Both the position numbers and the translations under genes were made by a program. The notes beneath the pieces were generated by a model that was not told the origin of the DNA, made no database searches, and saw only the letters and a program-made list of their open reading frames with translations. Positions 1 to 64,000 of a stretch of DNA of 64,000 bases are shown here, in pieces. The stretch comes from Lytechinus pictus (taxonomy: Eukaryota). Within the stretch, counting starts at the first letter, position 1; every line of letters starts with the position of its first letter. The DNA lies in assembly GCF_037042905.1 (NCBI RefSeq), contig NC_087258.1, positions 20,832,001 through 20,896,000 on the forward strand, written 5' to 3'.

Positions 1-960
1 GATATCTTCCCAAAAATAACGATACAATTCTACGGTAAAACTATCCTGTCCGGGCGATTTACTATTTTTCATGAGCTTTAAAACGGAAAGAACCTCATCA
101 ACATTCAAAGGACCCTCCAATAAGGACGCCATTTTAGGGGACACCTTAGGAATACCAGGAAAATTTAATAATAATTCCAAGTTGCTTACGTTGGTTTCCT
201 TTTCCGCATAAAGATTAGAGTAAAAATTAAATATTTCATTGATTATGTCACTTTGCATTTCTAAATTATCACCAGCATTTTCAGTGGATAACTGACGTAT
301 TTCTTTATTAATGCAATTTGTTTTTCTAAATTTCAAAAGAATTTAGAAGGCTTTTCACCAAACTCCATCCACTTAATCCGAGATCGAATCGCAATTCCTT
401 CATCATGTTTATTAGATTTTAAACAAAATGTTTCCAGTTCTGATTTTGCTTTATCAATTTGATCCAAATATTTTTTATATCCAGATATTTTATCGTCGGT
501 GTCGGTAATCACCAGTTTTCTTTCACGCTCTTCAATTTTTTTTTCTAAGTCTTTTTCTCTGTTTATATTTTGTTTTTTTTACAAAGGAGGCATGTGATAT
601 TGCTTCTCCTCGTATTATCATCATTAAAGTTTCGAAAAATAACTGATCGTTTATATTGAATTCACAATCACCTACTATTCGATCATTTTCATCAAATTTT
701 ACTTCGTCTCTCGCATAAAATATATAGTCGTATCGTTTATTACTTTTTTGATATTAGAAACAAATTCATCACTTTTCAATAGAGAATTGTTGAATTTCCA
801 AAAACCAGGACCTCTTTTTATCTTATTCAAGTTGAGACTTAGACAAACTAAAGAATGATCTGTGCGATAACCTGAAAATATGCGAACTTTCTGAACAAGT
901 GAAAGGAGCTCCGAAGAAATTAAAAAGAAGTCTAATCTACTCTGTTTTAAGTATGTAAAA
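1..960 (-). mobile_element. Degraded Tx1/L1-type non-LTR retrotransposon ORF2 fragment (end of endonuclease to start of RT), inside the intron of TRIM copy 1
   Basis: Minus-strand motifs SRLDFFLIS, TDHSLV, GPGFWKFNNSLL (699-971 ORF), RSRIKWMEFGEKPSKFF (~330-390) and KLMKNSKSPGQDSFTVEL (~25-80), separated by frameshifts and stops. Confidence 0.85.
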
Positions 961-1188
961 TGTTGTTGCATTTAATCCAGTTCTTTATTCTTTATGTTGA
1001 ATTACATTGATGATTATTACCGTTATTGTTTAAATATGACGTACAATTTTGTAATTATCTGTTGTCTCTCTTCAAGCTTATTCAGAAAATCGTATGTCAT
1101 TCTGTTTTAGTATTTCTTATAATACGCCTTTATGGAATATTTCCAGATCTAACTCGCTGTTTTTACATATCACACTTTCATTGTGTAG

Positions 1189-2454
1189 GTGACAGACCTT
1201 GCTCAGCGATGTGCCGACAAGAAAGCAGAGCTGGAGAAGAACATTCAGAACATAGAAATACAACGTAATGAGGTACACACTGCAGTGCAGACACTACTAG
1301 ATGATGCCAGACAAGCCTACAGCATCAAGGCCAAACAGCTGGAAGAAAATCTTCGAAATCTCACCGACCAAATAAATGCCTTAAAGCATAGTTTTGATGA
1401 CGACCTCGACGTCTTGAAGTCAAAAGATCGACAGAGGATCAAGAGTATTTGTAGCTCAATTACTTTGGTAGATAATGACAGACTGGGTCATCTTGAGACA
1501 GACACTCTATCTGCTCATATCTTGCTCTGTGAGGAGCTGGATGCCATGCTGAAGGAGGTTTCCCGTCACACTTCTGCGGAAGCTATTAAGAAGAAAGCAC
1601 AGGAGAAGAGGTTCAAACCAGCGGACGATACTCGTCTTGACCTCGGGAGCATCTCAGGATCAGATCCCAAGATGGAAGTCATTCAGTGTGTTGATCTACG
1701 GGGAGTGATGCTCGGTATGGCACGGCACTCCAATAGCACTGTCGCTATCGGGTATGGGGATTATGCACAAGGTATTGATATCATTGATTCAAATGGTGGG
1801 AAGCAGCAGTATAGAAACACACCCTTAAGTGGCATGAGATGTAGTGATCTGGTGTTGCAACGGGACGGGACATTATGCGTGTCCACTGGTTCTTATACGG
1901 AAGCCTACATCTACTCTCCCCTTGGCTCCAGGAAAGCTACAATCCACGTGAGAGACAATGGATATTATCTCGGAGTTAACAGGAGTCCAACAGATGAAAT
2001 CATCATTACTAACAATGGAAAACACGTCTATATCTATGACCCGACAGGATCCACTCTTAAACACACTGTTCAAACAAAGCACAAGACTCGGCAGGCATCT
2101 ACTACCAGGACGGGTTTGATCGTCACGAGTTCATGTTTGGACGATCCAAGCGTTGTGACGGTCTATGACAGGGATGGGAATGCTGGTGAGTCTCTACAAG
2201 CTCTACGGGGTGTCTACCTGTATGCTGCCGTGGATGAGCAGGACAGGGTGTATGTAGCGAGTGTTGATAAGAAGAATAGTAGCGTCGTGATCAGACTCTA
2301 TGATCTTGATGGTCTGAACCTGAAGGAAAGAGTTGAGTTCAATGCACTTGATATGACTTTGGATTGTTGGTGGTATTACTTGGTTTCCCTCTCCCCAGAC
2401 ATGCTCGCCTTTGCTTGTGACAAAAAGTTATATTTCATCAAGGTATCACTGTAA
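1189..2454 (+). CDS. TRIM-like E3 ligase paralogue 1, terminal exon (coiled coil + NHL-like beta-propeller); RING/B-box exon lies upstream of the window
   Basis: Acceptor ttcattgtgtAG|GTG at 1188/1189; 421-codon open frame ending TAA; highly similar to 14105-15343, which splices in phase 0 to a RING-Bbox exon. Confidence 0.9.
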   Translation: MTDLAQRCADKKAELEKNIQNIEIQRNEVHTAVQTLLDDARQAYSIKAKQLEENLRNLTDQINALKHSFDDDLDVLKSKDRQRIKSICSSITLVDNDRLGHLETDTLSAHILLCEELDAMLKEVSRHTSAEAIKKKAQEKRFKPADDTRLDLGSISGSDPKMEVIQCVDLRGVMLGMARHSNSTVAIGYGDYAQGIDIIDSNGGKQQYRNTPLSGMRCSDLVLQRDGTLCVSTGSYTEAYIYSPLGSRKATIHVRDNGYYLGVNRSPTDEIIITNNGKHVYIYDPTGSTLKHTVQTKHKTRQASTTRTGLIVTSSCLDDPSVVTVYDRDGNAGESLQALRGVYLYAAVDEQDRVYVASVDKKNSSVVIRLYDLDGLNLKERVEFNALDMTLDCWWYYLVSLSPDMLAFACDKKLYFIKVSL

Positions 2455-3116
2455 TCCAGATTGTCTCACACCATATGGCATCACAGTCCAATATTGTGTA
2501 ACATATATTCACCTAACTAACCACCTGTTTTACCTCCATGCTTCAATATTCTATTGTTTATTCTAATTTCATGATATCTTATTCCAATGGTAGGATCCAT
2601 CATGTGACATTCTTAGGAATACACAGACTAGTCACGCATGCTATAGAACTATCAGTTAAATTCCTTTAAAAATGGGTTCTCCTGGCTGAAAATAGTAAAA
2701 TCAGAATATATATTATGATATACTCCATAGTATAAAATGGCAAAACGCTGAAAATTTCATCAAAATCTGATAAAACAACTAATCAATATGTTAGTTTATC
2801 AATGTTCTGTGAAAACAGCTCTATGCATGCAATGACCAGTGATAGGTGGGCTGATGATGTGTGGTCCCAACTTACCCTTTTCTTATTTCATTAAAGGACA
2901 TCACAATGTATGTGTGTAAAATATGTTTCAACAATGATGATATTACCGTCAAAGCAGTAACCAATCTTATAACAGTGTCACCAAAGTATTAAACGCAGTG
3001 CTGATAAAATTGTCAGTTTTCAGTTTTTTGTTTGTCACTCTCAGCCTGAGTACCCCTTCATTACTGTATTGATCTATATTATGTAAATAATTTTGGGTTT
3101 ATATATATAAAACATG

Positions 3117-3280
3117 TTGGTGAGGATTATCATACCGAACTGCGGAGAAAGTGTGATTGGTTGGTTGTTAGTAATCAACCAGTGAACCGACGGCTTAAGG
3201 TCCTCTTCGAGGGACCTGATAATAATATCGTATAAAAGGGCACCAGCGCTCTGACTTGTCATCTAACCCATTGCCCCGGA
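3117..3280 (-). mobile_element. Probable SINE central-domain fragment
   Basis: Reverse complement of GTCCCTCGAAGAGGACCTTAAGCCGTCGG resembles conserved invertebrate SINE core domains; no tRNA head seen. Confidence 0.35.
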
Positions 3281-4284
3281 TAGGCCAACGATTTCATGTA
3301 TGTGTGTTTATAAGCAACCATATCCTCGAACCATAGCCATGTATCTTTTTATGATTCAAATGTGTTTTGTTCATATTCTCGTAGTTATCGTGTACAGTAA
3401 GGTACAGTATATGTCCATCAACATTTCCTTAAAGCGTCGGATATATTTGTTCTCTATATGTTTATTTCATCCTGTAATGACTTCATAATTTAATCAGTTG
3501 ACGAGTCACAATTTCTATGACCATTTCTTCTCAAATTCCAGGTTGTTAGGCGCAACGAACTTTTCTATTGACTTTGATAATTATAATGCATAAATTATGA
3601 CGATGACCCCCTGTTATCTCCTACTGATAATGAAAGAATACAATGTTAACGTGTAAATCACTTTGAAAAAAGCTCCAAAATAACATACTGCTGTAAAAAA
3701 AAAAAACGCTGTTTCAAATTTTAAGCACGTTGTTTAAACCCATCACTCAAATAACTATCGTTTAATTTTTTAAAAAGAAGTTGTTTATAAAGTTTAAACA
3801 ATTGCATACAAATTTAAACAGCTTGTTGTTAGAGTGACAGACTTAAACAATGTGTTTTTTTTACTGCTAAGTGACTGTGTAAAATTTGTACATTTTGATT
3901 ATGTTCACTCTCTGTTGTTTCATGTTGTGGTTGGGTTGTTAGGTGGTTTTACTTGACTCGAACATCAGAGAGTAGTTAGATATTTTTTACAGGTAGGAAG
4001 GGTACTTTATTACTCAGCATGAGTGCGCCCTCTAACTGAATATACATTAAAGGTTATCAGTTGAACAAATCACATAAACGGGATACTGTTACATGTGTCA
4101 CATGGGCTGGTATTCTGATAGCGATGGTCAGGCAAAATGAATTTTAATGATTTAATCGATACATAGTATACATATATATATATTCCATATTCTAATAGTT
4201 ATCGTAGAATGTACATATCCATTACCATATTTTTTTTAAATGTTATTTATCAGTTAATGACTATTCAAGAGATGAGTCATAAAT

Positions 4285-4620
4285 GTTTGGCTCAGCGAAT
4301 TTTTCTATTAGTTTTGGAATTTGATCATAAGCCTATATGAGATATGATAACCTGTATATATGTGCCGTAATTGTTGGCATAGCGAACTTTTCTATTAGTT
4401 TCTGAATTTGATCATAAGCCTATATGAGATATGATAAGCTGTATATATATGATCAATTGTTGGCATAACGAACTTTTCTATTAGTTTCTGAATTTGATCA
4501 TAAGCATATATGAGATATGATAAGCTGTATATATATGAGCAATTGTTGGCATAGCGAACTTTTCTATTAGTTTCTGAATTTGATCATAAGTCTATATGAG
4601 ATATGATAAGCTATAAATCT
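4285..4620. repeat. ~86-bp tandem repeat, ~4 copies
   Basis: ATTGTTGGCATAGCGAACTTTTCTATTAGTTTCTGAATTTGATCATAAG... recurs at ~4370, 4456 and 4542, with a degenerate first copy. Confidence 0.9.
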
Positions 4621-5039
4621 ATGTAGAGTATATTCTGTTGTCTCCTATGAGGAAGATCAAAATATAAAATCACTTTGCTTAACATAAAATTTGTACATTT
4701 TTATTTCATGTTCACACTATGTCACATTATGTGTTTTTTTTCTTCAATATGATCATGATGATATCAAAATATCAGTCTCGCTTTATTATTCACTTTAAAT
4801 TGAAATTGAAACTTTATTTACCAAAATCTTCACTAAAAAACATACAAATCAAGAAATATGGATATTTCAAATAAAATACATTTTAACATAAGTAAGAATA
4901 TTTGAGAATAGTCGATGGATCACAGAAAGTAACATAGAACTTTTAAATTAATGATCATGAAATTAACACAAAACAACACAATAAAAATAAATGCAGACTG
5001 GAAATACAGATCAAACAAACATAACGTGAATATAATAAT

Positions 5040-5335
5040 TGAATCTATATCAGTTTACCATTAGTATTATAATTTCTGCATTAAGTGGATTTTAAAATGT
5101 CTTTTAAGGCTTTGTACAGTTTTGCACTGTTTGATATTTTGAGGGAGCTTATTCTAAATAATGGGACCCCTACATGTATATAAAAATATATTGTTTGAGA
5201 AAGAATAATGACCATATATTGCACGAGTATCGGTTGAATGTCTTAGTATTATGTACATCTATATTGGTTTGCAAAAATATATTGTCAAAATTATTAGGCG
5301 AAAGGTTGTTATAATAGGAATGCATAAAAAACAGA
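5040..5335 (-). mobile_element. 3' end relic of an L2/CR1-group LINE
   Basis: Minus strand reads GVPII*NKLP..IK, resembling the 'GP..WN.LP..IK' C-terminal motif of L2/CR1-group ORF2. Confidence 0.4.
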
Positions 5336-5384
5336 TAATTGAACATTATTGTAGTATAAAGGAAATTGGGAGAATATTAAGGTT

Positions 5385-5652
5385 GGAGCGTTGTGGCCCA
5401 GTGGATTAGTCTTCGGACTTTGAAACAGAGGGTCGTGGGTTCGAATCCCAGCCATGGCGTAATTTCCTTCAGCAAGAAACTGATCCACAGTATGCTGCAC
5501 TCAACCCAGGTGAGGTAAATGGGTACCGGTAGGATGTAATTCCTTAAAAAGCTGTGTGCGCTATGAACGCCTAGCTTAGCCGGGTAATATATGAGCGCCT
5601 TGAGCACCTAACAAGGTGGATATGTGCGCAATATAAATACCCTATATTATTA
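5385..5652 (+). mobile_element. tRNA-derived SINE with L2-type tail
   Basis: A box TGGCCCAGTGG, B box GGTTCGAATCC, core CACTCAACCCAGG..AAATGGGTACC, tail GAGCGCCTTGAGCAC...ATATAAATAC..TATTATT. Confidence 0.85.
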
Positions 5653-5694
5653 AATATTGAGAAAAATGATTTGAATTTGATATATGCTCAATTC

Positions 5695-5696
<2 letters not shown>

Positions 5697-5772
<76 letters not shown>
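5697..5772. repeat. (AAT)n microsatellite
   Basis: About 25 AAT units; source of the poly-N and poly-I ORFs. Confidence 0.97.
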
Positions 5773-5774
<2 letters not shown>

Positions 5775-8700
5775 TATAGGTATATTTACCCAGGGAAGCC
5801 ACGTCAGTTCTGAAAACCGTTCTCCCAGCGGGCCCTGCTATTATTATTACCCCGGTTTTTTTTTTCAATATGATCATGATGATATCAATTCTATGATGCC
5901 CTCCTCTCCCGTAATGTCTGAAGATTTGCTTAATTTGTGTATTTATATGCCAAAAAGTTACATTTTAGAAAAGGTGTCAAAGTTACATTTCTAAGTATAA
6001 ATAAGTTTTTTTTAGAAATATAATGGTTGGCATTCTAAAGTTCTCACGATCAGGTGACACCAGTTATTTGATTTTTTTTTGCTCATGCCTGAGCAAACAC
6101 TGATGATTCATATCCATGGTATAAACATTGGTTTGTGTGAAAGGCATTTGCTAACATTGTATTGACTTCAAAAAAAAAAAATCTGAGCTGCGAGTTCCCA
6201 CTTATCACCTGTGTCTCTGATATGTTACAAAAAATGAAGCCCCCCCCCCAAAAAAAAAAAAATAATAATAATAATAAAAAAAAAATAGCGTTCGAAAATC
6301 ATTATTTTGTGCTTCAAACAAGTGAAATATTAAGTGAACGGAAACACGATCTTTATTTTAACACATACACATGTGTTCTATTATTATCGGCATGATAGAA
6401 ATTACACAAAATCTTCATTTCAAATTAATCAAAAGCATTTCTTTTGATTTTTTGTTGGTTTCAGAGTTTTTAAGTTGATAGAAAGGCATCCATGTACATA
6501 TTTCATCTCTCCTTTGGTTTTTTTTTTAATTCAAGTCTATAACGTTAACTGATGCCTTTTAAATTAAGGAACTTGGCACAATGAGAGCAGCAGTCTAAAT
6601 TGAGAATCCCCAAATGAAATGATACGCTCATTGCATTTCTTAGTAACAATTGTTTTGAATTATGTTTCCATTTATCAATATGATTGTCACATACTTGTTT
6701 AGCTACCAATGTCATTGCTTTGTATTACTTTGGGAAGGGATTCGAGTGTCAATCTGAAAACGGATCGAGAAAAGGAACAAATATTCATTTTACAAGAGGA
6801 AATTATCAAACATGCTTTGATAAAAGATCCCTTTTAAGTGAAATTCATGGCAATCATGCATGGTCGCATGCACCATTAAAAGTTGAATATTCCTCATCTG
6901 CAGAAAACGTATATTTTGGGGGTATGTTTAAATCTTTGCAAAAGTAGGTGACATTTTAATAGAACTTTCATTTTGGTTCCATACTGTATTTCCTGCATGA
7001 AATTAAAGGATCACTCTTGTACGTATCTCTCCTAAATGAGCTTTTCTTCTGTGTAAATATTTTTGGAGGGGAAATGCATGCAGTCGAGTTATTCTTTCCA
7101 TTGGCAATTTAGTCATTTAAATGTTATTATGTATATATGTCACATAAGTATGTGTCATGTACATATATTTCATTTTATAATGATTTTATTTATTAATGGG
7201 TAAAGGGGGCTTAAAGTAAATTATTCACACGCTTTGTTTATCACACGTTCATGGGTCATGCTTATTTTGCTTTTAAATGTATACCCAAATACGTTTTATT
7301 CATTTATTCATGTACATGTATATTGTCACATTATTGCTCTCATTACTGTGATTAGACCTCTATAGGAAGAACGACATCATCATGAACAGCTCTGAATAGA
7401 GTGATCCATCTGTATCTTGTACATGTTAAAACATTCGCATTTGTAATTCTTCATGTACACTCTATATTATCTTGGTGTTATTCTGATAATAAACCTAACC
7501 CAACCAAACCAAACAATAATGTAGAAATACTGATCAATCCGATATTACCACTACAATAGCTACAACTGCATAATTGATATCATAAAGCCAAGTGATTTTA
7601 TCATTAGTTTAGGAGAGGAGACAGTAAGAGAGCTTGCTAACAAAACGATTGATCAGTATTCATGTAAATCGCATACTTACGAAGTTTTAATTTATCATGT
7701 TGAATTGATTCTATTGATATCAAGATTTCATTAAATTCTGAATGTAATCAGATTCAATTTAGTTTGTTCCACCTTTGTTCCATCTTTTCCATACGATCTC
7801 GTAAGTTTACGAAATGAAGAGAGAGAGAGAGAGAGAGTCCGAGAGGCAATCAGAGAGAGGGAGAGAGAGAGGTATATAAAGAGAGGGGGAGAGAGGGAGG
7901 GGGGATGATCATTTTAAGCATTGTCTGATATGTAGGAAAAGTTATTACACGTAACTATACGATTGTCAAAAATAAATCAACCGAAATAGAATTCCAAATA
8001 TTTGGAGGGCATGTCCTATTGTGCCCCCACCCTTATTTATTTATTCATTTATTTATTTATCTATTTATTCATTCATTTAATTATTTATTTCATTTTATCG
8101 TATTTTATTTTCACATTTTATTTTTTAATTATTTGTTTATTTACTATTATATATATATATTTTTTTTTGGGGGGGGGGGTGGGTGGGTGGGGGACTTGTC
8201 CCCTCCCCCTATTTTGACCACCGTGCTAATTGAGGCGCGGCTCTATATGTAAATGGGTGTTTTGAGGCCCCACCCGAACCTTAAAAAAGACAATAATGAA
8301 TAACGACAATATATATGCATACTCACATTGAGTAATGCAGTATCCCTTTTATGTCTTCAAGTTCTCTAAGAATATGCAAATTTTAGAACACAGTCTAAAT
8401 TCAGAATACATTCATGCACTATCACAATGCTGGTAAAGTAAGCAAATGAATTTCCCCACGTTCAGTATAATTCCTTGATCTCCCACCACCGTTTCCGATA
8501 AATTACAATACCTCTGTAAAAAAAATGTTTTTTTTAATAGGAAAAACAAGACAAATATAAAAGGTATTACCTCCTTCCTCTTCAAAACGTTTTTTTCCGG
8601 TTTAACCTATTTTTGCGAACACGAATATACTTAAAAACGGCAACATCAATTAAAGGGATTCTACCTACTGGTATTGAAATAAAATTACTTTTATCGCGTC

Positions 8701-9248
8701 GCTACCTCGCTATAAGCTGGCTTGCCAAAATGAAATTATTGTTATCAACCTAGTAGTAGTATTACCAAATTTAAACTCGGCATTAAAAAAATAAAAAGAG
8801 GGATGTTATTATAAAGTAAACAACCATTAAGCATCCTCAGCTGGCAAAAAGAGCTAGCTCATAGATCACAACCTTTATAGAATAAATAGAATAAATTGAC
8901 CAAAAAAATCATCAATCATGAAGGGCGGCCAGAAGGGATGTCGACCCCTTCGAAGTAGTGGTGATAACAAGGGCCTCACTAGTTCTCTTGACACATAAGG
9001 GAAACGTCCCGCCCAGCTGGGTCTGGAGGGCGGCCTGGAGAGATGTCGACCTCTTCGAACTAGAGATGATAACAAGAAGCCTCTTCAGTCCTCTTGGCAC
9101 ATGGGGGAGACGTCCCTCCGAGCTGGGACTAGTCGGAGATGCATCACACAGTGACAAGATATCCACCAAGAGCTCATTGGAAAGGACCCTTTTAAGAAGT
9201 GTGGATGGGACCCGCAGGAGCAGCAGGATCAGAAATAAGGGTCGGGTC

Positions 9249-9506
9249 CACTAGCGTACCTACGGGGGGGGGGGGGGGCAGGGGGGCACTCTGCCCCCCC
9301 CTGACGAGTCACAACCCATGCAAAAACGTATCTTTGCCCCCCCCTGACGGGCTTGAGAAACCTTTTTGCCCCCCCCCCCCCTGACGAGCTTTAAGACCTT
9401 TAATGCCCTCCTGACGAGCTTGAAGACCTTTTTTTTTTTTTTTTTTTCTTTTTTTTTCGTGGACGGTTTTGCCCCCCCCCTGTGGAGAATCCTAGGTACG
9501 CCACTG
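9249..9506. mobile_element. hAT-type MITE
   Basis: Imperfect TIRs CACTAGCGTACCTA / TAGGTACGCCACTG; 8-bp TSD GTCGGGTC at 9241-9248 and 9507-9514. Confidence 0.85.
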
Positions 9507-9899
9507 GTCGGGTCAGTAGCAGATGAAAGGAAAGATGACCCTTCCACTAAGGGGGAGGGGGCAGACCAGTTATCACATCTACGTAAGTTGACTGCATCGG
9601 AGCCATTGATCACACCGAGTCGGACTGAGTGATGTCTTGGTATCCACGATGCAAACACCAGATGTCTGGGTATACGTCTGGGTCGGTTACAAGTTTGGAT
9701 GTGGGGGTATCTACACCATTACAAATTCGAACGTGCTGTGAAGGGATGGGGAGTACAGCGGTGGACACGAGCAAGGAATGCGGTACAACATCTCCAGAGG
9801 GCTAAGGATTCAGAGTGGAGTTACTGCTGTCCATGAGATGAGGAGTGCTTCCCAAGTATTAATTTTTCGATCTAGAGGCAAAATTATTCCAGAAACTGT

Positions 9900-10255
9900 T
9901 CTTAATGTTGGGGGCCACAGCATGTTCGATTTCTAGGAGTAATTATCGATGAACATTTGACTTAGAAACCCCATAAAGTCAGTGTGTACAAAGATTTCTC
10001 GAGGTGTAGGTGCTATATGTAGATTAAGATGTGTTTTGTCTGAGGCTTTTCTAGGAACTTTACATAAATATCAGCTTTGTGCTTCCCTATCTGACTTACT
10101 TTAATGTTGTATGGGATAATAATACTTTTGAGACTTACATTGACAAACTAAAAGTTTTCCAAAATAAAATTCTTACGCTTATCATCAATTCAATTTTCAG
10201 CCATCCTAGTAAACCCTTATTCCTTCAGTTAAAGTTGCTTCCTCTTCTTTTGATG
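9900..10255 (+). mobile_element. L2/CR1-group LINE RT C-terminal fragment (pseudogenised)
   Basis: RFLGVIIDEHLT*KPH, KISRGVG and LPYLTYFNVVW...KLKVFQNK in shifting frames. Confidence 0.75.
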
Positions 10256-10493
10256 AGTTAGTCAGGTTCAAAGGTAGCTGGGAATACCCGGTACTATTTA
10301 CAGGAAGTTCGAATTGGGTGTGTGTTTTTTTACTCTTGTAGTTGATTTGAATTTGTATTGAACTACACATAGCAATAACATGAAGTGATCATTGTGTTGT
10401 AATGCGAACCTAGCGTTTCAATACGTTAGTACTAACTTGACTTGTATGTTATTTGTCGGAATTTAAATCTCATGTTCGTAAATTGATTTAGCG

Positions 10494-11129
10494 ATGGCTG
10501 AGAAGTGTGAATCAGACAAAGCATCAAGCTCTTCACCGAACCTGATATGTCCATTATGTCTTGATATATTTGTCGAGGCGACAATCCTGACTTCATGTGG
10601 ACACACATTTTGTAGGCGATGCCTCAAGAAATACGATCTAACCCACCAGGACCTTGATCACATGGTCTGTCCTCTCTGCAGGGAGATCACCAAGTTGTCC
10701 GCCAACCGTGTCGATGATCTCCGCCTCAGTGTCTCCATCAACGGATGCGTAGACGATTACCACGTCAAGTGTGGAGGGATGAATGCTGTCCTTGAGATGT
10801 GCCAGAAATGCACCGCTTGCAAGTCTCTGAAAGACGCCGTGTCCTTCTGCTTAGCATGTAATTGTTATATGTGTGATAAGTGTCTGCATTCTCATCAACA
10901 GCTTACCATGTTCTTTGACGGTCATGAGATTGTCTCCATGGATGATGTCATCGAAGGGAAGGTCAGCATTGGTCATTTATTCGAGAAGTGCTCCGTCCAC
11001 AAACAAGAGAACAAGGATATGTTTTGTGAGGATTGTAAGGTCCATGTCTGTCACAAGTGCGTACTTGTTGGTCACAAAGCTCATGAAATCAAGAACCAGA
11101 TAGACTTTGAGCAGGAGTTGCGACGGAAG
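10494..11129 (+). CDS. TRIM-like E3 ligase paralogue 2, exon 1 (RING C3HC4, B-box1, B-box2)
   Basis: CPLC..CGHTFCRRC..CPLC RING; CTAC..CLAC..CDKC..H..H and CSVH..CEDC..CHKC..H..H B-boxes; phase-0 donor AAG|GTAGAT at 11129/11130. Confidence 0.92.
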
Positions 11130-11149
11130 GTAGATTTATTAATAATTAT

Positions 11150-11526
11150 CACAGTAAAAACACTGTTTAAAATTTTATACAATGTTGTTTACTATTGAAC
11201 CTTTAGTTGTTAAGAAGTTTAAACAACCAGACTTAATTTATTTGAAAATCAAATATTAAAAATAAAACTGTGCTTTTAGAGAGATTGAAAACTTGTTTAA
11301 ACTATGGAAAAAAAATTGCCGTTAAACAGTCTTGTATAGAAATTAAACAATATTTTAAACATAAATTTCATACAATGATGTTTTCTTTTTTAACCTTACA
11401 TTGACAATTATAAGCTAAAATCAAACTTTGCTGTCTAAGAGTTTAAAGACTTGTTAAAACTGTTTAAATTACTGCGGTAAGGTTAAACAGCGTTGCATAT
11501 ACATTTTAAACAGCATTTTTACTGCG
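11150..11526. mobile_element. Non-autonomous EnSpm/CMC-type MITE in the TRIM intron
   Basis: Ends CACAGTAAAAA / TTTTTACTGCG with many internal TTTAAAC/GTTTAAA subterminal motifs; related partial copy at ~3687-3870. Confidence 0.65.
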
Positions 11527-11651
11527 TTCGATAGGTAGGTTTAGCATGGTTAGACACTGATATAGATATTTAGGTTGATCATTGATGTCGATAAGAACAA
11601 ACAACAATGATTATTACAGTTTTTGATGATTATTAGTCTTGCTTATAAACA

Positions 11652-12230
11652 TGTTGATTTGAATCAAGAGAGAAAAATCGGACAAGCATAATGCTGAAAA
11701 TTTCATCAAAATCGGATGTAAAATAAGAAAGGTATGACATTTTAAACTTTCGCTTATTTTTCACAAAATAGCAATGTATGCACAATTTAGTCACATGCAA
11801 ATGAGATGTCCCTCACTCACTATTTCTTTTGTTTTTTATTGAATTATACAATATTTCAATATTTACATGTTTAACAATAAGACCAACTTGACTGAACCAT
11901 AAAGTGTTAAGCAGTGGTCATTCCACATGTTCAGGGAGAAATAAAACTTTGTTTTACAGTCAATGAGGAATATTTATAATATCAAAAAACATTTAGTATT
12001 TCATATAATAAAAAAGCAAAGAAATAGTGAGTGCATGACGTCATCAGTCTCCTCATTTTCATACCAACCATGATGTGCATATAACTGTTTTGTGAAATTA
12101 AGCGAAATTTAAAAATGTCATAATTTTCTTATTTTACATAAAACTTTGATAAAATGTTAAGTGTTATGCGTGTTAGATTTTTCTCTTTTTATTAATAATA
12201 ACATTTTGTTGGGGTGGACTTGTCCTTTAA
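11652..12230. mobile_element. 5'-truncated copy of the TTAA (Kolobok-like) MITE
   Basis: Collinear with 13421-14025 and ends GGGGTGGACTTGTCCT-TTAA. Confidence 0.8.
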
Positions 12231-12331
12231 ATATTAAGGGTGATCAATAATGTCGAAAAGAGTAAACAGCACTGATTATTACAGTTTTGGTAGTGATTTG
12301 GTAATGATTATGATAGTGGTGACGATGATGA

Positions 12332-13047
12332 NNNNNNNNNNNNNNNNNNNNNNNNNNNNNNNNNNNNNNNNNNNNNNNNNNNNNNNNNNNNNNNNNNNNN
12401 NNNNNNNNNNNNNNNNNNNNNNNNNNNNNNNNNNNNNNNNNNNNNNNNNNNNNNNNNNNNNNNNNNNNNNNNNNNNNNNNNNNNNNNNNNNNNNNNNNNN
12501 NNNNNNNNNNNNNNNNNNNNNNNNNNNNNNNNNNNNNNNNNNNNNNNNNNNNNNNNNNNNNNNNNNNNNNNNNNNNNNNNNNNNNNNNNNNNNNNNNNNN
12601 NNNNNNNNNNNNNNNNNNNNNNNNNNNNNNNNNNNNNNNNNNNNNNNNNNNNNNNNNNNNNNNNNNNNNNNNNNNNNNNNNNNNNNNNNNNNNNNNNNNN
12701 NNNNNNNNNNNNNNNNNNNNNNNNNNNNNNNNNNNNNNNNNNNNNNNNNNNNNNNNNNNNNNNNNNNNNNCTNNNNNNNNNNNNNNNNNNNNNNNNNNNN
12801 NNNNNNNNNNNNNNNNNNNNNNNNNNNNNNNNNNNNNNNNNNNNNNNNNNNNNNNNNNNNNNNNNNNNNNNNNNNNNNNNNNNNNNNNNNNNNNNNNNNN
12901 NNNNNNNNNNNNNNNNNNNNNNNNNNNNNNNNNNNNNNNNNNNNNNNNNNNNNNNNNNNNNNNNNNNNNNNNNNNNNNNNNNNNNNNNNNNNNNNNNNNN
13001 NNNNNNNNNNNNNNNNNNNNNNNNNNNNNNNNNNNNNNNNNNNNNNN
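12332..13047. other. Assembly gap flanked by GAT/(ACT)n microsatellite (13048-13197)
   Basis: Run of N. Confidence 1.
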
Positions 13048-13064
13048 ACTACTACTACTACTTA

Positions 13065-13100
<36 letters not shown>

Positions 13101-13420
13101 CACGACTACTACCACTACTACTACCACTACTGCTACCACTACTCCCACTACTACTACCACGACTACCACTCCTACTACTACTACTACTACTACTACTGGA
13201 TGCTGATGAATGCACAATAATAATGATGCTTTTAATTTGTAATACCATCATCAATATTATAAATATTGTTGCATCTAATTAATTTGTTCTTTATTCTTAA
13301 TGTTGAATTACAGTGACGATTATAATCATTGTTGTCACAATCTGAAATGAAATTTTGTATTTATAAATGTTTGTGGTCTCTTTCAAGCTTATTCAGAATA
13401 TCGTATGTCATTCTTTTTAA

Positions 13421-14025
13421 AGGTCAAATCCACCCAGAAAAATATTGATTTGAATCAATATAGCAAAACCAGACAAGCATAATGCCGAAAATTTCACCCA
13501 AATCGGATGTAAAATAAGAAATTTATGACATTTTGAAGTTTCGTTTATTTTTAAAAAAATAGTTATATGCACACTTTAATTAGTCACGTGCAAAATTAAC
13601 AAGAGACTCGATGATGTCCCTCAGTCACTATTTCTTTTTTTTATTGTTTTTACTTATACAATATTTCAATTTTTACAGATTTGAAAATAAGGACAAACTT
13701 GACTGAGCAATAAAATGTTAAACAATGGTAATTCCACATGTTCAGGGAGAAATAAAACTTTGTTTCACAGAACAATGGGGAGAAAATTAGAACATTTCAT
13801 ATTTGATGTAATAAAATACAAAAGAAAAAGTGAGTAAGTGATGCCATCAGTTCCCTCATTTGCATACTAACCGGTATGTGCATTGAAATGTTTTATGAAA
13901 TTAAGCGAAACTTAAAAATGTCATAACTTATTGTACATCCGAATTTTATAAAATTTTCAGCGTTATGCTTATTGGATTTTTCTCTTTTTATTCAAATCAA
14001 CTTTTTGTTGGGGTGGACTTGTCCT
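13421..14025. mobile_element. TTAA-targeting (Kolobok-like) MITE
   Basis: TTAA|AGGTCAAATCCACCC ... GGGTGGACTTGTCCT|TTAA; absent from the paralogous intron of copy 1 (~1100-1115). Confidence 0.85.
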
Positions 14026-14104
14026 TTAATGATATTTGTTATTTTCACCTTAATTCAATATTTCCAAATTCGTTGTTTTTATTTATCACACTTTCAATTT
14101 GTAG

Positions 14105-15352
14105 GTGAAGGACCTTGCCCAGCGGTGTGCCGACAAGAAAGCAGAGCTGGAGAAGAACATTCAGAACATAGAAATACAACGTCATGAGGTACACACTGCA
14201 GTGCAGACACTACTAGATGATGTCAGGCAAGCCTACAGCATCAAGGCCAAGGAGCTGGAAGAAAATCTTCGAAATCTCACCGAGCAAATACATGCCTTAA
14301 AGCATAGTTTTGATGACGACCTCAACGTCCTGAAGTCAAAATATCGACAGAGGATCAAGAGTATTTGTAGTTCAATTACTTTGGTAGACAATGACAGACT
14401 GTGTCATCTTGAGACAGACACTCTATCTGCTCATATCTTGCTCTGTGAGGAGCTGGATGCCATGCTGAAGGAGGTTACTGATCACACTTCTGCGGAAGCT
14501 ATCAAGAAGAAAGCACAGGAGAAGAGGTTCAAACCAGCAGATGATACTCGTCTTGACCTCGGGAGTATCTCAGGATCAGATCCCAAGATGGAAGTCATTC
14601 AGTGTGTTGATCTACGGGGAGTGATGCTCGGTATGGCACGGTACTCCCCTAGCACTGTCGCTATCGGGTATGGGGATTATGCACAAGGTATTGATATCAT
14701 TGATTCAAATGGCGGAAAGCAGCAGTATAGAAACGCACCCTTAAGTGACATGTATTGGTATGATCTGGCGTTGCAACGGGACGGGGCGTTATGCGTGTCG
14801 ACTGGTTCTACAGAGGCCCACATCTATTCTCCCCTTGGCTCCAGGAAAGCAACAATCCACGTGAGAAACAATACTATTTGTCTCAGAGTTAACAGTAGTC
14901 CATCAGATGAAATCATTATTACTAACTTTGAAAAACGAGTCTATATCTATGACCCGACAGGATCCACTCTTAAACACACTGTTCGAACAAAGCACATTAC
15001 GTGGCAGGCATCTACCACCAGGACGGGTTTGATCGTCACGAGTTCATGTTGGTACAATCCAAGCGTGGTGACGGTCTATGACAGGGATGGGAATGCTGGT
15101 GAGTCTCTACAAGCTCCAGAGGATGTCCACCTTTATGATGCCGTGGATGAGCAGGACAGGGTGTATGTAGCGAGTGTTGATAAGAAGAATAGTAGCGTCG
15201 TGATCAGGCTCTATGATCTTGATGGTCTGAACCTGAAGGAAAGAGTTGTGTTCAATGCATTTAATACGACATTGGTTTGTAATTGGTCTTACTTGGTTTC
15301 CCTCTCCCCAGACATGCTCGCCTTTGCTTGTGACAAAAAGTTACCCAGGTAA
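14105..15352 (+). CDS. TRIM-like paralogue 2, exon 2 (coiled coil + beta-propeller), C-terminus truncated by transposon (ends KKLPR* instead of KKLYFIKVSL*)
   Basis: Acceptor tttgtAG|GTG at 14104/14105; in frame with exon 1; displaced native end TACTTCATCAAGGTATCACTGTAA (YFIKVSL*) at 21885-21908. Confidence 0.9.
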   Translation: MKDLAQRCADKKAELEKNIQNIEIQRHEVHTAVQTLLDDVRQAYSIKAKELEENLRNLTEQIHALKHSFDDDLNVLKSKYRQRIKSICSSITLVDNDRLCHLETDTLSAHILLCEELDAMLKEVTDHTSAEAIKKKAQEKRFKPADDTRLDLGSISGSDPKMEVIQCVDLRGVMLGMARYSPSTVAIGYGDYAQGIDIIDSNGGKQQYRNAPLSDMYWYDLALQRDGALCVSTGSTEAHIYSPLGSRKATIHVRNNTICLRVNSSPSDEIIITNFEKRVYIYDPTGSTLKHTVRTKHITWQASTTRTGLIVTSSCWYNPSVVTVYDRDGNAGESLQAPEDVHLYDAVDEQDRVYVASVDKKNSSVVIRLYDLDGLNLKERVVFNAFNTTLVCNWSYLVSLSPDMLAFACDKKLPR

Positions 15353-18300
15353 CAAGCCAACGTTGGCTCCACGTTGGAAACTTGAAAGTCGTTGGACGTT
15401 GGGAAAACTTGATGGATTAACGTTGAATCGACGTTGGAAACTAGTTTGATGGAAAGATGATGGACAATCAACAATGACACGACGTTGGCAACGTTGGAAA
15501 CTTGTTAGTCGGAGAGTTGTTGGACAGTCGACAATGTCACAACGTTGGAAACACGTTTGATTGGATAGTTGTTGAACAGCCAGCAAAGGCACAACGTTGG
15601 CAACGTTGGAAACTAGTTCGCTGGAAAGTTGTTGAACAACCGACAATGGCACAACGTTGACAAAGTTGGAAACTAGTTTGTTGGAGATTTGTTGGACGGT
15701 CGACAATGGCACAACGTTGGAGACTAGTAAGTTGGAGAGTTGTTGGACAGTCGACAATGTCACAACGTTGGAGACACGTTTGATTGGAAAGTTGTTGACA
15801 GCCAGCAAAGACACAACGTTGGCAACGTTGGAAACTAGTTCGCTGGAAAGTTGTTGAACAATCAACAATGACACGACGTTGGCAACGTTGGAAACTTGTT
15901 AGTTGGAGAGTTGTTGGACAGTCGACAATGGCACAACGATGGAAATTAGTAGGTTGGAGATTAGTTGGATAGTCAACGATGACACAAGGTTGGCAGCGTT
16001 GGAAACTAGTTCGATGGAAAGTTGTTGAACAACCAACTATGGCACAATTAACGTTGTCAAAGCTAGAAACTAGTTCGATGGAGATTTGTTGGATAGTCGA
16101 CGATGGCACAACGTTGGAAACTGGTAGATTGGAGATTAGTTAGATAGTATACAATGACACAACGTTGATAAAGCTGGAAACTAGTTAGATGGAAAGTTGT
16201 TGAACAACTGACACTGGCACAACGTTGGAAACTGGTAGATTGGAGATCAGTAGGATAGTCGACGATGACACAACGTTGGCAACGTTGGAAAGTTGTTGAA
16301 CAACAGACAATGGCACAACATTGGAAACTAGTGTGTTGGAGATTTGTTGGACAGCCAACAACGTCACAACGTTGGAAACGCGTGTTTGATTGGATAGGTG
16401 TTGAACAGCCAACAAAGGCACAGCGTTGACTACGTCGGAAACTAGTTCGATGGAGAGTTGCTGAACAACCGACAAAGGAACAACGTTGGAAACTATTTTC
16501 TTGGAGATTTGTTGGACAGTCGACAATGGCACAACGTTGACAAAGTTGGAAACTAGTTTGATGGAGAGTTGTTGAACAACGGACAATGGCACAACGTGGA
16601 CAGCGTAATTGGAATAGTTTATTGGACAGTTAACATTGACACAATGTTGGAAACTATAGTTTGTTGGATATTTGTTTGACAGTCAACATAATATCCCGGC
16701 ATAATATACACAGTGTTGAGAACGTTAGAAACTGGTTCATTGGAGAATTGATAATTGATAAAGTTGGCGGAGTACAGCAAGTCTGCATATGCCGACTTAA
16801 CCCAAGACAAGACAAGACTATACTGGCATAGTTTCCAATGGGGCCAAGGGGGGGGGGGTCGATAAAGTAAGTTTGCTTGTCTATCCATGTCACCCTTGGT
16901 ATCCCCCAGCAATAAGGGGAAAAGAAATCGAGAGAGAAGGAAAATAATGGGAAGGGAAAGAGGAACTAAAACTAAGTCTAAGGGGAAAACAAAAATAAAG
17001 ATGGGGTAGAATAGAGAGGCTGCATGCACCTGGGGATGCAAATGTGTCGATTAATATAGAAAATAAAGAAGAAAAACAAGAAAAAAATGTAGTTCAAGAC
17101 CAGAATTTCCAGAAACGCCCTCGTCGATCCTTTGCAGCTGGCAAGGCCTTTCACAGTAAGTACGAGATATGTCATAGGCCTACCGTCACATAACTAGAAG
17201 AAATTGAAGAAGGAAATACAAGCATCAAATGTGCCTATTTAAAAATACCATACTATTCTGATGCGCAGAATTAGTCGCGACGTCGGACTCCTTCTGTCAT
17301 GTCTGTGTAGTCTGCTTCCTTCAATTTTGAACTTGAAGAATCTGGCAGAATTTGGACTGGATAGTGGATATAGATAAGTAAATTCCAGAATATCTAGTGA
17401 TCTGGAACAGTACTTATAAGCTGTATATTTAGGACCTACAATCTACAGTTGAATTTTCTTTGTACTTGCAGATAATCGGTAACTGCAACCATTGATCCCC
17501 TCCGAAAGATCACGGAGTCAGCTTCTGTGTGCGTACAGTCCGACGCAAGTATATTTGTGTACCGTAAGTAGTAGTAAAGTAGTACTTAACACCAGTCACT
17601 GCACAGTATAACATACTAATTAACCTCGTAATTAGCTTGTGTGAGTGACTAATACTAACCTCGCAATACGTGTGAGTGGGAACGAGTATGCGATACCAAT
17701 GGCAAGGCAACAGTCATTGGATGATTTTCAAAATTCAAGTACAGTGTTGAAATCTGATATCTGGTGTTGGTGTAACCCACTCCTAGTACCAATGAGGTCC
17801 AACATTACATGTATGGACCTCATAGGCGACATCAGTAGTATTTTTGGTTAGAAATCTCTGAGAACAGGATATTTAGGCAATTATATCACAAGTACAAGCT
17901 CTATTCCTTTCTCTTATTTAAATTATAATTTTATAGTGTAAATGCATCGTTAGCAACAACAAAAAATGAAAGAAATGAAGGGGAACTTACATTTTCACGG
18001 CTTTTTCCTGATTTTCTGGGCAGCTGCTCTTCTCTTCTGACTCGCGATCGAAGCTGATATGAAGATCACGTGATTCGCGTTCTCGTCAGCTGATCGGTTG
18101 GTTATTCTTTTTGTCAGACGTTAATAATATATATTTTATAATGCTAGCATTCATCGCTAATTTAGGTGAAAGAGATTGAAGTTAAACAGCGCCAGGTCGG
18201 AATCATAATTATTTTGGAAGAGTGTATTTATACACTCGATCTCATACCTGACGTAGACGGCGCTATTCAACAAATGCACAATCTTCAATATAAAAAATAA

Positions 18301-21300
18301 AACAGAAAGAACGCCTTGAACACAGGCCAAAATGCCTAACGATTTATCCGCGGCATTAACAACTATCGTAAAGGGCGCTCCATTTATCAATAAAGATGGA
18401 CGCTAAGCTGTCTATGGCGACAAAATTTGCCGCAAATATTTACGAAGAATTGTGAGAAATGGTCTGAAAATGCAACAAAAGAACCGGTGAGTACCGATTA
18501 AACATTATTAAAGTTATAAATAGATTATACATACCTTGTAGATTTAGTTTTTAAGGTGATATTAGTGCTTAGTTCTAAGCTAGGGAGGCCCAAACGCGCG
18601 TGAGTGGAGTCCCAGTTTATTAGCACGGGTAAGTATTGGGGTGTCGCCTAGAGTGGGTGTAACCCAGGCACCCAAGGGTTCATTACATGCCGCCGCGCAC
18701 AGAAAAATCAAGCCATAGAAGTCGTGTGTTGTGGACCCAAGAAGTGAGATCCCAGCACGTGCGACCCACTAGTAAGAAATCCACTGCCAAACGCGGTTCG
18801 TGGTGCGAGGTTAGTATACTAATACTAACCTGGCAATACGTGTGAGTGTACTAATACTAACCTGGCAATACGTGTGAGTGTAACCCAGGGAGCTCCGGCC
18901 CGCTGCGCGGGCCGGAGCCCAGGGGCTTACCGTGTAATTCACCATACCCACGGTAGTAGCGTGAAGTATGGTCTAAATAATTATCCGAATAAATAGTTAA
19001 AACAGAAATTAAGCACTTACCACGATTATATGGATGAAGGTCTAACGAGTGGCAGCTTCCTGACATCGAGGCACAGACTGGAACCTAAAAAACGAAAAGT
19101 TCTGTCGCGGTAGCTCTCCTCTTTCAGAATTCAAAACAAAATGGCCGATTGAGACCGAGACTAATAGCACTAGTGCATTAGTATACATCTCTATGATATA
19201 GACTTTGTCAAATTCGCGCATGCGCCCTACACCCTCGGTACCGGTCTCGAACGGCCATTTTGCTATGAATTCTGAAAGAAGGAGAGCTACCGCGACATAA
19301 CTTTTTCGTTTTTTGAGGTTCCAGTCTGTGCCTCGATGTCGGGAAGCTGCCAATCGTTAGACCTTCATCCATATAATCGTGGTAAGTGCTTAATTTCTGT
19401 TTTAACTATTTATTCGGATAATTATTTAGACCATACTTCACGCTACTACCGTGGGTATGGTGAATTACACGGTAAGCCCCTGGGCTCCGGCCCGCTGAGC
19501 GGGCCGGAGCTCCCTGGGTTAGTGTTGGTGTTGTGACAACACCGTACTTGAATCAGGCTGGTGTTAAGATTGACCTCGGAAAATATGGTGTATTTCCGGC
19601 AGTTTGTGTTGAAGGCTGGTGTTGATTGTCATCTGCTGAACCCAACACTGCACTGTGGCTGCATGGTGTTGATGATCTACAAGCAATTTCCCCATTCAGC
19701 AACACCGACGTACCCCAGGGATTGGGAGAATCGTGATTTAAAGTTCAGTGTTGGTGTTGATGAACTGTAGCTTAATTACGAACAGGGGGCGAACACGACG
19801 AACCATCTCCGTAAAATTATCTTTTACATTTAAGATGAGAGCAAATAATATTACGCTTGGTGTTGGAGCTCAGTTCAGCAGCCCTTTCACGCTCTCAACA
19901 CCGTACACCGTACTTGAAATCACCCAAATGACTTGCTACCTGGCATTCCTGCCTTATTTATTATACGCTGCCTTGAATTGACTTGGTCGGTCCTGCCTGG
20001 CCTAGCCTGGACCGAGTGTTTTCCAACTGCAGTCAAACCTGTAGTTGCTATGTGAGGCATGCTACACTTGACGCTGAAATATCATTTAATAGTTATGGCA
20101 CGAGCGAGACTAGGCCATGGCCATGCATATTGAGATATCAGTTGACTTCTATCTTAATCAAAAAGAGGCACTCTTTAGTTACAGTAGGCAGTAGCTACGT
20201 TACTCTGAGTGAGGCCAAGTTACGCGACCTCCTTTTTTGATTTTGTAAATACTGAGAGACTGCAATTACACATGTGAGTTTTTGTGATGATTACTGACGT
20301 TGCAATTGGCATTGCATACCGAGTCATTAAACAATTGTAGACAGAAACAGAGATTGCAACTCGCAAGAAAATGTAATACATCTTAATTTTTATTACATAT
20401 GCATATGTTTTTTTGGTATTAGTCTTGTTTGAGAAAAAGAGGATGTCAAAAAAGTTTGAATGCTACAAAGGCCTCAATAAATATCACACGTAATTATCTT
20501 GATTTCTCTTAATTATGTGAAGAGACTTGTAACAGAAAGAATGAAAAGAAATGAATAGCTGTAATAATAGTTGTAATGTTTTTTGATAGAATCATGAACA
20601 GATTACAGATGATGATGGCACAGTGTTGAAAACTGTTTGATGGAGATGGCGCATCATTGGATTTGTTTAGAATTAGACCAACAAAGAATCAACGTTACAA
20701 CAACATTTAACCGATATTAGACAAACATTGAATCAACGTTTACGCCAACGTTGGACTAACATTGGACTAAAGTTGAATCAACTTTCCATCAACATTGGAC
20801 CAACATTATACCAACGTTGGATCAACGTCACCCAACGTTGGACCAACATTGGACCAACGCTGCCATACCTGCCTCATCTGGACAATGATTATGCACTCAT
20901 GAATATTCATTACATCAGTAAATGACCAAAATTTTAGGTAATATTGCTATAATAATTAGAGTATTTATGTTTATTCAATATTTCCACCATGAAAAGTTTC
21001 AGAAAAGTATGTGGCTCCATTACCATATCATATATAATCAAAACATATTATTCTAAGTGAAATATTCAAGGTTAAGTGTGGAAAATGATATTAACTGTAT
21101 TCTGCCAAGTATAGCAAAGTTGCTCTATATATAGGAGTCAATGACAGGATACAGTGGATAGGTGTAGGATGATAGGAATAGGATATAGGATTAGGATGTA
21201 GGATTTTAGGATAGGATAAGACATATGATGATAAACATTTGAGTGTAGAGTTGTAATGGTGGACTTCACCTTGAAACCAATTAATGTTTTGTTAATTACT

Positions 21301-21882
21301 GCCATACGTTGGAATAACGTTGGAGCAATGTTGGAGCAACGTTGTGACAACGTTGTAACAATGTTGGAGCAATGTTGCCAGACAACGTTGGAGCATTGTT
21401 GCTGGACAGCGTTGAACCAACGTTGTAAACATAGTTGGACTGACGATGTATGCAAGTGCACGTCCATCGCTGCTTCAACGTTGCCCATCAACGTTGCAGC
21501 AACGCTGTTATTGATGACTCAGCCGACATTATACCAACGTTGGAGCATTGATGGTGGACAACGTTGAACTGACGTTGGAAATGTTGTTGGTCTGACGATG
21601 TATGGACGTGCACTTCTATCGATGATACAACGTTGCTTACCAACGTTGTAGCAATGTTGTATTTGACTATTTAGCCAACATTGGATCAACGTTGCCAGAC
21701 AACGTTGAAACATTGTTGCTGGACAACGTTGAACTAACGTTGGAAATGTTGTTGGTCTGACGATGTATGCGCGTGCACTTCTATCGATGATGCAACGTTG
21801 GCCTGCCAACGTTGAGGCAACGTTGGGAAAAAATTTCCCAACGTTGATCCAACGTTGGTCCAACGCTGTATTGTTACCTGGG
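15344..21882. mobile_element. Non-autonomous EnSpm/CMC-type DNA transposon (6539 bp)
   Basis: 12-bp TIR CCCAGGTAACAA / TTGTTACCTGGG; TA TSD (15342-43, 21883-84); dense subterminal AACGTT(GG) arrays at 15355-16730, 20690-20870 and 21300-21870; empty site visible in paralogue 1; no transposase ORF. Confidence 0.92.
18881..19521. mobile_element. Foldback MITE with ~275-bp TIRs (possibly Academ-like), nested in the 6.5-kb element
   Basis: TAACCCAGGGAGCTCCGGCCCG... at 18881 is the near-perfect reverse complement of ...CGGGCCGGAGCTCCCTGGGTTA at 19521; flanked by GTG/GTG (or AGTGT if the ends are AACC/GGTT). Confidence 0.85.
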
Positions 21883-22279
21883 TATACTTCATCAAGGTAT
21901 CACTGTAATCCACGTTATATCACACCATAGTATGGAAACTGACATGCTTTCATTCTTCCACAAATCTACTTTAACACGTTTTGATATTTAGTATTGCATG
22001 TATATTACGATGTGATATCTTTTTCCAATAACAAAAATCAGTTAATGTGATATAGATACAATACATTTTAATTTGTAGAAAATATGTTAATTGAAAAAAG
22101 ACCATGTTTTGCAACCAGAAGCTGGATAAAACATGTAAATTTTTATATTCCATTCGACAATATTCGAGGGATACAAGTGATAAATAAAATGAATAAATTA
22201 ATGAAGTGTAAAAATCATACGCTACTTTGCACCAATTTTCCGAGTATTGTGTACACTGTTTAGTCTGGAAAAAACCATT

Positions 22280-23956
22280 GGCCTATCATGCTATCATTGT
22301 AATTATCAAGTGATAGAAGGCCTATCATGCTATCATTGTAATTATCAAGTGATAGAAGGCCTATCATGCTATTATTGTAATTATCAAGTGATAGAAGGCC
22401 TATCATGCTATCATTGTAATTATCAAGTGATAGAAGGCCTATCATGCTATCATTGTAATTATCAAGTGATAGAAGGCCTATCATGCTATCATTGTAATTA
22501 TCAAGTGATAGAAGGCCTATCATGCTATCATTGTAATTATCAAGTGATAGAAGGCCTATCATGCTATTATTGTAATTATCAAGTGATAGAAGGCCTATCA
22601 TGCTATCATTGTAATTATCAAGTGATAGAAGGCCTATCATGCTATCATTGTAATTATCAAGTGATAGAAGGCCTATCATGCTATTATTGTAATTATCAAG
22701 TGATAGAAGGCCTATCATGCTATCATTGTAATTATCAAGTGATAGAAGGCCTATCATGCTATCATTGTAATTATCAAGTGATAGAAGGCCTATCATGCTA
22801 TTATTGTAATTATCAAGTGATAGAAGGCCTATCATGCTATCATTGTAATTATCAAGTGATAGAAGGCCTATCATGCTATCATTGTAATTATCAAGTGATA
22901 GAAGGCCTATCATGCTATCATTGTAATTATCAAGTGATAGAAGGCCTATCATGCTATCATTGTAATTATCAAGTGATAGAAGGCTTATCATGCTATCATT
23001 GTAATTATCAAGTGATAGAAGGCCTATCATGCTATCATTGTAATTATCAAGTGATAGAAGGCTTATCATGCTATTATTGTAATTATCAAGTGATAGAAGG
23101 CCTATCATGCTATCATTGTAATTATCAAGTGATAGAAGGCCTATCATGCTATCATTGTAATTATCAAGTGATAGAAGGCCTATCATGCTATCATTGTAAT
23201 TATCAAGTGATAGAAGGCCTATCATGCTATTATTGTAATTATCAAGTGATAGAAGGCTTATCATGCTATCATTGTAATTATCAAGTGATAGAAGGCCTAT
23301 CATGCTATTATTGTAATTATCAAGTGATAGAAGGCCTATCATGCTATTATTGTAATTATCAAGTGATAGAAGGCTTATCATGCTATCATTGTAATTATCA
23401 AGTGATAGAAGGCCTATCATGCTATCATTGTAATTATCAAGTGATAGAAGGCCTATCATGCTATCATTGTAATTATCAAGTGATAGAAGGCCTATCATGC
23501 TATCATTGTAATTATCAAGTGATAGAAGGCCTATCATGCTATCATTGTAATTATCAAGTGATAGAAGGCCTATCATGCTATCATTGTAATTATCAAGTGA
23601 TAGAAGGCCTATCATGCTATCATTGTAATTATCAAGTGATAGAAGGCCTATCATGCTATTATTGTAATTATCAAGTGATAGAAGGCTTATCATGCTATTA
23701 TTGTAATTATCAAGTGATAGAAGGCCTATCATGCTATCATTGTAATTATCAAGTGATAGAAGGCCTATCATGCTATCATTGTAATTATCAAGTGATAGAA
23801 GGCCTATCATGCTATCATTGTAATTATCAAGTGATAGAAGGCCTATCATGCTATTATTGTAATTATCAAGTGATAGAAGGCTTATCATGCTATCATTGTA
23901 ATTATCAAGTGATAGAAGGCCTATCATGCTATTATTGTAATTATCAAGTGATAGAA
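22280..23956. repeat. 39-bp minisatellite, 43 copies
   Basis: Unit GGCCTATCATGCTATCATTGTAATTATCAAGTGATAGAA; 1677 bp = 43 x 39; only two variable positions (both C/T). Confidence 0.98.
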
Positions 23957-25447
23957 AAATTAATAACGTAAAAACCAAAATCTATGTAAAAATTTCAAGT
24001 TATTGAAAATATAACTAAATAATCAGCAAATGTAGTTAAAAATAAATCAAGAGAATTATTATAAAACATACTAATGAAAATATTTACAGTACATATAAGG
24101 GGTAAGGGGTACATGTGTCGCAACCAGAAGCTGGCTAAAACATGTAAATTTTGATATTAATTTCGACAATATTCGATGATAAAAGTGATAGATAAAATGA
24201 ATCAATTAATGAAGTATAACATTCGTACGTTAATTTGCACCAATTTTCCGAGTATTGAATATACAATTTCGTCTGCAACAAACACAGGCATACCGTGCTT
24301 ATTATTGTAATTATCAAGTGATAGCAAAATTAGTAACTTAAAAACCGAAATATAACTAAGCATTTATTGAAAATATAACAAAGTAATCAGCAAACATTAT
24401 TAAAAATATATCAAGAGAATTACTATGATACATACTAATGAATATATTTACAGTGCATAAGGGGTATAAACGTAACATAAGCAGAAAGACTACCCTCTAC
24501 AGTATTATACCATTTTGCTTTCACATCATGCGAAGTATTCGTACCATCATTCTCATGCCTATTCGCTATTTATTTTTGATAATTATGTGATCTTCTCCAA
24601 GAGGGAAAGATATCCCAACCGCTGATAACCTATTAACCATTTATTTGAAAAAAGAAATATTTGCTGGTAAAGACTTTTTTTGTAGGTACCGTTTCAGAAT
24701 AGTGTTCAAAATATACTATTTTGCATTTCTTTGTTTTAAGAATGTATACAAGACATCTGAAGAATAACATTGTTTTCAGTCTTCTTTGAAATTGTCATAA
24801 TTCCCTCTGAATATGAATGAAAGCAATATAATGGTATTTTGTATATTAGTGAACAGAGATATGAATAGACGCACATTCATTTTGTGAATAGATACATTTA
24901 GATATAAATGTCTTAATTAATCTTAATTATTATATGCAAGATATCGAAGATCATAATACTGCATATACGAAATATATTTAGGTATAAAATACCAGGCTTA
25001 CAATATCTCTATAGTATTATGGTACAGAGAAGTTTAAGATGTTGCAGTCACATTTCCACTACGGCCGCCGTACGGCGAGTCGAAAACAGCCGTTTTATCT
25101 AATTGTATATTCAAATCACAGCTGGTACAAACAATGTTAAAACGGCTGTTTTTGACTCATGTAAATATCACGATTTATATTTTAGAAATTCATGCTATCG
25201 AGTAACTGCTCTCTCAGAGGTTAGTCAATGAGATTATCTTGTGTATAGTTATCTAGTACCTTGTTTAGAACGATTCTGTGTATCATGGGTGTCGATTTGT
25301 GCTGTGAATCTATTGTTCAAGGGGGGGGGGGGTGGTCTATTGTTTCATCCCCCACTTGAATAGTATGACGTCATGGATCGACACCAATGCTGTTTATCCA
25401 AAGGGAAAGAGTTCTTTAAAAGTAAATTAATGAAAATGTTATAGTGT

Positions 25448-25800
25448 GGAGGAGCCGTGGTGTAGTGGTTCTGACTCTCGCCTTGTAAATAGAGGATTGT
25501 GTGTGCGAATTCCACCGCGGTCTGGCGTCCTTTGACAAGGCGTTAATACACACTTTGCCACACTCGACCCAGTTGCTAAATGGGTACCCGGTAGGATGTG
25601 AAAGTCATTGTAGCTTGTCCAGTACTATGTGCGCCTCACTGGCGAGTGACTGGAATAATCCCCAGGGAGTGGAGGATGTGCACACAGTTTGTGCGGGAAT
25701 GAATGAACGAATCCGATGAAAGGGTAATAATATATCTGTAAGCGCTTAGACACGTCGTTCCGATGTGTTAAGCGCTATATAAAAGCGGATTATTATTATT
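25448..25800 (+). mobile_element. tRNA-derived SINE with L2-type tail
   Basis: A box TGGTGTAGTGG, degenerate B box, core CACTCGACCCAGTTGCTAAATGGGTACC, tail AAGCGCTTAGACAC..AAGCGCTATATAAAAGC..(ATT)n. Confidence 0.85.
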
Positions 25801-26963
25801 AACAACTCTTAAAATTTCATAACTTTGATATTGTTTGTCCGATATGTTCAAAATTTCACCTATCAACTTGTCTGATTTTCCTTTCACCTCTTAAAGCAAG
25901 TTTTTATTTGGGTTGGATTCCCCTTTAAATCATCGTGGATGATTGAATGATAAAATGCTTTCTTTTTAACCGTCTTGAAGACAATTTCCTGCATATTTTT
26001 TTTTCGACAATTATGTGATCTCCTCCAAGGGGAAGATGCTAACCGCTTATTACCATTTTATTCGAAAAATAAAATATTTGCTGGTAAAAATGGTCTTTTT
26101 GTATAGGTATTGTTTGACAATAACTAGGTATTGTTTGACAATAACTTGTTTGACAAGTATACTGTTCTGATTTTCTTTGTTTTAAGAATGTTTATAAGAC
26201 ATCTTAAGAACCAGTTTATTTTTCTTCCTTGAATTCATCATAAGTCCCTCTGAAAAGGAATTGAAGCAATGTAATAGTACTTAATGAACAGGTGGAGATA
26301 TGAATATATAATCTACATTAATTTGCCAATATATGCGTGTAAATATAAACTTGATCTCATTTATTGTATACACGATATTGCATATAGAAATGAATTGTAA
26401 ACGGTGCAAAGTATAATTACAAATCTTACATTATGTTTATATCATGGTGAGAGGCTTTCTACGAATTATTAGAGAACATTCATACAGATAGATTTATTAC
26501 GCCAACATTATAGTATTAAAGTAAAGAGAAATCTCTTCTGCTGATAGATTTCCACCATTCTGTAAAATATAGATTTTTTTGTTACTTAAATCCAATATCG
26601 CAAATACAATCGATACAGCCGCAAATAATTTATATAAAATAAAACATTTTCCCTGATTGTTTCATTCACTTTAATATTCAGGCCCAGTTTTATACAGTAT
26701 AAGGAAGAGGTAGCATAGTTGTACAATAGTAGTTATGTAGTAGTACACTCTTAAAAATATTGGGCAAAATTTTACCCAAAATTTACCCAACATGAGGGCA
26801 GTTATGAGTCCAACCAACTTTTGGGTAAACTTTGCCCTTTTCGTAATTTACCCACTTTAGGGCAAACTTAAATGCCCATCTAATTACCCATCTTAAGATT
26901 ACCCAACCATATTACCCAACATAGTTTACCCAACTATTACCATACTATTGGGTATAAATATAA

Positions 26964-27203
26964 AGACTGGGTAATTGAGTTGGGCAAATCATTTACCCAA
27001 CGAATTGACCAGGAATATTGCCCAATTATTACCCACCTAGGAAATAGACTGGGTAATTGAGTTGGGCAAATCATTTACCCAACGAATTGACCAGGAATAT
27101 TGCCCAATTATTACCCACCTAGGAAATAGACTGGGTAATTGAGTTGGGTAAATCATTTACCCAACGAATTGACCAGGAATATTGCCCAATTATTACCCAC
27201 CTA
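26964..27203. repeat. ~82-bp tandem repeat x3 in the left subterminal region of the EnSpm element
   Basis: AGACTGGGTAATTGAGTTGGGCAAATCATTTACCCAACGAATTGACC... repeated three times. Confidence 0.9.
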
Positions 27204-28899
27204 GTACATGGAAAAGCAATAATTGGGCAAAACGGTTGGTCAATATTCATTACCCAATTCCATTGCCCAGTTAGACATTGCCCATACATTTACCCAACCT
27301 CCTGTTTTACCAACCTTTACCCAACTCTTACCCAGCATGAGGGTTCATATGGATCCAAGGCCACGTTGGGCAAAAACAAAATGGGTAAAAATATCAAAAG
27401 AAACTACTGGGCAATCTTTCCTCTTTTTTTACTCAGCTTGATGTACATTTTACTCAGCATTGAATCCAATGCATGTAACTGACAGTAAATGGGCAATATG
27501 GGGGATCCAAGAAGGATAAACTGCAAGGGCAAAGTACAGCATGTTATATACGGACAATATAACTACAAATATAACAGATGAGAACAATTGCCTGTTATGA
27601 ACAGAGTGTATATATATTCTTCAACAAAACAAAAATACAATAAACAACAAAATAAATATAACAATTAAAGTTTGATGTATAATGGCATCATATACCTTTA
27701 TAAATAATTTGTATACTGACTGAAGAAGATCGGACTAGAAATCAGAGAAGTCAGGAAAACAACTACATGTACAACTTGTAAATTAATGTTTAATTACAGT
27801 GCAATATCATACCTATCCTTATTTGTAGGCCTTATTACTGGAAATGATTATGCAATCACACACGATTCTGATACAAAATGGTTTGAGTTCTTTTCATATA
27901 CTTATCAATTCCAAACAAAATCAAAACATGCATTGGTTTATTTAATACTCGTACTTATTGAAAGATATAACAACAACAAAGTGAAGTATAACGATTAAAG
28001 CGTACTCCTGTAAACACATCTCCATCTTGTGAGAATGTAGTGCATATAATTATAAAAAATACATAATGAGCATCAGTGCAAGAAAAAAAAATGGCTGTGT
28101 ACAATTTTGATTTGTTGCATATCTTTTTCAACATGTATACCTATTTTTGTAATTCAACACTTTTAAAAATATGCAATCCAAACCCTCTAATTTTTCACCA
28201 ACCTTAAATAAAACAAAATAATTTTCTTTCTCTTCAAAAGTGCTGCGACGTTCTGAATATCGACATAACAAAAATCCGAAAGAGCTTGATATAGTTGTAC
28301 ATCACAACACATTGACTGAAATAGTGCATGTGGAAATAGATCAGACTACAAATCAGGAAAGTCAAGAAAACAACTACAACTTGTAAATTAATGTTTAATT
28401 ATACGTGTAATATTATACCTATTCTTATTTGTAGGCATTATTTCTGGAAATGATTATGCAATTGTACACACAATTCTGATACATGAGATAATGGCTTCAG
28501 ATCTGTTCATAATTTATCTATTCCAAACACCATAAACACATGATATCAATGAAAAAATACAGAATTTAAATGTTTGCTGTACAAGGAATATTCAAATTTG
28601 ATATTCTTTTATCGATATTCATCTTAAAACACATTTTTTTGGTTTAAATCCTTGCCGAAATGATTGTTTAATGATATTTTTTCCCATACAACTTAAAGTA
28701 GCTATGCGATGCAAACTAAAACATAGGAAATTATACATCACTATAGAGCTGGGCTAATAGATTAACATTATAAAAGTGTGAATCCTGAGGTGGGTTTTTC
28801 AATCGATGTTTCACTTGGATCTCTAATTTGCCATCAAATTAGTTGGGCTCCCAAAACTTTAGAAGGGAAAAGTTTGTGCGATATCATATAGCTTTAGCT

Positions 28900-31800
28900 T
28901 CAACTGATGTCCTTAGTTGCAAGAAATGCCCTCAGATCACGAATTTTAGGTGTAATATTGGCACCTACATCACCCATACCATACACGACACTCTGCAAGA
29001 AATGCCAGACTTGGCAACATTGCCGCTGGTAGTCAACATCGAATACAAAAGTACTCTTGAACGCTACATCTACAGCAGCAAGCAGGCTTGCTGTCTCGAT
29101 GGCGTGCCTCTCGACTATCACGTATGTCTGTGCAGGATTGATCTTGCTCCCCCTGGCCATTATGAACGGTTGGGAGCGCTGCTGGCCGTCGATCGACTTC
29201 ATGAATTCCTCAATGTTCACCACCTCCTGTTTTGCAATAGAAACAGAGAAAAAAAATTCCCCCTGTACTTATGATTGTTTCAATTGTTATCTTTTTAGGA
29301 TTACATGCAATTAGTAGGCTCATAGCGAACTTTGCTCGGAAAAAATATGTAGGTTTCCCTGCATACCATGATCTAATGTGATACAATCAATTTTGTTAAT
29401 TTCTTTCAATTTAACTTTTAGTGAAGGGACAATTACATGAGCATCAAATAACATAATTTCAAACTCCTCACGCGGAGCAACATACTACTTTAACTTGATG
29501 AAAGTTCTAAATATACAAACATTTAAAATCCCAATAATAATACTGCTGCTTCTGCCAGATATAACTGTTGTTCTTTGATAATAAAAACAAAATGCCTAAG
29601 TACATTATATGGCTGGCTGCACGAAACCAAAGTTTTCTAAAAAATCATATTGCAGCGATAATATGCATGGCGGTTTCTGTAATCTTCTCTGCCAATACCG
29701 AATCAAAACACTCACATTTGCACCTTTATACAGCAAGAACTAAGATACAGGAAAATTATGTGGGGCTTTACAGTGACTTCACCCTCTATTATACAATTAA
29801 CAGCAAAATACAAGTATTTGAACCCTAACCTTCAGTAATCTTTACTAAGCAAATGTTGATATTAAACGAGACGTTGCACAATCACACACAATTAGGCACA
29901 GAGCATGAACACCACAAAGGATTCTGCAACAAATGACACAGCACAGCAACAAAAAGCCATGCCCATTCTAGTGACATTTGGATTTGACAGTATGGCTTTG
30001 TGTTGTGCTGTGATATTTGTTGAGTCACCCCTTGTGGTGTTCATTGCTAACTAAACTGTGTTTTTTTGTGTGTGCAAAATCTGCAACCTCTTCTATGTTG
30101 ACATGTTATATTAGTAGAGATTACTGAATGACATATAGCTGCATGTGTTTAAATGTGTTTTTAAATTGAGGATTTCTAAACAACTCTGGTAAGTTTCTTT
30201 TGATGCTCATTATACTGCCACACCTGTGAAAGTTCATTAGGTCAATTAGCCTCTCACTTTGACCAAGTGATAACGGGCAAAACAAAATTATGCATGATCA
30301 GACTATTTCTTCACCGTATAAAGTATACGCCTGTTTCCATCTGCAACCTATACAACTTGCATGGTTTGTATTAGAGTATAGCTGTTGATTTAATTTACGA
30401 CATACTTACGGGCTGAACATCTATGAAAGAGTCGAGCGTCTCCTGCACAGTGCACACACCACCCTTAGCTTTTCTTCCACGTAGAATAGCCGGTAGGAGG
30501 ACCAAGGCAAGGTTTGTCTTCTCTTCTGTGAAGGGGAATTTAAAAAAAAAGGAATGTTTCAGTTAGCCAACATTTATAACTGTGTATAGACGGACTGATG
30601 AACATAAATCTGACACTGTAGGGCTTTACAGAATGGCAGCATGCTGGCCAATTACTTGCACAGATGTTACAATCCTTAAAAAAGCCCGCACTGCATGGGA
30701 ACTGGACATCAGCATACCGGACATGAACACTTGTTAGCCTTGATATCTTATCTAAAGAATCACATGAAACATAATTTTGCAAATTCAAAGGCAAATCATG
30801 TGCTACTATTATTATTGACTATAACCCCCAAACATCATGCCTTAGTGTCATGAAACAAGATCAATGCATATAAAATCTCACCAGGGTTCAGCCTCTCTGC
30901 ATCTATTCCATCAAGATGTAGTGCTGCCTTCCACAGTACGGAACGGTTGGCGTATTGGATAATCTGCTCCTTATACTGTGGCCACTTTATGTACAAGCCG
31001 TTCTCTTTGCCTTCATGGAATGTCTTGAAGTCTTGCTCAACCTGTGAGATACAACAATAAAAATTAGTCATCTTTTACTAATTCCTGATGATCAAGGTTT
31101 TTTTTAAAAACATTCCATGGGTAGAAGGCTAAGAGAATATACTTGTTCAAATTTGAGAACAGTAGTTTTTCCACAAGAACTGAACAGATCTTTTTATTTT
31201 CTTCGAGTTAAAAAACTGGCCACCACGCACCATGAAAAAAACAAAGAAAATTAAAGAAATCTCTTACGTCTTGTTTCCAAAACCCTGGTCCGTTTGCTCC
31301 AAAATTTGATCGGAGTAATTTTCACGCCAAAGAGATTCTACCAATAAATTGAGGTGGGTGTGCAAATCAGGCTTTAAAAGTATACAAAGGATGTCAAATT
31401 CCAAGAGTACAGAGGTTTTCTACAAAAATGCATTTGCTTCTCGCCAGACATATGTTATTTAATTTAATTTCATCGCCAAAACTGAGGTAGGGATAAGAAA
31501 CAATTCAGAATTATGTAGCTGTCAGGAACTTAAAAGCACAAACAAAATGTATCTTCTTAAAACAATTGAAAAAGCTCTTTGTATCACTAAACAAAATGAT
31601 GATGAAATTGATTTGTATTATCTTCTGCAGAAAAAAATATTCCATTTAACACAATTCAGTATAATTCTTTAGGGTGCTCTTAGGTAGAATATTAAAACCT
31701 TGTCAAAAAGTCAGGTCTTTACCATTTCTGCTTGCATCATGTGAGGATACTCTGCCAGGATGGTGCTGATATTGTCCCGATGAGCTTTTATCCACTTCTG

Positions 31801-34800
31801 TCGGTGCATTACTGTTTCCTTCATGTAGGCAACAACCTGTTCTCGAGGCTGCTTGTTATGCTTGAGCCATTCAATTTTAGCTGCAGTATCTTTATCAACT
31901 TCTGGAGGCCCCTGATCCTCTGCCGAAGGTTCTGGAGTAAACATGCAATATACAGGAAACATAATTGCATGACATTCTTGATTTTCTTACACAGGCGTCT
32001 GCTACCTTCAGCTGCTTCTTATGACTTTTTAAAGTCATTATAAAATATACTGTCTACCATAAAAAAATAAAAGTATTTGTTTAATAATCTCACAATGCAA
32101 ATATAAATTTCTATAAATAAAAACAATTCCACAGCATTAAGTCAAATGAATTAGTTTTGTTCAACATGTATATATGCATTTAGAAATGGAGAAGAATGTA
32201 TACTGTAACCAAGAATTTATGTGAATTGGCTCTCCTTTGACCTCATAAAAATCAAACCCAAAATCTTATCAGGTGACTGACTGGCGTAACTATTTAAAAG
32301 TACAGACTAGCTGTTATTTAAAGCAAGCAGGAGACAATTAACCAAATGTCTTTAAAATCAACCTATTTTATATTATTGATACCTGATGACTGAGTTTCGG
32401 TTGGCATTGGTTTGACGATCTGCTTTTCTGCTGAGGAAGCAACATTTTCCGCACTTTCAGTCTTCTTCAGGCGACCAGTCCTCTTTCTCAAATACCTTAG
32501 GTGCTCCTCGAGGTATCCCGTTGCTGGACGCCCCTTGGCTCCTTGGCAGTACCAGGCTTCCTTCAAATGGCACAACACGGTATTGTTATTATATATCCTT
32601 CAGGCAAATGACAATCTATTTGGTAGTCACTACATATGATTGACATATAAAGCAATTAAAGGAAACCAAAACCCCAGCCAACAAATTGCTTAAATTCAGA
32701 CAAATTAAAGAATAATATCAATAATATCTTCAAGGAATTGGATGAACTTCAACATGTATGACTTTTCCAAAGTTTTAATCACCATCAATTTGTTTTCTGG
32801 TAGATTGACTAAAGATGTGACCTTTGATGTTTTGGGGATGCTTGCAGAGCTATTCTGACAGATACTGACAGAATTTGTTTATTATTTTCTTTATAATTTT
32901 CTGTGAGCGGGCAGTGCGTCGTGTATACATGTGTAAGTTGGGCATTAGAGAGACATTTTACACTAGCTTAAACAGATTACACTGATTATTAACAAACCCT
33001 TATAATTGCTTGCCAACTAAATACAATATCACTGTATGGATACTTATGAACCAAGCAATTGTCATACTTGCATTCTAAATTAATACTTACATAGCCATAT
33101 GGAGAGTCAGGATCACGCAAGCATGGAAAAGCTGTAATTATGGCACTAGCCATAGCGGCCTTCACTCCAGAAGAAGGTCTGTAAAGCAATAATGTTTTTT
33201 TTTTAAACTGCATTGACTTGCTCATCCAACATCCAGAAACGTACAATTTCACGAAAAGTTGACTTTTACATAACATTAGCATAATCTACCAGAATTATTA
33301 GGGGTCAATGCCTGTGCATGCTCCCTCCCCCCCCCCCCCAATACCCTGAAGTAGGTTTTGTATCGTTTAAACAAAAGCTAACCTAAACTAAGGTTTGTAT
33401 CATGGCGTATAATTGACATGGAACCCTCAGTAAAAAGGATTTTTATTGAGTAAATACATGGCACATTTTGCAATTTCATTAAAAAGGATAACACAAACTT
33501 TCAATATAATTCAAAATATAATGCTAATATATAATTTTAATTTGTGTTGTGGTTATTGCTAAATGAAACTATGAAGACGTGCGTGCAAACAGATGCAAAT
33601 TATTTACACATATAGGCACAGTGTGCGACAATGAATTCAAAATGGCCGCCAACTTGTCTAATGCGACCACCTGTATACAGCGACCCCTTTTCGCTGGTCC
33701 TTTGAGTTGTCGCTATAGACAGGTTTGACTGTAACAAAATTATTATATCCATCGGATAGGGTGTCTTTTCCAATGAAAAACGATACCAAGAATAGTAATT
33801 TTGGTTGTGTAGTTTTTGTTTTAGTGCGCTTTGAGTGACACCATGTCAGGTTCCCTTTTTGGTCATTTTTTTACCAAGTCAGTGTGTAATAAATTGCACT
33901 TACTGCCCATTATAGCGTCGCGAACAACGAGCAATACGCGCTTTTGTTAGTGTGCATTCAGCTGTGTGCCGAGAGAATGGGCACAGTTGCTCGATGATAT
34001 GACAGACAGAAAGTGTGATTTATTAGGCAGATCGAGACTTGGTAAAAAATGGCAAAAATGGGAACCTGACATGGTCTCACTAAAGACGTCCTACAATATT
34101 GTTTTTCATTTGAAAGGACACTCTATCCGGCGGACCCAATCATTTTGTTACTATATTTTGGGAAGTGCCCCGTTCCGTTTTTTGGGGGGCCACCCTGTAT
34201 ATAGGGCATCTACCAATGAAGTTTGGTAATAAACAGATGCACGGTTGGAAGGTTATTCAAATTTTTGTAAGCGTCAAGGACAGACGGACAGACAGACAGA
34301 TGGACGCAATTTGGATCCCTTAGTCTCCCTCCACCTATGGTGGGCTCGACAAAAACAAGGAAAAAGAATGAAACACACAAATAAAATATTTAATACAAAT
34401 ATCATGCGCCTAAAAAGACAAACAGACAATGTATAAAACAGAAAAGGAAGAAAACAATGTATTACTTTTCTCCATGATGCTGCATCACGTACTGCGTGCA
34501 GATGTCCACAAGAATCCTTCTGTTGGGTTTGCTGCAAAACTTGTGCTTGTCAATATCCTTTATAATTCTGGGGCCACCCTTGACAGAAGATAGGATGGGC
34601 CTCAAAAACTGAAAGTAAATGCAAATTAACTAAATTATTTGTTTCTATCCAAAAGTATCAATTTATGTATTATCTTCAAAGATATGCAAGTTAGTTGTGA
34701 TCCCTTGTGATAGCATGAACTGCACACATATGCATACGTCCAAACGAATTCAGATGCATACACTGGCCTGAGCCTAAATAGATCAGGTCTGAATGATTAA

Positions 34801-37800
34801 AAATTATAACAAAGCAACTAGGTAAATATGCATTCCAGTTGAAATAACGTGTAATTCTGGACAAAAACCTACAATGATCTGATATTTTGGCCCTATTCAA
34901 ATATTAGGCAAATTAGGCACAAAATGAGATATGTAACAAGTAAATTATTATAGCAAATAATACTCAACGCACATATGTGACCGTCTTTGTCCCTTTCCGT
35001 TGTGGTGCTATGTGATCATCTGCCTGCCAGTCATGTTGGTCCGAAGAAGTGTCTGCACTGTCTGACAGTTCAAAACCCTCACCCAAACTCACTGTAGATG
35101 CTGGGGATGTAGCAGGTTGTTTGAACTACAAAGGAGTAAGAGAATAGGAGGTGGGGGTCATCAAATATATAATGGATTGTTAGCAAAGAGAATACCAATT
35201 CATCCAGGTTGACATAATATTATCAGATAATATTATCAGATAATGATATACAGTACTGCCGAACATTGTGTGCAAAATTTTCTGCATGATAAGTAAATTT
35301 TGACACCTGAACTTTGCTATAAGTGACTAAAAATTAAAATATGGGCAACGAGACACATAATTGGACCACTGATAAATGTTCAGTTAGCTTCATGCTTGTT
35401 TGAGGTCGTGGAATTACTTCAGTCAACTAATTCTGAGTGGTCTGGGGTAGTACAGTTTTGGTACAGAGGGCGCATGACATTTGTACTCTGTTGTTCGCGC
35501 ACAATTACCCTTTGTGAACTGCTGTACCGTATCGATCATGAATACGCCAAAGCTCGGACAAGCATGACATGTATATGACAAATTTTATTTTCTTTTACAA
35601 AAGTAAAAGAATTTGAAAGTTAAAACACATTTTAGCATACCTACAAAAAGTTGAAACGCACTGCTATGTACCGTGTGTCCTCTTCAAAATGCACTTTATG
35701 AATCTGTGTAGCCGTCAGAGGATGGTAGTCAAATAATTTGCATGGCTTCACAACTGCAATCTTTGACTGCTTGTCGCCATCTTCGTGTACAGCATATGCT
35801 TGAAAGTGCGAACTGAAGTTAACCGTCTCAAACATTTTCAGAACAAGAAGCACCTCACTGTTCATCAGAAGGACATGCAGAACCTTTCCAAATGTAGGTC
35901 CATCTTCTGTCCATTGGGTGATTACACATGTTCCTGCCCTGTACTCATATCCATGTATCACTGCCATTTTTGATGTCGATACAATGATATCCTTGTCACA
36001 TGTTAACACATCAGATATTTTGTTCCCGAGGGCAAGCCATGACAGGTTGATATCCAGCTGCTGGGAAAGTTCCAAGTCTTTGCACTGTATTGACTGTTCT
36101 GACAGGAATGCATAGCACCTTGCCATTTGATGTTTTTCCGAGAGTGTCTTGGCAATATTCTTGAAATTACATGAAGAATTAGCAATCGCCTTGAAGACTT
36201 TATGCTTCCCTTCAAATCGAATTGAAGAGTACTGACACAGAGGACCCAGGGCTCTCAGAACCCTAGGATAATGTGTGAGGAAATGCTGCTTTGGTGTGAG
36301 ATTTCTCTCAGGAAACAATCTCAAGAACTGTCTATGATGCTCACAAATGAGAGCCTTTAGTGCAAATGTGGCTGCTTTGCTTATACTTGGAGCCATCACT
36401 GTCTTCAGTATATTAATGAGCTGGAGATACAATTCCCATTCTTCAGAGTCTTCTGGGACCTTATCCCCTATAATCAAGGGGAGATGATATGCCAAACACA
36501 TCATTTGGGCTGCACTCTGCCCACTGGGGCCACTTGGATTAGTAATTACAGAGAGTTTGACTGGACTTGGACGATTCTTTCTGTTTGCGAATCCATAGTT
36601 GTAGGACTGAATTCTTGCATTCAATTCCTCTAGAGTGAAACATCTTTCTTCAATAAGTCTGCCCAAGACAAGATACATTTCTAGTGGTATTATGGCTTCG
36701 GCAAAGTCATGCATCACATCAACGCAGAGGTTAAGTGTCACATGATAGTTGTCTAAATCATTCAGAATGCTCCTCCTGCTAATACCGGTGTCTGACAATG
36801 GTTTACCAATATCCTCCTCATAGCTTTCTCTTGTCCTTAAGAGATCCTTATCCTCCGCTGTTCGTGACTGAAGCACAGCACGATGCCCCTTGCAAAGTCT
36901 ACAGTAGTAGTTTGCACTGAAACTTGATGTGTATCCAAGCATTGAATTGATTCCCAAATTATCCCCAGTCACTTGAAACAACACTGGTTTCACCTTGACT
37001 GTGCGACCATCATGGTTGATGTGTAATCCATTGTCTGACAAATCCTTCAAATCTGAACATACGGTTTTCAAAATGCTGTCCATTCCATACTTGGTGCAAG
37101 ACTTTGTTGTAGCAAGTGCTACCAACAAAATGTTATCAAGTCTGGCCTGGTACACAGGTGGGAGTGAAAGTACACTCATATAAAATGCACAGATTTTGTG
37201 CTTTCCTCTCTTTGATCCAAGTGGATTGGCAGTTTCGAAGTCGTCAGAGTAGAGTAACAACGGAATAACAAGTGACTCTTCATGTGAGTATTTCTCTTTA
37301 AAGTGATCTCCATCACGATATGATTCCAAAACCTGATCTCCAGACTCTTGGGCAGAATGAATAGCTTCCAGAACACCTGGCTGCTCCAAATGTTGTTTGA
37401 GTGACTGTGAGACTGGAATGTATTGAAATGTTTCTTCGTGACGAACTTGCAGAGATGTCCCACTAGACGAATCGATAGTTGCTTTGAAATAATGCCCAAG
37501 GATTTTCTCTTCAGGAGAAATGAAAGCACCACATTTTTTGAAATATGCTCTCTTCTGATGTTCAGTTTTCAAATCACTGAAAGGATTTGATGTTTCATTC
37601 AACAGTTGCTCCAATTCTACCTTTGCGGCTTCATCTGTAACATTTTCTGCAACTTTGGTAATCTTTTCTTGTACATGATCTACAAAATTATCAAAAATTT
37701 CCTCCACATTTTCGAGAACTTCTTCCACAAATGACGTAGGCACACGAGATGAATTTCTTAATTTTGCTATCAACAGAGCAGCTTCGTTGGCATGTGGTGT

Positions 37801-39621
37801 TTTTTCCCCCTTATCTCCTCCTTCAATCACAATCTCTTCGGTGTCCTGTTCTTCACTGTGATGCGTGGCTTCTTCTTCATAGAGTGTTTGATAATCTACA
37901 TTTGTTTGTCCATCATTATTTCTTTCTCGTGAGTGCTTAGATATCAAATGTTTTTTGAACCCACCTAATGTGTTGAAATGGCTTCTACACTGCTTTTGAA
38001 AACATGTTACATGCACTCTGCGCCCATAGCGAATTTGATGGGAATGTTTAAAATGAAAGAACAGGGATTGGATTCCTCCAAAAGATTTCAAGCATTTAAA
38101 GCATTTAAAAGACATACGTGTACCTCTTCTCTCCATCCTTTGGTAAATTTGATTCTTTTTCCAATCTTTGGAATTAGCTCCTTGATGCTATCTTCATTGA
38201 GGTCTGGTAGAAGATGGATGTCAATATCATTGTCTGGAGGCAAGAAAATGAGAAAAAAAGAAAACAAAAAGAAGTTGTATGAGAGGGGAAATATATAAAT
38301 GTCTAAATTGATAAGCTAGTCTTACTTACCAATAACTTATGTGAAATATTTATCATCTGATTAATTATTAAAGAGTGATATTCAAATTTCTGTGAACAAT
38401 CAAAAGTATTCCAGCTATACAGCGTGTCCCATTTTACCTTTGACCAAAGCATATCATTGAGGTCAGTATAGGGCATCTACCAATCAAGTTTGGTTACAAA
38501 CAGATGCAGGGTTGGAAAGTTATTGACCCTCTTACCCCCAAAACTTCACATTGACCCTCATTTGACCTTTGACCTACATATGTGACCTTTGATCCCAGCA
38601 TATCATAAAGGCCAATATAGGGCATCTACCAATCATGTTTGGTTACAAACAGATCCACGGTTGGAAAGTTATTGACCCTAATAGACTCTTACCCAAAAAC
38701 TTCACTTTGACCTTTGACCCCAGCATATACCTAGTGCATGGTCATGCTGCATGGTATGGGCTAGACCGACGGTTGTTCCGCTGAGATTATACATCTGGCT
38801 CCTCTGTAGTCCTGTACATAGACTGAAGTACGGCATATGGGGTAGTGTGTGGAACTGGAAGGAATGGATCGGTTCGGCCGGACCGCGAGACGAATGAAGA
38901 TGCGAGTTTTTTAACTCTTTACGTCTTCATATATCCACTTTGGCTGCAATATTACATTCCATCTTATTTTCAAAAATTTCGCTATTGCAATTAAATTTAA
39001 AGAATTTTATGTAGGCCTAGGGCCTAAGTAAGAAATAGGTCTAAACTGTTAGGCCTAACTTGTTAGATTCTATACAAAATTCTTATGTCTGATTTATGGA
39101 TCAGACAATTAACTTAACTTTTGTTAGATCTAACGTTAGGCCTAACCTTAAATAAAGAAAAACGGGGGAGAACGTTTTTGTACCAAAAGTGGTACAAAAT
39201 CGGCTCAATCTCACCCCGTTGTGCGAGCCGGACGGGTTACCGTCTGTGTATGGCGAATGATGTTGTCAAATGACAAAGAATGACCCATACCAGACAAAGA
39301 TGAAAGAATGACCCATACCAGACCAGACTGTTATTTCTGTCTAACGTTAGGTATAGCCTAGGCTTGCCCCGGGAACCTCGACACGACGTCTTTAGTGTTC
39401 GGGCTGCCGCAGTAAAGCCTAGGCTATAGTACTAGTAGGCATGCATACTAGCGCATAGGCCTAGGCCTACTGTTAAAAAGTGATAGCGAATAATAGCTAT
39501 GACTGACCTTTGAACGTGTTCAACAGCTCAGGAACGCCCCATTTTTTTGTAACAAGGCCTCTAGGTCCAGGGCAGGATTGTCCATGTCCACATCATCGTC
39601 CAGATCATATTCAAGGTCCAT
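28900..39621 (-). CDS. Transposon-borne 10-exon SAM-domain (SAMD3-like) accessory protein, ~534 aa; 1-nt frameshift in exon 1 as assembled
   Basis: Exons with GT-AG boundaries and consistent phases: 39621-39508, 38233-38118 (alternative end 38124), 35125-34973, 34608-34466, 33178-33091, 32560-32383, 31931-31723, 31041-30882, 30525-30410, 29226-28900. SAM-like WGVPELLNTFK-DNDIDIHLLPDLNEDSIKELIPKIGKRIKF; AIITAFPCLRDP..YGYEAW; C-terminal AVDVAFKSTFVFDVDY..VWHFLQSVVY. Confidence 0.8.
33630..34200. mobile_element. Tc1/mariner-like MITE remnants nested in an intron of the SAM gene
   Basis: Ends ...GACAGGTTTGACTG-TA (~33733) and ...GGCCACCCTG-TA (~34199); internal inverted repeat 33840-33880 vs 34035-34075. 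Confidence 0.5.
35641..38136 (-). CDS. EnSpm/CMC-family DDE transposase (831 aa, or 824 aa from ATG 38115), intronless, N-terminal C2H2 zinc fingers
   Basis: C..C..H..H fingers; LYSDDFETANPLGSKRGKHK, VTGDNLG..LG..FS...CRLC, DVMHD..E, TPKQHFLTHYP and RFEGKHK motifs; uninterrupted ORF lying between matching TIRs. Confidence 0.92.
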   Translation of the reverse strand: MERRGTRMSFKCFKCLKSFGGIQSLFFHFKHSHQIRYGRRVHVTCFQKQCRSHFNTLGGFKKHLISKHSRERNNDGQTNVDYQTLYEEEATHHSEEQDTEEIVIEGGDKGEKTPHANEAALLIAKLRNSSRVPTSFVEEVLENVEEIFDNFVDHVQEKITKVAENVTDEAAKVELEQLLNETSNPFSDLKTEHQKRAYFKKCGAFISPEEKILGHYFKATIDSSSGTSLQVRHEETFQYIPVSQSLKQHLEQPGVLEAIHSAQESGDQVLESYRDGDHFKEKYSHEESLVIPLLLYSDDFETANPLGSKRGKHKICAFYMSVLSLPPVYQARLDNILLVALATTKSCTKYGMDSILKTVCSDLKDLSDNGLHINHDGRTVKVKPVLFQVTGDNLGINSMLGYTSSFSANYYCRLCKGHRAVLQSRTAEDKDLLRTRESYEEDIGKPLSDTGISRRSILNDLDNYHVTLNLCVDVMHDFAEAIIPLEMYLVLGRLIEERCFTLEELNARIQSYNYGFANRKNRPSPVKLSVITNPSGPSGQSAAQMMCLAYHLPLIIGDKVPEDSEEWELYLQLINILKTVMAPSISKAATFALKALICEHHRQFLRLFPERNLTPKQHFLTHYPRVLRALGPLCQYSSIRFEGKHKVFKAIANSSCNFKNIAKTLSEKHQMARCYAFLSEQSIQCKDLELSQQLDINLSWLALGNKISDVLTCDKDIIVSTSKMAVIHGYEYRAGTCVITQWTEDGPTFGKVLHVLLMNSEVLLVLKMFETVNFSSHFQAYAVHEDGDKQSKIAVVKPCKLFDYHPLTATQIHKVHFEEDTRYIAVRFNFL

Positions 39622-41143
39622 GATATCATATGTAATCAGTTTCTAACTTCCAGCGGATGATTATGATAATGATGATCCCCTTTTAATCTGGCCGACTCGA
39701 TACGTACCGGGTACGTGCATGCGAGTGATATTGTGTGCGACATCGCCTCGTGCATATATATGCCATCATATGGGCGTAACATGCCCAGTAATGGTGAAAT
39801 AAATGCTCATGATGGGCGAAACGTGGTTTCAGCTGGCCATCGTGCACCAGTATTGCAACGGTACGTAGCTAGCTAGCGCTAGCGCGCGCAACGTGACATA
39901 ACTGTGTTCGCGCCGATATGCTGTTGTTGTTATTTGTTTTTAATTACCGGTATTTGCATTCAGTAGTGAATTTTTGAGCCATAAGTATTTTGCGCCCCTT
40001 TGCTAATTGCGCCAAAATTATGCCTATACTGTACATACTGGGTAAACACCAATGGATGAAATTGGGCATTATACCTACAAGTACAAGTACACCTGGTAAA
40101 ACTTCCCCAACACTGGGCGACATAAGTGGTTCCATTGTGCAGCCCGCACCCGTCGACGGGAGGGGGGGGGGGGGGTCTGAATTTCTTTTTTTGTGGGATG
40201 TGTTTTGCAAGAATGCCTATAGCAAAGTAGGGGGCCGAGGATAATCATAATGAGTCGGCAATCTATATGCATGCAGTGACTATAAAACAATACCATATTC
40301 AGGCTATTAACATTATAGTTACCCAGAATCAGGTCGATATTATATATAGGCATGGTTTTTGACACAATGTTGGATTTATGCTTAGGCCTAGCTACTTTCA
40401 AAAGTTGGGAACGAATATACCCAATGTGGTAAGCCTTTAGATATGCCCAATTTTCATTTACCCAGTGCTTAATTGTTATAAACTCATTACGTGTGGGCAT
40501 GCCTTACGTTTTGTTATGTTGGGTATATAGTTACCCACATAGCTGTAGGTTAATAATGGCCAATTTGTTTTTACCCGTTGGTATTTGGTGTTTACCCAGT
40601 ATATAGGCATTATGTTTTGTTTCCATGATGAGTAAATGCACTGTAGTTGGGGAAGTTTGACCCAGTTGTAGGTATATTTGTATTTTCCCAGTGCTGATTG
40701 CCCAGTATGTAGGCATTTTTCTTTTGCCCTATGTAGGGTAAATGCGTGTAGTAAAAAGGCTGGGAAAATTTTACCCAACCTTTGCCCAATTTCCATTTAC
40801 CCAGTGGAGTTTACCCAATATTTTTAAGAGTGTAGAAGCAATTGCAACGTTGATTTGTACCAACTTTATAGCATGAAAATATTGAAAATATGTTATCAAT
40901 AGGCTGACTGATTTAAATCTGTAAAATTAATATTTGTAAAAACTTAAATCCGTTTAACATTATCAATACATTTTAATGTTAGATCATTTCATTCGCTATA
41001 ACGTAGACTTCCATGTGTAGTAGAGAAGCTCTATCAAAACAAAAGAGAACAAATGAAAACAAATGGATTTACGATTGCTTTTATGAGAGATGAAAAGTAG
41101 CTTCTTTATAAAAGTGAACCCAGCAAACGAGGGGAAGTCTACC

Positions 41144-41275
41144 GGGGCCCCGTATCACAAAGCGTAGCAATGATCATAGAACATTTTTCTTCGATTGATT
41201 GCATTGACTATAATGTACAATCAATGGTGAAAATCGAGCGTGCGATTAATTGCTAACCTTTGTGTTACGAGACCT
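41144..41275. mobile_element. Small MITE (Harbinger-like); duplicate at ~42573-42704
   Basis: Imperfect TIR GGGGCCCCGTATCACAAAG / CTTTGTGTTACGAGACCT. Confidence 0.55.
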
Positions 41276-41699
41276 AGGAGTTGCTCTCTAAAAGCTACCA
41301 ATTAAGAACATTAACACCAACATAGATCGAGCACATAATTATGGAGGTTTTTTTTTTTTTTTTTTTTTTTTTAAATGAACCTATGTGTTTCTCAGTTTTA
41401 ATTAAACTCTGAATATCATAATTTTGAATCGAGTCTGTTCAAACTTTGAATGCGAATTAAAAGGGTGGGAGAGAGGGAGATAGTGAGAGAAAGAGAGGGA
41501 GAGGGAAAGGGAGAGACATGGGGAGTAGAAGGGGGGGGGGGGGGTAAAGGGAGGAAGAGAGAGAGGGGGGGTGAATATGGGAGGAGTGGCTCAGGGGTGC
41601 ATGGGATTAAACCAGAGCTAGAATCAAAGAGAAGAGGATAAGGAGAGAAATCTTTAGATCTATCACAAATAATAACTGATTATTTTCTATTAACGTCCC

Positions 41700-41762
41700 C
41701 CAACTGTCCCCCAACCGTGTCGATGATCTCTGCCTCAAATGTCTCCATCAATGGTTGCGTAG
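41700..41762 (+). pseudogene. ~60-bp relic of TRIM exon 1 (second copy 43126-43188)
   Basis: CCAACCGTGTCGATGATCTCTGCCTCAAATGTCTCCATCAATGGTTGCGTAG aligns to 10702-10752. Confidence 0.8.
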
Positions 41763-44700
41763 GGTTAGATGAGAGGAAGATAGACAGAAAAAAAAATCTT
41801 TAGAAATATCACAAATCAAACATGAATGAATAATTGCGGCCCCACAATCTGAAACCATGTCTCTAAGCAATTAAGAATTGAAGTTAATATGAAAAGGAAA
41901 GTATTTAAGAACTATATAGTCCTCTTCAAGGGGGGGGGGGGGGTGCTAGGGAACTGGAATTTAATATTTAAACGTTGCCTGAAATGAGGGGATTAGGCAA
42001 CGTGAGGTGGGGGGGGGGGGGGGTTACTGGTTGGTGAATGAATAAAGGTGATAATGATATCCCTTGGGAAAGTAGTTGGGGAAGTTTGACCCAGTTGTAG
42101 GTATATTTGTATTTTCCCAGTGCTGATTGCCCAGTATGTAGGCATTTTTCTTTTGCCCTATGTAGGGTAAATGCGTGTAGTAAAAAGGCTGGGAAAATTT
42201 TACCCAACCTTTGCCCAATTTCCATTTACCCAGTGGAGTTTACCCAATATTTTTAAGAGTGTAGAAGCAATTGCAACGTTGATTTGTACCAACTTTATAG
42301 CATGAAAATATTGAAAATATGTTATCAATAGGCTGACTGATTTAAATCTGTAAAATTAATATTTGTAAAAACTTAAATCCGTTTAACATTATCAATACAT
42401 TTTAATGTTAGATCATTTCATTCGCTATAACGTAGACTTCCATGTGTAGTAGAGAAGCTCTATCAAAACAAAAGAGAACAAATGAAAACAAATGGATTTA
42501 CGATTGCTTTTATGAGAGATGAAAAGTAGCTTCTTTATAAAAGTGAACCCAGCAAACGAGGGGAAGTCTACCGGGGCCCCGTATCACAAAGCGTAGCAAT
42601 GATCATAGAACATTTTTCTTCGATTGATTGCATTGACTATAATGTACAATCAATGGTGAAAATCGAGCGTGCGATTAATTGCTAACCTTTGTGTTACGAG
42701 ACCTAGGAGTTGCTCTCTAAAAGCTACCAATTAAGAACATTAACACCAACATAGATCGAGCACATAATTATGGAGGTTTTTTTTTTTTTTTTTTTTTTTT
42801 TAAATGAACCTATGTGTTTCTCAGTTTTAATTAAACTCTGAATATCATAATTTTGAATCGAGTCTGTTCAAACTTTGAATGCGAATTAAAAGGGTGGGAG
42901 AGAGGGAGATAGTGAGAGAAAGAGAGGGAGAGGGAAAGGGAGAGACATGGGGAGTAGAAGGGGGGGGGGTAAAGGGAGGAAGAGAGAGAGGGGGGGGTGA
43001 ATATGGGAGGAGTGGCTCAGGGGTGCATGGGATTAAACCAGAGCTAGAATCAAAGAGAAGAGGATAAGGAGAGAAATCTTTAGATCTATCACAAATAATA
43101 ACTGATTATTTTCTATTAACGTCCCCCAACTGTCCCCCAACCGTGTCGATGATCTCTGCCTCAAATGTCTCCATCAATGGTTGCGTAGGGTTAGATGAGA
43201 GGAAGATAGACAGAAAAAAAAATCTTTAGAAATATCACAAATCAAACATGAATGAATAATTGCGGCCCCACAATCTGAAACCATGTCTCTAAGCAATTAA
43301 GAATTGAAGTTAATATGAAAAGGAAAGTATTTAAGAACTATATAGTCCTCTTCAAGGGGGGGGGGTGCTAGGGAACTGGAATTTAATATTTAAACGTTGC
43401 CTGAAATGAGGGGATTAGGCAACGTGAGGTGGGGGGGGGGGTTACTGGTTGGTGAATGAATAAAGGTGATAATGATATCCCTTGGGATCTGCTGCCGTAG
43501 CAAGAAAAGGGGGCCGAAAGAAATTACCCGTCCTTCCACTATATATGTGACTATACCCTACGGCCTATTAATCTACAAGTAACTCCCTTTAAAAAAATAT
43601 GAGGAAAACATTACTAAGCTCCTACATATCACGCTATGTGCTTTAAAGACTGATTAGATTATAGCCTTCTTTGAATTTGTCATTTTTAATAGGTAAATGA
43701 TTCTTTAAATCTACCCTTTTTCTCATTGAAACTATTAAAGAACCTTTCAACCAAAACAATCATTTTAAAAGATCTTCTTTTCCAGGTATTATCACGTGAC
43801 CAATTTTCCAGATCACATTCTATATAGAAATATTGTTTGATTTGCGCCAATACTCTTTAAACAAATCAGTCAAATTGACTAGACCAGTAGTCAGCTGGGT
43901 GCAACTGATATGGCAATCACTGATAGTCACGTTTTTAGAGTGTGTTGGGACGGATCTGAGTATTTATGAATTTGGTGGAGAAAATGTTATGTTTATCTTT
44001 AAAAACAAAGACAAATCAAACACACCAATCAATCAGACTAGGAAAAAAAAGGGGGAAAAAAACTAAACAAGCAACAAGCACGGCGACTCAAACACCCCAA
44101 CTTTTTAGCTAAACGTGATCATTCAAGAAAAATAAGCACTTGACAAAATAATTACAGTTCGATGACTTCGATTTATAATTAAAAATGATTCGAATGTTTT
44201 CTTTGACAAATTTACAACTCAAAGAAATGCCTGTATGATATATCCAATAATTAAAGACAGTAAATAAAGTTATGTCGAATATTCAAAGGAATTATAACAG
44301 AGCAATTGATTATGTAATAAAATAGGATATAAACTCCAAAATAGGCCAAAGCGTTGAGAAGTTGACAGTTCGATCTACTTGGCGAATTGAGTTGTCCGAC
44401 CTGAACTTGGAATGGTGAAATACGTAGCTAGGCCTGTCGTATACAACGGAGAGTGGAAAACCGGTCTCGATGAATCATCGATCGATATCATGCAGGACAA
44501 AAATTCGTCTATGGTGAGGGTCTCAGTGGAACCCGATAAATATCAGGAAAAAGAAGTAAAAAGTCAGCTAAAACAGGAGTCCATTTCTCCTTTACAAAAT
44601 GAAGAGCCCAGACAGCATCAGTGAGGTATACGCTGTTGGGAAGCTAAGCCGACGATCTCGGGGAGATATTGGTTCAAATCCCCATAGAAAAAGATGTAAC

Positions 44701-45230
44701 CAAAATTAAACACCGACGACTCTGCTGAAGTATCAGCAACCGGGTTTTTTGTAAGAGTCCCCGTATCGTTAATTAAGAACGCACGAAACCGCCTTTACAG
44801 GGCGAGATCTAATTGGTCATTTTTCGTAACCAAGAAAAACATTATTTACATATTATTACTAAGTCCGTGTCTCTTAGGGTTCAACACGTATTGGGAATGC
44901 TTTCTTTTGAAATTCACCTGCTGTTCCGGAAATACTGTCTTTAATAATAACAGGTGGAAATTTCTTTGCGTCCAACTAAAAAAAATCCAAATTGCATTTG
45001 ATTCTTTTTTTTTTTACACAGTATCACATAAAAGTGCTTTTGATTCTTGTTTTACACAGTATCACATAAAAGTGCTTTTGATTCTTTGATATCCTAAAAT
45101 AAACTCAGAAATTGTCACTACATAAAATCCCCTCCTAGTAAGGAAGTCATGAATATGTCTACTTACGACAAGCTATTTACTATCAACAGAACTACACAGT
45201 ATAATAGTCATACATAATTATGATAATTAA

Positions 45231-47317
45231 TTAACAAACTGCAATATAACGTTCTGGAAATCGAACATATCGTCCAGATCGAGTTTTTCGGATAGGTGCA
45301 GTGGGTGTACTCGTGTGCGAACTCTGCACTGCACTCTTTTCCACAGAGCTTGGAATTCTGCCTTTAACGATACTTTTCGATTTTGGTAGGCTTTCTTCCA
45401 GACTTTCTTGATTTTCAACGTATGCCACTTTCAAACGATCTATGCTAATCTGATCGCGTTTGCCATTAATGTCAAGCGTGAAAAATCGGTCTTTGCGCTT
45501 TAGCACCTTATAAGGTCCTTTGTATGGCTGTTGTAGCGGTTTGCGCACGGAATCTACCCTAACAAACACATACGAGCACGAAAAAAGATCTCTAGGAACA
45601 TGCGTCGATCCTTGCTTCGCTCTAGTAGGGATAAGAGTACATGACGCCATGTGTCTACGTAACCGGGAAATGTAGTCACTCGGATCTACATCAGTTCGCT
45701 CAGCCGTAACGAACTGTCCGGGTTGTCCCGAAAACTAGCTCTGCTGATGAGCATGACAAATCTGCTTTAATGGTAGAACGGATACCCAGGAGTGTCAAAG
45801 GTAATTGTTCACTCAATCGAGAAGGATCTTCGTAAGCCTTCAAGGCAGCCTTGAGTTGACGGTGAAATCTCTCTACCATCCCATTTGCCGCAGGATGATA
45901 GGCGGTTGTTCGGATGCGGGTTGTACCTAACAACTTAGTCAGTTCCGCGAAAAGGCGTGATCAAATTGCCTACCACGATCGGTGGTGACAGAGCTGGGTG
46001 CACCAAACATGGCAACCCACCTTTCTACGAAGGTTTTGGCAACTGTTTCTGCGCGGATATCGGTTATCGGGATGGCTTCCGGCCATCTGGTAAAACGGTC
46101 TATACACGTAAGTAGATATGTATAACCATTCGAATGGGGCAACGGACCAACGAGATCCAGATGAACGTGTGCGAAACGCGCGTCTGGGATACTAAAAGTC
46201 CCTTGTGGGGCTTTGTACATGTCTATTAGTCTTTGACCTCTGACACGGTAGACATTCTCGGGCCCATTTGCACACATCCTTATTAATCCCGGGCCATACG
46301 TAACGAGCGGTAATCGCACGCTGTGTTGCTCGGACTCCTGGATGAGAGAGTCCATGGATAGCATTGAAAACTGCCCTCCTATGAATCTTCGGGACGAAAG
46401 GACGGGTGAGTCCGTGAGAAGTATCGCATACGATTGAGCCACCAGTGGTGAGCCTTGGTACTTTTTTGAGCACCAGACTAGAATTGATCTCGGAATTGAG
46501 ATACGCTTGCAATTCTGAATCGGTTTCTTGTGCTTCCGCAATATCCGTGAAATCTATCCGAGATTCGGTATGCAAGGCGCTGATATCGGGTCGAGATAGG
46601 TGTCAGCCACCACATTGTCTTGACCTTTGACATATCTGATGTCTGTGGTGAACTGCGATATGAAATCCAAATGCCGGATTTCGCGGGGGCTATGACGATC
46701 TGGCTTGGCGTTTAATGCGTATGTTAAAGGTTTATGGTCGGTATAAACGCAGAAAGGACGACCTTCTAGCATGTACCGAAAATTTTTAATTGCCAAGTAT
46801 TAATGGCCAGCAACTCTCGCCCAAATGCGCTATACCTTGTTTCAGCAGGTAGCAATTTCCGCGAGAAGAATGCAATCGGCTCCCATGCATTGTCGTGGAG
46901 TTGCTGAATAACTCCACCAATAGCACGGTCTGATGCGTCGACCATCAAACTCAGAGGATAATCTGAATTTGGATAGGCCAATACCGTAATCTGCGCTAGT
47001 TTCTCTTTGACTTCAACGAAAGCGGCCGTACAAGCAGGCGACCAATCTAGCGGTTTCTTGGATCGCTTCTTACGATTGCGCAGGAGGTCGGTGAGAGGCA
47101 TGAGGATATGCGCGCAGTTAGGAATAAATCTACGGTAAAAGTTCACTAAGCCGAGAAATCCTCGCAACTGCTTCAGTGTTGTGGGGACACTGCAGTTCCG
47201 AATCGCATCCACTTTGTCCGGGAGTGGACTGACTCCATCGCGGTTGATACGGTGACCTAGAAATTCTAGCTCCGATCGGCCAAAAACGCACTTGTTTGGG
47301 TTGACGACAACACCATT
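45231..47317 (-). mobile_element. Decayed Ty3/Gypsy pol (end of RT, RNase H, integrase), CsRn1-like
   Basis: [96 protein letters not shown]; at least 4 frameshifts; no LTR recognised. Confidence 0.92.
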
Positions 47318-47664
47318 TGGATAATACCTTTGGATAATATTATCCGAAGCTGTGTTTCTATTCGGACAATATTATCTGAAACTGTGATTCCGTTCGGATA
47401 ATGTTATCCAAAGCTGTGTTTCTATTCGTATAATCTTATCCGAAGCTGTGTTTCTATTCGGACAATATTATCTGAAGCTGTGTTACCTTTGGATAATATC
47501 TGAAGCTGTGTTTCCGTTCAGATAATCTTATCCAAAGTCACGTTTTCTTCGGACACTGTTGCCCGAAGCTGTGTTTCTATTCGGATGATCCTATCCGAAG
47601 CCTGTGTCTATTCAGATAATATTGTCCGAAGCTGTGTTTTATCTTTAGATAATATTGTCCGAAT
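47318..47664. repeat. ~32-bp palindromic tandem array (~11 copies)
   Basis: Consensus TTCGGATAATATTATCCGAA (20-bp palindrome) + GCTGTGTTTCTA. Confidence 0.9.
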
Positions 47665-48323
47665 GAAAATAATTTTATGATATTATGCAAAGGTCAACCA
47701 CTTTGTACTATGTGTCAGTTTTATTTTTACATTGTGATGCTCTGCAATGATGTTATTAAATAGTCCCTTACCTTCTATTTCACATTACTAAATTTCTTAT
47801 TATTTTTCCAGTGTGAAAGTGGTTTGAGATGTGTTTGGATGCCCTGTTGTATTCAGATGTGAACAGGTATGATAGGATATAATTAGAATATAAAAAAGCA
47901 GAGAACGGTGAAAGAGCATAGATTGTGAGGTTAATGGTACAAAATTATGAAAGATTGAAGTTAACACTGGCATAGTAGTGAAAAATAAGAAAATAATGAT
48001 GTTGTTGTGAATGAGGTGAATGGACGACAATGAAAGAATTGTTGGTCATGGTGCTTGAGAAAATAAGCCCTTTTTTAAGGGTAAATGCTGTTGAAAATTA
48101 ATAATGATGATATGATAATGAATAATGCACAGAATAATCATATAAATTCTATGCATTTATTTTTGCTATGGCAATTGCCATGTTTTTCACAAGGAAATTG
48201 ACAAGGTCAACAAAATTTAAATTTTGGGCAAAAATGAACAAAAAATTGTCCATTTTGAAAAGATATATTATTTTTAGAGAAAATTCATACAGATAGATTC
48301 CACTATCTTTAATTTTAGATTAA

Positions 48324-49258
48324 GGACGTCCCACAGTTATGTTTGTGCGCATTATGATCTGCGCATAGTTTACACTCTGCGCGCTGGCATCACAATGAAT
48401 GAACAGGTGATTAATTAGCTGCAGGTTTGAGCTGATTTTTCTCATCTTCTGCACTTTAACTGCAGATCCTATGAGTTATTTTATGAAACTAAAAAATTGA
48501 ATTATTCCATGGACCATTCAAAAAAAATTCTCTACAATTTCAAAATACTTTACTCTGCAGTGCTGCCAAGAATCACGAATATTACCCCGAGTTTGAATAA
48601 ATGGTAGAGTGGTTTTGATTTTTTCTTCACATAGATACAAAGCATTCGGCGCATTTTTTGTGTTTTAAAAAGCACATTTGCTCTTATAAAAATGCTGATA
48701 GTTTAAAAACAAGCACATGAACCCCTATTTTTTAGTGTTTGTAACTCTTAGGTATACCTTCCTCTACAACTCTGCAAACTTTGGTGAAAATGACATGGAT
48801 TTTGAATAAAGTGCAGCATATATTGTACGTTTGTAGTTTGTTACTGAAATTTCACATTTTTTAGATTGGGATTTTGTTATCTTTTACGCCATTTTTAAGA
48901 ACTGGCAGTGCTGTTAAACTTAAAAATGCAAACAAACAGCACTATAAATAGATTTTCCATTCTAAAGATACAATTATTAACTCTCTTGCGAAATTTGATG
49001 ACTTTTTCATGTATTTTGACTGAGTAATAAAGGTTTAAACTGATTGTAGTAATCTTGGGCGGTCTAAAAATGCCAAATTCTTTTGAATGCGCGATTCTTA
49101 AGAACATCAATTTGGGTGAACTTTGAAGCTCTGTAGCAAAAAATCAAGCACATGGACCTATGTTAATTTTTGCATATTTCGAATATTAAGGTTCTAAAAT
49201 ATCTATGAGCAAAGTTTGGTGAAAATGACATGGATTTCACTTTAACTGTGGAACGTCC
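48324..49258. mobile_element. TTAA-targeting (Kolobok-like) non-autonomous transposon
   Basis: TTAA|GGACGTCCCACAGTTA ... TAACTGTGGAACGTCC|TTAA. Confidence 0.85.
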
Positions 49259-50082
49259 TTAAGTAAACGATTGCTATTCGACTCGTGTACTCAAGTTTTT
49301 ATTACCCGGTGTTCTCTCTCTACATTCAAGTATGTAACCACGATCGCTTCAGATACCAGAATTTGACACCCATTAAAACTGCTAAATATTAGCAGTTTTA
49401 AAAGTCTTTTCTGCAATCGTTACCCCGAATTTGCACCCAACAAATTGGTGTAAAACAAATAACAAAACTAAACCACCCCTTATTTCGAAATTCAAAATGG
49501 AAGTTTAATCAAGTAAAATAGATAATTGTAAACATTGATCTGGAAAAATAAAAATAACAGCTAGCTTTTATTAGTACAAGCCCCAAACGAAGAATTATTT
49601 TCGATTGGGAGTTCAACCGTGCTAAAAAAAATTACACACTAATTCGAGATAAAATTAACGTAGATGGACAACTCCATGCAGGTCGATCTGTGGCTATTTT
49701 CTTTAATAAAATTTCATTGTACTTTGAATTTGATTTATAAATGATTGTTTTTTCTTGTGTAAATATCTCGATTTATATTTTAGAAATGCATGTTATCGAG
49801 TTACTGCTCTCTCTCAGAGGTTATATGAGATGCTCTTGTGTATAGTTATGACCTATATTTAGAACGAGCGAGAAGAGAGTGGAATATGAAGATGATTTAC
49901 TTAAAAACCAAGAACTGCTTATCACTAATTTCGGTTGGAAAAAATTACATGTATAGTCAACACTGTCATATTCTGGTAGAATAGTTCTAATAAATAATCA
50001 CTGAGACATTAACACGAATTCTGAGAGTTTCTAGTAATAAAAAGGGGTTGAGGAAAGGGGGGGGGTGTCATCTCAAATGCAT

Positions 50083-50510
50083 TTGTGTTAAATTTGCTAG
50101 TGACGGCTTACGGTACATGGGTATGTGATATAAGCGTCATAGCGACGAATGTGATGGTAATTATTATGATAGATGATGATGATGATGATGATGATTGTGA
50201 TGAAGATTATTCAAATGATGGTAGCCGTGGCGGTGGTGATGGTGACGATGATGAATATGATGATGATGATGATGAAGGTAGTGTTGGTCCTGGTGGTATT
50301 AATGGGGATAATTTTAATAATGATGGTGGTGAAGATGATAGCGATGATGATGTAACGATGATGAAAGTATTAATGATGATGGTGGTGATGCCGACGACGA
50401 CGATGATAGTGGCACGTGGTGATGAAGATGGTGGTAAAGATAATGATGACGACGATGATGATGATGATGATAGTGGAAATGATGAGGTGATGATGATAGT
50501 TATAACGGAA
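50083..50510. repeat. GAT/GGT-rich low-complexity block; paralogous block starts at ~52037 and continues after 63750
   Basis: Shared unique lead TGTGTTAAATTTGCTA.TGACGGCTTACGGTACATGGG and shared GATGAAGATTATTCAAATGATGGTAGCCGTGG. Confidence 0.85.
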
Positions 50511-51277
50511 TAACCATCGTTAATACACATGGTGATGATAAGCAGATATAGATTTGAAGGAGGATAATTGAGATAAAAATTGTTTTTTGACGCACACGAT
50601 AATCAGAATGAAAATAAAATAAGATTATAATGTTTTCCTTGATCTATACATATATTCAAAAGAGCACATTTATCTCGAATGACCTGACATGTACGGGAAA
50701 TTAAAATGGAAGAGATAAATATTCAAGATAAGGAAGAACTTTAGGTGGACATTTTGATTTAGAAATTATTATTAAAATGGGCCATGTACAAACACCCAGA
50801 GGGAGAAAGGAAATAAATAGAATGGGAGAGAGAGAGAGAAGGGGGGGGGGGGGTGAAAGAAAGGGATAAAAGGGAGAAAGAATTAAAGAAAAAAAAGATA
50901 AGAAATCAGAAAAATAAAGGAGCAAAGATTAAAAGAAGTGTAGGAAAGAAACAACAAAACGATAATATCGGTTTTTCGAAATAATTATCAAGAAAGAAAG
51001 ACTGGTTTCAAAACTGTGTATGATGGCGCTATTCAAACTTCTTGAACGGCGACATTACTTCGGGTACACTTAATACAAGGTCGTTTATGATTGAGAGTGC
51101 GATATCTGTTCTTGATGATTAAATTTTTTTCATTATCGAATTGTAATAAGATAATTGAAAATAAATCATAATTACTCGGATACTGATAGGGCCTACTATA
51201 GCAAAAAATTTAGTAAAAATTCTATTCATCTCTTGACCATGTTAATGAGAATCTTTGTCATCTATTCACTGACAGAC

Positions 51278-51762
51278 CAGCGCTTCTCAACCGATGGGCC
51301 GCGAGAAACTTAAGATGGAGGGGGAAAAATAGGGGAAAACTATAGAAGGGCCTATATTTCACAGACGAGTCCGAACATATGCCCGATCATGGAGTTAGAA
51401 AACTACTTCCATGGTCCGATCGGTCTACGTGGGTCAAACAAAACTAAAACACGCTTAGGTATCATGTATGTTCCAAAGCCTACACATGCACACTATGATG
51501 GTTTAGATATAACCTTGATGTGAACCTCGTGTGCATGCATTTTGTGAATGTAGTTAATTGTCGCCCATTCACCGGACATTTGCGATACAGATTAGTTCTC
51601 AAACTGTTTGTTTCGAATGTGCTTTAGAGATTTGTGTTCAAATTTCACGAAACATTTTTTTTTCATCAAAATTGACGTTTTCTACAAATTTTGGTTGGTG
51701 GGCCTCGAAAAAATTCTGAGAATCACAGTGGTCCTCAAGTAAAAACAAGTTGAGAAGCGCTG
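51278..51762. mobile_element. hAT/Charlie-like MITE
   Basis: TIR CAGCGCTTCTCAAC / GTTGAGAAGCGCTG; TSD not preserved. Confidence 0.65.
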
Positions 51763-51945
51763 TAGCCAGTGTTACAGTGGAACTCCAAAGTTAGTGAACC
51801 CCTCCAAAAAGAACATAATATGTATTTAGATTGTAGTGCTGATGTGTATATTCAACACTCAGCATGAAAACATGCATTTTTGGTGGGGTTCACTAACTTT
51901 TGAGAATGAATAGTGGACAAGGGACGGGAGTCACTATTACTAAGG

Positions 51946-51946
<1 letters not shown>

Positions 51947-52013
<67 letters not shown>
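51947..52013. repeat. (TA)n microsatellite
   Basis: Seen directly in the sequence. Confidence 0.97.
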
Positions 52014-52017
<4 letters not shown>

Positions 52018-53310
52018 AACAAAGCTAGAAAAACATTGTGTTAAATTTGCTAATGACGGCTTACGGTACATGGGTATGTGATATAAGCGTCATAGCGACG
52101 AATGTGATGGTGATTATGATAGACAATGTGATGATGGTGATGATGATGATAATGATGATGATGATGATGGTATAGGTAATGATGATGATGGCATTGNNNN
52201 NNNNNNNNNNNNNNNNNNNNNNNNNNNNNNNNNNNNNNNNNNNNNNNNNNNNNNNNNNNNNNNNNNNNNNNNNNNNNNNNNNNNNNNNNNNNNNNNNNNN
52301 NNNNNNNNNNNNNNNNNNNNNNNNNNNNNNNNNNNNNNNNNNNNNNNNNNNNNNNNNNNNNNNNNNNNNNNNNNNNNNNNNNNNNNNNNNNNNNNNNNNN
52401 NNNNNNNNNNNNNNNNNNNNNNNNNNNNNNNNNNNNNNNNNNNNNNNNNNNNNNNNNNNNNNNNNNNNNNNNNNNNNNNNNNNNNNNNNNNNNATGATTA
52501 CTATGATAGATGATGATGATGGTGGTGATGAAGATTATTCAAATGATGGTAGCCGTGGTGGTGATAGGGGTGGTGGGGATGGTAACGACGGTGACTATGA
52601 GGATGATGGTGGTGATGATGATGGTGGTGGTGGTGATGATAGGTGTTTTGGTAAGAAGCTGAATATATGAGAAAATTTAATCCTTCAGAAAGGCTAAATT
52701 GGAGAGAAGATTAAACTTTGGAAAAAAGTGATTTGTTTTGGATTAAACGCCATATAATTATTATAACGTTTGCTTTAATGATCTACCTCAAAGATACCAT
52801 ATCAAATTTGTCAACACGTCAATTTATAGCAGTGCGCTATCTTCAGCATCAGATTTTTCACGTTCATGAGTTTACGGAGGTGCTGCAGTTCGTCACCTTT
52901 TATGTCCAAATTTCAGCAATGTTAATTTGTGTCCCGTCATAGAAGTAAGTTTCGTAGATTAATCAGATAATAGGGGAGATAATGTGTTGATTATATAATT
53001 ATGACAAGAAACTCAAAGAGAGTTATTGACGAAAAACAGAAGTAAAAATTCATTATAAATATACACGTGAAAAGAGGTTGAAGTTAGAAGACAATTTTTT
53101 GGCTCAAAAGGCTCGTGTGAAATCTAATCACAATTGTCTTAAATGCATATAACTGAAATTTGTGTTATAAAGTAAAAGTTTCAAGATGTCTAAAATCTGA
53201 ATATTTAATTAATGAAAAGCTTCAGTTGAAAGCTTTGTTTAGTTTTTTGGAAGCAACTGGTTATGTTGGAAAATGTGAATATAAACATTTCCAGGAAGTT
53301 TAGTTCGGTT

Positions 53311-54008
53311 CACTCATCATGGGATCAATGCATCTCGCGTGCGAAGGATTCATATGCACATGGTGCACGCGAATTTTTCACACCCTTTTTACTAAAATAA
53401 CTAAGCCATTCCTTTTAAAATAATGTTTCTAATTGTGCTATGACACTTACCGAACCATATGGATCGTTTCTTGTCTTCTCTTTGGTGTGTTTTTAAGAAA
53501 AAAAATTCATTTTCTCGTGATCTTCACGTAGATACCGCAGGGTAATTGTGGTTGTAAACTTTTGCTTAAAGAGGGCGCGCGATATTATTCACAAGATGTT
53601 TGTTTACGGTTCTGCAGCTTGTACTGCTAGCTGCATTTTAGACGCTCAGCATTATTTTCCTCTTTCTGTTTTTTTTTTGCTGTCAAGCGGTATTTTCTAT
53701 TGTAGCGCCATCAGCGATGATGAAATGTAAAGAGTCGCCTTGAAATGAAGAAAAATTATGTCACATTAATTCGTTAGTTTGTTTCCTATTTTTTTTCACT
53801 TTTTTCTTCTTCCTCATCTATGATCAAAGGTGAATACCTTTTTTTGATATAGATGTTCTAAAAGCTGGACATTTTAAATATTTTGTTCAAGTAAATAAAT
53901 CAACAGGATAGTAATCAAAATGCGATAGAGCTGCCCGAGCTGAAGATTCTGATACAAGGACTTGAAAATAAAACATTCTGAGCACTTTTTATAACCATGA
54001 TGAGGAGA

Positions 54009-54062
<54 letters not shown>

Positions 54063-56412
54063 AAGTTATACGTGTACTACAGCTTTGGCAACTCTTTTAN
54101 NNNNNNNNNNNNNNNNNNNNNNNNNNNNNNNNNNNNNNNNNNNNNNNNNNNNNNNNNNNNNNNNNNNNNNNNNNNNNNNNNNNNNNNNNNNNNNNNNNNN
54201 NNNNNNNNNNNNNNNNNNNNNNNNNNNNNNNNNNNNNNNNNNNNNNNNNNNNNNNNNNNNNNNNNAAAATACGTTTTGGGGACTGTTAAATAAGAATTCA
54301 TGAGTGGGATAGGTAACTATCTATTCTATTCTTGTTCGTTTTCTATTATTATTTGTGTGTTGTGTTTATTTTTCTTGAAGCACCAAAAGGTGGACATGTC
54401 CGCTAAGATATATTAACGAAGTCACCATTATCATCACAAGCTAACGGATCAATTAAAATGTGAGCGTGAAACGTATATAAGCTTCTTTTTTTCTTAATTC
54501 AGTCTTAACGATACTTTTTCATCATATTTTAAAGGTGAATCTCATGATTCAAAATGATAAATGCTTGTCGCACGGGCAGAAATAGCGGGACCAATAGTTA
54601 TTTTCAATATTCCGAACTGCATTCTGGACGTTGTATAAGCGCCTTTGTATAACAATTAAAAGGGTAGGTCTATTTACCTTACAAATTATGCGAGCGCTGA
54701 ACTTTTGGACATTTAAACCTCAACAAATGGACATTTTTTAAATATGAACAACATCATAAATGTCACTTACAAAAATGATGCCAGCGCGAAGCTCGCGCTT
54801 AGAGTTTTTGATATTGATGACAGGACTGTATCTAAATGAAAAATAATGCGAGGGCATTTGCGCTTAAGATTTAAATTTGGGATTTGAAAAGTCCGACAGA
54901 TTACCTATACTTTTAAAAGAGGAATGACCTCCAGAATTCAAGCGCGAAGCGCCAGTAGATTTATGTTGAAGTTTAGACCTAGAACAGGGACGTTGAACCT
55001 TTATAATCATGAAAAAGATGGTATTTTTATAAATAAAACATGGGAGTCTAATTTTGTTTTAGTGTTAATATTCAGATCTTCAAACTTGACATTTTCCTAT
55101 CCCCTTCATTATCCCCTCTCCTTCTCCCTTTCCCCATTTTCGTTCTCCCTTCTTTTCTTCTCTCCCTTTCCCTTCCCTTTTTCGCTTTTCCTTTCCCTTC
55201 TTTTCTTTCCTTTCTCCCTCCCCTACTCTTTTCTCGCTCTTTCCATTTTTCTTTCCCTCTCCCTTCCCCTCTTCCTTTCTTTTGTTTTCTTTCTATTTTA
55301 TGGTCTCCTTTTCCCTCTCTCTCCTCTACTTTTCCCCCTCCCCTGATCTGTCTTTTATTGTCTCTCCTTTCCTTTCCCGCCCCCTCCATTCCCTTTCTCG
55401 CTTTTTCCTTTCCCTTCTTTTCTTTCCTTTCTCCCTCCCCTATATACTCTTTTCTCGCTCTTTCCATTTTTCTTTCCCTCTCCCTTCCCCTCTTCCTTTC
55501 CTTTGTTTTCTTTCTATTTTATGGTATCCTTTTCCCTCTCTCTCCTCTACCTTTCCCCCTCCCTTTTCCTTTCCCTTTCCCTCTCCTTTTTTGTGCAAAC
55601 ATTAACACGAACATCTTGCTTCCTACACACACACACAAACGCCCGCAATCTAACACACGTAATGCGAAACAATCGGGACATTATCATTTTGTTCATACAT
55701 ATATATGTATATTTTCTCAATGAACATTTTCATCTATTTAAAGCTTTGAAAATTATCAAACAATGATTCCACAGGCGAAATCTCAATGATCATTAGAAAG
55801 GTACTTTACCCATTTTCATTTTATGTCATTGTGATTATTCCATACTAAGGCAACATATTTTGGATATAAAAATACGTGAAGGATATATGTTCCTCTTCTG
55901 TTTTATACTTTAACAGAAAACATTTTGTTCAACCAAATTATGATTTGTATTTCCAAGTTCCATGTAATATTTTCATCGGAAAATCTCTTAAAGGTCAAGT
56001 GCACCCCAGAAAAAATTGTTTGAATAAATAGAGAACTATGTTGATTTTTGGTACAATTTCCTATTATGCGCCGACGACTTGAATCGAGAATGTTCGATAG
56101 GAAAATTTCGCATTTCGATTGTTGTTTGCGTAATTTCCACCGCAGTACGAAGGATGACTAAGGACGGACCGAGCGAAGTATCCTGGTTGAGATTTGGAGG
56201 TAAGCGATAAAAACACTTTAATAAATAATTTATGATTGCTTTTTGCAATAAACTTGATCATACGATCAAGATAAACATAGTGGACAAATATTGAAAGGTT
56301 TAGCGTAGTTTAGTCCCTCACATTCGTGTGATGGATGAAAACGTCAAAATGCACTATGAAATCACATGTGTTGTGCGAGGTTAGTATACTAACCTCGCAT
56401 GTTGTGTGAGTG
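53311..56412. mobile_element. Unclassified non-autonomous element: 6-bp termini, 9-bp TSD, subterminal hairpin
   Basis: CACTCA...TGAGTG; TSD AGTTCGGTT (53302-10, 56413-21); empty site in the 3' LTR (~62986); palindrome TGCGAGGTTAGTATACTAACCTCGCA at 56374-56399; interior contains (TA)n, a gap and CT-rich repeats. Confidence 0.9.
55095..55590. repeat. Polypyrimidine (CT-rich) low-complexity tract with an internal ~220-bp duplication
   Basis: Seen directly in the sequence. Confidence 0.9.
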
Positions 56413-57224
56413 AGTTCGGTTTGGATTCATAATCTAAGCAAAAGCATGAAAATACAAGACTTCTTTTTTTGTGAGAATGAAGAGACAAAATATCTGGGTT
56501 ATTTTCATATTACAAAGATTATATTGTATTTTTAAAGCATATCTATGCTTAAGACAAGTTGTTCATTGTGAGGTGAAAGTGCATAAATATAGATCTATAC
56601 AAAAGGATACAAAAACATGTTCATGAGTCTGATACATGAACATTTGGTGAATTCATGAAGTGTATTTTGAAGAGGTAGAAATAAGTTTCTGGCAAAACTA
56701 GTTTAGTTCATGAATAATTGCATATACATTTAATTTAGAGAAAAGCAGTTTTAAAAGCTATTAGGGATTTGTTTCGGCATAGTTGGACTCAACTATGCGT
56801 TGATGGCGCCCTGCCAAAATTGGGCATTGATTTTTTATGCCTTTTATATAAGGAGTGATTTTGATAGAAAATAATATTGTCTGCTACATTCAGACTTTCA
56901 GTTGGTTTATATTAGTCTTAATCCATGCTTTTACTATAAACAATGAAAGTCAATCTTGGTCAGAATATTAAGTAATACTTTGATGGACAAATGTAAATGC
57001 ATCAAGACCAGGTTACACAAGATATTCATATTTAAGTGCATGTTTTAATTCAGGATGAGATGACTCAAAATATGCTGTTTTGTTTTATCATTTCAGATTG
57101 AATAAAATCTACAAATCAACACTGTAGAAATATCTCAATTCCATGGTTCACATCTCGGCTTGTTCTGTACTATCCATAAATTCAATTTCTTCGCATACTC
57201 CGGGAATAGTACAAGAAGGACAAG

Positions 57225-60200
57225 ATGGCTGAAAGAGCAGGCGAACTGAAGGTGAAGCGGAGGTCGGCAAAGGGGAAGTTCACAAGGACTTTGAATCAAG
57301 TTCAGGCCCTGATGGACAGTGAAAGATCCAGCAAAGAGGTTGATGAGGGTTTTCAGGAATGTCAGAAATGCTACAAAGATCTGGAAGAGAAGCATGACGT
57401 ATACTGTGAGCTTCTTGATGATTCGGCATATGAATCAGAGCAGGCATGGATAGAAGATTGCATGAATAACTTCATGCAAGTGAAAGCAAAGGTTTGTGAC
57501 TACCTCGAAAACAATAGCATTGGAAATATCAGCTCTGGAGGAGTAAGAAATGCAACTCAATGTAAGGTGCAGGTTGAAAAACCTAAGTTACCCAGGTTTT
57601 CAGGAGATATTAGAGAATATCAAACTTTTAAGTCCGACTTCAAGCATCTCATTGAAACCAGATATGCCGAAAGGGATTGCATAACAATTATGCGTACTAG
57701 CCTGCAAGGGAAACCACTGGAAATAATTCAAGGGATAGGAACCGACTATCAAGCAGCGTGGGAGCAACTTGATATCATGTACGGTGATCCGAGGAATCTA
57801 GCCGATGCTATCATATCTGATATCACAAAGTTCAAGAACTTGAAGGACGGTGAGGATGCAAGGTTCATCGAGTTTGCCGGATTAGTTAGGAGGAGTTACA
57901 ACACTCTGAAACAGATAAATAAGGAAGAGGATATGAACAATTCTCATATGTTGGCGTTGATAGAACGGAAGCTTACAAATGAAGATCGTAAGATTTGGTT
58001 ACGTCTGCAGAGGTCACCCACTTTAAAGGGCTTGATGGACTGGATGAGCGAGGAACTACAGACTCGCATTCGGGCGACTGCATCCATTCGAGAAGGAAGG
58101 TCAGATAACAGGACCAAGCAAGGTGCATCCATACACCAAGTTATGAACCAAGACGAAGGCAATGATGTGGTTCGTAAGCAGGACTTTAAGTGTTGGCACT
58201 GTAAATCCAATGATCACTGGATTGATAAGTGTCAAATGATTATCAGAATGAGCCAACCAGAAAGGTACGACTTGATGAAGGCGAACAGAGCGTGCTTTAG
58301 CTGTCTGAAGCGGGCCAGCAAGGAACACCGCATGACCACATGTAGACGAAGAAGGAAGTGCGACCAATGCCCGTCATATCATCATCCTTTGCTACATTCA
58401 ACAATAGAAAAAAGGGAGTCTACAGTGGACGTGGCAAGTATCGGATCAAGTGAGACTCTGTTACCAATACTGTCAGTCAAGGTTCGAGGTACGAAGGGAG
58501 CGGTCATTGGTAACTGTTTGTTGGACTCTGGGTCTCAAGTGACACTCATCAGGACGGAGATTGCAAAGACACTTAATCTCGAGGGTGATCCAATCCAAGT
58601 CGTGATCACAAAAGTTGGCGGAGACAGAGAGACTGCTGATTCCAAGTTATATCGGGTTAAGCTTGAGTCTTTGGATACCCATAAAGTCATTGTGGTACAA
58701 GCTATCGGACTAGATGTCATCAACGATAACATCACAGGTGTTAATGTTAGAGAGTTAGCAAGGATTTTCCATCTTGACAAACTCTACAGAGGTTCTGGAC
58801 CAATTGATCTACTCATCGGTGCCGACTATGCAAAACTTCATCTTGGGAATGGAAAGCCAAGAGAGAGAGGACATCTAGTTGCTAAGCGAACGCCACTAGG
58901 CTGGGTGGTGTTTGGTGGTAAACCAGGCCAGAAGGGTGGAAACGTACTCAATGTACAAGTAATCAGGAATCCCATTGATCTGCAGGATTTTTGGACGACA
59001 GAGTCTATGGGAGTGGCCTGTCCAGATAAAGAGGTAGATGAACAGAAGTTTATCATCAAGGCTTGTCAGAAGAAAGGACGACAGTGGCTGGTTCCATATC
59101 CATGGCAGAGAAACCCAAAGGAACTGCCAGACAACAAGGTACTGGTGGAAAAAATGCTCTGTGCTACAGAGAAAAGGTTGCTGAAGGATGCCGAGCATGC
59201 CAAAGCCTATGATAATCAAATCAAAGAAATGGTACAGATGGGTTTCGCAAGGAAAATGACAAATGAGGAAATGGAGTCGTATGAGGGCCCTGTGCATTAT
59301 ATTCCTCATCATGCAGTGTTGCGACCGGAAAAGAAGAGCACACCGATAAGAATTGTCTTCAATTCCTCTTCAGTGTATGCTGGCAAGTGTCTCAACGACT
59401 TCTGGATGAAAGGCCCTGACCTCTTAAATAACTTGTTTGGAGTCATCCTACGTTTCCGGGAGAGGTCAGTAGCAGTTTGTGCAGATATCTCAAAAATGTA
59501 CCACAGGGTGCTGATACCCGAGTCTGATCAGCACGTACACAGGTTTTTATGGAGAGATTTGCAAGTGAACAGAAAGCCTGATACGTATGTGATGCAAGTC
59601 GTGACGTTTGGAGATAAGCCGGCTCCAGCAATGGCGCAGACAGCACTGAGACTCACTGCAGAAGAAGGCCGTGCTCAGTCTCCAGAGGCTGCAGATGTAT
59701 TGAAAAGAGATACATACATGGATGACATCTGCACATCTACAGATACGATAGAGCAAGCTAAAGCCTTAACCAAGGACATTGACATGATTCTTGCTGATGG
59801 TGGGTTTAAGGTGAAAGGCTGGACTTCCAACATACAGCTAAAAGGTCCAGAGGCAAACGAAATGGAGAAAACTATGATGGAAAGTCTAGCAGAGGAGAAG
59901 GTGCTAGGAGTCTTCTGGGATAGAGAGAAGGATGAGTTCTCTTACAGAGTGAAAGTTGACAAGTTCATAGATAAGAGACTAACCAAGAGAATCATCCTCA
60001 GTCATGTTGCCCGAATCTTCGATCCGATTGGCTATACAGCACCATTTGTCATCCGGGCAAAAATTGGACTACAGCAACTATGGGAAAATGGCTATGACTG
60101 GGATGCAGTTCTTCCAGATGAATGTCAAATGGAATGGAAAAGATTCTTTCAAGAAATGGAAGAGCTCAAGGAGGTAACATTTGAAAGATGTCTGACTCCG

Positions 60201-61050
60201 AAAGAGGCAGTGGGTAAGCCGCTGCTCTGTATCTTCAGTGATGCTTCGATGCATGCCTTTGGAGCGTGTGCATACCTGAGGTGGGAAATGGATGGTGGAG
60301 GCTACATGACTAGATTTGTGGCAGCAAAATCACGAGTGGCACCACTCAAGCCACTAACAGTTCCACGCCTTGAGCTTCAGGCTGCAGTTCTTGCGAGTAG
60401 GTTATTTAAGACGATATTGGAGGAGCTGAGGATTGAAATTGAGGATGTCATTTTAATGACAGACAGTACGATCGCCCTCTCGTGGATTAGAGGTAGGGCG
60501 AAAACCTTCAAGACGTTTGTTACAACAAAAGTGGGAGAAATCCAGACCAGCACAGACCCCTGCAAATGGAGACACATCTCTGGAGAAAGCAACATAGCAG
60601 ATGTGTTATCAAGAGGACTGAAGGCAAGTGAGCTGGTGGGGTCATGGCAACGGGGTCCAGACTTTCTTCAAAAGTCAGCATCTGATTGGTCCGACGAAGT
60701 TAAGGTTTGTGAGGACCTTCCTGATGTTGAGAAGGAGAGGCGTAACGAGAAGACAGTTCTAAATGTGTCTCAGAGTCATCATCTGATTCATTACGAGAGG
60801 TTCTCTAACTGGAGGAAACTGGTCAGAGTAGCAGCATTGGTGATAAAGTTTGTAAAGAAACTCAAGGCCAGACGGCAGAATCAGGAAAAAGAGACCAGTA
60901 CAAAGATTACGCCCACAGAACTAGATGACGGAGAAAAGTACATCATCAGAGATGTACAAAATGGCATGGAGTCTCGGATCAAGAAAGGAGAGCTGAAGTC
61001 TTTTTTGAGTCCATTCATTGATGACTACGGTATCATACGGGTTGGAGGCA
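57225..61050 (+). CDS. BEL/Pao Gag-Pol polyprotein, part 1 (Gag with triple Cys-His boxes, protease, RT, RNase H)
   Basis: KLPRFSGD; CWHC..H..C, CFSC..H..C, CDQC..HHPLLH; LLDSGSQ; YIPHHAV, GPDLLN, ADISKMY, YMDD; FDPIG, FSDAS, PRLEL, TDS, NIAD. Confidence 0.93.
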
Positions 61051-62217
61051 TTCGAGCAGAAGCATCCTGCCCTGCTTCCATATGGACATCATGTTTCAAG
61101 ACTGATTACTCGTCATGTACATGAGACGAGTCACAGTGGAGTAGCTGCAACCATGGCAAAGATAAGACTGAAATACTGGATTCTTCATGGTCACAAACTT
61201 GCCAAGACAGTTAAGTATAGATGTACCAGGTGCAGAGTGTTTCAGCACAAGACAGAGACCCAACAGATGTCAGACCTACCAAAAGAGAGATTGGCCCCAA
61301 GTACACCACCATTCCACTTCACTTCATGTGATTATTTCGGGCCGCTAACGGTGAAAGTGGGACGTAACAAGACATCAAAATATTATGGTGTGATATTCAC
61401 CTGCTTGAACACTCGTGCTGTTCATCTGGAACTGGCAGTGGATTGTAGTACGATGGAATTCATACAGGTGCTAAGACGTTTCTTCTCTATCAGAGGACAA
61501 CCAACGATGATCATGAGCGACAATGGTACCCAGTTCATAGGTGCAGAACGAGAACTAAGGAAGATGACGGAAGGAATGTCTGACAACGAGCTGAAGGACT
61601 TTTGTGCAGAGAGAGGCACTACATGGAAGTTTGTAACTCCAGGGGCACCACATCAAAACGGGTGCGCCGAATCTTTGGTCAAGAGCTGCAAGCATGCATT
61701 GAAAAGGGCGATAGGTGATCAAGTGTTGTCGCCTTTTGAACTGTATACATGCTTAGTGGAGGTATCGAATCTTGTCAACCAAAGACCTATCGGCCGACTT
61801 CCAACTGATCCAGACGATGGCAGCTATATCTCACCGAACGACATGCTTCTAGGACGAGCTTCGGGGAGCGTAGCGCAAGGCCCATTCTTGAAGACGCGAA
61901 ATCCAAGACACAGAGTGGAACTGGTTCAGCGCATTGTAGATTCTTTCTGGCAACGGTGGACAAGGGATGTTTTGCCACTGTTAGCTCCAAGAAGGAAGTG
62001 GAATGTTCATCGACGCAATGTCTGCATTGGGGATGTAGTAATGCTCGCCGACATGAACTCTATACGCAGCAAGTGGACAATCGCTCGCGTGATTGAAGTT
62101 TACCCAGGTGACGACGGTAAAGTGCGGAATGTGAAAGTAAAGACTATGAACTCTGAATATCGTCGCCCAGTAACCAAGTTAGCAGTAATCTACCCTGTTG
62201 AGGGATACGAAGATTAG
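61051..62217 (+). CDS. BEL/Pao integrase, separated from the polyprotein by a frameshifting deletion
   Basis: HHCC (HVHETSH..CTRC), DYFGP, SDNGTQF, PHQNGCAESLVK, N.RP, YRRPVTKL. Confidence 0.9.
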   Translation, partial: FEQKHPALLPYGHHVSRLITRHVHETSHSGVAATMAKIRLKYWILHGHKLAKTVKYRCTRCRVFQHKTETQQMSDLPKERLAPSTPPFHFTSCDYFGPLTVKVGRNKTSKYYGVIFTCLNTRAVHLELAVDCSTMEFIQVLRRFFSIRGQPTMIMSDNGTQFIGAERELRKMTEGMSDNELKDFCAERGTTWKFVTPGAPHQNGCAESLVKSCKHALKRAIGDQVLSPFELYTCLVEVSNLVNQRPIGRLPTDPDDGSYISPNDMLLGRASGSVAQGPFLKTRNPRHRVELVQRIVDSFWQRWTRDVLPLLAPRRKWNVHRRNVCIGDVVMLADMNSIRSKWTIARVIEVYPGDDGKVRNVKVKTMNSEYRRPVTKLAVIYPVEGYED

Positions 62218-62327
62218 TACATAAGGACTGTAAGTTTTGAAACAATTTATCTGTAGCGCGAATTTGGCTGTTTTTTTTTTTTGTTTCGATTTGTAATGAG
62301 GACAACCCCCTCATTGGGCGGGGAGGA

Positions 62328-63749
62328 TGTTTTGGTAAGAAGCTGAATATATGAGAAAATTTAATCCTTCAGAAAGGCTAAATTGGAGAGAAGATTAAAC
62401 TTTGGAAAAAAGTGATTTGTTTTGGATTAAACGCCATATAATTATTATAACGTTTGCTTTAATGATCTACCTCAAAGATACCATATCAAATTTGTCAACA
62501 CGTCAATTTATAGCAGTGCGCTATCTTCAGCATCAGATTTTTCACGTTCATGAGTTTACGGAGGTGCTGCAGTTCGTCACCTTTTATGTCCAAATTTCAG
62601 CAATGTTAATTTGTGTCCCGTCATAGAAGTAAGTTTCGTAGATTAATCAGATAATAGGGGAGATAATGTGTTGATTATATAATTATGACAAGAAACTCAA
62701 AGAGAGTTATTGACGAAAAACAGAAGTAAAAATTCATTATAAATATACACGTGAAAAGAGGTTGAAGTTAGAAGACAATTTTTTGGCTCAAAAGGCTCGT
62801 GTGAAATCTAATCACAATTGTCTTAAATGCATATAACTGAAATTTGTGTTATAAAGTAAAAGTTTCAAGATGTCTAAAATCTGAATATTTAATTAATGAA
62901 AAGCTTCAGTTGAAAGCTTTGTTTAGTTTTTTGGAAGCAACTGGTTATGTTGGAAAATGTGAATATAAACATTTCCAGGAAGTTTAGTTCGGTTTGGATT
63001 CATAATCTAAGCAAAAGCATGAAAATACAAGACTTCTTTTTTTGTGAGAATGAAGAGACAAAATATCTGGGTTATTTTCATATTACAAAGATTATATTGT
63101 ATTTTTAAAGCATATCTATGCTTAAGACAAGTTGTTCATTGTGAGGTGAAAGTGCATAAATATAGATCTATACAAAAGGATACAAAAACATGTTCATGAG
63201 TCTGATACATGAACATTTGGTGAATTCATGAAGTGTATTTTGAAGAGGTAGAAATAAGTTTCTGGCAAAACTAGTTTAGTTCATGAATAATTGCATATAC
63301 ATTTAATTTAGAGAAAAGCAGTTTTAAAAGCTATTAGGGATTTGTTTCGGCATAGTTGGACTCAACTATGCGTTGATGGCGCCCTGCCAAAATTGGGCAT
63401 TGATTTTTTATGCCTTTTATATAAGGAGTGATTTTGATAGAAAATAATATTGTCTGCTACATTCAGACTTTCAGTTGGTTTATATTAGTCTTAATCCATG
63501 CTTTTACTATAAACAATGAAAGTCAATCTTGGTCAGAATATTAAGTAATACTTTGATGGACAAATGTAAATGCATCAAGACCAGGTTACACAAGATATTC
63601 ATATTTAAGTGCATGTTTTAATTCAGGATGAGATGACTCAAAATATGCTGTTTTGTTTTATCATTTCAGATTGAATAAAATCTACAAATCAACACTGTAG
63701 AAATATCTCAATTCCATGGTTCACATCTCGGCTTGTTCTGTACTATCCA
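62328..63749 (+). repeat. 3' LTR (1422 bp)
   Basis: TG..CA, follows the PPT, contains TATA-like TTTATATAAG and AATAAA. Confidence 0.96.
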
Positions 63750-64000
63750 GATAGGGGTGGTGGTTGCAATGACGATGATTATTATTACTATCATTATGAA
63801 GGTAGTGTTGTCGTGGTGGTATTTATGTTGATAATGATAATAATAGTGGTGGTGAAGATGATAGCGATGGTGACGATGTAATGATGATGATGGTGGTGTT
63901 GATAGAGTTTAGGATAATGATGATGCTGCTGATGATGATGATGACGACGAAGATGATGATGGTGATGATGACGAATACGATGATGATGTCGAAGGTGGCA

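Follow-up and report, generated by a model that had tools for sequence, protein, structure and literature searches.

A transposase ORF lies, in the same orientation, within an intron of a second gene that encodes a SAM-domain protein in a transposon of Lytechinus pictus, and this layout is conserved from echinoderms to fish and resembles that of maize En/Spm; the exact overlaps between codons and splice sites at this locus are mostly particular to this copy. Our best overall explanation, to which we assign a probability of roughly 55%, is that the element is an autonomous two-gene DNA transposon of the CMC type (CACTA/Mirage/Chapaev-like), and that its genes form one transcription unit in which two alternative 5′ splice sites of intron 2 share the acceptor at 35126|35125. 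Positions are those of the window, the whole stretch of 64,000 nt that was analysed.

One pair of inverted repeats encloses two genes

The transposon is bounded by terminal inverted repeats that are identical at 19/19 nt (CACTCTTAAAAATATTGGG, at 26746 on the plus strand and 40832 on the minus strand; 0.01 expected by chance) and that start with CAC(T/A), as in CMC elements. Its ends hold 50 of the 62 TGGG(T/C)AA copies of the window. TA is found on both flanks, which fits a 2-bp target-site duplication, with a chance probability of 1 in 16 and with the 5′ flank lying within a tandem duplication.

26746–40832, minus strand (both genes): whole transposon, 14,087 bp, bounded by inverted repeats
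40814–40832, minus strand: 5′ terminal inverted repeat (CACTC...)
39900–40813: 5′ subterminal repeat field, 10 TGGG(T/C)AA copies
26765–27500: 3′ subterminal repeat field, 35 copies of TGGG(T/C)AA, some within 82-bp tandem units
26746–26764, plus strand: 3′ terminal inverted repeat

Because this single pair of inverted repeats, together with the subterminal repeats, encloses both the transposase and the SAM gene, we treat the two as one element. Were the SAM gene instead a host gene, with a transposase-only element landing in its intron by chance, the nesting itself would be accounted for and nothing further; the inverted and subterminal repeats lie outside both genes, a search for inverted repeats around the transposase ORF alone found none, and the same gene pair recurs across many copies and distant species, which makes a host origin extremely improbable.

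The transposase ORF is intact and intronless, and takes up the 5′ five-sixths of SAM-gene intron 2.

35641–38115, minus strand: 824-aa transposase ORF and its TAG stop; CMC-like, C2H2 zinc finger at the N-terminus

The Met of MSFKC, placed by the preliminary description at ATG 38115–38113 (minus strand), opens a frame of 824 codons; counted from an in-frame ATG at 38136, the open frame has 831 codons. The match of the transposase to Pfam PF02992 (Transposase_21; E = 6e-4, 19.5 bits) is below the 28.6-bit cut-off, weak matches to this family occur in 7 of 25 family members, and single members match DUF4218 or Plavaka. The family alignment conserves the D, D, E and CxxC/H columns, and dN/dS between the window transposon and the Lytechinus contig L001 is 0.36. 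In about 20 of 25 homologues a Met is kept 1–4 residues ahead of the first Cys, a conserved N-terminus that fits a stand-alone protein.

The accessory gene encodes a SAM-domain protein

The SAM gene has 10 exons on the minus strand, with the transposase ORF in its second intron. Its exon 2 indeed encodes the second half of the SAM domain, and the AG|exon boundary proposed for exon 3 was recovered at 35126|35125.

39508–39621, minus strand: coding part of exon 1, with its ATG at 39621 and its donor GT at 39507; first half of the SAM domain
39542–39548, minus strand: A7 run that puts the ATG out of frame with the SAM frame
38124–38233, minus strand: exon 2, second half of the SAM domain
34973–35125, minus strand: exon 3, acceptor TTTGTAG|TTC
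34466–34608, minus strand: exon 4
33091–33178, minus strand: exon 5
32383–32560, minus strand: exon 6
31723–31931, minus strand: exon 7
30882–31041, minus strand: exon 8
30410–30525, minus strand: exon 9
28900–29226, minus strand: exon 10, stop TGA

Exon 1 matches the N-termini of the homologues P0096 and P0099. The frame of its ATG ends at a TGA after 33 codons, and A8 in place of A7 would restore the SAM frame. The A7 run could be a true mutation or a homopolymer assembly error. Given this frameshift, the copy described here may make no SAM protein and may not be a working example of the family.

Searched with the window exons and with the accessory portions of P0003 and P0004, Pfam returned a weak SAM_1 match (E = 0.005) and no family beyond it; we attribute the lack of a match for single exons to their shortness. 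Foldseek searches with residues 1–60 of the P0096 AlphaFold model recovered the SAM domains of BICC1, ANKS3 and tankyrase (probability 1.00, target TM 0.7–0.8, rmsd 1.2–2.5 Å), and the predicted structure has a five-helix SAM fold at the N-terminus. The conserved C-terminal region (~400 aa) had no Foldseek match in the PDB. A profile search with the accessory protein yielded over 4,400 matching clusters (50% identity), and ten full-length matches were all unnamed proteins from arthropods or sea cucumbers; conservation of the protein extends from echinoderms to fish and arthropods.

The nested layout is conserved from echinoderms to a teleost

The same-strand nesting noted in the preliminary description extends beyond this locus, as we found the nested transposase in sea urchins (three lineages), sea cucumbers (two) and one teleost. 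In Apostichopus japonicus (L003) a 511-aa gene at 7715–17638 surrounds an 828-aa gene at 10001–12487; H. leucospilota (L004) and S. purpuratus (L006 and L008) have the same nesting, and in Astyanax (L013) an 866-aa transposase lies inside a 487-aa SAM gene. Across 7 independent lineages the exon-2 donor is separated from the transposase ATG by 9–64 nt, and the remainder of the intron (204–1407 nt) is always downstream of the ORF. Exon 2 ends at ‘GW.EE|’ in every other species.

Reading frames vary within this layout. The −1 offset of the transposase relative to the SAM frame, correctly read from the window at the outset, is shared by L001 and L006, the offset is +1 in L003, L008 and L013, and an offset of 0 with an open path is found only in L004 and P0011. 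A conserved frame relation is thereby ruled out at the 5′ junction, and at the 3′ junction the agreement of the transposase frame with that of exon 3, seen in 2 of 4 cases, is not significant. This variation bears on the suggestion that read-through of the exon-2 donor (intron retention) yields a SAM–transposase fusion, with ribosomal frameshifting where the frames differ. H. leucospilota L004 and P0011 do have a SAM exon that continues into the transposase without a change of frame, and gene predictors produced such fusions (P0003 and P0004), but an open path is confined to those two cases, no slippery site is evident, and a conserved Met stands directly ahead of the zinc finger; we regard a fusion as very unlikely.

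Candidate donor sites bracket the transposase ORF

Four sites around intron 2 on the minus strand define the possible processing of its transcript.

38118–38123, minus strand: proximal 5′ splice site GTACAC (GAG|GTACAC), at a conserved position and present in RefSeq model P0100
38112–38117, minus strand: second in-frame donor candidate, GTATGT, which includes the transposase ATG and is particular to this copy
35635–35640, minus strand: distal 5′ splice-site candidate GTATGC, straight after the transposase stop
35584–35589, minus strand: AATAAA hexamer, 52 nt past the stop; not conserved

GTATGT had been taken as the exon-2 donor in the preliminary description, which made the start codon part of the splice site. 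The RefSeq model of the locus (XP_063965226.1, P0100, ‘...GWREE|FKQPATS’) instead uses GAG|GTACAC at 38124|38123, 6 nt upstream, and joins 38124 to 35125, skipping the entire transposase ORF. With this donor the ATG occupies intron positions +9 to +11, next to the donor hexamer but outside it. The ATG is indeed contained in GTATGT, but this overlap is not conserved, as L001 (95% identical here, with a 96% identical transposase) reads ATATGG, and any GTATG donor includes an ATG by construction.

At the other end of the ORF, the TAG at 35643–35641 runs straight into GTATGC (35640–35635), as claimed; the exact overlap exists in the two Lytechinus copies (the window and L001) and nowhere else. In both copies TTTTTGTAG|GTATGC reads as an acceptor and then a donor, the arrangement expected if the stop codon coincided with a recursive splice site (AG|GT) that allowed the ORF to be cut out exactly in two steps. 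Since this juxtaposition is not conserved, donors elsewhere lie 10–36 nt past the stop, the intron is merely 3 kb and two-step removal would give the same product as a direct splice, we consider such recursive splicing highly improbable and do not retain it.

A second donor past the stop is seen more widely than the overlap itself. Using a strict motif (GTAYGY or GTRAG within 40 nt past the transposase stop), we found one in 4 of 7 lineages, 0–36 nt past the stop (chance per locus ~0.1; binomial P ~0.003), and did not find it in L006, L010 or the fish L013. RefSeq isoforms of two relatives use such positions: A. japonicus isoform X3, which begins MQKKKEL 15 nt past the transposase stop, has its donor at CTG|GTATGT, 36 nt past that stop, and S. 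purpuratus isoform X2 splices at AAG|GTACGT, 10 nt past its own. The donor proposed at the stop thus has positional counterparts in both species, but they are offset by 10–36 nt.

The AATAAA noted past the stop is present at 35589–35584, but is not conserved: it is missing from L001, and in the sea cucumbers L003 and L004 the stretch from the stop to exon 3 contains no poly(A) hexamer, so that their transposase mRNA has to run on into the downstream exons. Intronic polyadenylation is not supported.

Annotated isoforms and transcript contigs

RefSeq lists XP_071831683 to XP_071831686 as isoforms X1, X1, X2 and X3 on one A. japonicus contig, and these consecutive accessions cover both the transposase and the SAM protein. 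A second copy shows the same pattern of isoform numbering. From this naming and numbering we infer that the transposase and SAM mRNAs share 5′ exons. The RefSeq models of the relatives are unnamed automatic predictions.

We found no RNA for this locus or species, the closest Logan contigs all being unspliced. Contigs L001 and L002 (Lytechinus) and L011 and L012 (A. japonicus) are colinear with the genome and so uninformative about splicing; L009 and L010 contain no spliced upstream exons. A spliced 2.8-kb SAM-protein mRNA contig is present in a relative (L007), and a search with the L. pictus SAM protein returned no transcript-derived protein of its subfamily.

These data bear on whether the genes could be two separate nested transcription units, with transposase transcription starting at a promoter of its own (in intron 1 or exon 2) and ending at an intronic poly(A) site, the SAM gene splicing over the ORF, and the closeness of donor and ATG reflecting compaction and not regulation. 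Consistent with this are the stand-alone N-terminus opened by the transposase ATG, the AATAAA of the window, the start of contig L009 31 nt ahead of its transposase ATG, and the separate entries of the two A. japonicus products in the sequence collection. Against it, the remainder of the intron has no hexamer in L003 or L004 and that of the window is not kept in L001, RefSeq isoforms use distal donors just past the stop, RefSeq numbers both products as isoforms of one gene, and nesting alone does not explain why the ORF sits strictly at the 5′ edge of the intron in every lineage. We judge separate units to be rather unlikely.

A proposed choice between two 5′ splice sites

The conserved nesting, the ATG near the donor, the second donor past the stop and the isoform numbering together make an En/Spm-like choice between two 5′ splice sites plausible. 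At this locus, such a splicing switch would begin with a shared promoter. Use of the proximal donor at 38124|38123 (or, in this copy, its in-frame neighbour at 38118|38117) would remove the ORF and give the SAM-protein mRNA, and use of the distal donor at 35641|35640 would retain the ORF, lengthening exon 2 by 2.5 kb. In the long mRNA a short SAM-domain ORF would then come first, followed by the transposase ORF and, after it, the remaining exons. Because the upstream exons are coding, the transposase ATG stands behind a strong upstream ATG, which makes translation from the long mRNA awkward; leaky scanning or reinitiation might allow translation of the transposase to begin at its own ATG, or a start site nearer that ATG might be used, and in either case the transposase would be scarcer than the SAM protein. 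The SAM protein, like TnpA of En/Spm, may bind the subterminal repeats, here TGGG(T/C)AA.

In a more specific and rather improbable version of this two-donor model, a family common to echinoderms, fish and arthropods would set its transposase dose by which of the two 5′ splice sites bracketing the ORF is used. The transposase mRNA would also give a free SAM peptide, the upstream exons encoding a SAM domain of the polymerising type, the ATG would hug the splice site so that ribosomes ending this peptide reinitiate on the transposase, and the full SAM protein would be a TnpA-like binder of the TGGG(T/C)AA repeats. This protein might also have given rise to vertebrate SAM-domain genes whose function is not known, SAMD3 among them.

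Comparison with known transposons

In maize En/Spm (CACTA), alternative splicing of a single unit gives rise to the tnpA and tnpD transcripts (Masson et al. 1989, as cited in PMC1636069). Like En/Spm, the element described here has CAC-type inverted repeats, short subterminal repeats and transposase coding sequence that lies in an accessory-gene intron and reads in the direction of that gene, and the long En/Spm mRNA has the transposase ORF before the accessory ORF, the order proposed here. The two differ in that exon 1 of En/Spm is an untranslated leader whereas here two upstream exons encode the SAM domain, and in that En/Spm chooses between acceptors whereas we propose a choice between two donors flanking the ORF. 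Unlike in En/Spm, the transposase is a single uninterrupted ORF, and the accessory protein shows no similarity to TnpA (no Pfam match).

Among animal elements, SmTRC1 of Schistosoma mansoni, which belongs to the CACTA superfamily, produces alternatively spliced transcripts (DeMarco et al. 2006, PMC1636069) and encodes a Transposase_21-like transposase, to which that of the element here may be related. It yields several spliced mRNAs, the shorter and commoner of which lacks the transposase domain, and its relatives in S. purpuratus, Danio and Aedes were already noted by the same authors (PMC1636069). The accessory proteins of SmTRC1 have no detectable relatives in other animals, in contrast to the SAM protein, and the fixed position of the transposase within the intron is a further difference. 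Our literature search found no paper describing this transposon family or its SAM accessory protein, DeMarco et al. being the only earlier work that bears on it; PMC9004415 proved to be unrelated to the question. RefSeq models of relatives (A. japonicus XP_071831683–XP_071831686; S. purpuratus LOC115927326 X1/X2; Astyanax LOC111195806) contain the same two proteins with the same nesting and the same exon-2 end.

If one pre-mRNA does yield both proteins, the En/Spm strategy of an abundant accessory protein and a scarce transposase from one promoter would extend to a widespread animal family, as a second, independently built solution that uses alternative donors around the ORF and coding upstream exons. 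Many genes annotated as ‘uncharacterized protein isoform X1/X2’ in urchin, sea cucumber, fish and insect genomes would also gain a function, and the locus offers a compact natural system for studying splice-site competition and downstream-ORF translation. Automatic models at such loci are chimeric and call for caution in annotation; the one at this locus (P0100) begins in an unrelated reverse-transcriptase fragment.

Gene organization of the element

The element is best read as a single En/Spm-like unit in which two competing 5′ splice sites bracket the transposase ORF, which lies within intron 2 of a SAM-protein gene.

Features of the element (window positions, all minus strand)
ATG 39621, donor 39507: SAM-gene exon 1, SAM domain together with exon 2
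38233-38124: SAM-gene exon 2, SAM domain together with exon 1
38124|38123: proximal donor
38115-38113 (ATG) to 35643-35641 (TAG): transposase ORF, 824 codons
35641|35640: candidate distal donor
35125-34973 through 29226-28900: SAM-gene exons 3-10 (eight exons), all GT-AG

The 19-nt sequence CACTCTTAAAAATATTGGG occurs exactly at 26746 on the plus strand and 40832 on the minus strand (0.01 expected by chance in a motif search of the window), and 50 of the 62 TGGG(T/C)AA heptamers in the window lie just inside the element ends or in a duplicated end. Together, the terminal motif and the heptamer clustering bound an element of 14,087 bp with a TA at each flank. The duplicated end belongs to a 1.43-kb tandem duplication (40643-42069 and 42072-43487, 99.1% identical) that covers the final ~190 bp of the 5′ end, including the inverted repeat, plus adjacent flank; it contains a third inverted-repeat copy at 42243-42261 and could be real or an assembly artefact. 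Intron 4 of the SAM-protein gene carries a MITE-like insertion (33731-34151) with long imperfect inverted repeats (arms of 55 and 53 nt), and ~640 bp in this region (33319-33958) are missing from the related Lytechinus contig L001. A ~170-bp unit rich in ‘GGTCAAAGGTCA’, probably a short interspersed or miniature element, lies in intron 1 (38430-38730) and again in intron 4 (34197-34360).

Exons 1 and 2 encode a SAM domain, for which Pfam support is weak; in an AlphaFold model of the Apostichopus japonicus orthologue (mean pLDDT 77), residues 1-60 superpose on SAM domains of the polymerising kind, those of BICC1, ANKS3 and tankyrase (target TM 0.7-0.8 at a Foldseek probability of 1.00). For the conserved region of ~400 aa encoded by exons 3-10, a Foldseek search of the PDB gave no match. 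The protein family is large, with 4,471 clusters at 50% identity recovered by a profile search (E<=0.001). Its members come from echinoderms, a crinoid, teleosts and arthropods, and all those examined are annotated ‘uncharacterized’. Three L. pictus SAM proteins (LOC129283458, LOC129277699 and LOC129273001) share 90%-identity clusters with S. purpuratus proteins (the clusters of P0083 and P0099), a likeness unusually high for two urchin genera; whether horizontal transfer or strong constraint lies behind it is a question this prompts. In the 3′ untranslated region of L007, a spliced SAM-protein mRNA contig of a relative, we observed a diverged second copy of the last coding exon (2211-2449).

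The L. pictus RefSeq protein of the window locus (P0100; XP_063965226.1, LOC135156591) matches nine window exons at 100% identity. In exon 1, an A7 run (39548-39542) breaks the frame, such that the ATG frame reaches TGA after 33 codons, and A8 would repair it; the run reflects either a mutation that disables the gene or an error in sequencing the homopolymer, and the window copy may be defective for SAM protein through this frameshift. Because of it, the RefSeq model takes its N-terminus from an unrelated RT/RNase H fragment (47101-46811) and reads through the exon-2 acceptor. Its first ~120 residues derive from this fragment, which lies outside the transposon, and from intron sequence (positions concerned: 46811-47101 and 45465-45560), making the annotated protein chimeric.

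The transposase ORF of the window copy is intact (dN/dS 0.36 and dS 0.05 against L001, which is colinear with window 38647-32378 and encodes a 96% identical transposase). A mechanically called ORF has 831 codons, from an upstream in-frame ATG at 38136; the 824-aa protein has a C2H2 zinc finger at its N-terminus, and in about 20 of 25 homologues the start Met likewise lies 1-4 residues ahead of the first zinc-finger Cys. Pfam Transposase_21 (tnp2) matches it weakly, below threshold (E=6e-4), as it does 7 of the 25 homologues; the best classification for the element is CMC-like. Relatives of the transposase occur in sea cucumbers, sea urchins, many teleosts and insects, where they stand alone as proteins 800-870 aa long.

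Proposed splice sites bracketing the transposase ORF

On re-reading the sequence, we found every coordinate of the preliminary description (ATG, TAG, GTATGC, AATAAA, exon 3 start, -1 frame) to be correct. At the 5′ junction, the minus strand reads ...AAA GGA TGG AGA GAA GAG GTA CAC GTATGT..., and the start codon had been placed inside a donor, CAC|GTATGT. This candidate, 6 nt downstream of GAG|GTACAC and in frame with it, looks the stronger of the two by consensus. P0100 (‘...KGWREE|FKQPATS’) corresponds to junction 38124>35125 with donor GAG|GTACAC, and exon 2 stops at the homologous residue in the SAM proteins of A. japonicus (P0096) and S. purpuratus (P0099) and in that encoded by L007 (P0104). 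Since L001 reads ATATGG in place of GTATGT, and RefSeq and the relatives end exon 2 at the conserved position, the start codon, which occupies intron positions +9 to +11, adjoins the conserved donor but stays outside it; its overlap with a donor is peculiar to the window copy.

Sites flanking the transposase ORF (locus; exon-2 donor at the same position; distance from first intron base to A of ATG; strict donor after the stop and its distance)
Window; GAG|GTACAC; +9; TAG|GTATGC, 0 nt
L001 (Lytechinus); –; +9; TAG|GTATGC, 0 nt
L003 (A. japonicus); GAG|GTAAGC; +14; CTG|GTATGT, 36 nt
L004 (H. leucospilota); GAG|GTAAAT; +25; ATG|GTACGT, 28 nt
L008 (S. purpuratus); GAG|GTAGGC; +32; AAG|GTACGT, 10 nt
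L006 (S. purpuratus); AAG|GTTAGT; +39; weaker CAG|GTACAA alone, 39 nt
L010; –; +64; no clear donor in motif scan
L013 (Astyanax); GAG|GTAAGT; +23; no clear donor in motif scan

In every locus with the whole intron in the sequence compared, the remaining intron (204-1407 nt) lies 3′ of the ORF. A metagenomic protein, P0011, continues in frame from SAM exon 2 into the transposase. Across loci, the transposase frame relative to SAM exon 2 is -1 (as in the window), +1 or 0, so neither fusion nor programmed frameshifting is a conserved feature.

At the 3′ junction, the TAG (35643-35641) is followed at once by GTATGC, and the acceptor TTTGTAG| directly precedes 35125. The reported overlap of stop and donor is exact in the window and L001 and confined to Lytechinus, the donor elsewhere lying 10-36 nt after the stop. 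A strict donor within 40 nt of the stop is found in 4 of 7 lineages, which at a chance of ~0.1 per locus gives P ~0.003. The proposed junction 35641>35125 has annotated positional counterparts, as two RefSeq isoforms use such after-stop donors: A. japonicus X3 (P0122) starts MQKKKEL at L003:12503, 15 nt past the transposase stop, and splices 12523|12524 to exon 3 at 12692, and S. purpuratus X2 (P0165) starts in another frame inside the final 150 nt of the transposase ORF and splices L008:4376|4377 to exon 3 at 5102. We downgrade the specific overlap claims. With the distal donor, the transposase and exon-3 frames would coincide in the window (35641|35125), parted only by the stop codon, and in A. 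japonicus (L003:12485-12692), parted by the stop and 12 sense codons; this coincidence is absent from L008 and L004 and may be chance.

A probable single transcription unit

On one A. japonicus contig, XP_071831683 and XP_071831684 are an 828-aa transposase ‘isoform X1’, XP_071831685 is a 511-aa SAM protein ‘X2’ and XP_071831686 is a 459-aa ‘X3’, a pattern that recurs in a second copy (XP_071823664 to XP_071823667). From this naming and numbering, we take it that NCBI treats the transposase and SAM isoforms as products of a single gene, and this implies that they have splice sites in common. Transposase mRNA had also been proposed to end by intronic polyadenylation, at the AATAAA at 35589-35584 of the window. 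This hexamer is not conserved in L001, and neither sea cucumber (L003, L004) has AATAAA or ATTAAA between the stop and exon 3, so their transposase mRNAs must extend into downstream exons, favouring the distal-donor route over intronic polyadenylation. No RNA from the window locus was found, the nearby Logan contigs all being unspliced genomic DNA.

Under the distal-donor route, the long mRNA would begin with a short ORF for the SAM domain alone, whose end falls 16-42 nt inside the retained sequence; the transposase ORF would come next, and then a SAM-less remainder. The transposase ATG, which lies past a good upstream ATG, could possibly be reached by leaky scanning, by reinitiation or from a start site further downstream. 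This arrangement would parallel the tandem ORFs that PMC1636069 describes for the Spm tnpD mRNA. By analogy, the SAM protein may bind the subterminal repeats.

Comparison with related elements

Alternative splicing was reported in 2006 for SmTRC1, an animal CACTA-superfamily element with relatives in S. purpuratus and fish; one of its mRNAs, short and abundant, lacks the transposase domain (PMC1636069). For the family studied here, RefSeq already contains isoform models. Our literature search found no description of the conserved SAM accessory protein, of an ORF fixed in position at the 5′ border of intron 2 in echinoderms and a teleost alike, or of a donor pair flanking the transposase ORF.

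In a related grass carp element with a different gene order (LOC127508052, L005:7537-12439), the accessory gene, a distant relative for which we found no SAM exon, is situated entirely upstream, its stop 20 nt before the transposase ATG. At S. purpuratus LOC115926207 (L006:10964-21383), an intact transposase ORF contributes its first 420 residues to RefSeq X1 (895 aa, identical at five or more loci), which then continues into accessory-gene exons 3-10 by splicing from a donor within the ORF (CAG|GTAGTT, 12223|12224); the product would possibly be a truncated-transposase fusion.

Follow-up and report, generated by a model that had tools for sequence, protein, structure and literature searches.

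Mutator-like elements (MULEs) generate target-site duplications (TSDs) of 8-11 bp, typically 9 bp, and include groups without terminal inverted repeats (TIRs), such as Curupira, with a 9-bp duplication and no TIR, and VANDAL (PMC6446971). Comparable tips or duplication lengths are described in other superfamilies. Kyakuja, a member of the KDZ group described in fungi, combines CA..TG tips and the lack of TIRs with 7-bp duplications, while Zisupton of the same group has 8-bp duplications; in hAT elements the length varies by lineage from 5 to 8 bp; and the CMCT assemblage (CACTA/Mirage/Chapaev/Transib) makes duplications of 2-5 bp (PMC12730594). In Merlin elements, which make 8- or 9-bp duplications, the TIRs begin with GG and measure 24 bp or more (PMC8101967).

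Here we analyze a stretch of 64,000 nucleotides of the genome of Lytechinus pictus (contig NC_087258.1, positions 20,832,001 to 20,896,000 of the forward strand; hereinafter the window), in which an LTR retrotransposon of the BEL/Pao type has been interrupted by a second element. The latter belongs to a family, termed family A, which is very probably a non-autonomous, non-coding member of a recently active group of cut-and-paste-type DNA transposons that is mobilized in trans.

Insertion site and boundaries

The components of the insertion site are as follows:

52644..57176, + strand, 5' LTR of the host BEL/Pao element, split by the insertion (match to the 3' LTR)
53302..53310, + strand, left TSD copy AGTTCGGTT (single copy at the empty site, 62986-62994)
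53311..56412, + strand, family-A element, non-autonomous DNA transposon, 3102 bp with the N gap included, collinear with the gap-free copy L061
56413..56421, + strand, right TSD copy AGTTCGGTT (second copy at the filled site)
57225..62217, + strand, BEL/Pao gag-pol frames (DUF1759, aspartyl protease, RVT_1, Peptidase_A17, integrase, DUF5641)
62328..63749, + strand, 3' LTR, intact, 1422 bp, holding the empty site 62986-62994

The host is a BEL/Pao LTR retrotransposon: between direct LTRs, domain searches recovered the Pao peptidase (Peptidase_A17 at 1e-51), the reverse transcriptase (RVT_1) and the integrase (rve), along with DUF1759 and DUF5641. When the two parts of the split 5' LTR (52644-53310 and 56422-57176) are joined, all 1422 bp agree with the 3' LTR (62328-63749) without a mismatch; AGTTCGGTT is found twice at the filled site and once at the empty site of the 3' LTR. 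Shifting the boundary by a single base breaks the LTR match, and the ends of the element are thus exact. The first-pass annotation had claimed exact boundaries, a 9-bp TSD and an insertion later than the BEL/Pao element, and the comparison with the empty site bears out each of these, the two 1422-bp LTRs being otherwise identical.

Ends and interior of the element

Within the element, the following features were delineated:

53311..53316, + strand, left tip CACTCA, with an extra TCA after it in this copy (CACTCATGGG in the family)
53335..53372, + strand, weak 8-bp inverted repeat TCGCGTGC..GCACGCGA, present, with a fold no better than that of shuffles
54100..54265, no strand, assembly gap of 166 N, adjoining a (TA)n run at about 54011-54057
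55080..55590, + strand, CT-rich block of low complexity, internally duplicated (221 bp; 55202-55342 and 55423-55563)
56374..56399, + strand, perfect 26-bp palindrome, the hairpin end (folding test, z -5.8)
56400..56412, + strand, 13-nt tail with the right tip TGAGTG (56407-56412)

The inverted repeat formed by the tips CACTCA..TGAGTG is only 6 bp long, in agreement with the near-absence of TIRs originally noted. The extra TCA close to the left tip is specific to the window copy, other copies reading CACTCATGGG. The ends are asymmetric: the perfect 26-bp palindrome, which had also been correctly placed 13 nt from one end, has a folding energy of -13.3 kcal/mol, compared with -4.0 for shuffled sequences (z -5.8; none of 200 shuffles as good), and it is unchanged in all 28 family-A right ends that were read. 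An inverted repeat near the left end, likewise claimed at first pass, does exist as the pair TCGCGTGC/GCACGCGA (53335-53342 and 53365-53372) but does not rise above chance in the folding test (z -0.96, with 37 of 200 shuffles as good).

On both sides of the assembly gap the element is collinear with the gap-free copy L061, element positions 7-789 corresponding to 7-801 of this reference and 956-3102 to 970-3116, the latter block at 99.86% identity, which upholds the proposed very young age. The gap lies in non-coding DNA and measures 166 N, and L061 has 168 bases between the flanking blocks. The element holds no ORF except low-complexity frames, with the CT-rich block at 55080-55590 accounting for the long spurious ones, and an Rfam search of it returned no match. 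For its left junction, no sequencing run was listed.

Family A across the genome and its target sites

Searching the genome with the ends of the element recovered 145 left and 207 right ends, with reversed control patterns giving 0 matches. Other copies with paired ends do exist, as the first-pass annotation expected of a mobile family; family A is a set of about 150-200 near-identical, non-coding copies of about 3.1 kb. The median substitution identity of 13 full copies is 99.3%, and older copies at about 90-94% identity are also present. When TSD lengths were tabulated, a perfect 9-bp duplication was found to flank 27 of the 28 intact-ended copies, the remaining one being ambiguous (8 or 9 bp); one further copy that was examined has a damaged end. 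Deletion derivatives of the family keep both ends, and copies enlarged by nested inserts to 5.1-9.3 kb end to end still have the matching 9-bp duplication. The surplus of right ends (207 versus 145) arises at least partly from mutated left ends, as in the window copy, and from local duplications.

The duplicated 9-mer is 58% GC, as opposed to 43% in its flanks, begins with G at 13 of 22 sites, and has biased symmetric positions outside it. Further, about 8-9 of the roughly 40 insertions lie at most 35 nt from the tip of an element of family A, the related families B and C, or the TAGAC element. Hence, insertion favors GC-rich, weakly palindromic 9-mers and the tips of related elements.

Sister families with the same layout

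Orphan hairpin-end tips and members of families B and C occur elsewhere in the window:

17612..17678, + strand, two orphan hairpin-end tips in a stack, each with GTGTGAGTG at its end
17778..18655, + strand, family-C copy, 878 bp, CACTCC..AGAGTG, with the hairpin end on the left and flanked by the 9-bp duplication GGTGTAACC
18817..18880, + strand, family-B hairpin-end tip, 32-nt units, two in tandem

Tips of the form CACTC..GAGTG occur in families A, B and C, and the combination of the CACTC tip with a one-sided palindrome is common to all three; the palindrome of families B and C, confined to one end, is related to that of family A. The hairpin-end unit occurs stacked in tandem, only two-unit stacks having been seen. 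Family C, with its unit length of 878 bp, has at least 927 candidates in the genome, the top 40 of which are at 98-100% identity, and its duplications are 8 bp in most copies and 9 bp in others. Also in the window is a CMC-type element of 14 kb, whose tips read CACTC, whose TIRs are 25 bp long and whose flanks consist of TA only. The CA(C)..(G)TG tips of the CMCT assemblage are shared by families A, B and C; however, the 8-9-bp duplications of families A and C depart from the 2-5 bp of that assemblage.

The search for an autonomous copy and its transposase

Neither the long end pairs on contigs C1-C9 nor the Pfam scans of the genome yielded an autonomous copy or a transposase tied to family A. 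All the long left-right end pairs on these contigs, namely L073 (9.3 kb), L074 (6.8 kb), L078 (8.4 kb) and L079 (5.1 kb), were rejected as autonomous elements upon being recognized as family-A copies with nested inserts. Two other arrangements dissolved in a comparable manner: what looked like two right ends in inverted orientation (L076) is a full copy beside a partial one, and a run of three right ends (L077) is the product of a 4084-bp tandem duplication. None of these six loci contains an ORF; accordingly, the idea that long copies with ORFs would identify the transposase failed among the long end pairs of contigs C1-C9.

In the Pfam profile scans the MULE domain PF10551 was detected at 17 loci in the genome, none adjoining a listed family end. 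The one inspected among these, L075, encodes an 894-aa frame with PF10551 and was discarded as a source, as it has neither similarity to family A nor CACTC ends nor a convincing duplication. Another, at C18:17.463 Mb, has a MULE frame of 838 aa. The KDZ domain was found at one weak locus (C1:37.908-37.912 Mb; 35 and 30 bits), which has an in-frame stop and lies far from every listed family end. Intact, multi-copy transposase frames of the Merlin type (IS1595/Merlin) and of the P type (P-type RNase H) are present in the genome, and no locus of either type adjoins a listed family end. Three of the Merlin-type frames (C1:35.223, C2:58.561 and C3:77.396 Mb) are identical to one another. When family A, family C and the TAGAC element were compared in translation with two transposase sequences, no similarity emerged. 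The 14-kb CMC element of the window was set aside as a partner on account of its TA-only flanks and 25-bp TIRs.

A model for mobilization and the superfamily affinities of family A

We propose that a transposase, probably of the DDE type and made elsewhere in the genome, recognizes two unlike ends that have CACTC..GAGTG tips in common, with excision, the 'cut' step, presumably preceding integration. The conserved palindrome (core GAGGT..ACCTC), located 13-14 nt from the tip at one end only, would be the putative main binding site. The target would be cut with a 9-base stagger, the repair of which would give rise to the 9-bp duplication. If transposase bound to a resident end can also capture target DNA, then insertions within a few bases of related tips would follow.

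As to the superfamily of this enzyme, a TIR-less Mutator-like element, which the first-pass annotation had named beside a Zisupton/KDZ-type element and an undescribed family, is the most likely assignment, although we advance it tentatively; the remaining probability would be spread over Merlin-, P/hAT- or KDZ-like lineages or an undescribed one. Tips of the CAC..GTG kind are characteristic of CMC/Transib elements rather than of MULEs and count against the Mutator-like assignment. On the other side, both the 9-bp duplication of 27 of 28 family-A copies and the 8-9-bp duplications of family C lie within the MULE range; the 6-bp inverted repeat falls short of long MULE TIRs and is compatible with only the non-TIR groups, Curupira and VANDAL among them. 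Family A is like Curupira of Schistosoma and VANDAL of Arabidopsis in its 9-bp duplication, absent or vestigial TIRs and non-autonomous derivatives, whereas for neither group does PMC6446971 describe CACTC..GAGTG tips or a palindrome at a single end, as family A has them. It further differs from the non-TIR MULEs in that its sister family C makes mostly 8-bp duplications and in that no MULE transposase has been linked to it. The predominance of 8-bp duplications in family C may mean that the enzymes of the two families differ or that the group is Merlin-, hAT- or P-like. Foldback (FB) elements of Drosophila, of the Foldback/MULE type, also have a 9-bp duplication, and their arms of repeated terminal units recall the stacked hairpin-end unit seen here; unlike them, family A is devoid of long inverted arms.

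It is doubtful that the group belongs to a Merlin, P or hAT lineage whose ends or duplication length are atypical. P elements resemble family A in their CA..TG tips, their preference for GC-rich targets and their insertion near other P elements; hAT elements have the tip motif YARNG, which CACTC does not fit. The duplications of both P and hAT elements are of 7-8 bp, as opposed to the 9 bp of family A, though the variation among hAT lineages (5-8 bp, PMC12730594) leaves some room for departure. Merlin is closer in its 8-9-bp duplications, the lengths found in families C and A (PMC8101967), but the tips of family A begin with CA rather than GG and its inverted repeat is 6 bp. Whereas the intact, multi-copy Merlin and P frames show that such enzymes are encoded in this genome, their loci do not lie beside any listed family end.

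Likewise unlikely, in our estimate, is the possibility that families A, B and C constitute an undescribed eukaryotic lineage of DDE transposons that is active now, TIR-less with one palindrome end, an 8-9-bp duplication and end-targeted integration, and served by a new or remotely related transposase. In its favor, no known superfamily displays all the features compared, and at least three young families have the same layout. However, the superfamilies were compared by their described features and a part of the genome was read, such that the lack of a match reflects limited searching, and the non-TIR MULEs already cover most of these features. Were such a lineage real, its tip-aimed integration may also seed tandem stacks of termini and satellites.

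Membership in the KDZ group (Zisupton, Dileera, Kyakuja), with mobilization by a KDZ transposase, is quite improbable. Kyakuja, too, lacks TIRs and combines CA..TG tips with a long duplication (PMC12730594), family C gives the 8 bp of Zisupton, and there is a KDZ-domain locus in the genome. Nevertheless, the Kyakuja duplication is 7 bp, and the 9 bp of family A has not been reported for any KDZ element (7-8 bp, PMC12730594); moreover, a single weak locus with an in-frame stop, far from the listed ends, makes an unconvincing source of over 1000 young copies.

Finally, a Helitron- or Helentron-like rolling-circle element, whose ends would be nicked by a Rep/helicase with the 3' hairpin as terminator, is scarcely credible: of the Helitron-like terminal layout seen at first pass only the hairpin position stands (13 nt from the tip, against about 10-12 nt from the 3' end in Helitrons), and while the asymmetric ends, the tandem stacks of the hairpin terminus and the excess of right over left ends (207 versus 145, in part explained by mutated left ends and local duplications) also point that way, Helitrons, with their TC..CTRR ends and their A^T or T^T insertion sites, leave the target unduplicated, whereas family A has a true 9-bp duplication, proved by the empty site and present in 27 of 28 copies, CACTCA..TGAGTG tips and GC-rich 9-mer targets.

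Implications

Families A and C together comprise more than 1000 members with copies at 99-100% identity, which points to a transposase that is active now or was so very recently. It follows that the family is likely to cause spontaneous mutations in a species for which genetic lines are being built, where it might also serve as a tool for transgenesis. With its near-absent inverted repeats, single palindrome and landing at tips, it also offers a good case for the study of how two unlike ends are recognized and of how transposon termini become tandem repeats. If the enzyme is that of a MULE, then these families would represent a large, active group of TIR-less MULEs in a deuterostome; if it is not, the family may define a new lineage.

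Insertion site and boundaries

The family-A copy in the window belongs to a family of DNA transposons of ~3.1 kb and lies within a retrotransposon:

52644-63749: BEL/Pao host element; its gag-pol frames are long and open, and its two LTRs, of 1422 bp each, are identical
53311-56412: family-A copy, 3102 bp including a 166-N gap (54100-54265)
62986-62994: empty site in the second LTR copy

Reading of 53100-56700 places the tips at 53311-53316 (CACTCA) and 56407-56412 (TGAGTG), with AGTTCGGTT bordering both. On base-by-base extension, 52644-53310 joined to 56422-57176 equals 62328-63749 with 0 mismatches in 1422 bp, and the second LTR copy has a single AGTTCGGTT. This pair of filled and empty sites resolves both boundaries to a single base and demonstrates that 9 bp of the target were duplicated, bearing out what the first-pass annotation had claimed on both points. 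The repeat around the insertion is a BEL/Pao LTR, with TGT..CCA termini and internal frames matching Peptidase_A17 (1e-51), DUF1759, RVT_1, rve and DUF5641. As the LTRs are identical, the host element is very young and the family-A insertion younger still, in agreement with the order of events and the recent date proposed earlier; the inserted copy is 99.86% identical to those at loci L061 and L066. GATAGG might represent a short duplication flanking the host element.

The sole N run in the copy adjoins a (TA)n run within non-coding DNA, and hence the reading frame is irrelevant there. Its two sides are collinear with the gap-free copy L061 (element 7-789 against reference 7-801, and 956-3102 against 970-3116, 99.86%), with 168 bases of L061 facing the 166 Ns between the aligned blocks; thus, the copy is continuous across the gap, whose estimated size is reasonable.

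A palindrome at one end

The inverted match between the family-A tips extends over no more than 6 bp. At the right end a perfect 26-bp palindrome (56374-56399) precedes a tail of 13 nt, just as the first-pass annotation described it; as single-stranded DNA it folds with a z of -5.8 (0 of 200 shuffles as good). The left-end inverted repeat, which had also been singled out, folds no better than shuffled sequence (z -0.96; 37 of 200). The families share a layout of CACTC, 8-9 nt and a palindrome with a GAGGT..ACCTC core, which recurs in the sister families B and C:

18789-18848, and flanks of loci L036, L037 and L051: family B, right end
17778-17837: family C, left end (z -4.6)

In families A and C the other end has no such palindrome, implying that their ends are intrinsically asymmetric. 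Between families the arm sequence is kept while the loop varies, which suggests a putative binding site recognised by its sequence, possibly by a dimer, and not just the capacity to form a hairpin.

Family C is non-coding and 878 bp long in the window (17778-18655; CACTCC..AGAGTG); its candidate copies number at least 927, and the best 40 match the query at 98-100% identity along its full length. The copy in the window is flanked by a 9-bp duplication (GGTGTAACC) and seven others by one of 8 bp, in five of these with a preceding G that matches the element's last base; the family thus gives 8-9 bp. Hairpin-end tips are tandemly stacked in the window (17612-17678 and 18817-18880), and two family-A tips lie 39 bp apart on contig C7 (G000:C7:1866895-1866964). 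The stacked units, of 32 nt in family B and 39 nt in family A, recall foldback-type arms, and the inner unit can be without one palindrome arm. A further 5.1-kb element, nested in a family-A copy (L074:89-5229), has tips TAGAC..GTCTA (TAGACAGG..GGTCTA), a 9-bp duplication (ATGCACATG), and RecQ-like helicase fragments with 15-bp minisatellites within a large internal palindrome.

The window also holds other repeats and a larger transposon:

15400-16650: minisatellite of 51/60/111-bp units, directly after a TRIM-like frame ending at 15352
22124-23800: tandem array of a 39-bp unit, ~44 registered copies, 98-99% identity
26746-40832: 14-kb CMC-type transposon with 25-bp TIRs beginning CACTC and TA on both flanks; its 831-aa frame has a weak Transposase_21 match (19.5 bits, below cut-off)

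Copies and coding capacity

Searches of the 811.7-Mb assembly with the first and with the last 300 bp of the family-A copy each gave dozens of near-identical matches. An exact-pattern search allowing at most 2 mismatches recovered 145 left and 207 right ends, and none with reversed control patterns. The left end is CACTCATGGG; the window copy carries an additional TCA close to the tip, owing to which its first six bases are clipped in similarity searches. Among the copies for which both flanks were read, 27 have a perfect 9-bp duplication, one (L014/L044) is ambiguous between 8 and 9 bp and one (L017) has a damaged left tip. Substitution identity across 13 full copies is 98.6-99.9% (median 99.3%), and the existence of copies at ~90-94% indicates activity over some length of time. 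Copies that depart from the standard ~3.1 kb (2.0-3.9 kb) have internal deletions, differ in the length of their microsatellites or contain small nested inserts.

Family A is non-autonomous: its only long frames cross a CT-rich low-complexity block, an Rfam search of the element gave no match, and translated comparison with one MULE and one CMC transposase of the same genome revealed no similarity. On contigs C1-C9, for which the lists of left and of right ends include every exact match, all long left-right pairs are copies of family A that contain nested inserts, each with a matching duplication. Adjacent copies account for an apparent inverted right-end pair, and tandemly duplicated ones for three right ends in succession; no ORF was found in any of these arrangements. 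The run of three results from a 4084-bp segmental tandem duplication at L077 (G000:C8:15974800-15984000), carrying the 3' part of an older, ~91% identical copy.

A genome-wide Pfam scan yielded 17 MULE-domain loci, one weak KDZ locus, 53 IS1595/Merlin-type and 41 P-type matches, none of them near a family end among the ends listed. The one MULE locus that was read, L075, is unrelated to family A. It encodes an intact 894-aa frame (G000:C4:3098337; L075:3947-6628), and C5:27312124 holds a second, 723-aa copy; neither a TIR nor a duplication can be made out within 10 kb of L075, which may be a domesticated or TIR-less MULE. Three Merlin-type frames of 338 aa (G000:C1:35222911, C2:58561285, C3:77396110) and two P-type frames of 959 aa (G000:C4:26170661, C21:9248440), with identical scores within each type, suggest other young DNA transposon families in the genome.

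Target choice

The 9-mers duplicated at 22 reconstructed empty sites have 58% GC as against 43% in the 20-nt flanks, and 13 of them begin with G. Biases at positions -5 to -3 and +11 to +13 mirror each other, as is characteristic of a symmetric transpososome. About 8-9 of ~40 independent insertions lie at most 35 nt from a tip belonging to family A, B or C or to a TAGAC element, several within the last 9 bases of the resident; a rough estimate from a few thousand tips in 812 Mb puts the chance expectation well below 1%.

Flanks of L003/L064, L005/L065, L007, L020, L028, L036, L040, L051 and L074: family-A copies 0-35 nt from family-B, family-C or TAGAC tips

At L065 the insertion lies in a family-C tip, within its first six bases, and a pair of family-C tips is oriented face to face there with 8 nt between them.

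Mechanism and classification

The fixed-length duplication, exact shared ends, end-keeping deletion derivatives and nested composites moved as units indicate that family A is probably a DNA transposon driven by a transposase (DDE-type) that acts in trans. We know of no rolling-circle, retro- or recombinase-type mechanism that gives a constant 9-bp duplication. The transposase would bind mainly at the palindrome-bearing end, its two active sites would attack the target 9 bases apart, and transposase bound at resident ends may recruit incoming elements, producing the tip-targeted insertions; cut-type excision would be a further step of this scheme.

A TIR-less MULE is the best-fitting candidate superfamily: MULEs duplicate 8-11 bp, usually 9, and despite their typically long TIRs include TIR-less groups, among them Curupira in a flatworm and VANDAL in plants (PMC6446971). 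Family A is kept as a candidate and is not filed as a MULE. Merlin elements are alike in duplication (8-9 bp) but not in tips, theirs being TIRs of at least 24 bp beginning GG (PMC8101967). Kyakuja and Zisupton have CA..TG tips, in Kyakuja without a TIR, which resemble those of family A, but duplicate 7 and 8 bp, respectively (PMC12730594), and the genome has the one weak KDZ locus. CMCT elements have CAC..GTG tips and a 2-5 bp duplication (PMC12730594). The tips are like those of family A, whereas the duplication length is not. hAT and P elements duplicate up to 8 bp and have other tip motifs, and family A lies outside that range. Helitrons make no duplication, have TC..CTRR tips and insert at A^T, none of which is seen in family A, the distance of the hairpin from the tip being the sole likeness. 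The first-pass annotation, which saw an unclassified, recently mobile element, was right in outline; the 9-bp duplication and tips contradict a Helitron.

In kind family A is ordinary, its members being non-autonomous DNA transposons; what is unusual is the form they take. TIRs are nearly absent, one of the two ends is palindromic, insertion is aimed at the tips of related elements, and the family is very young and abundant.
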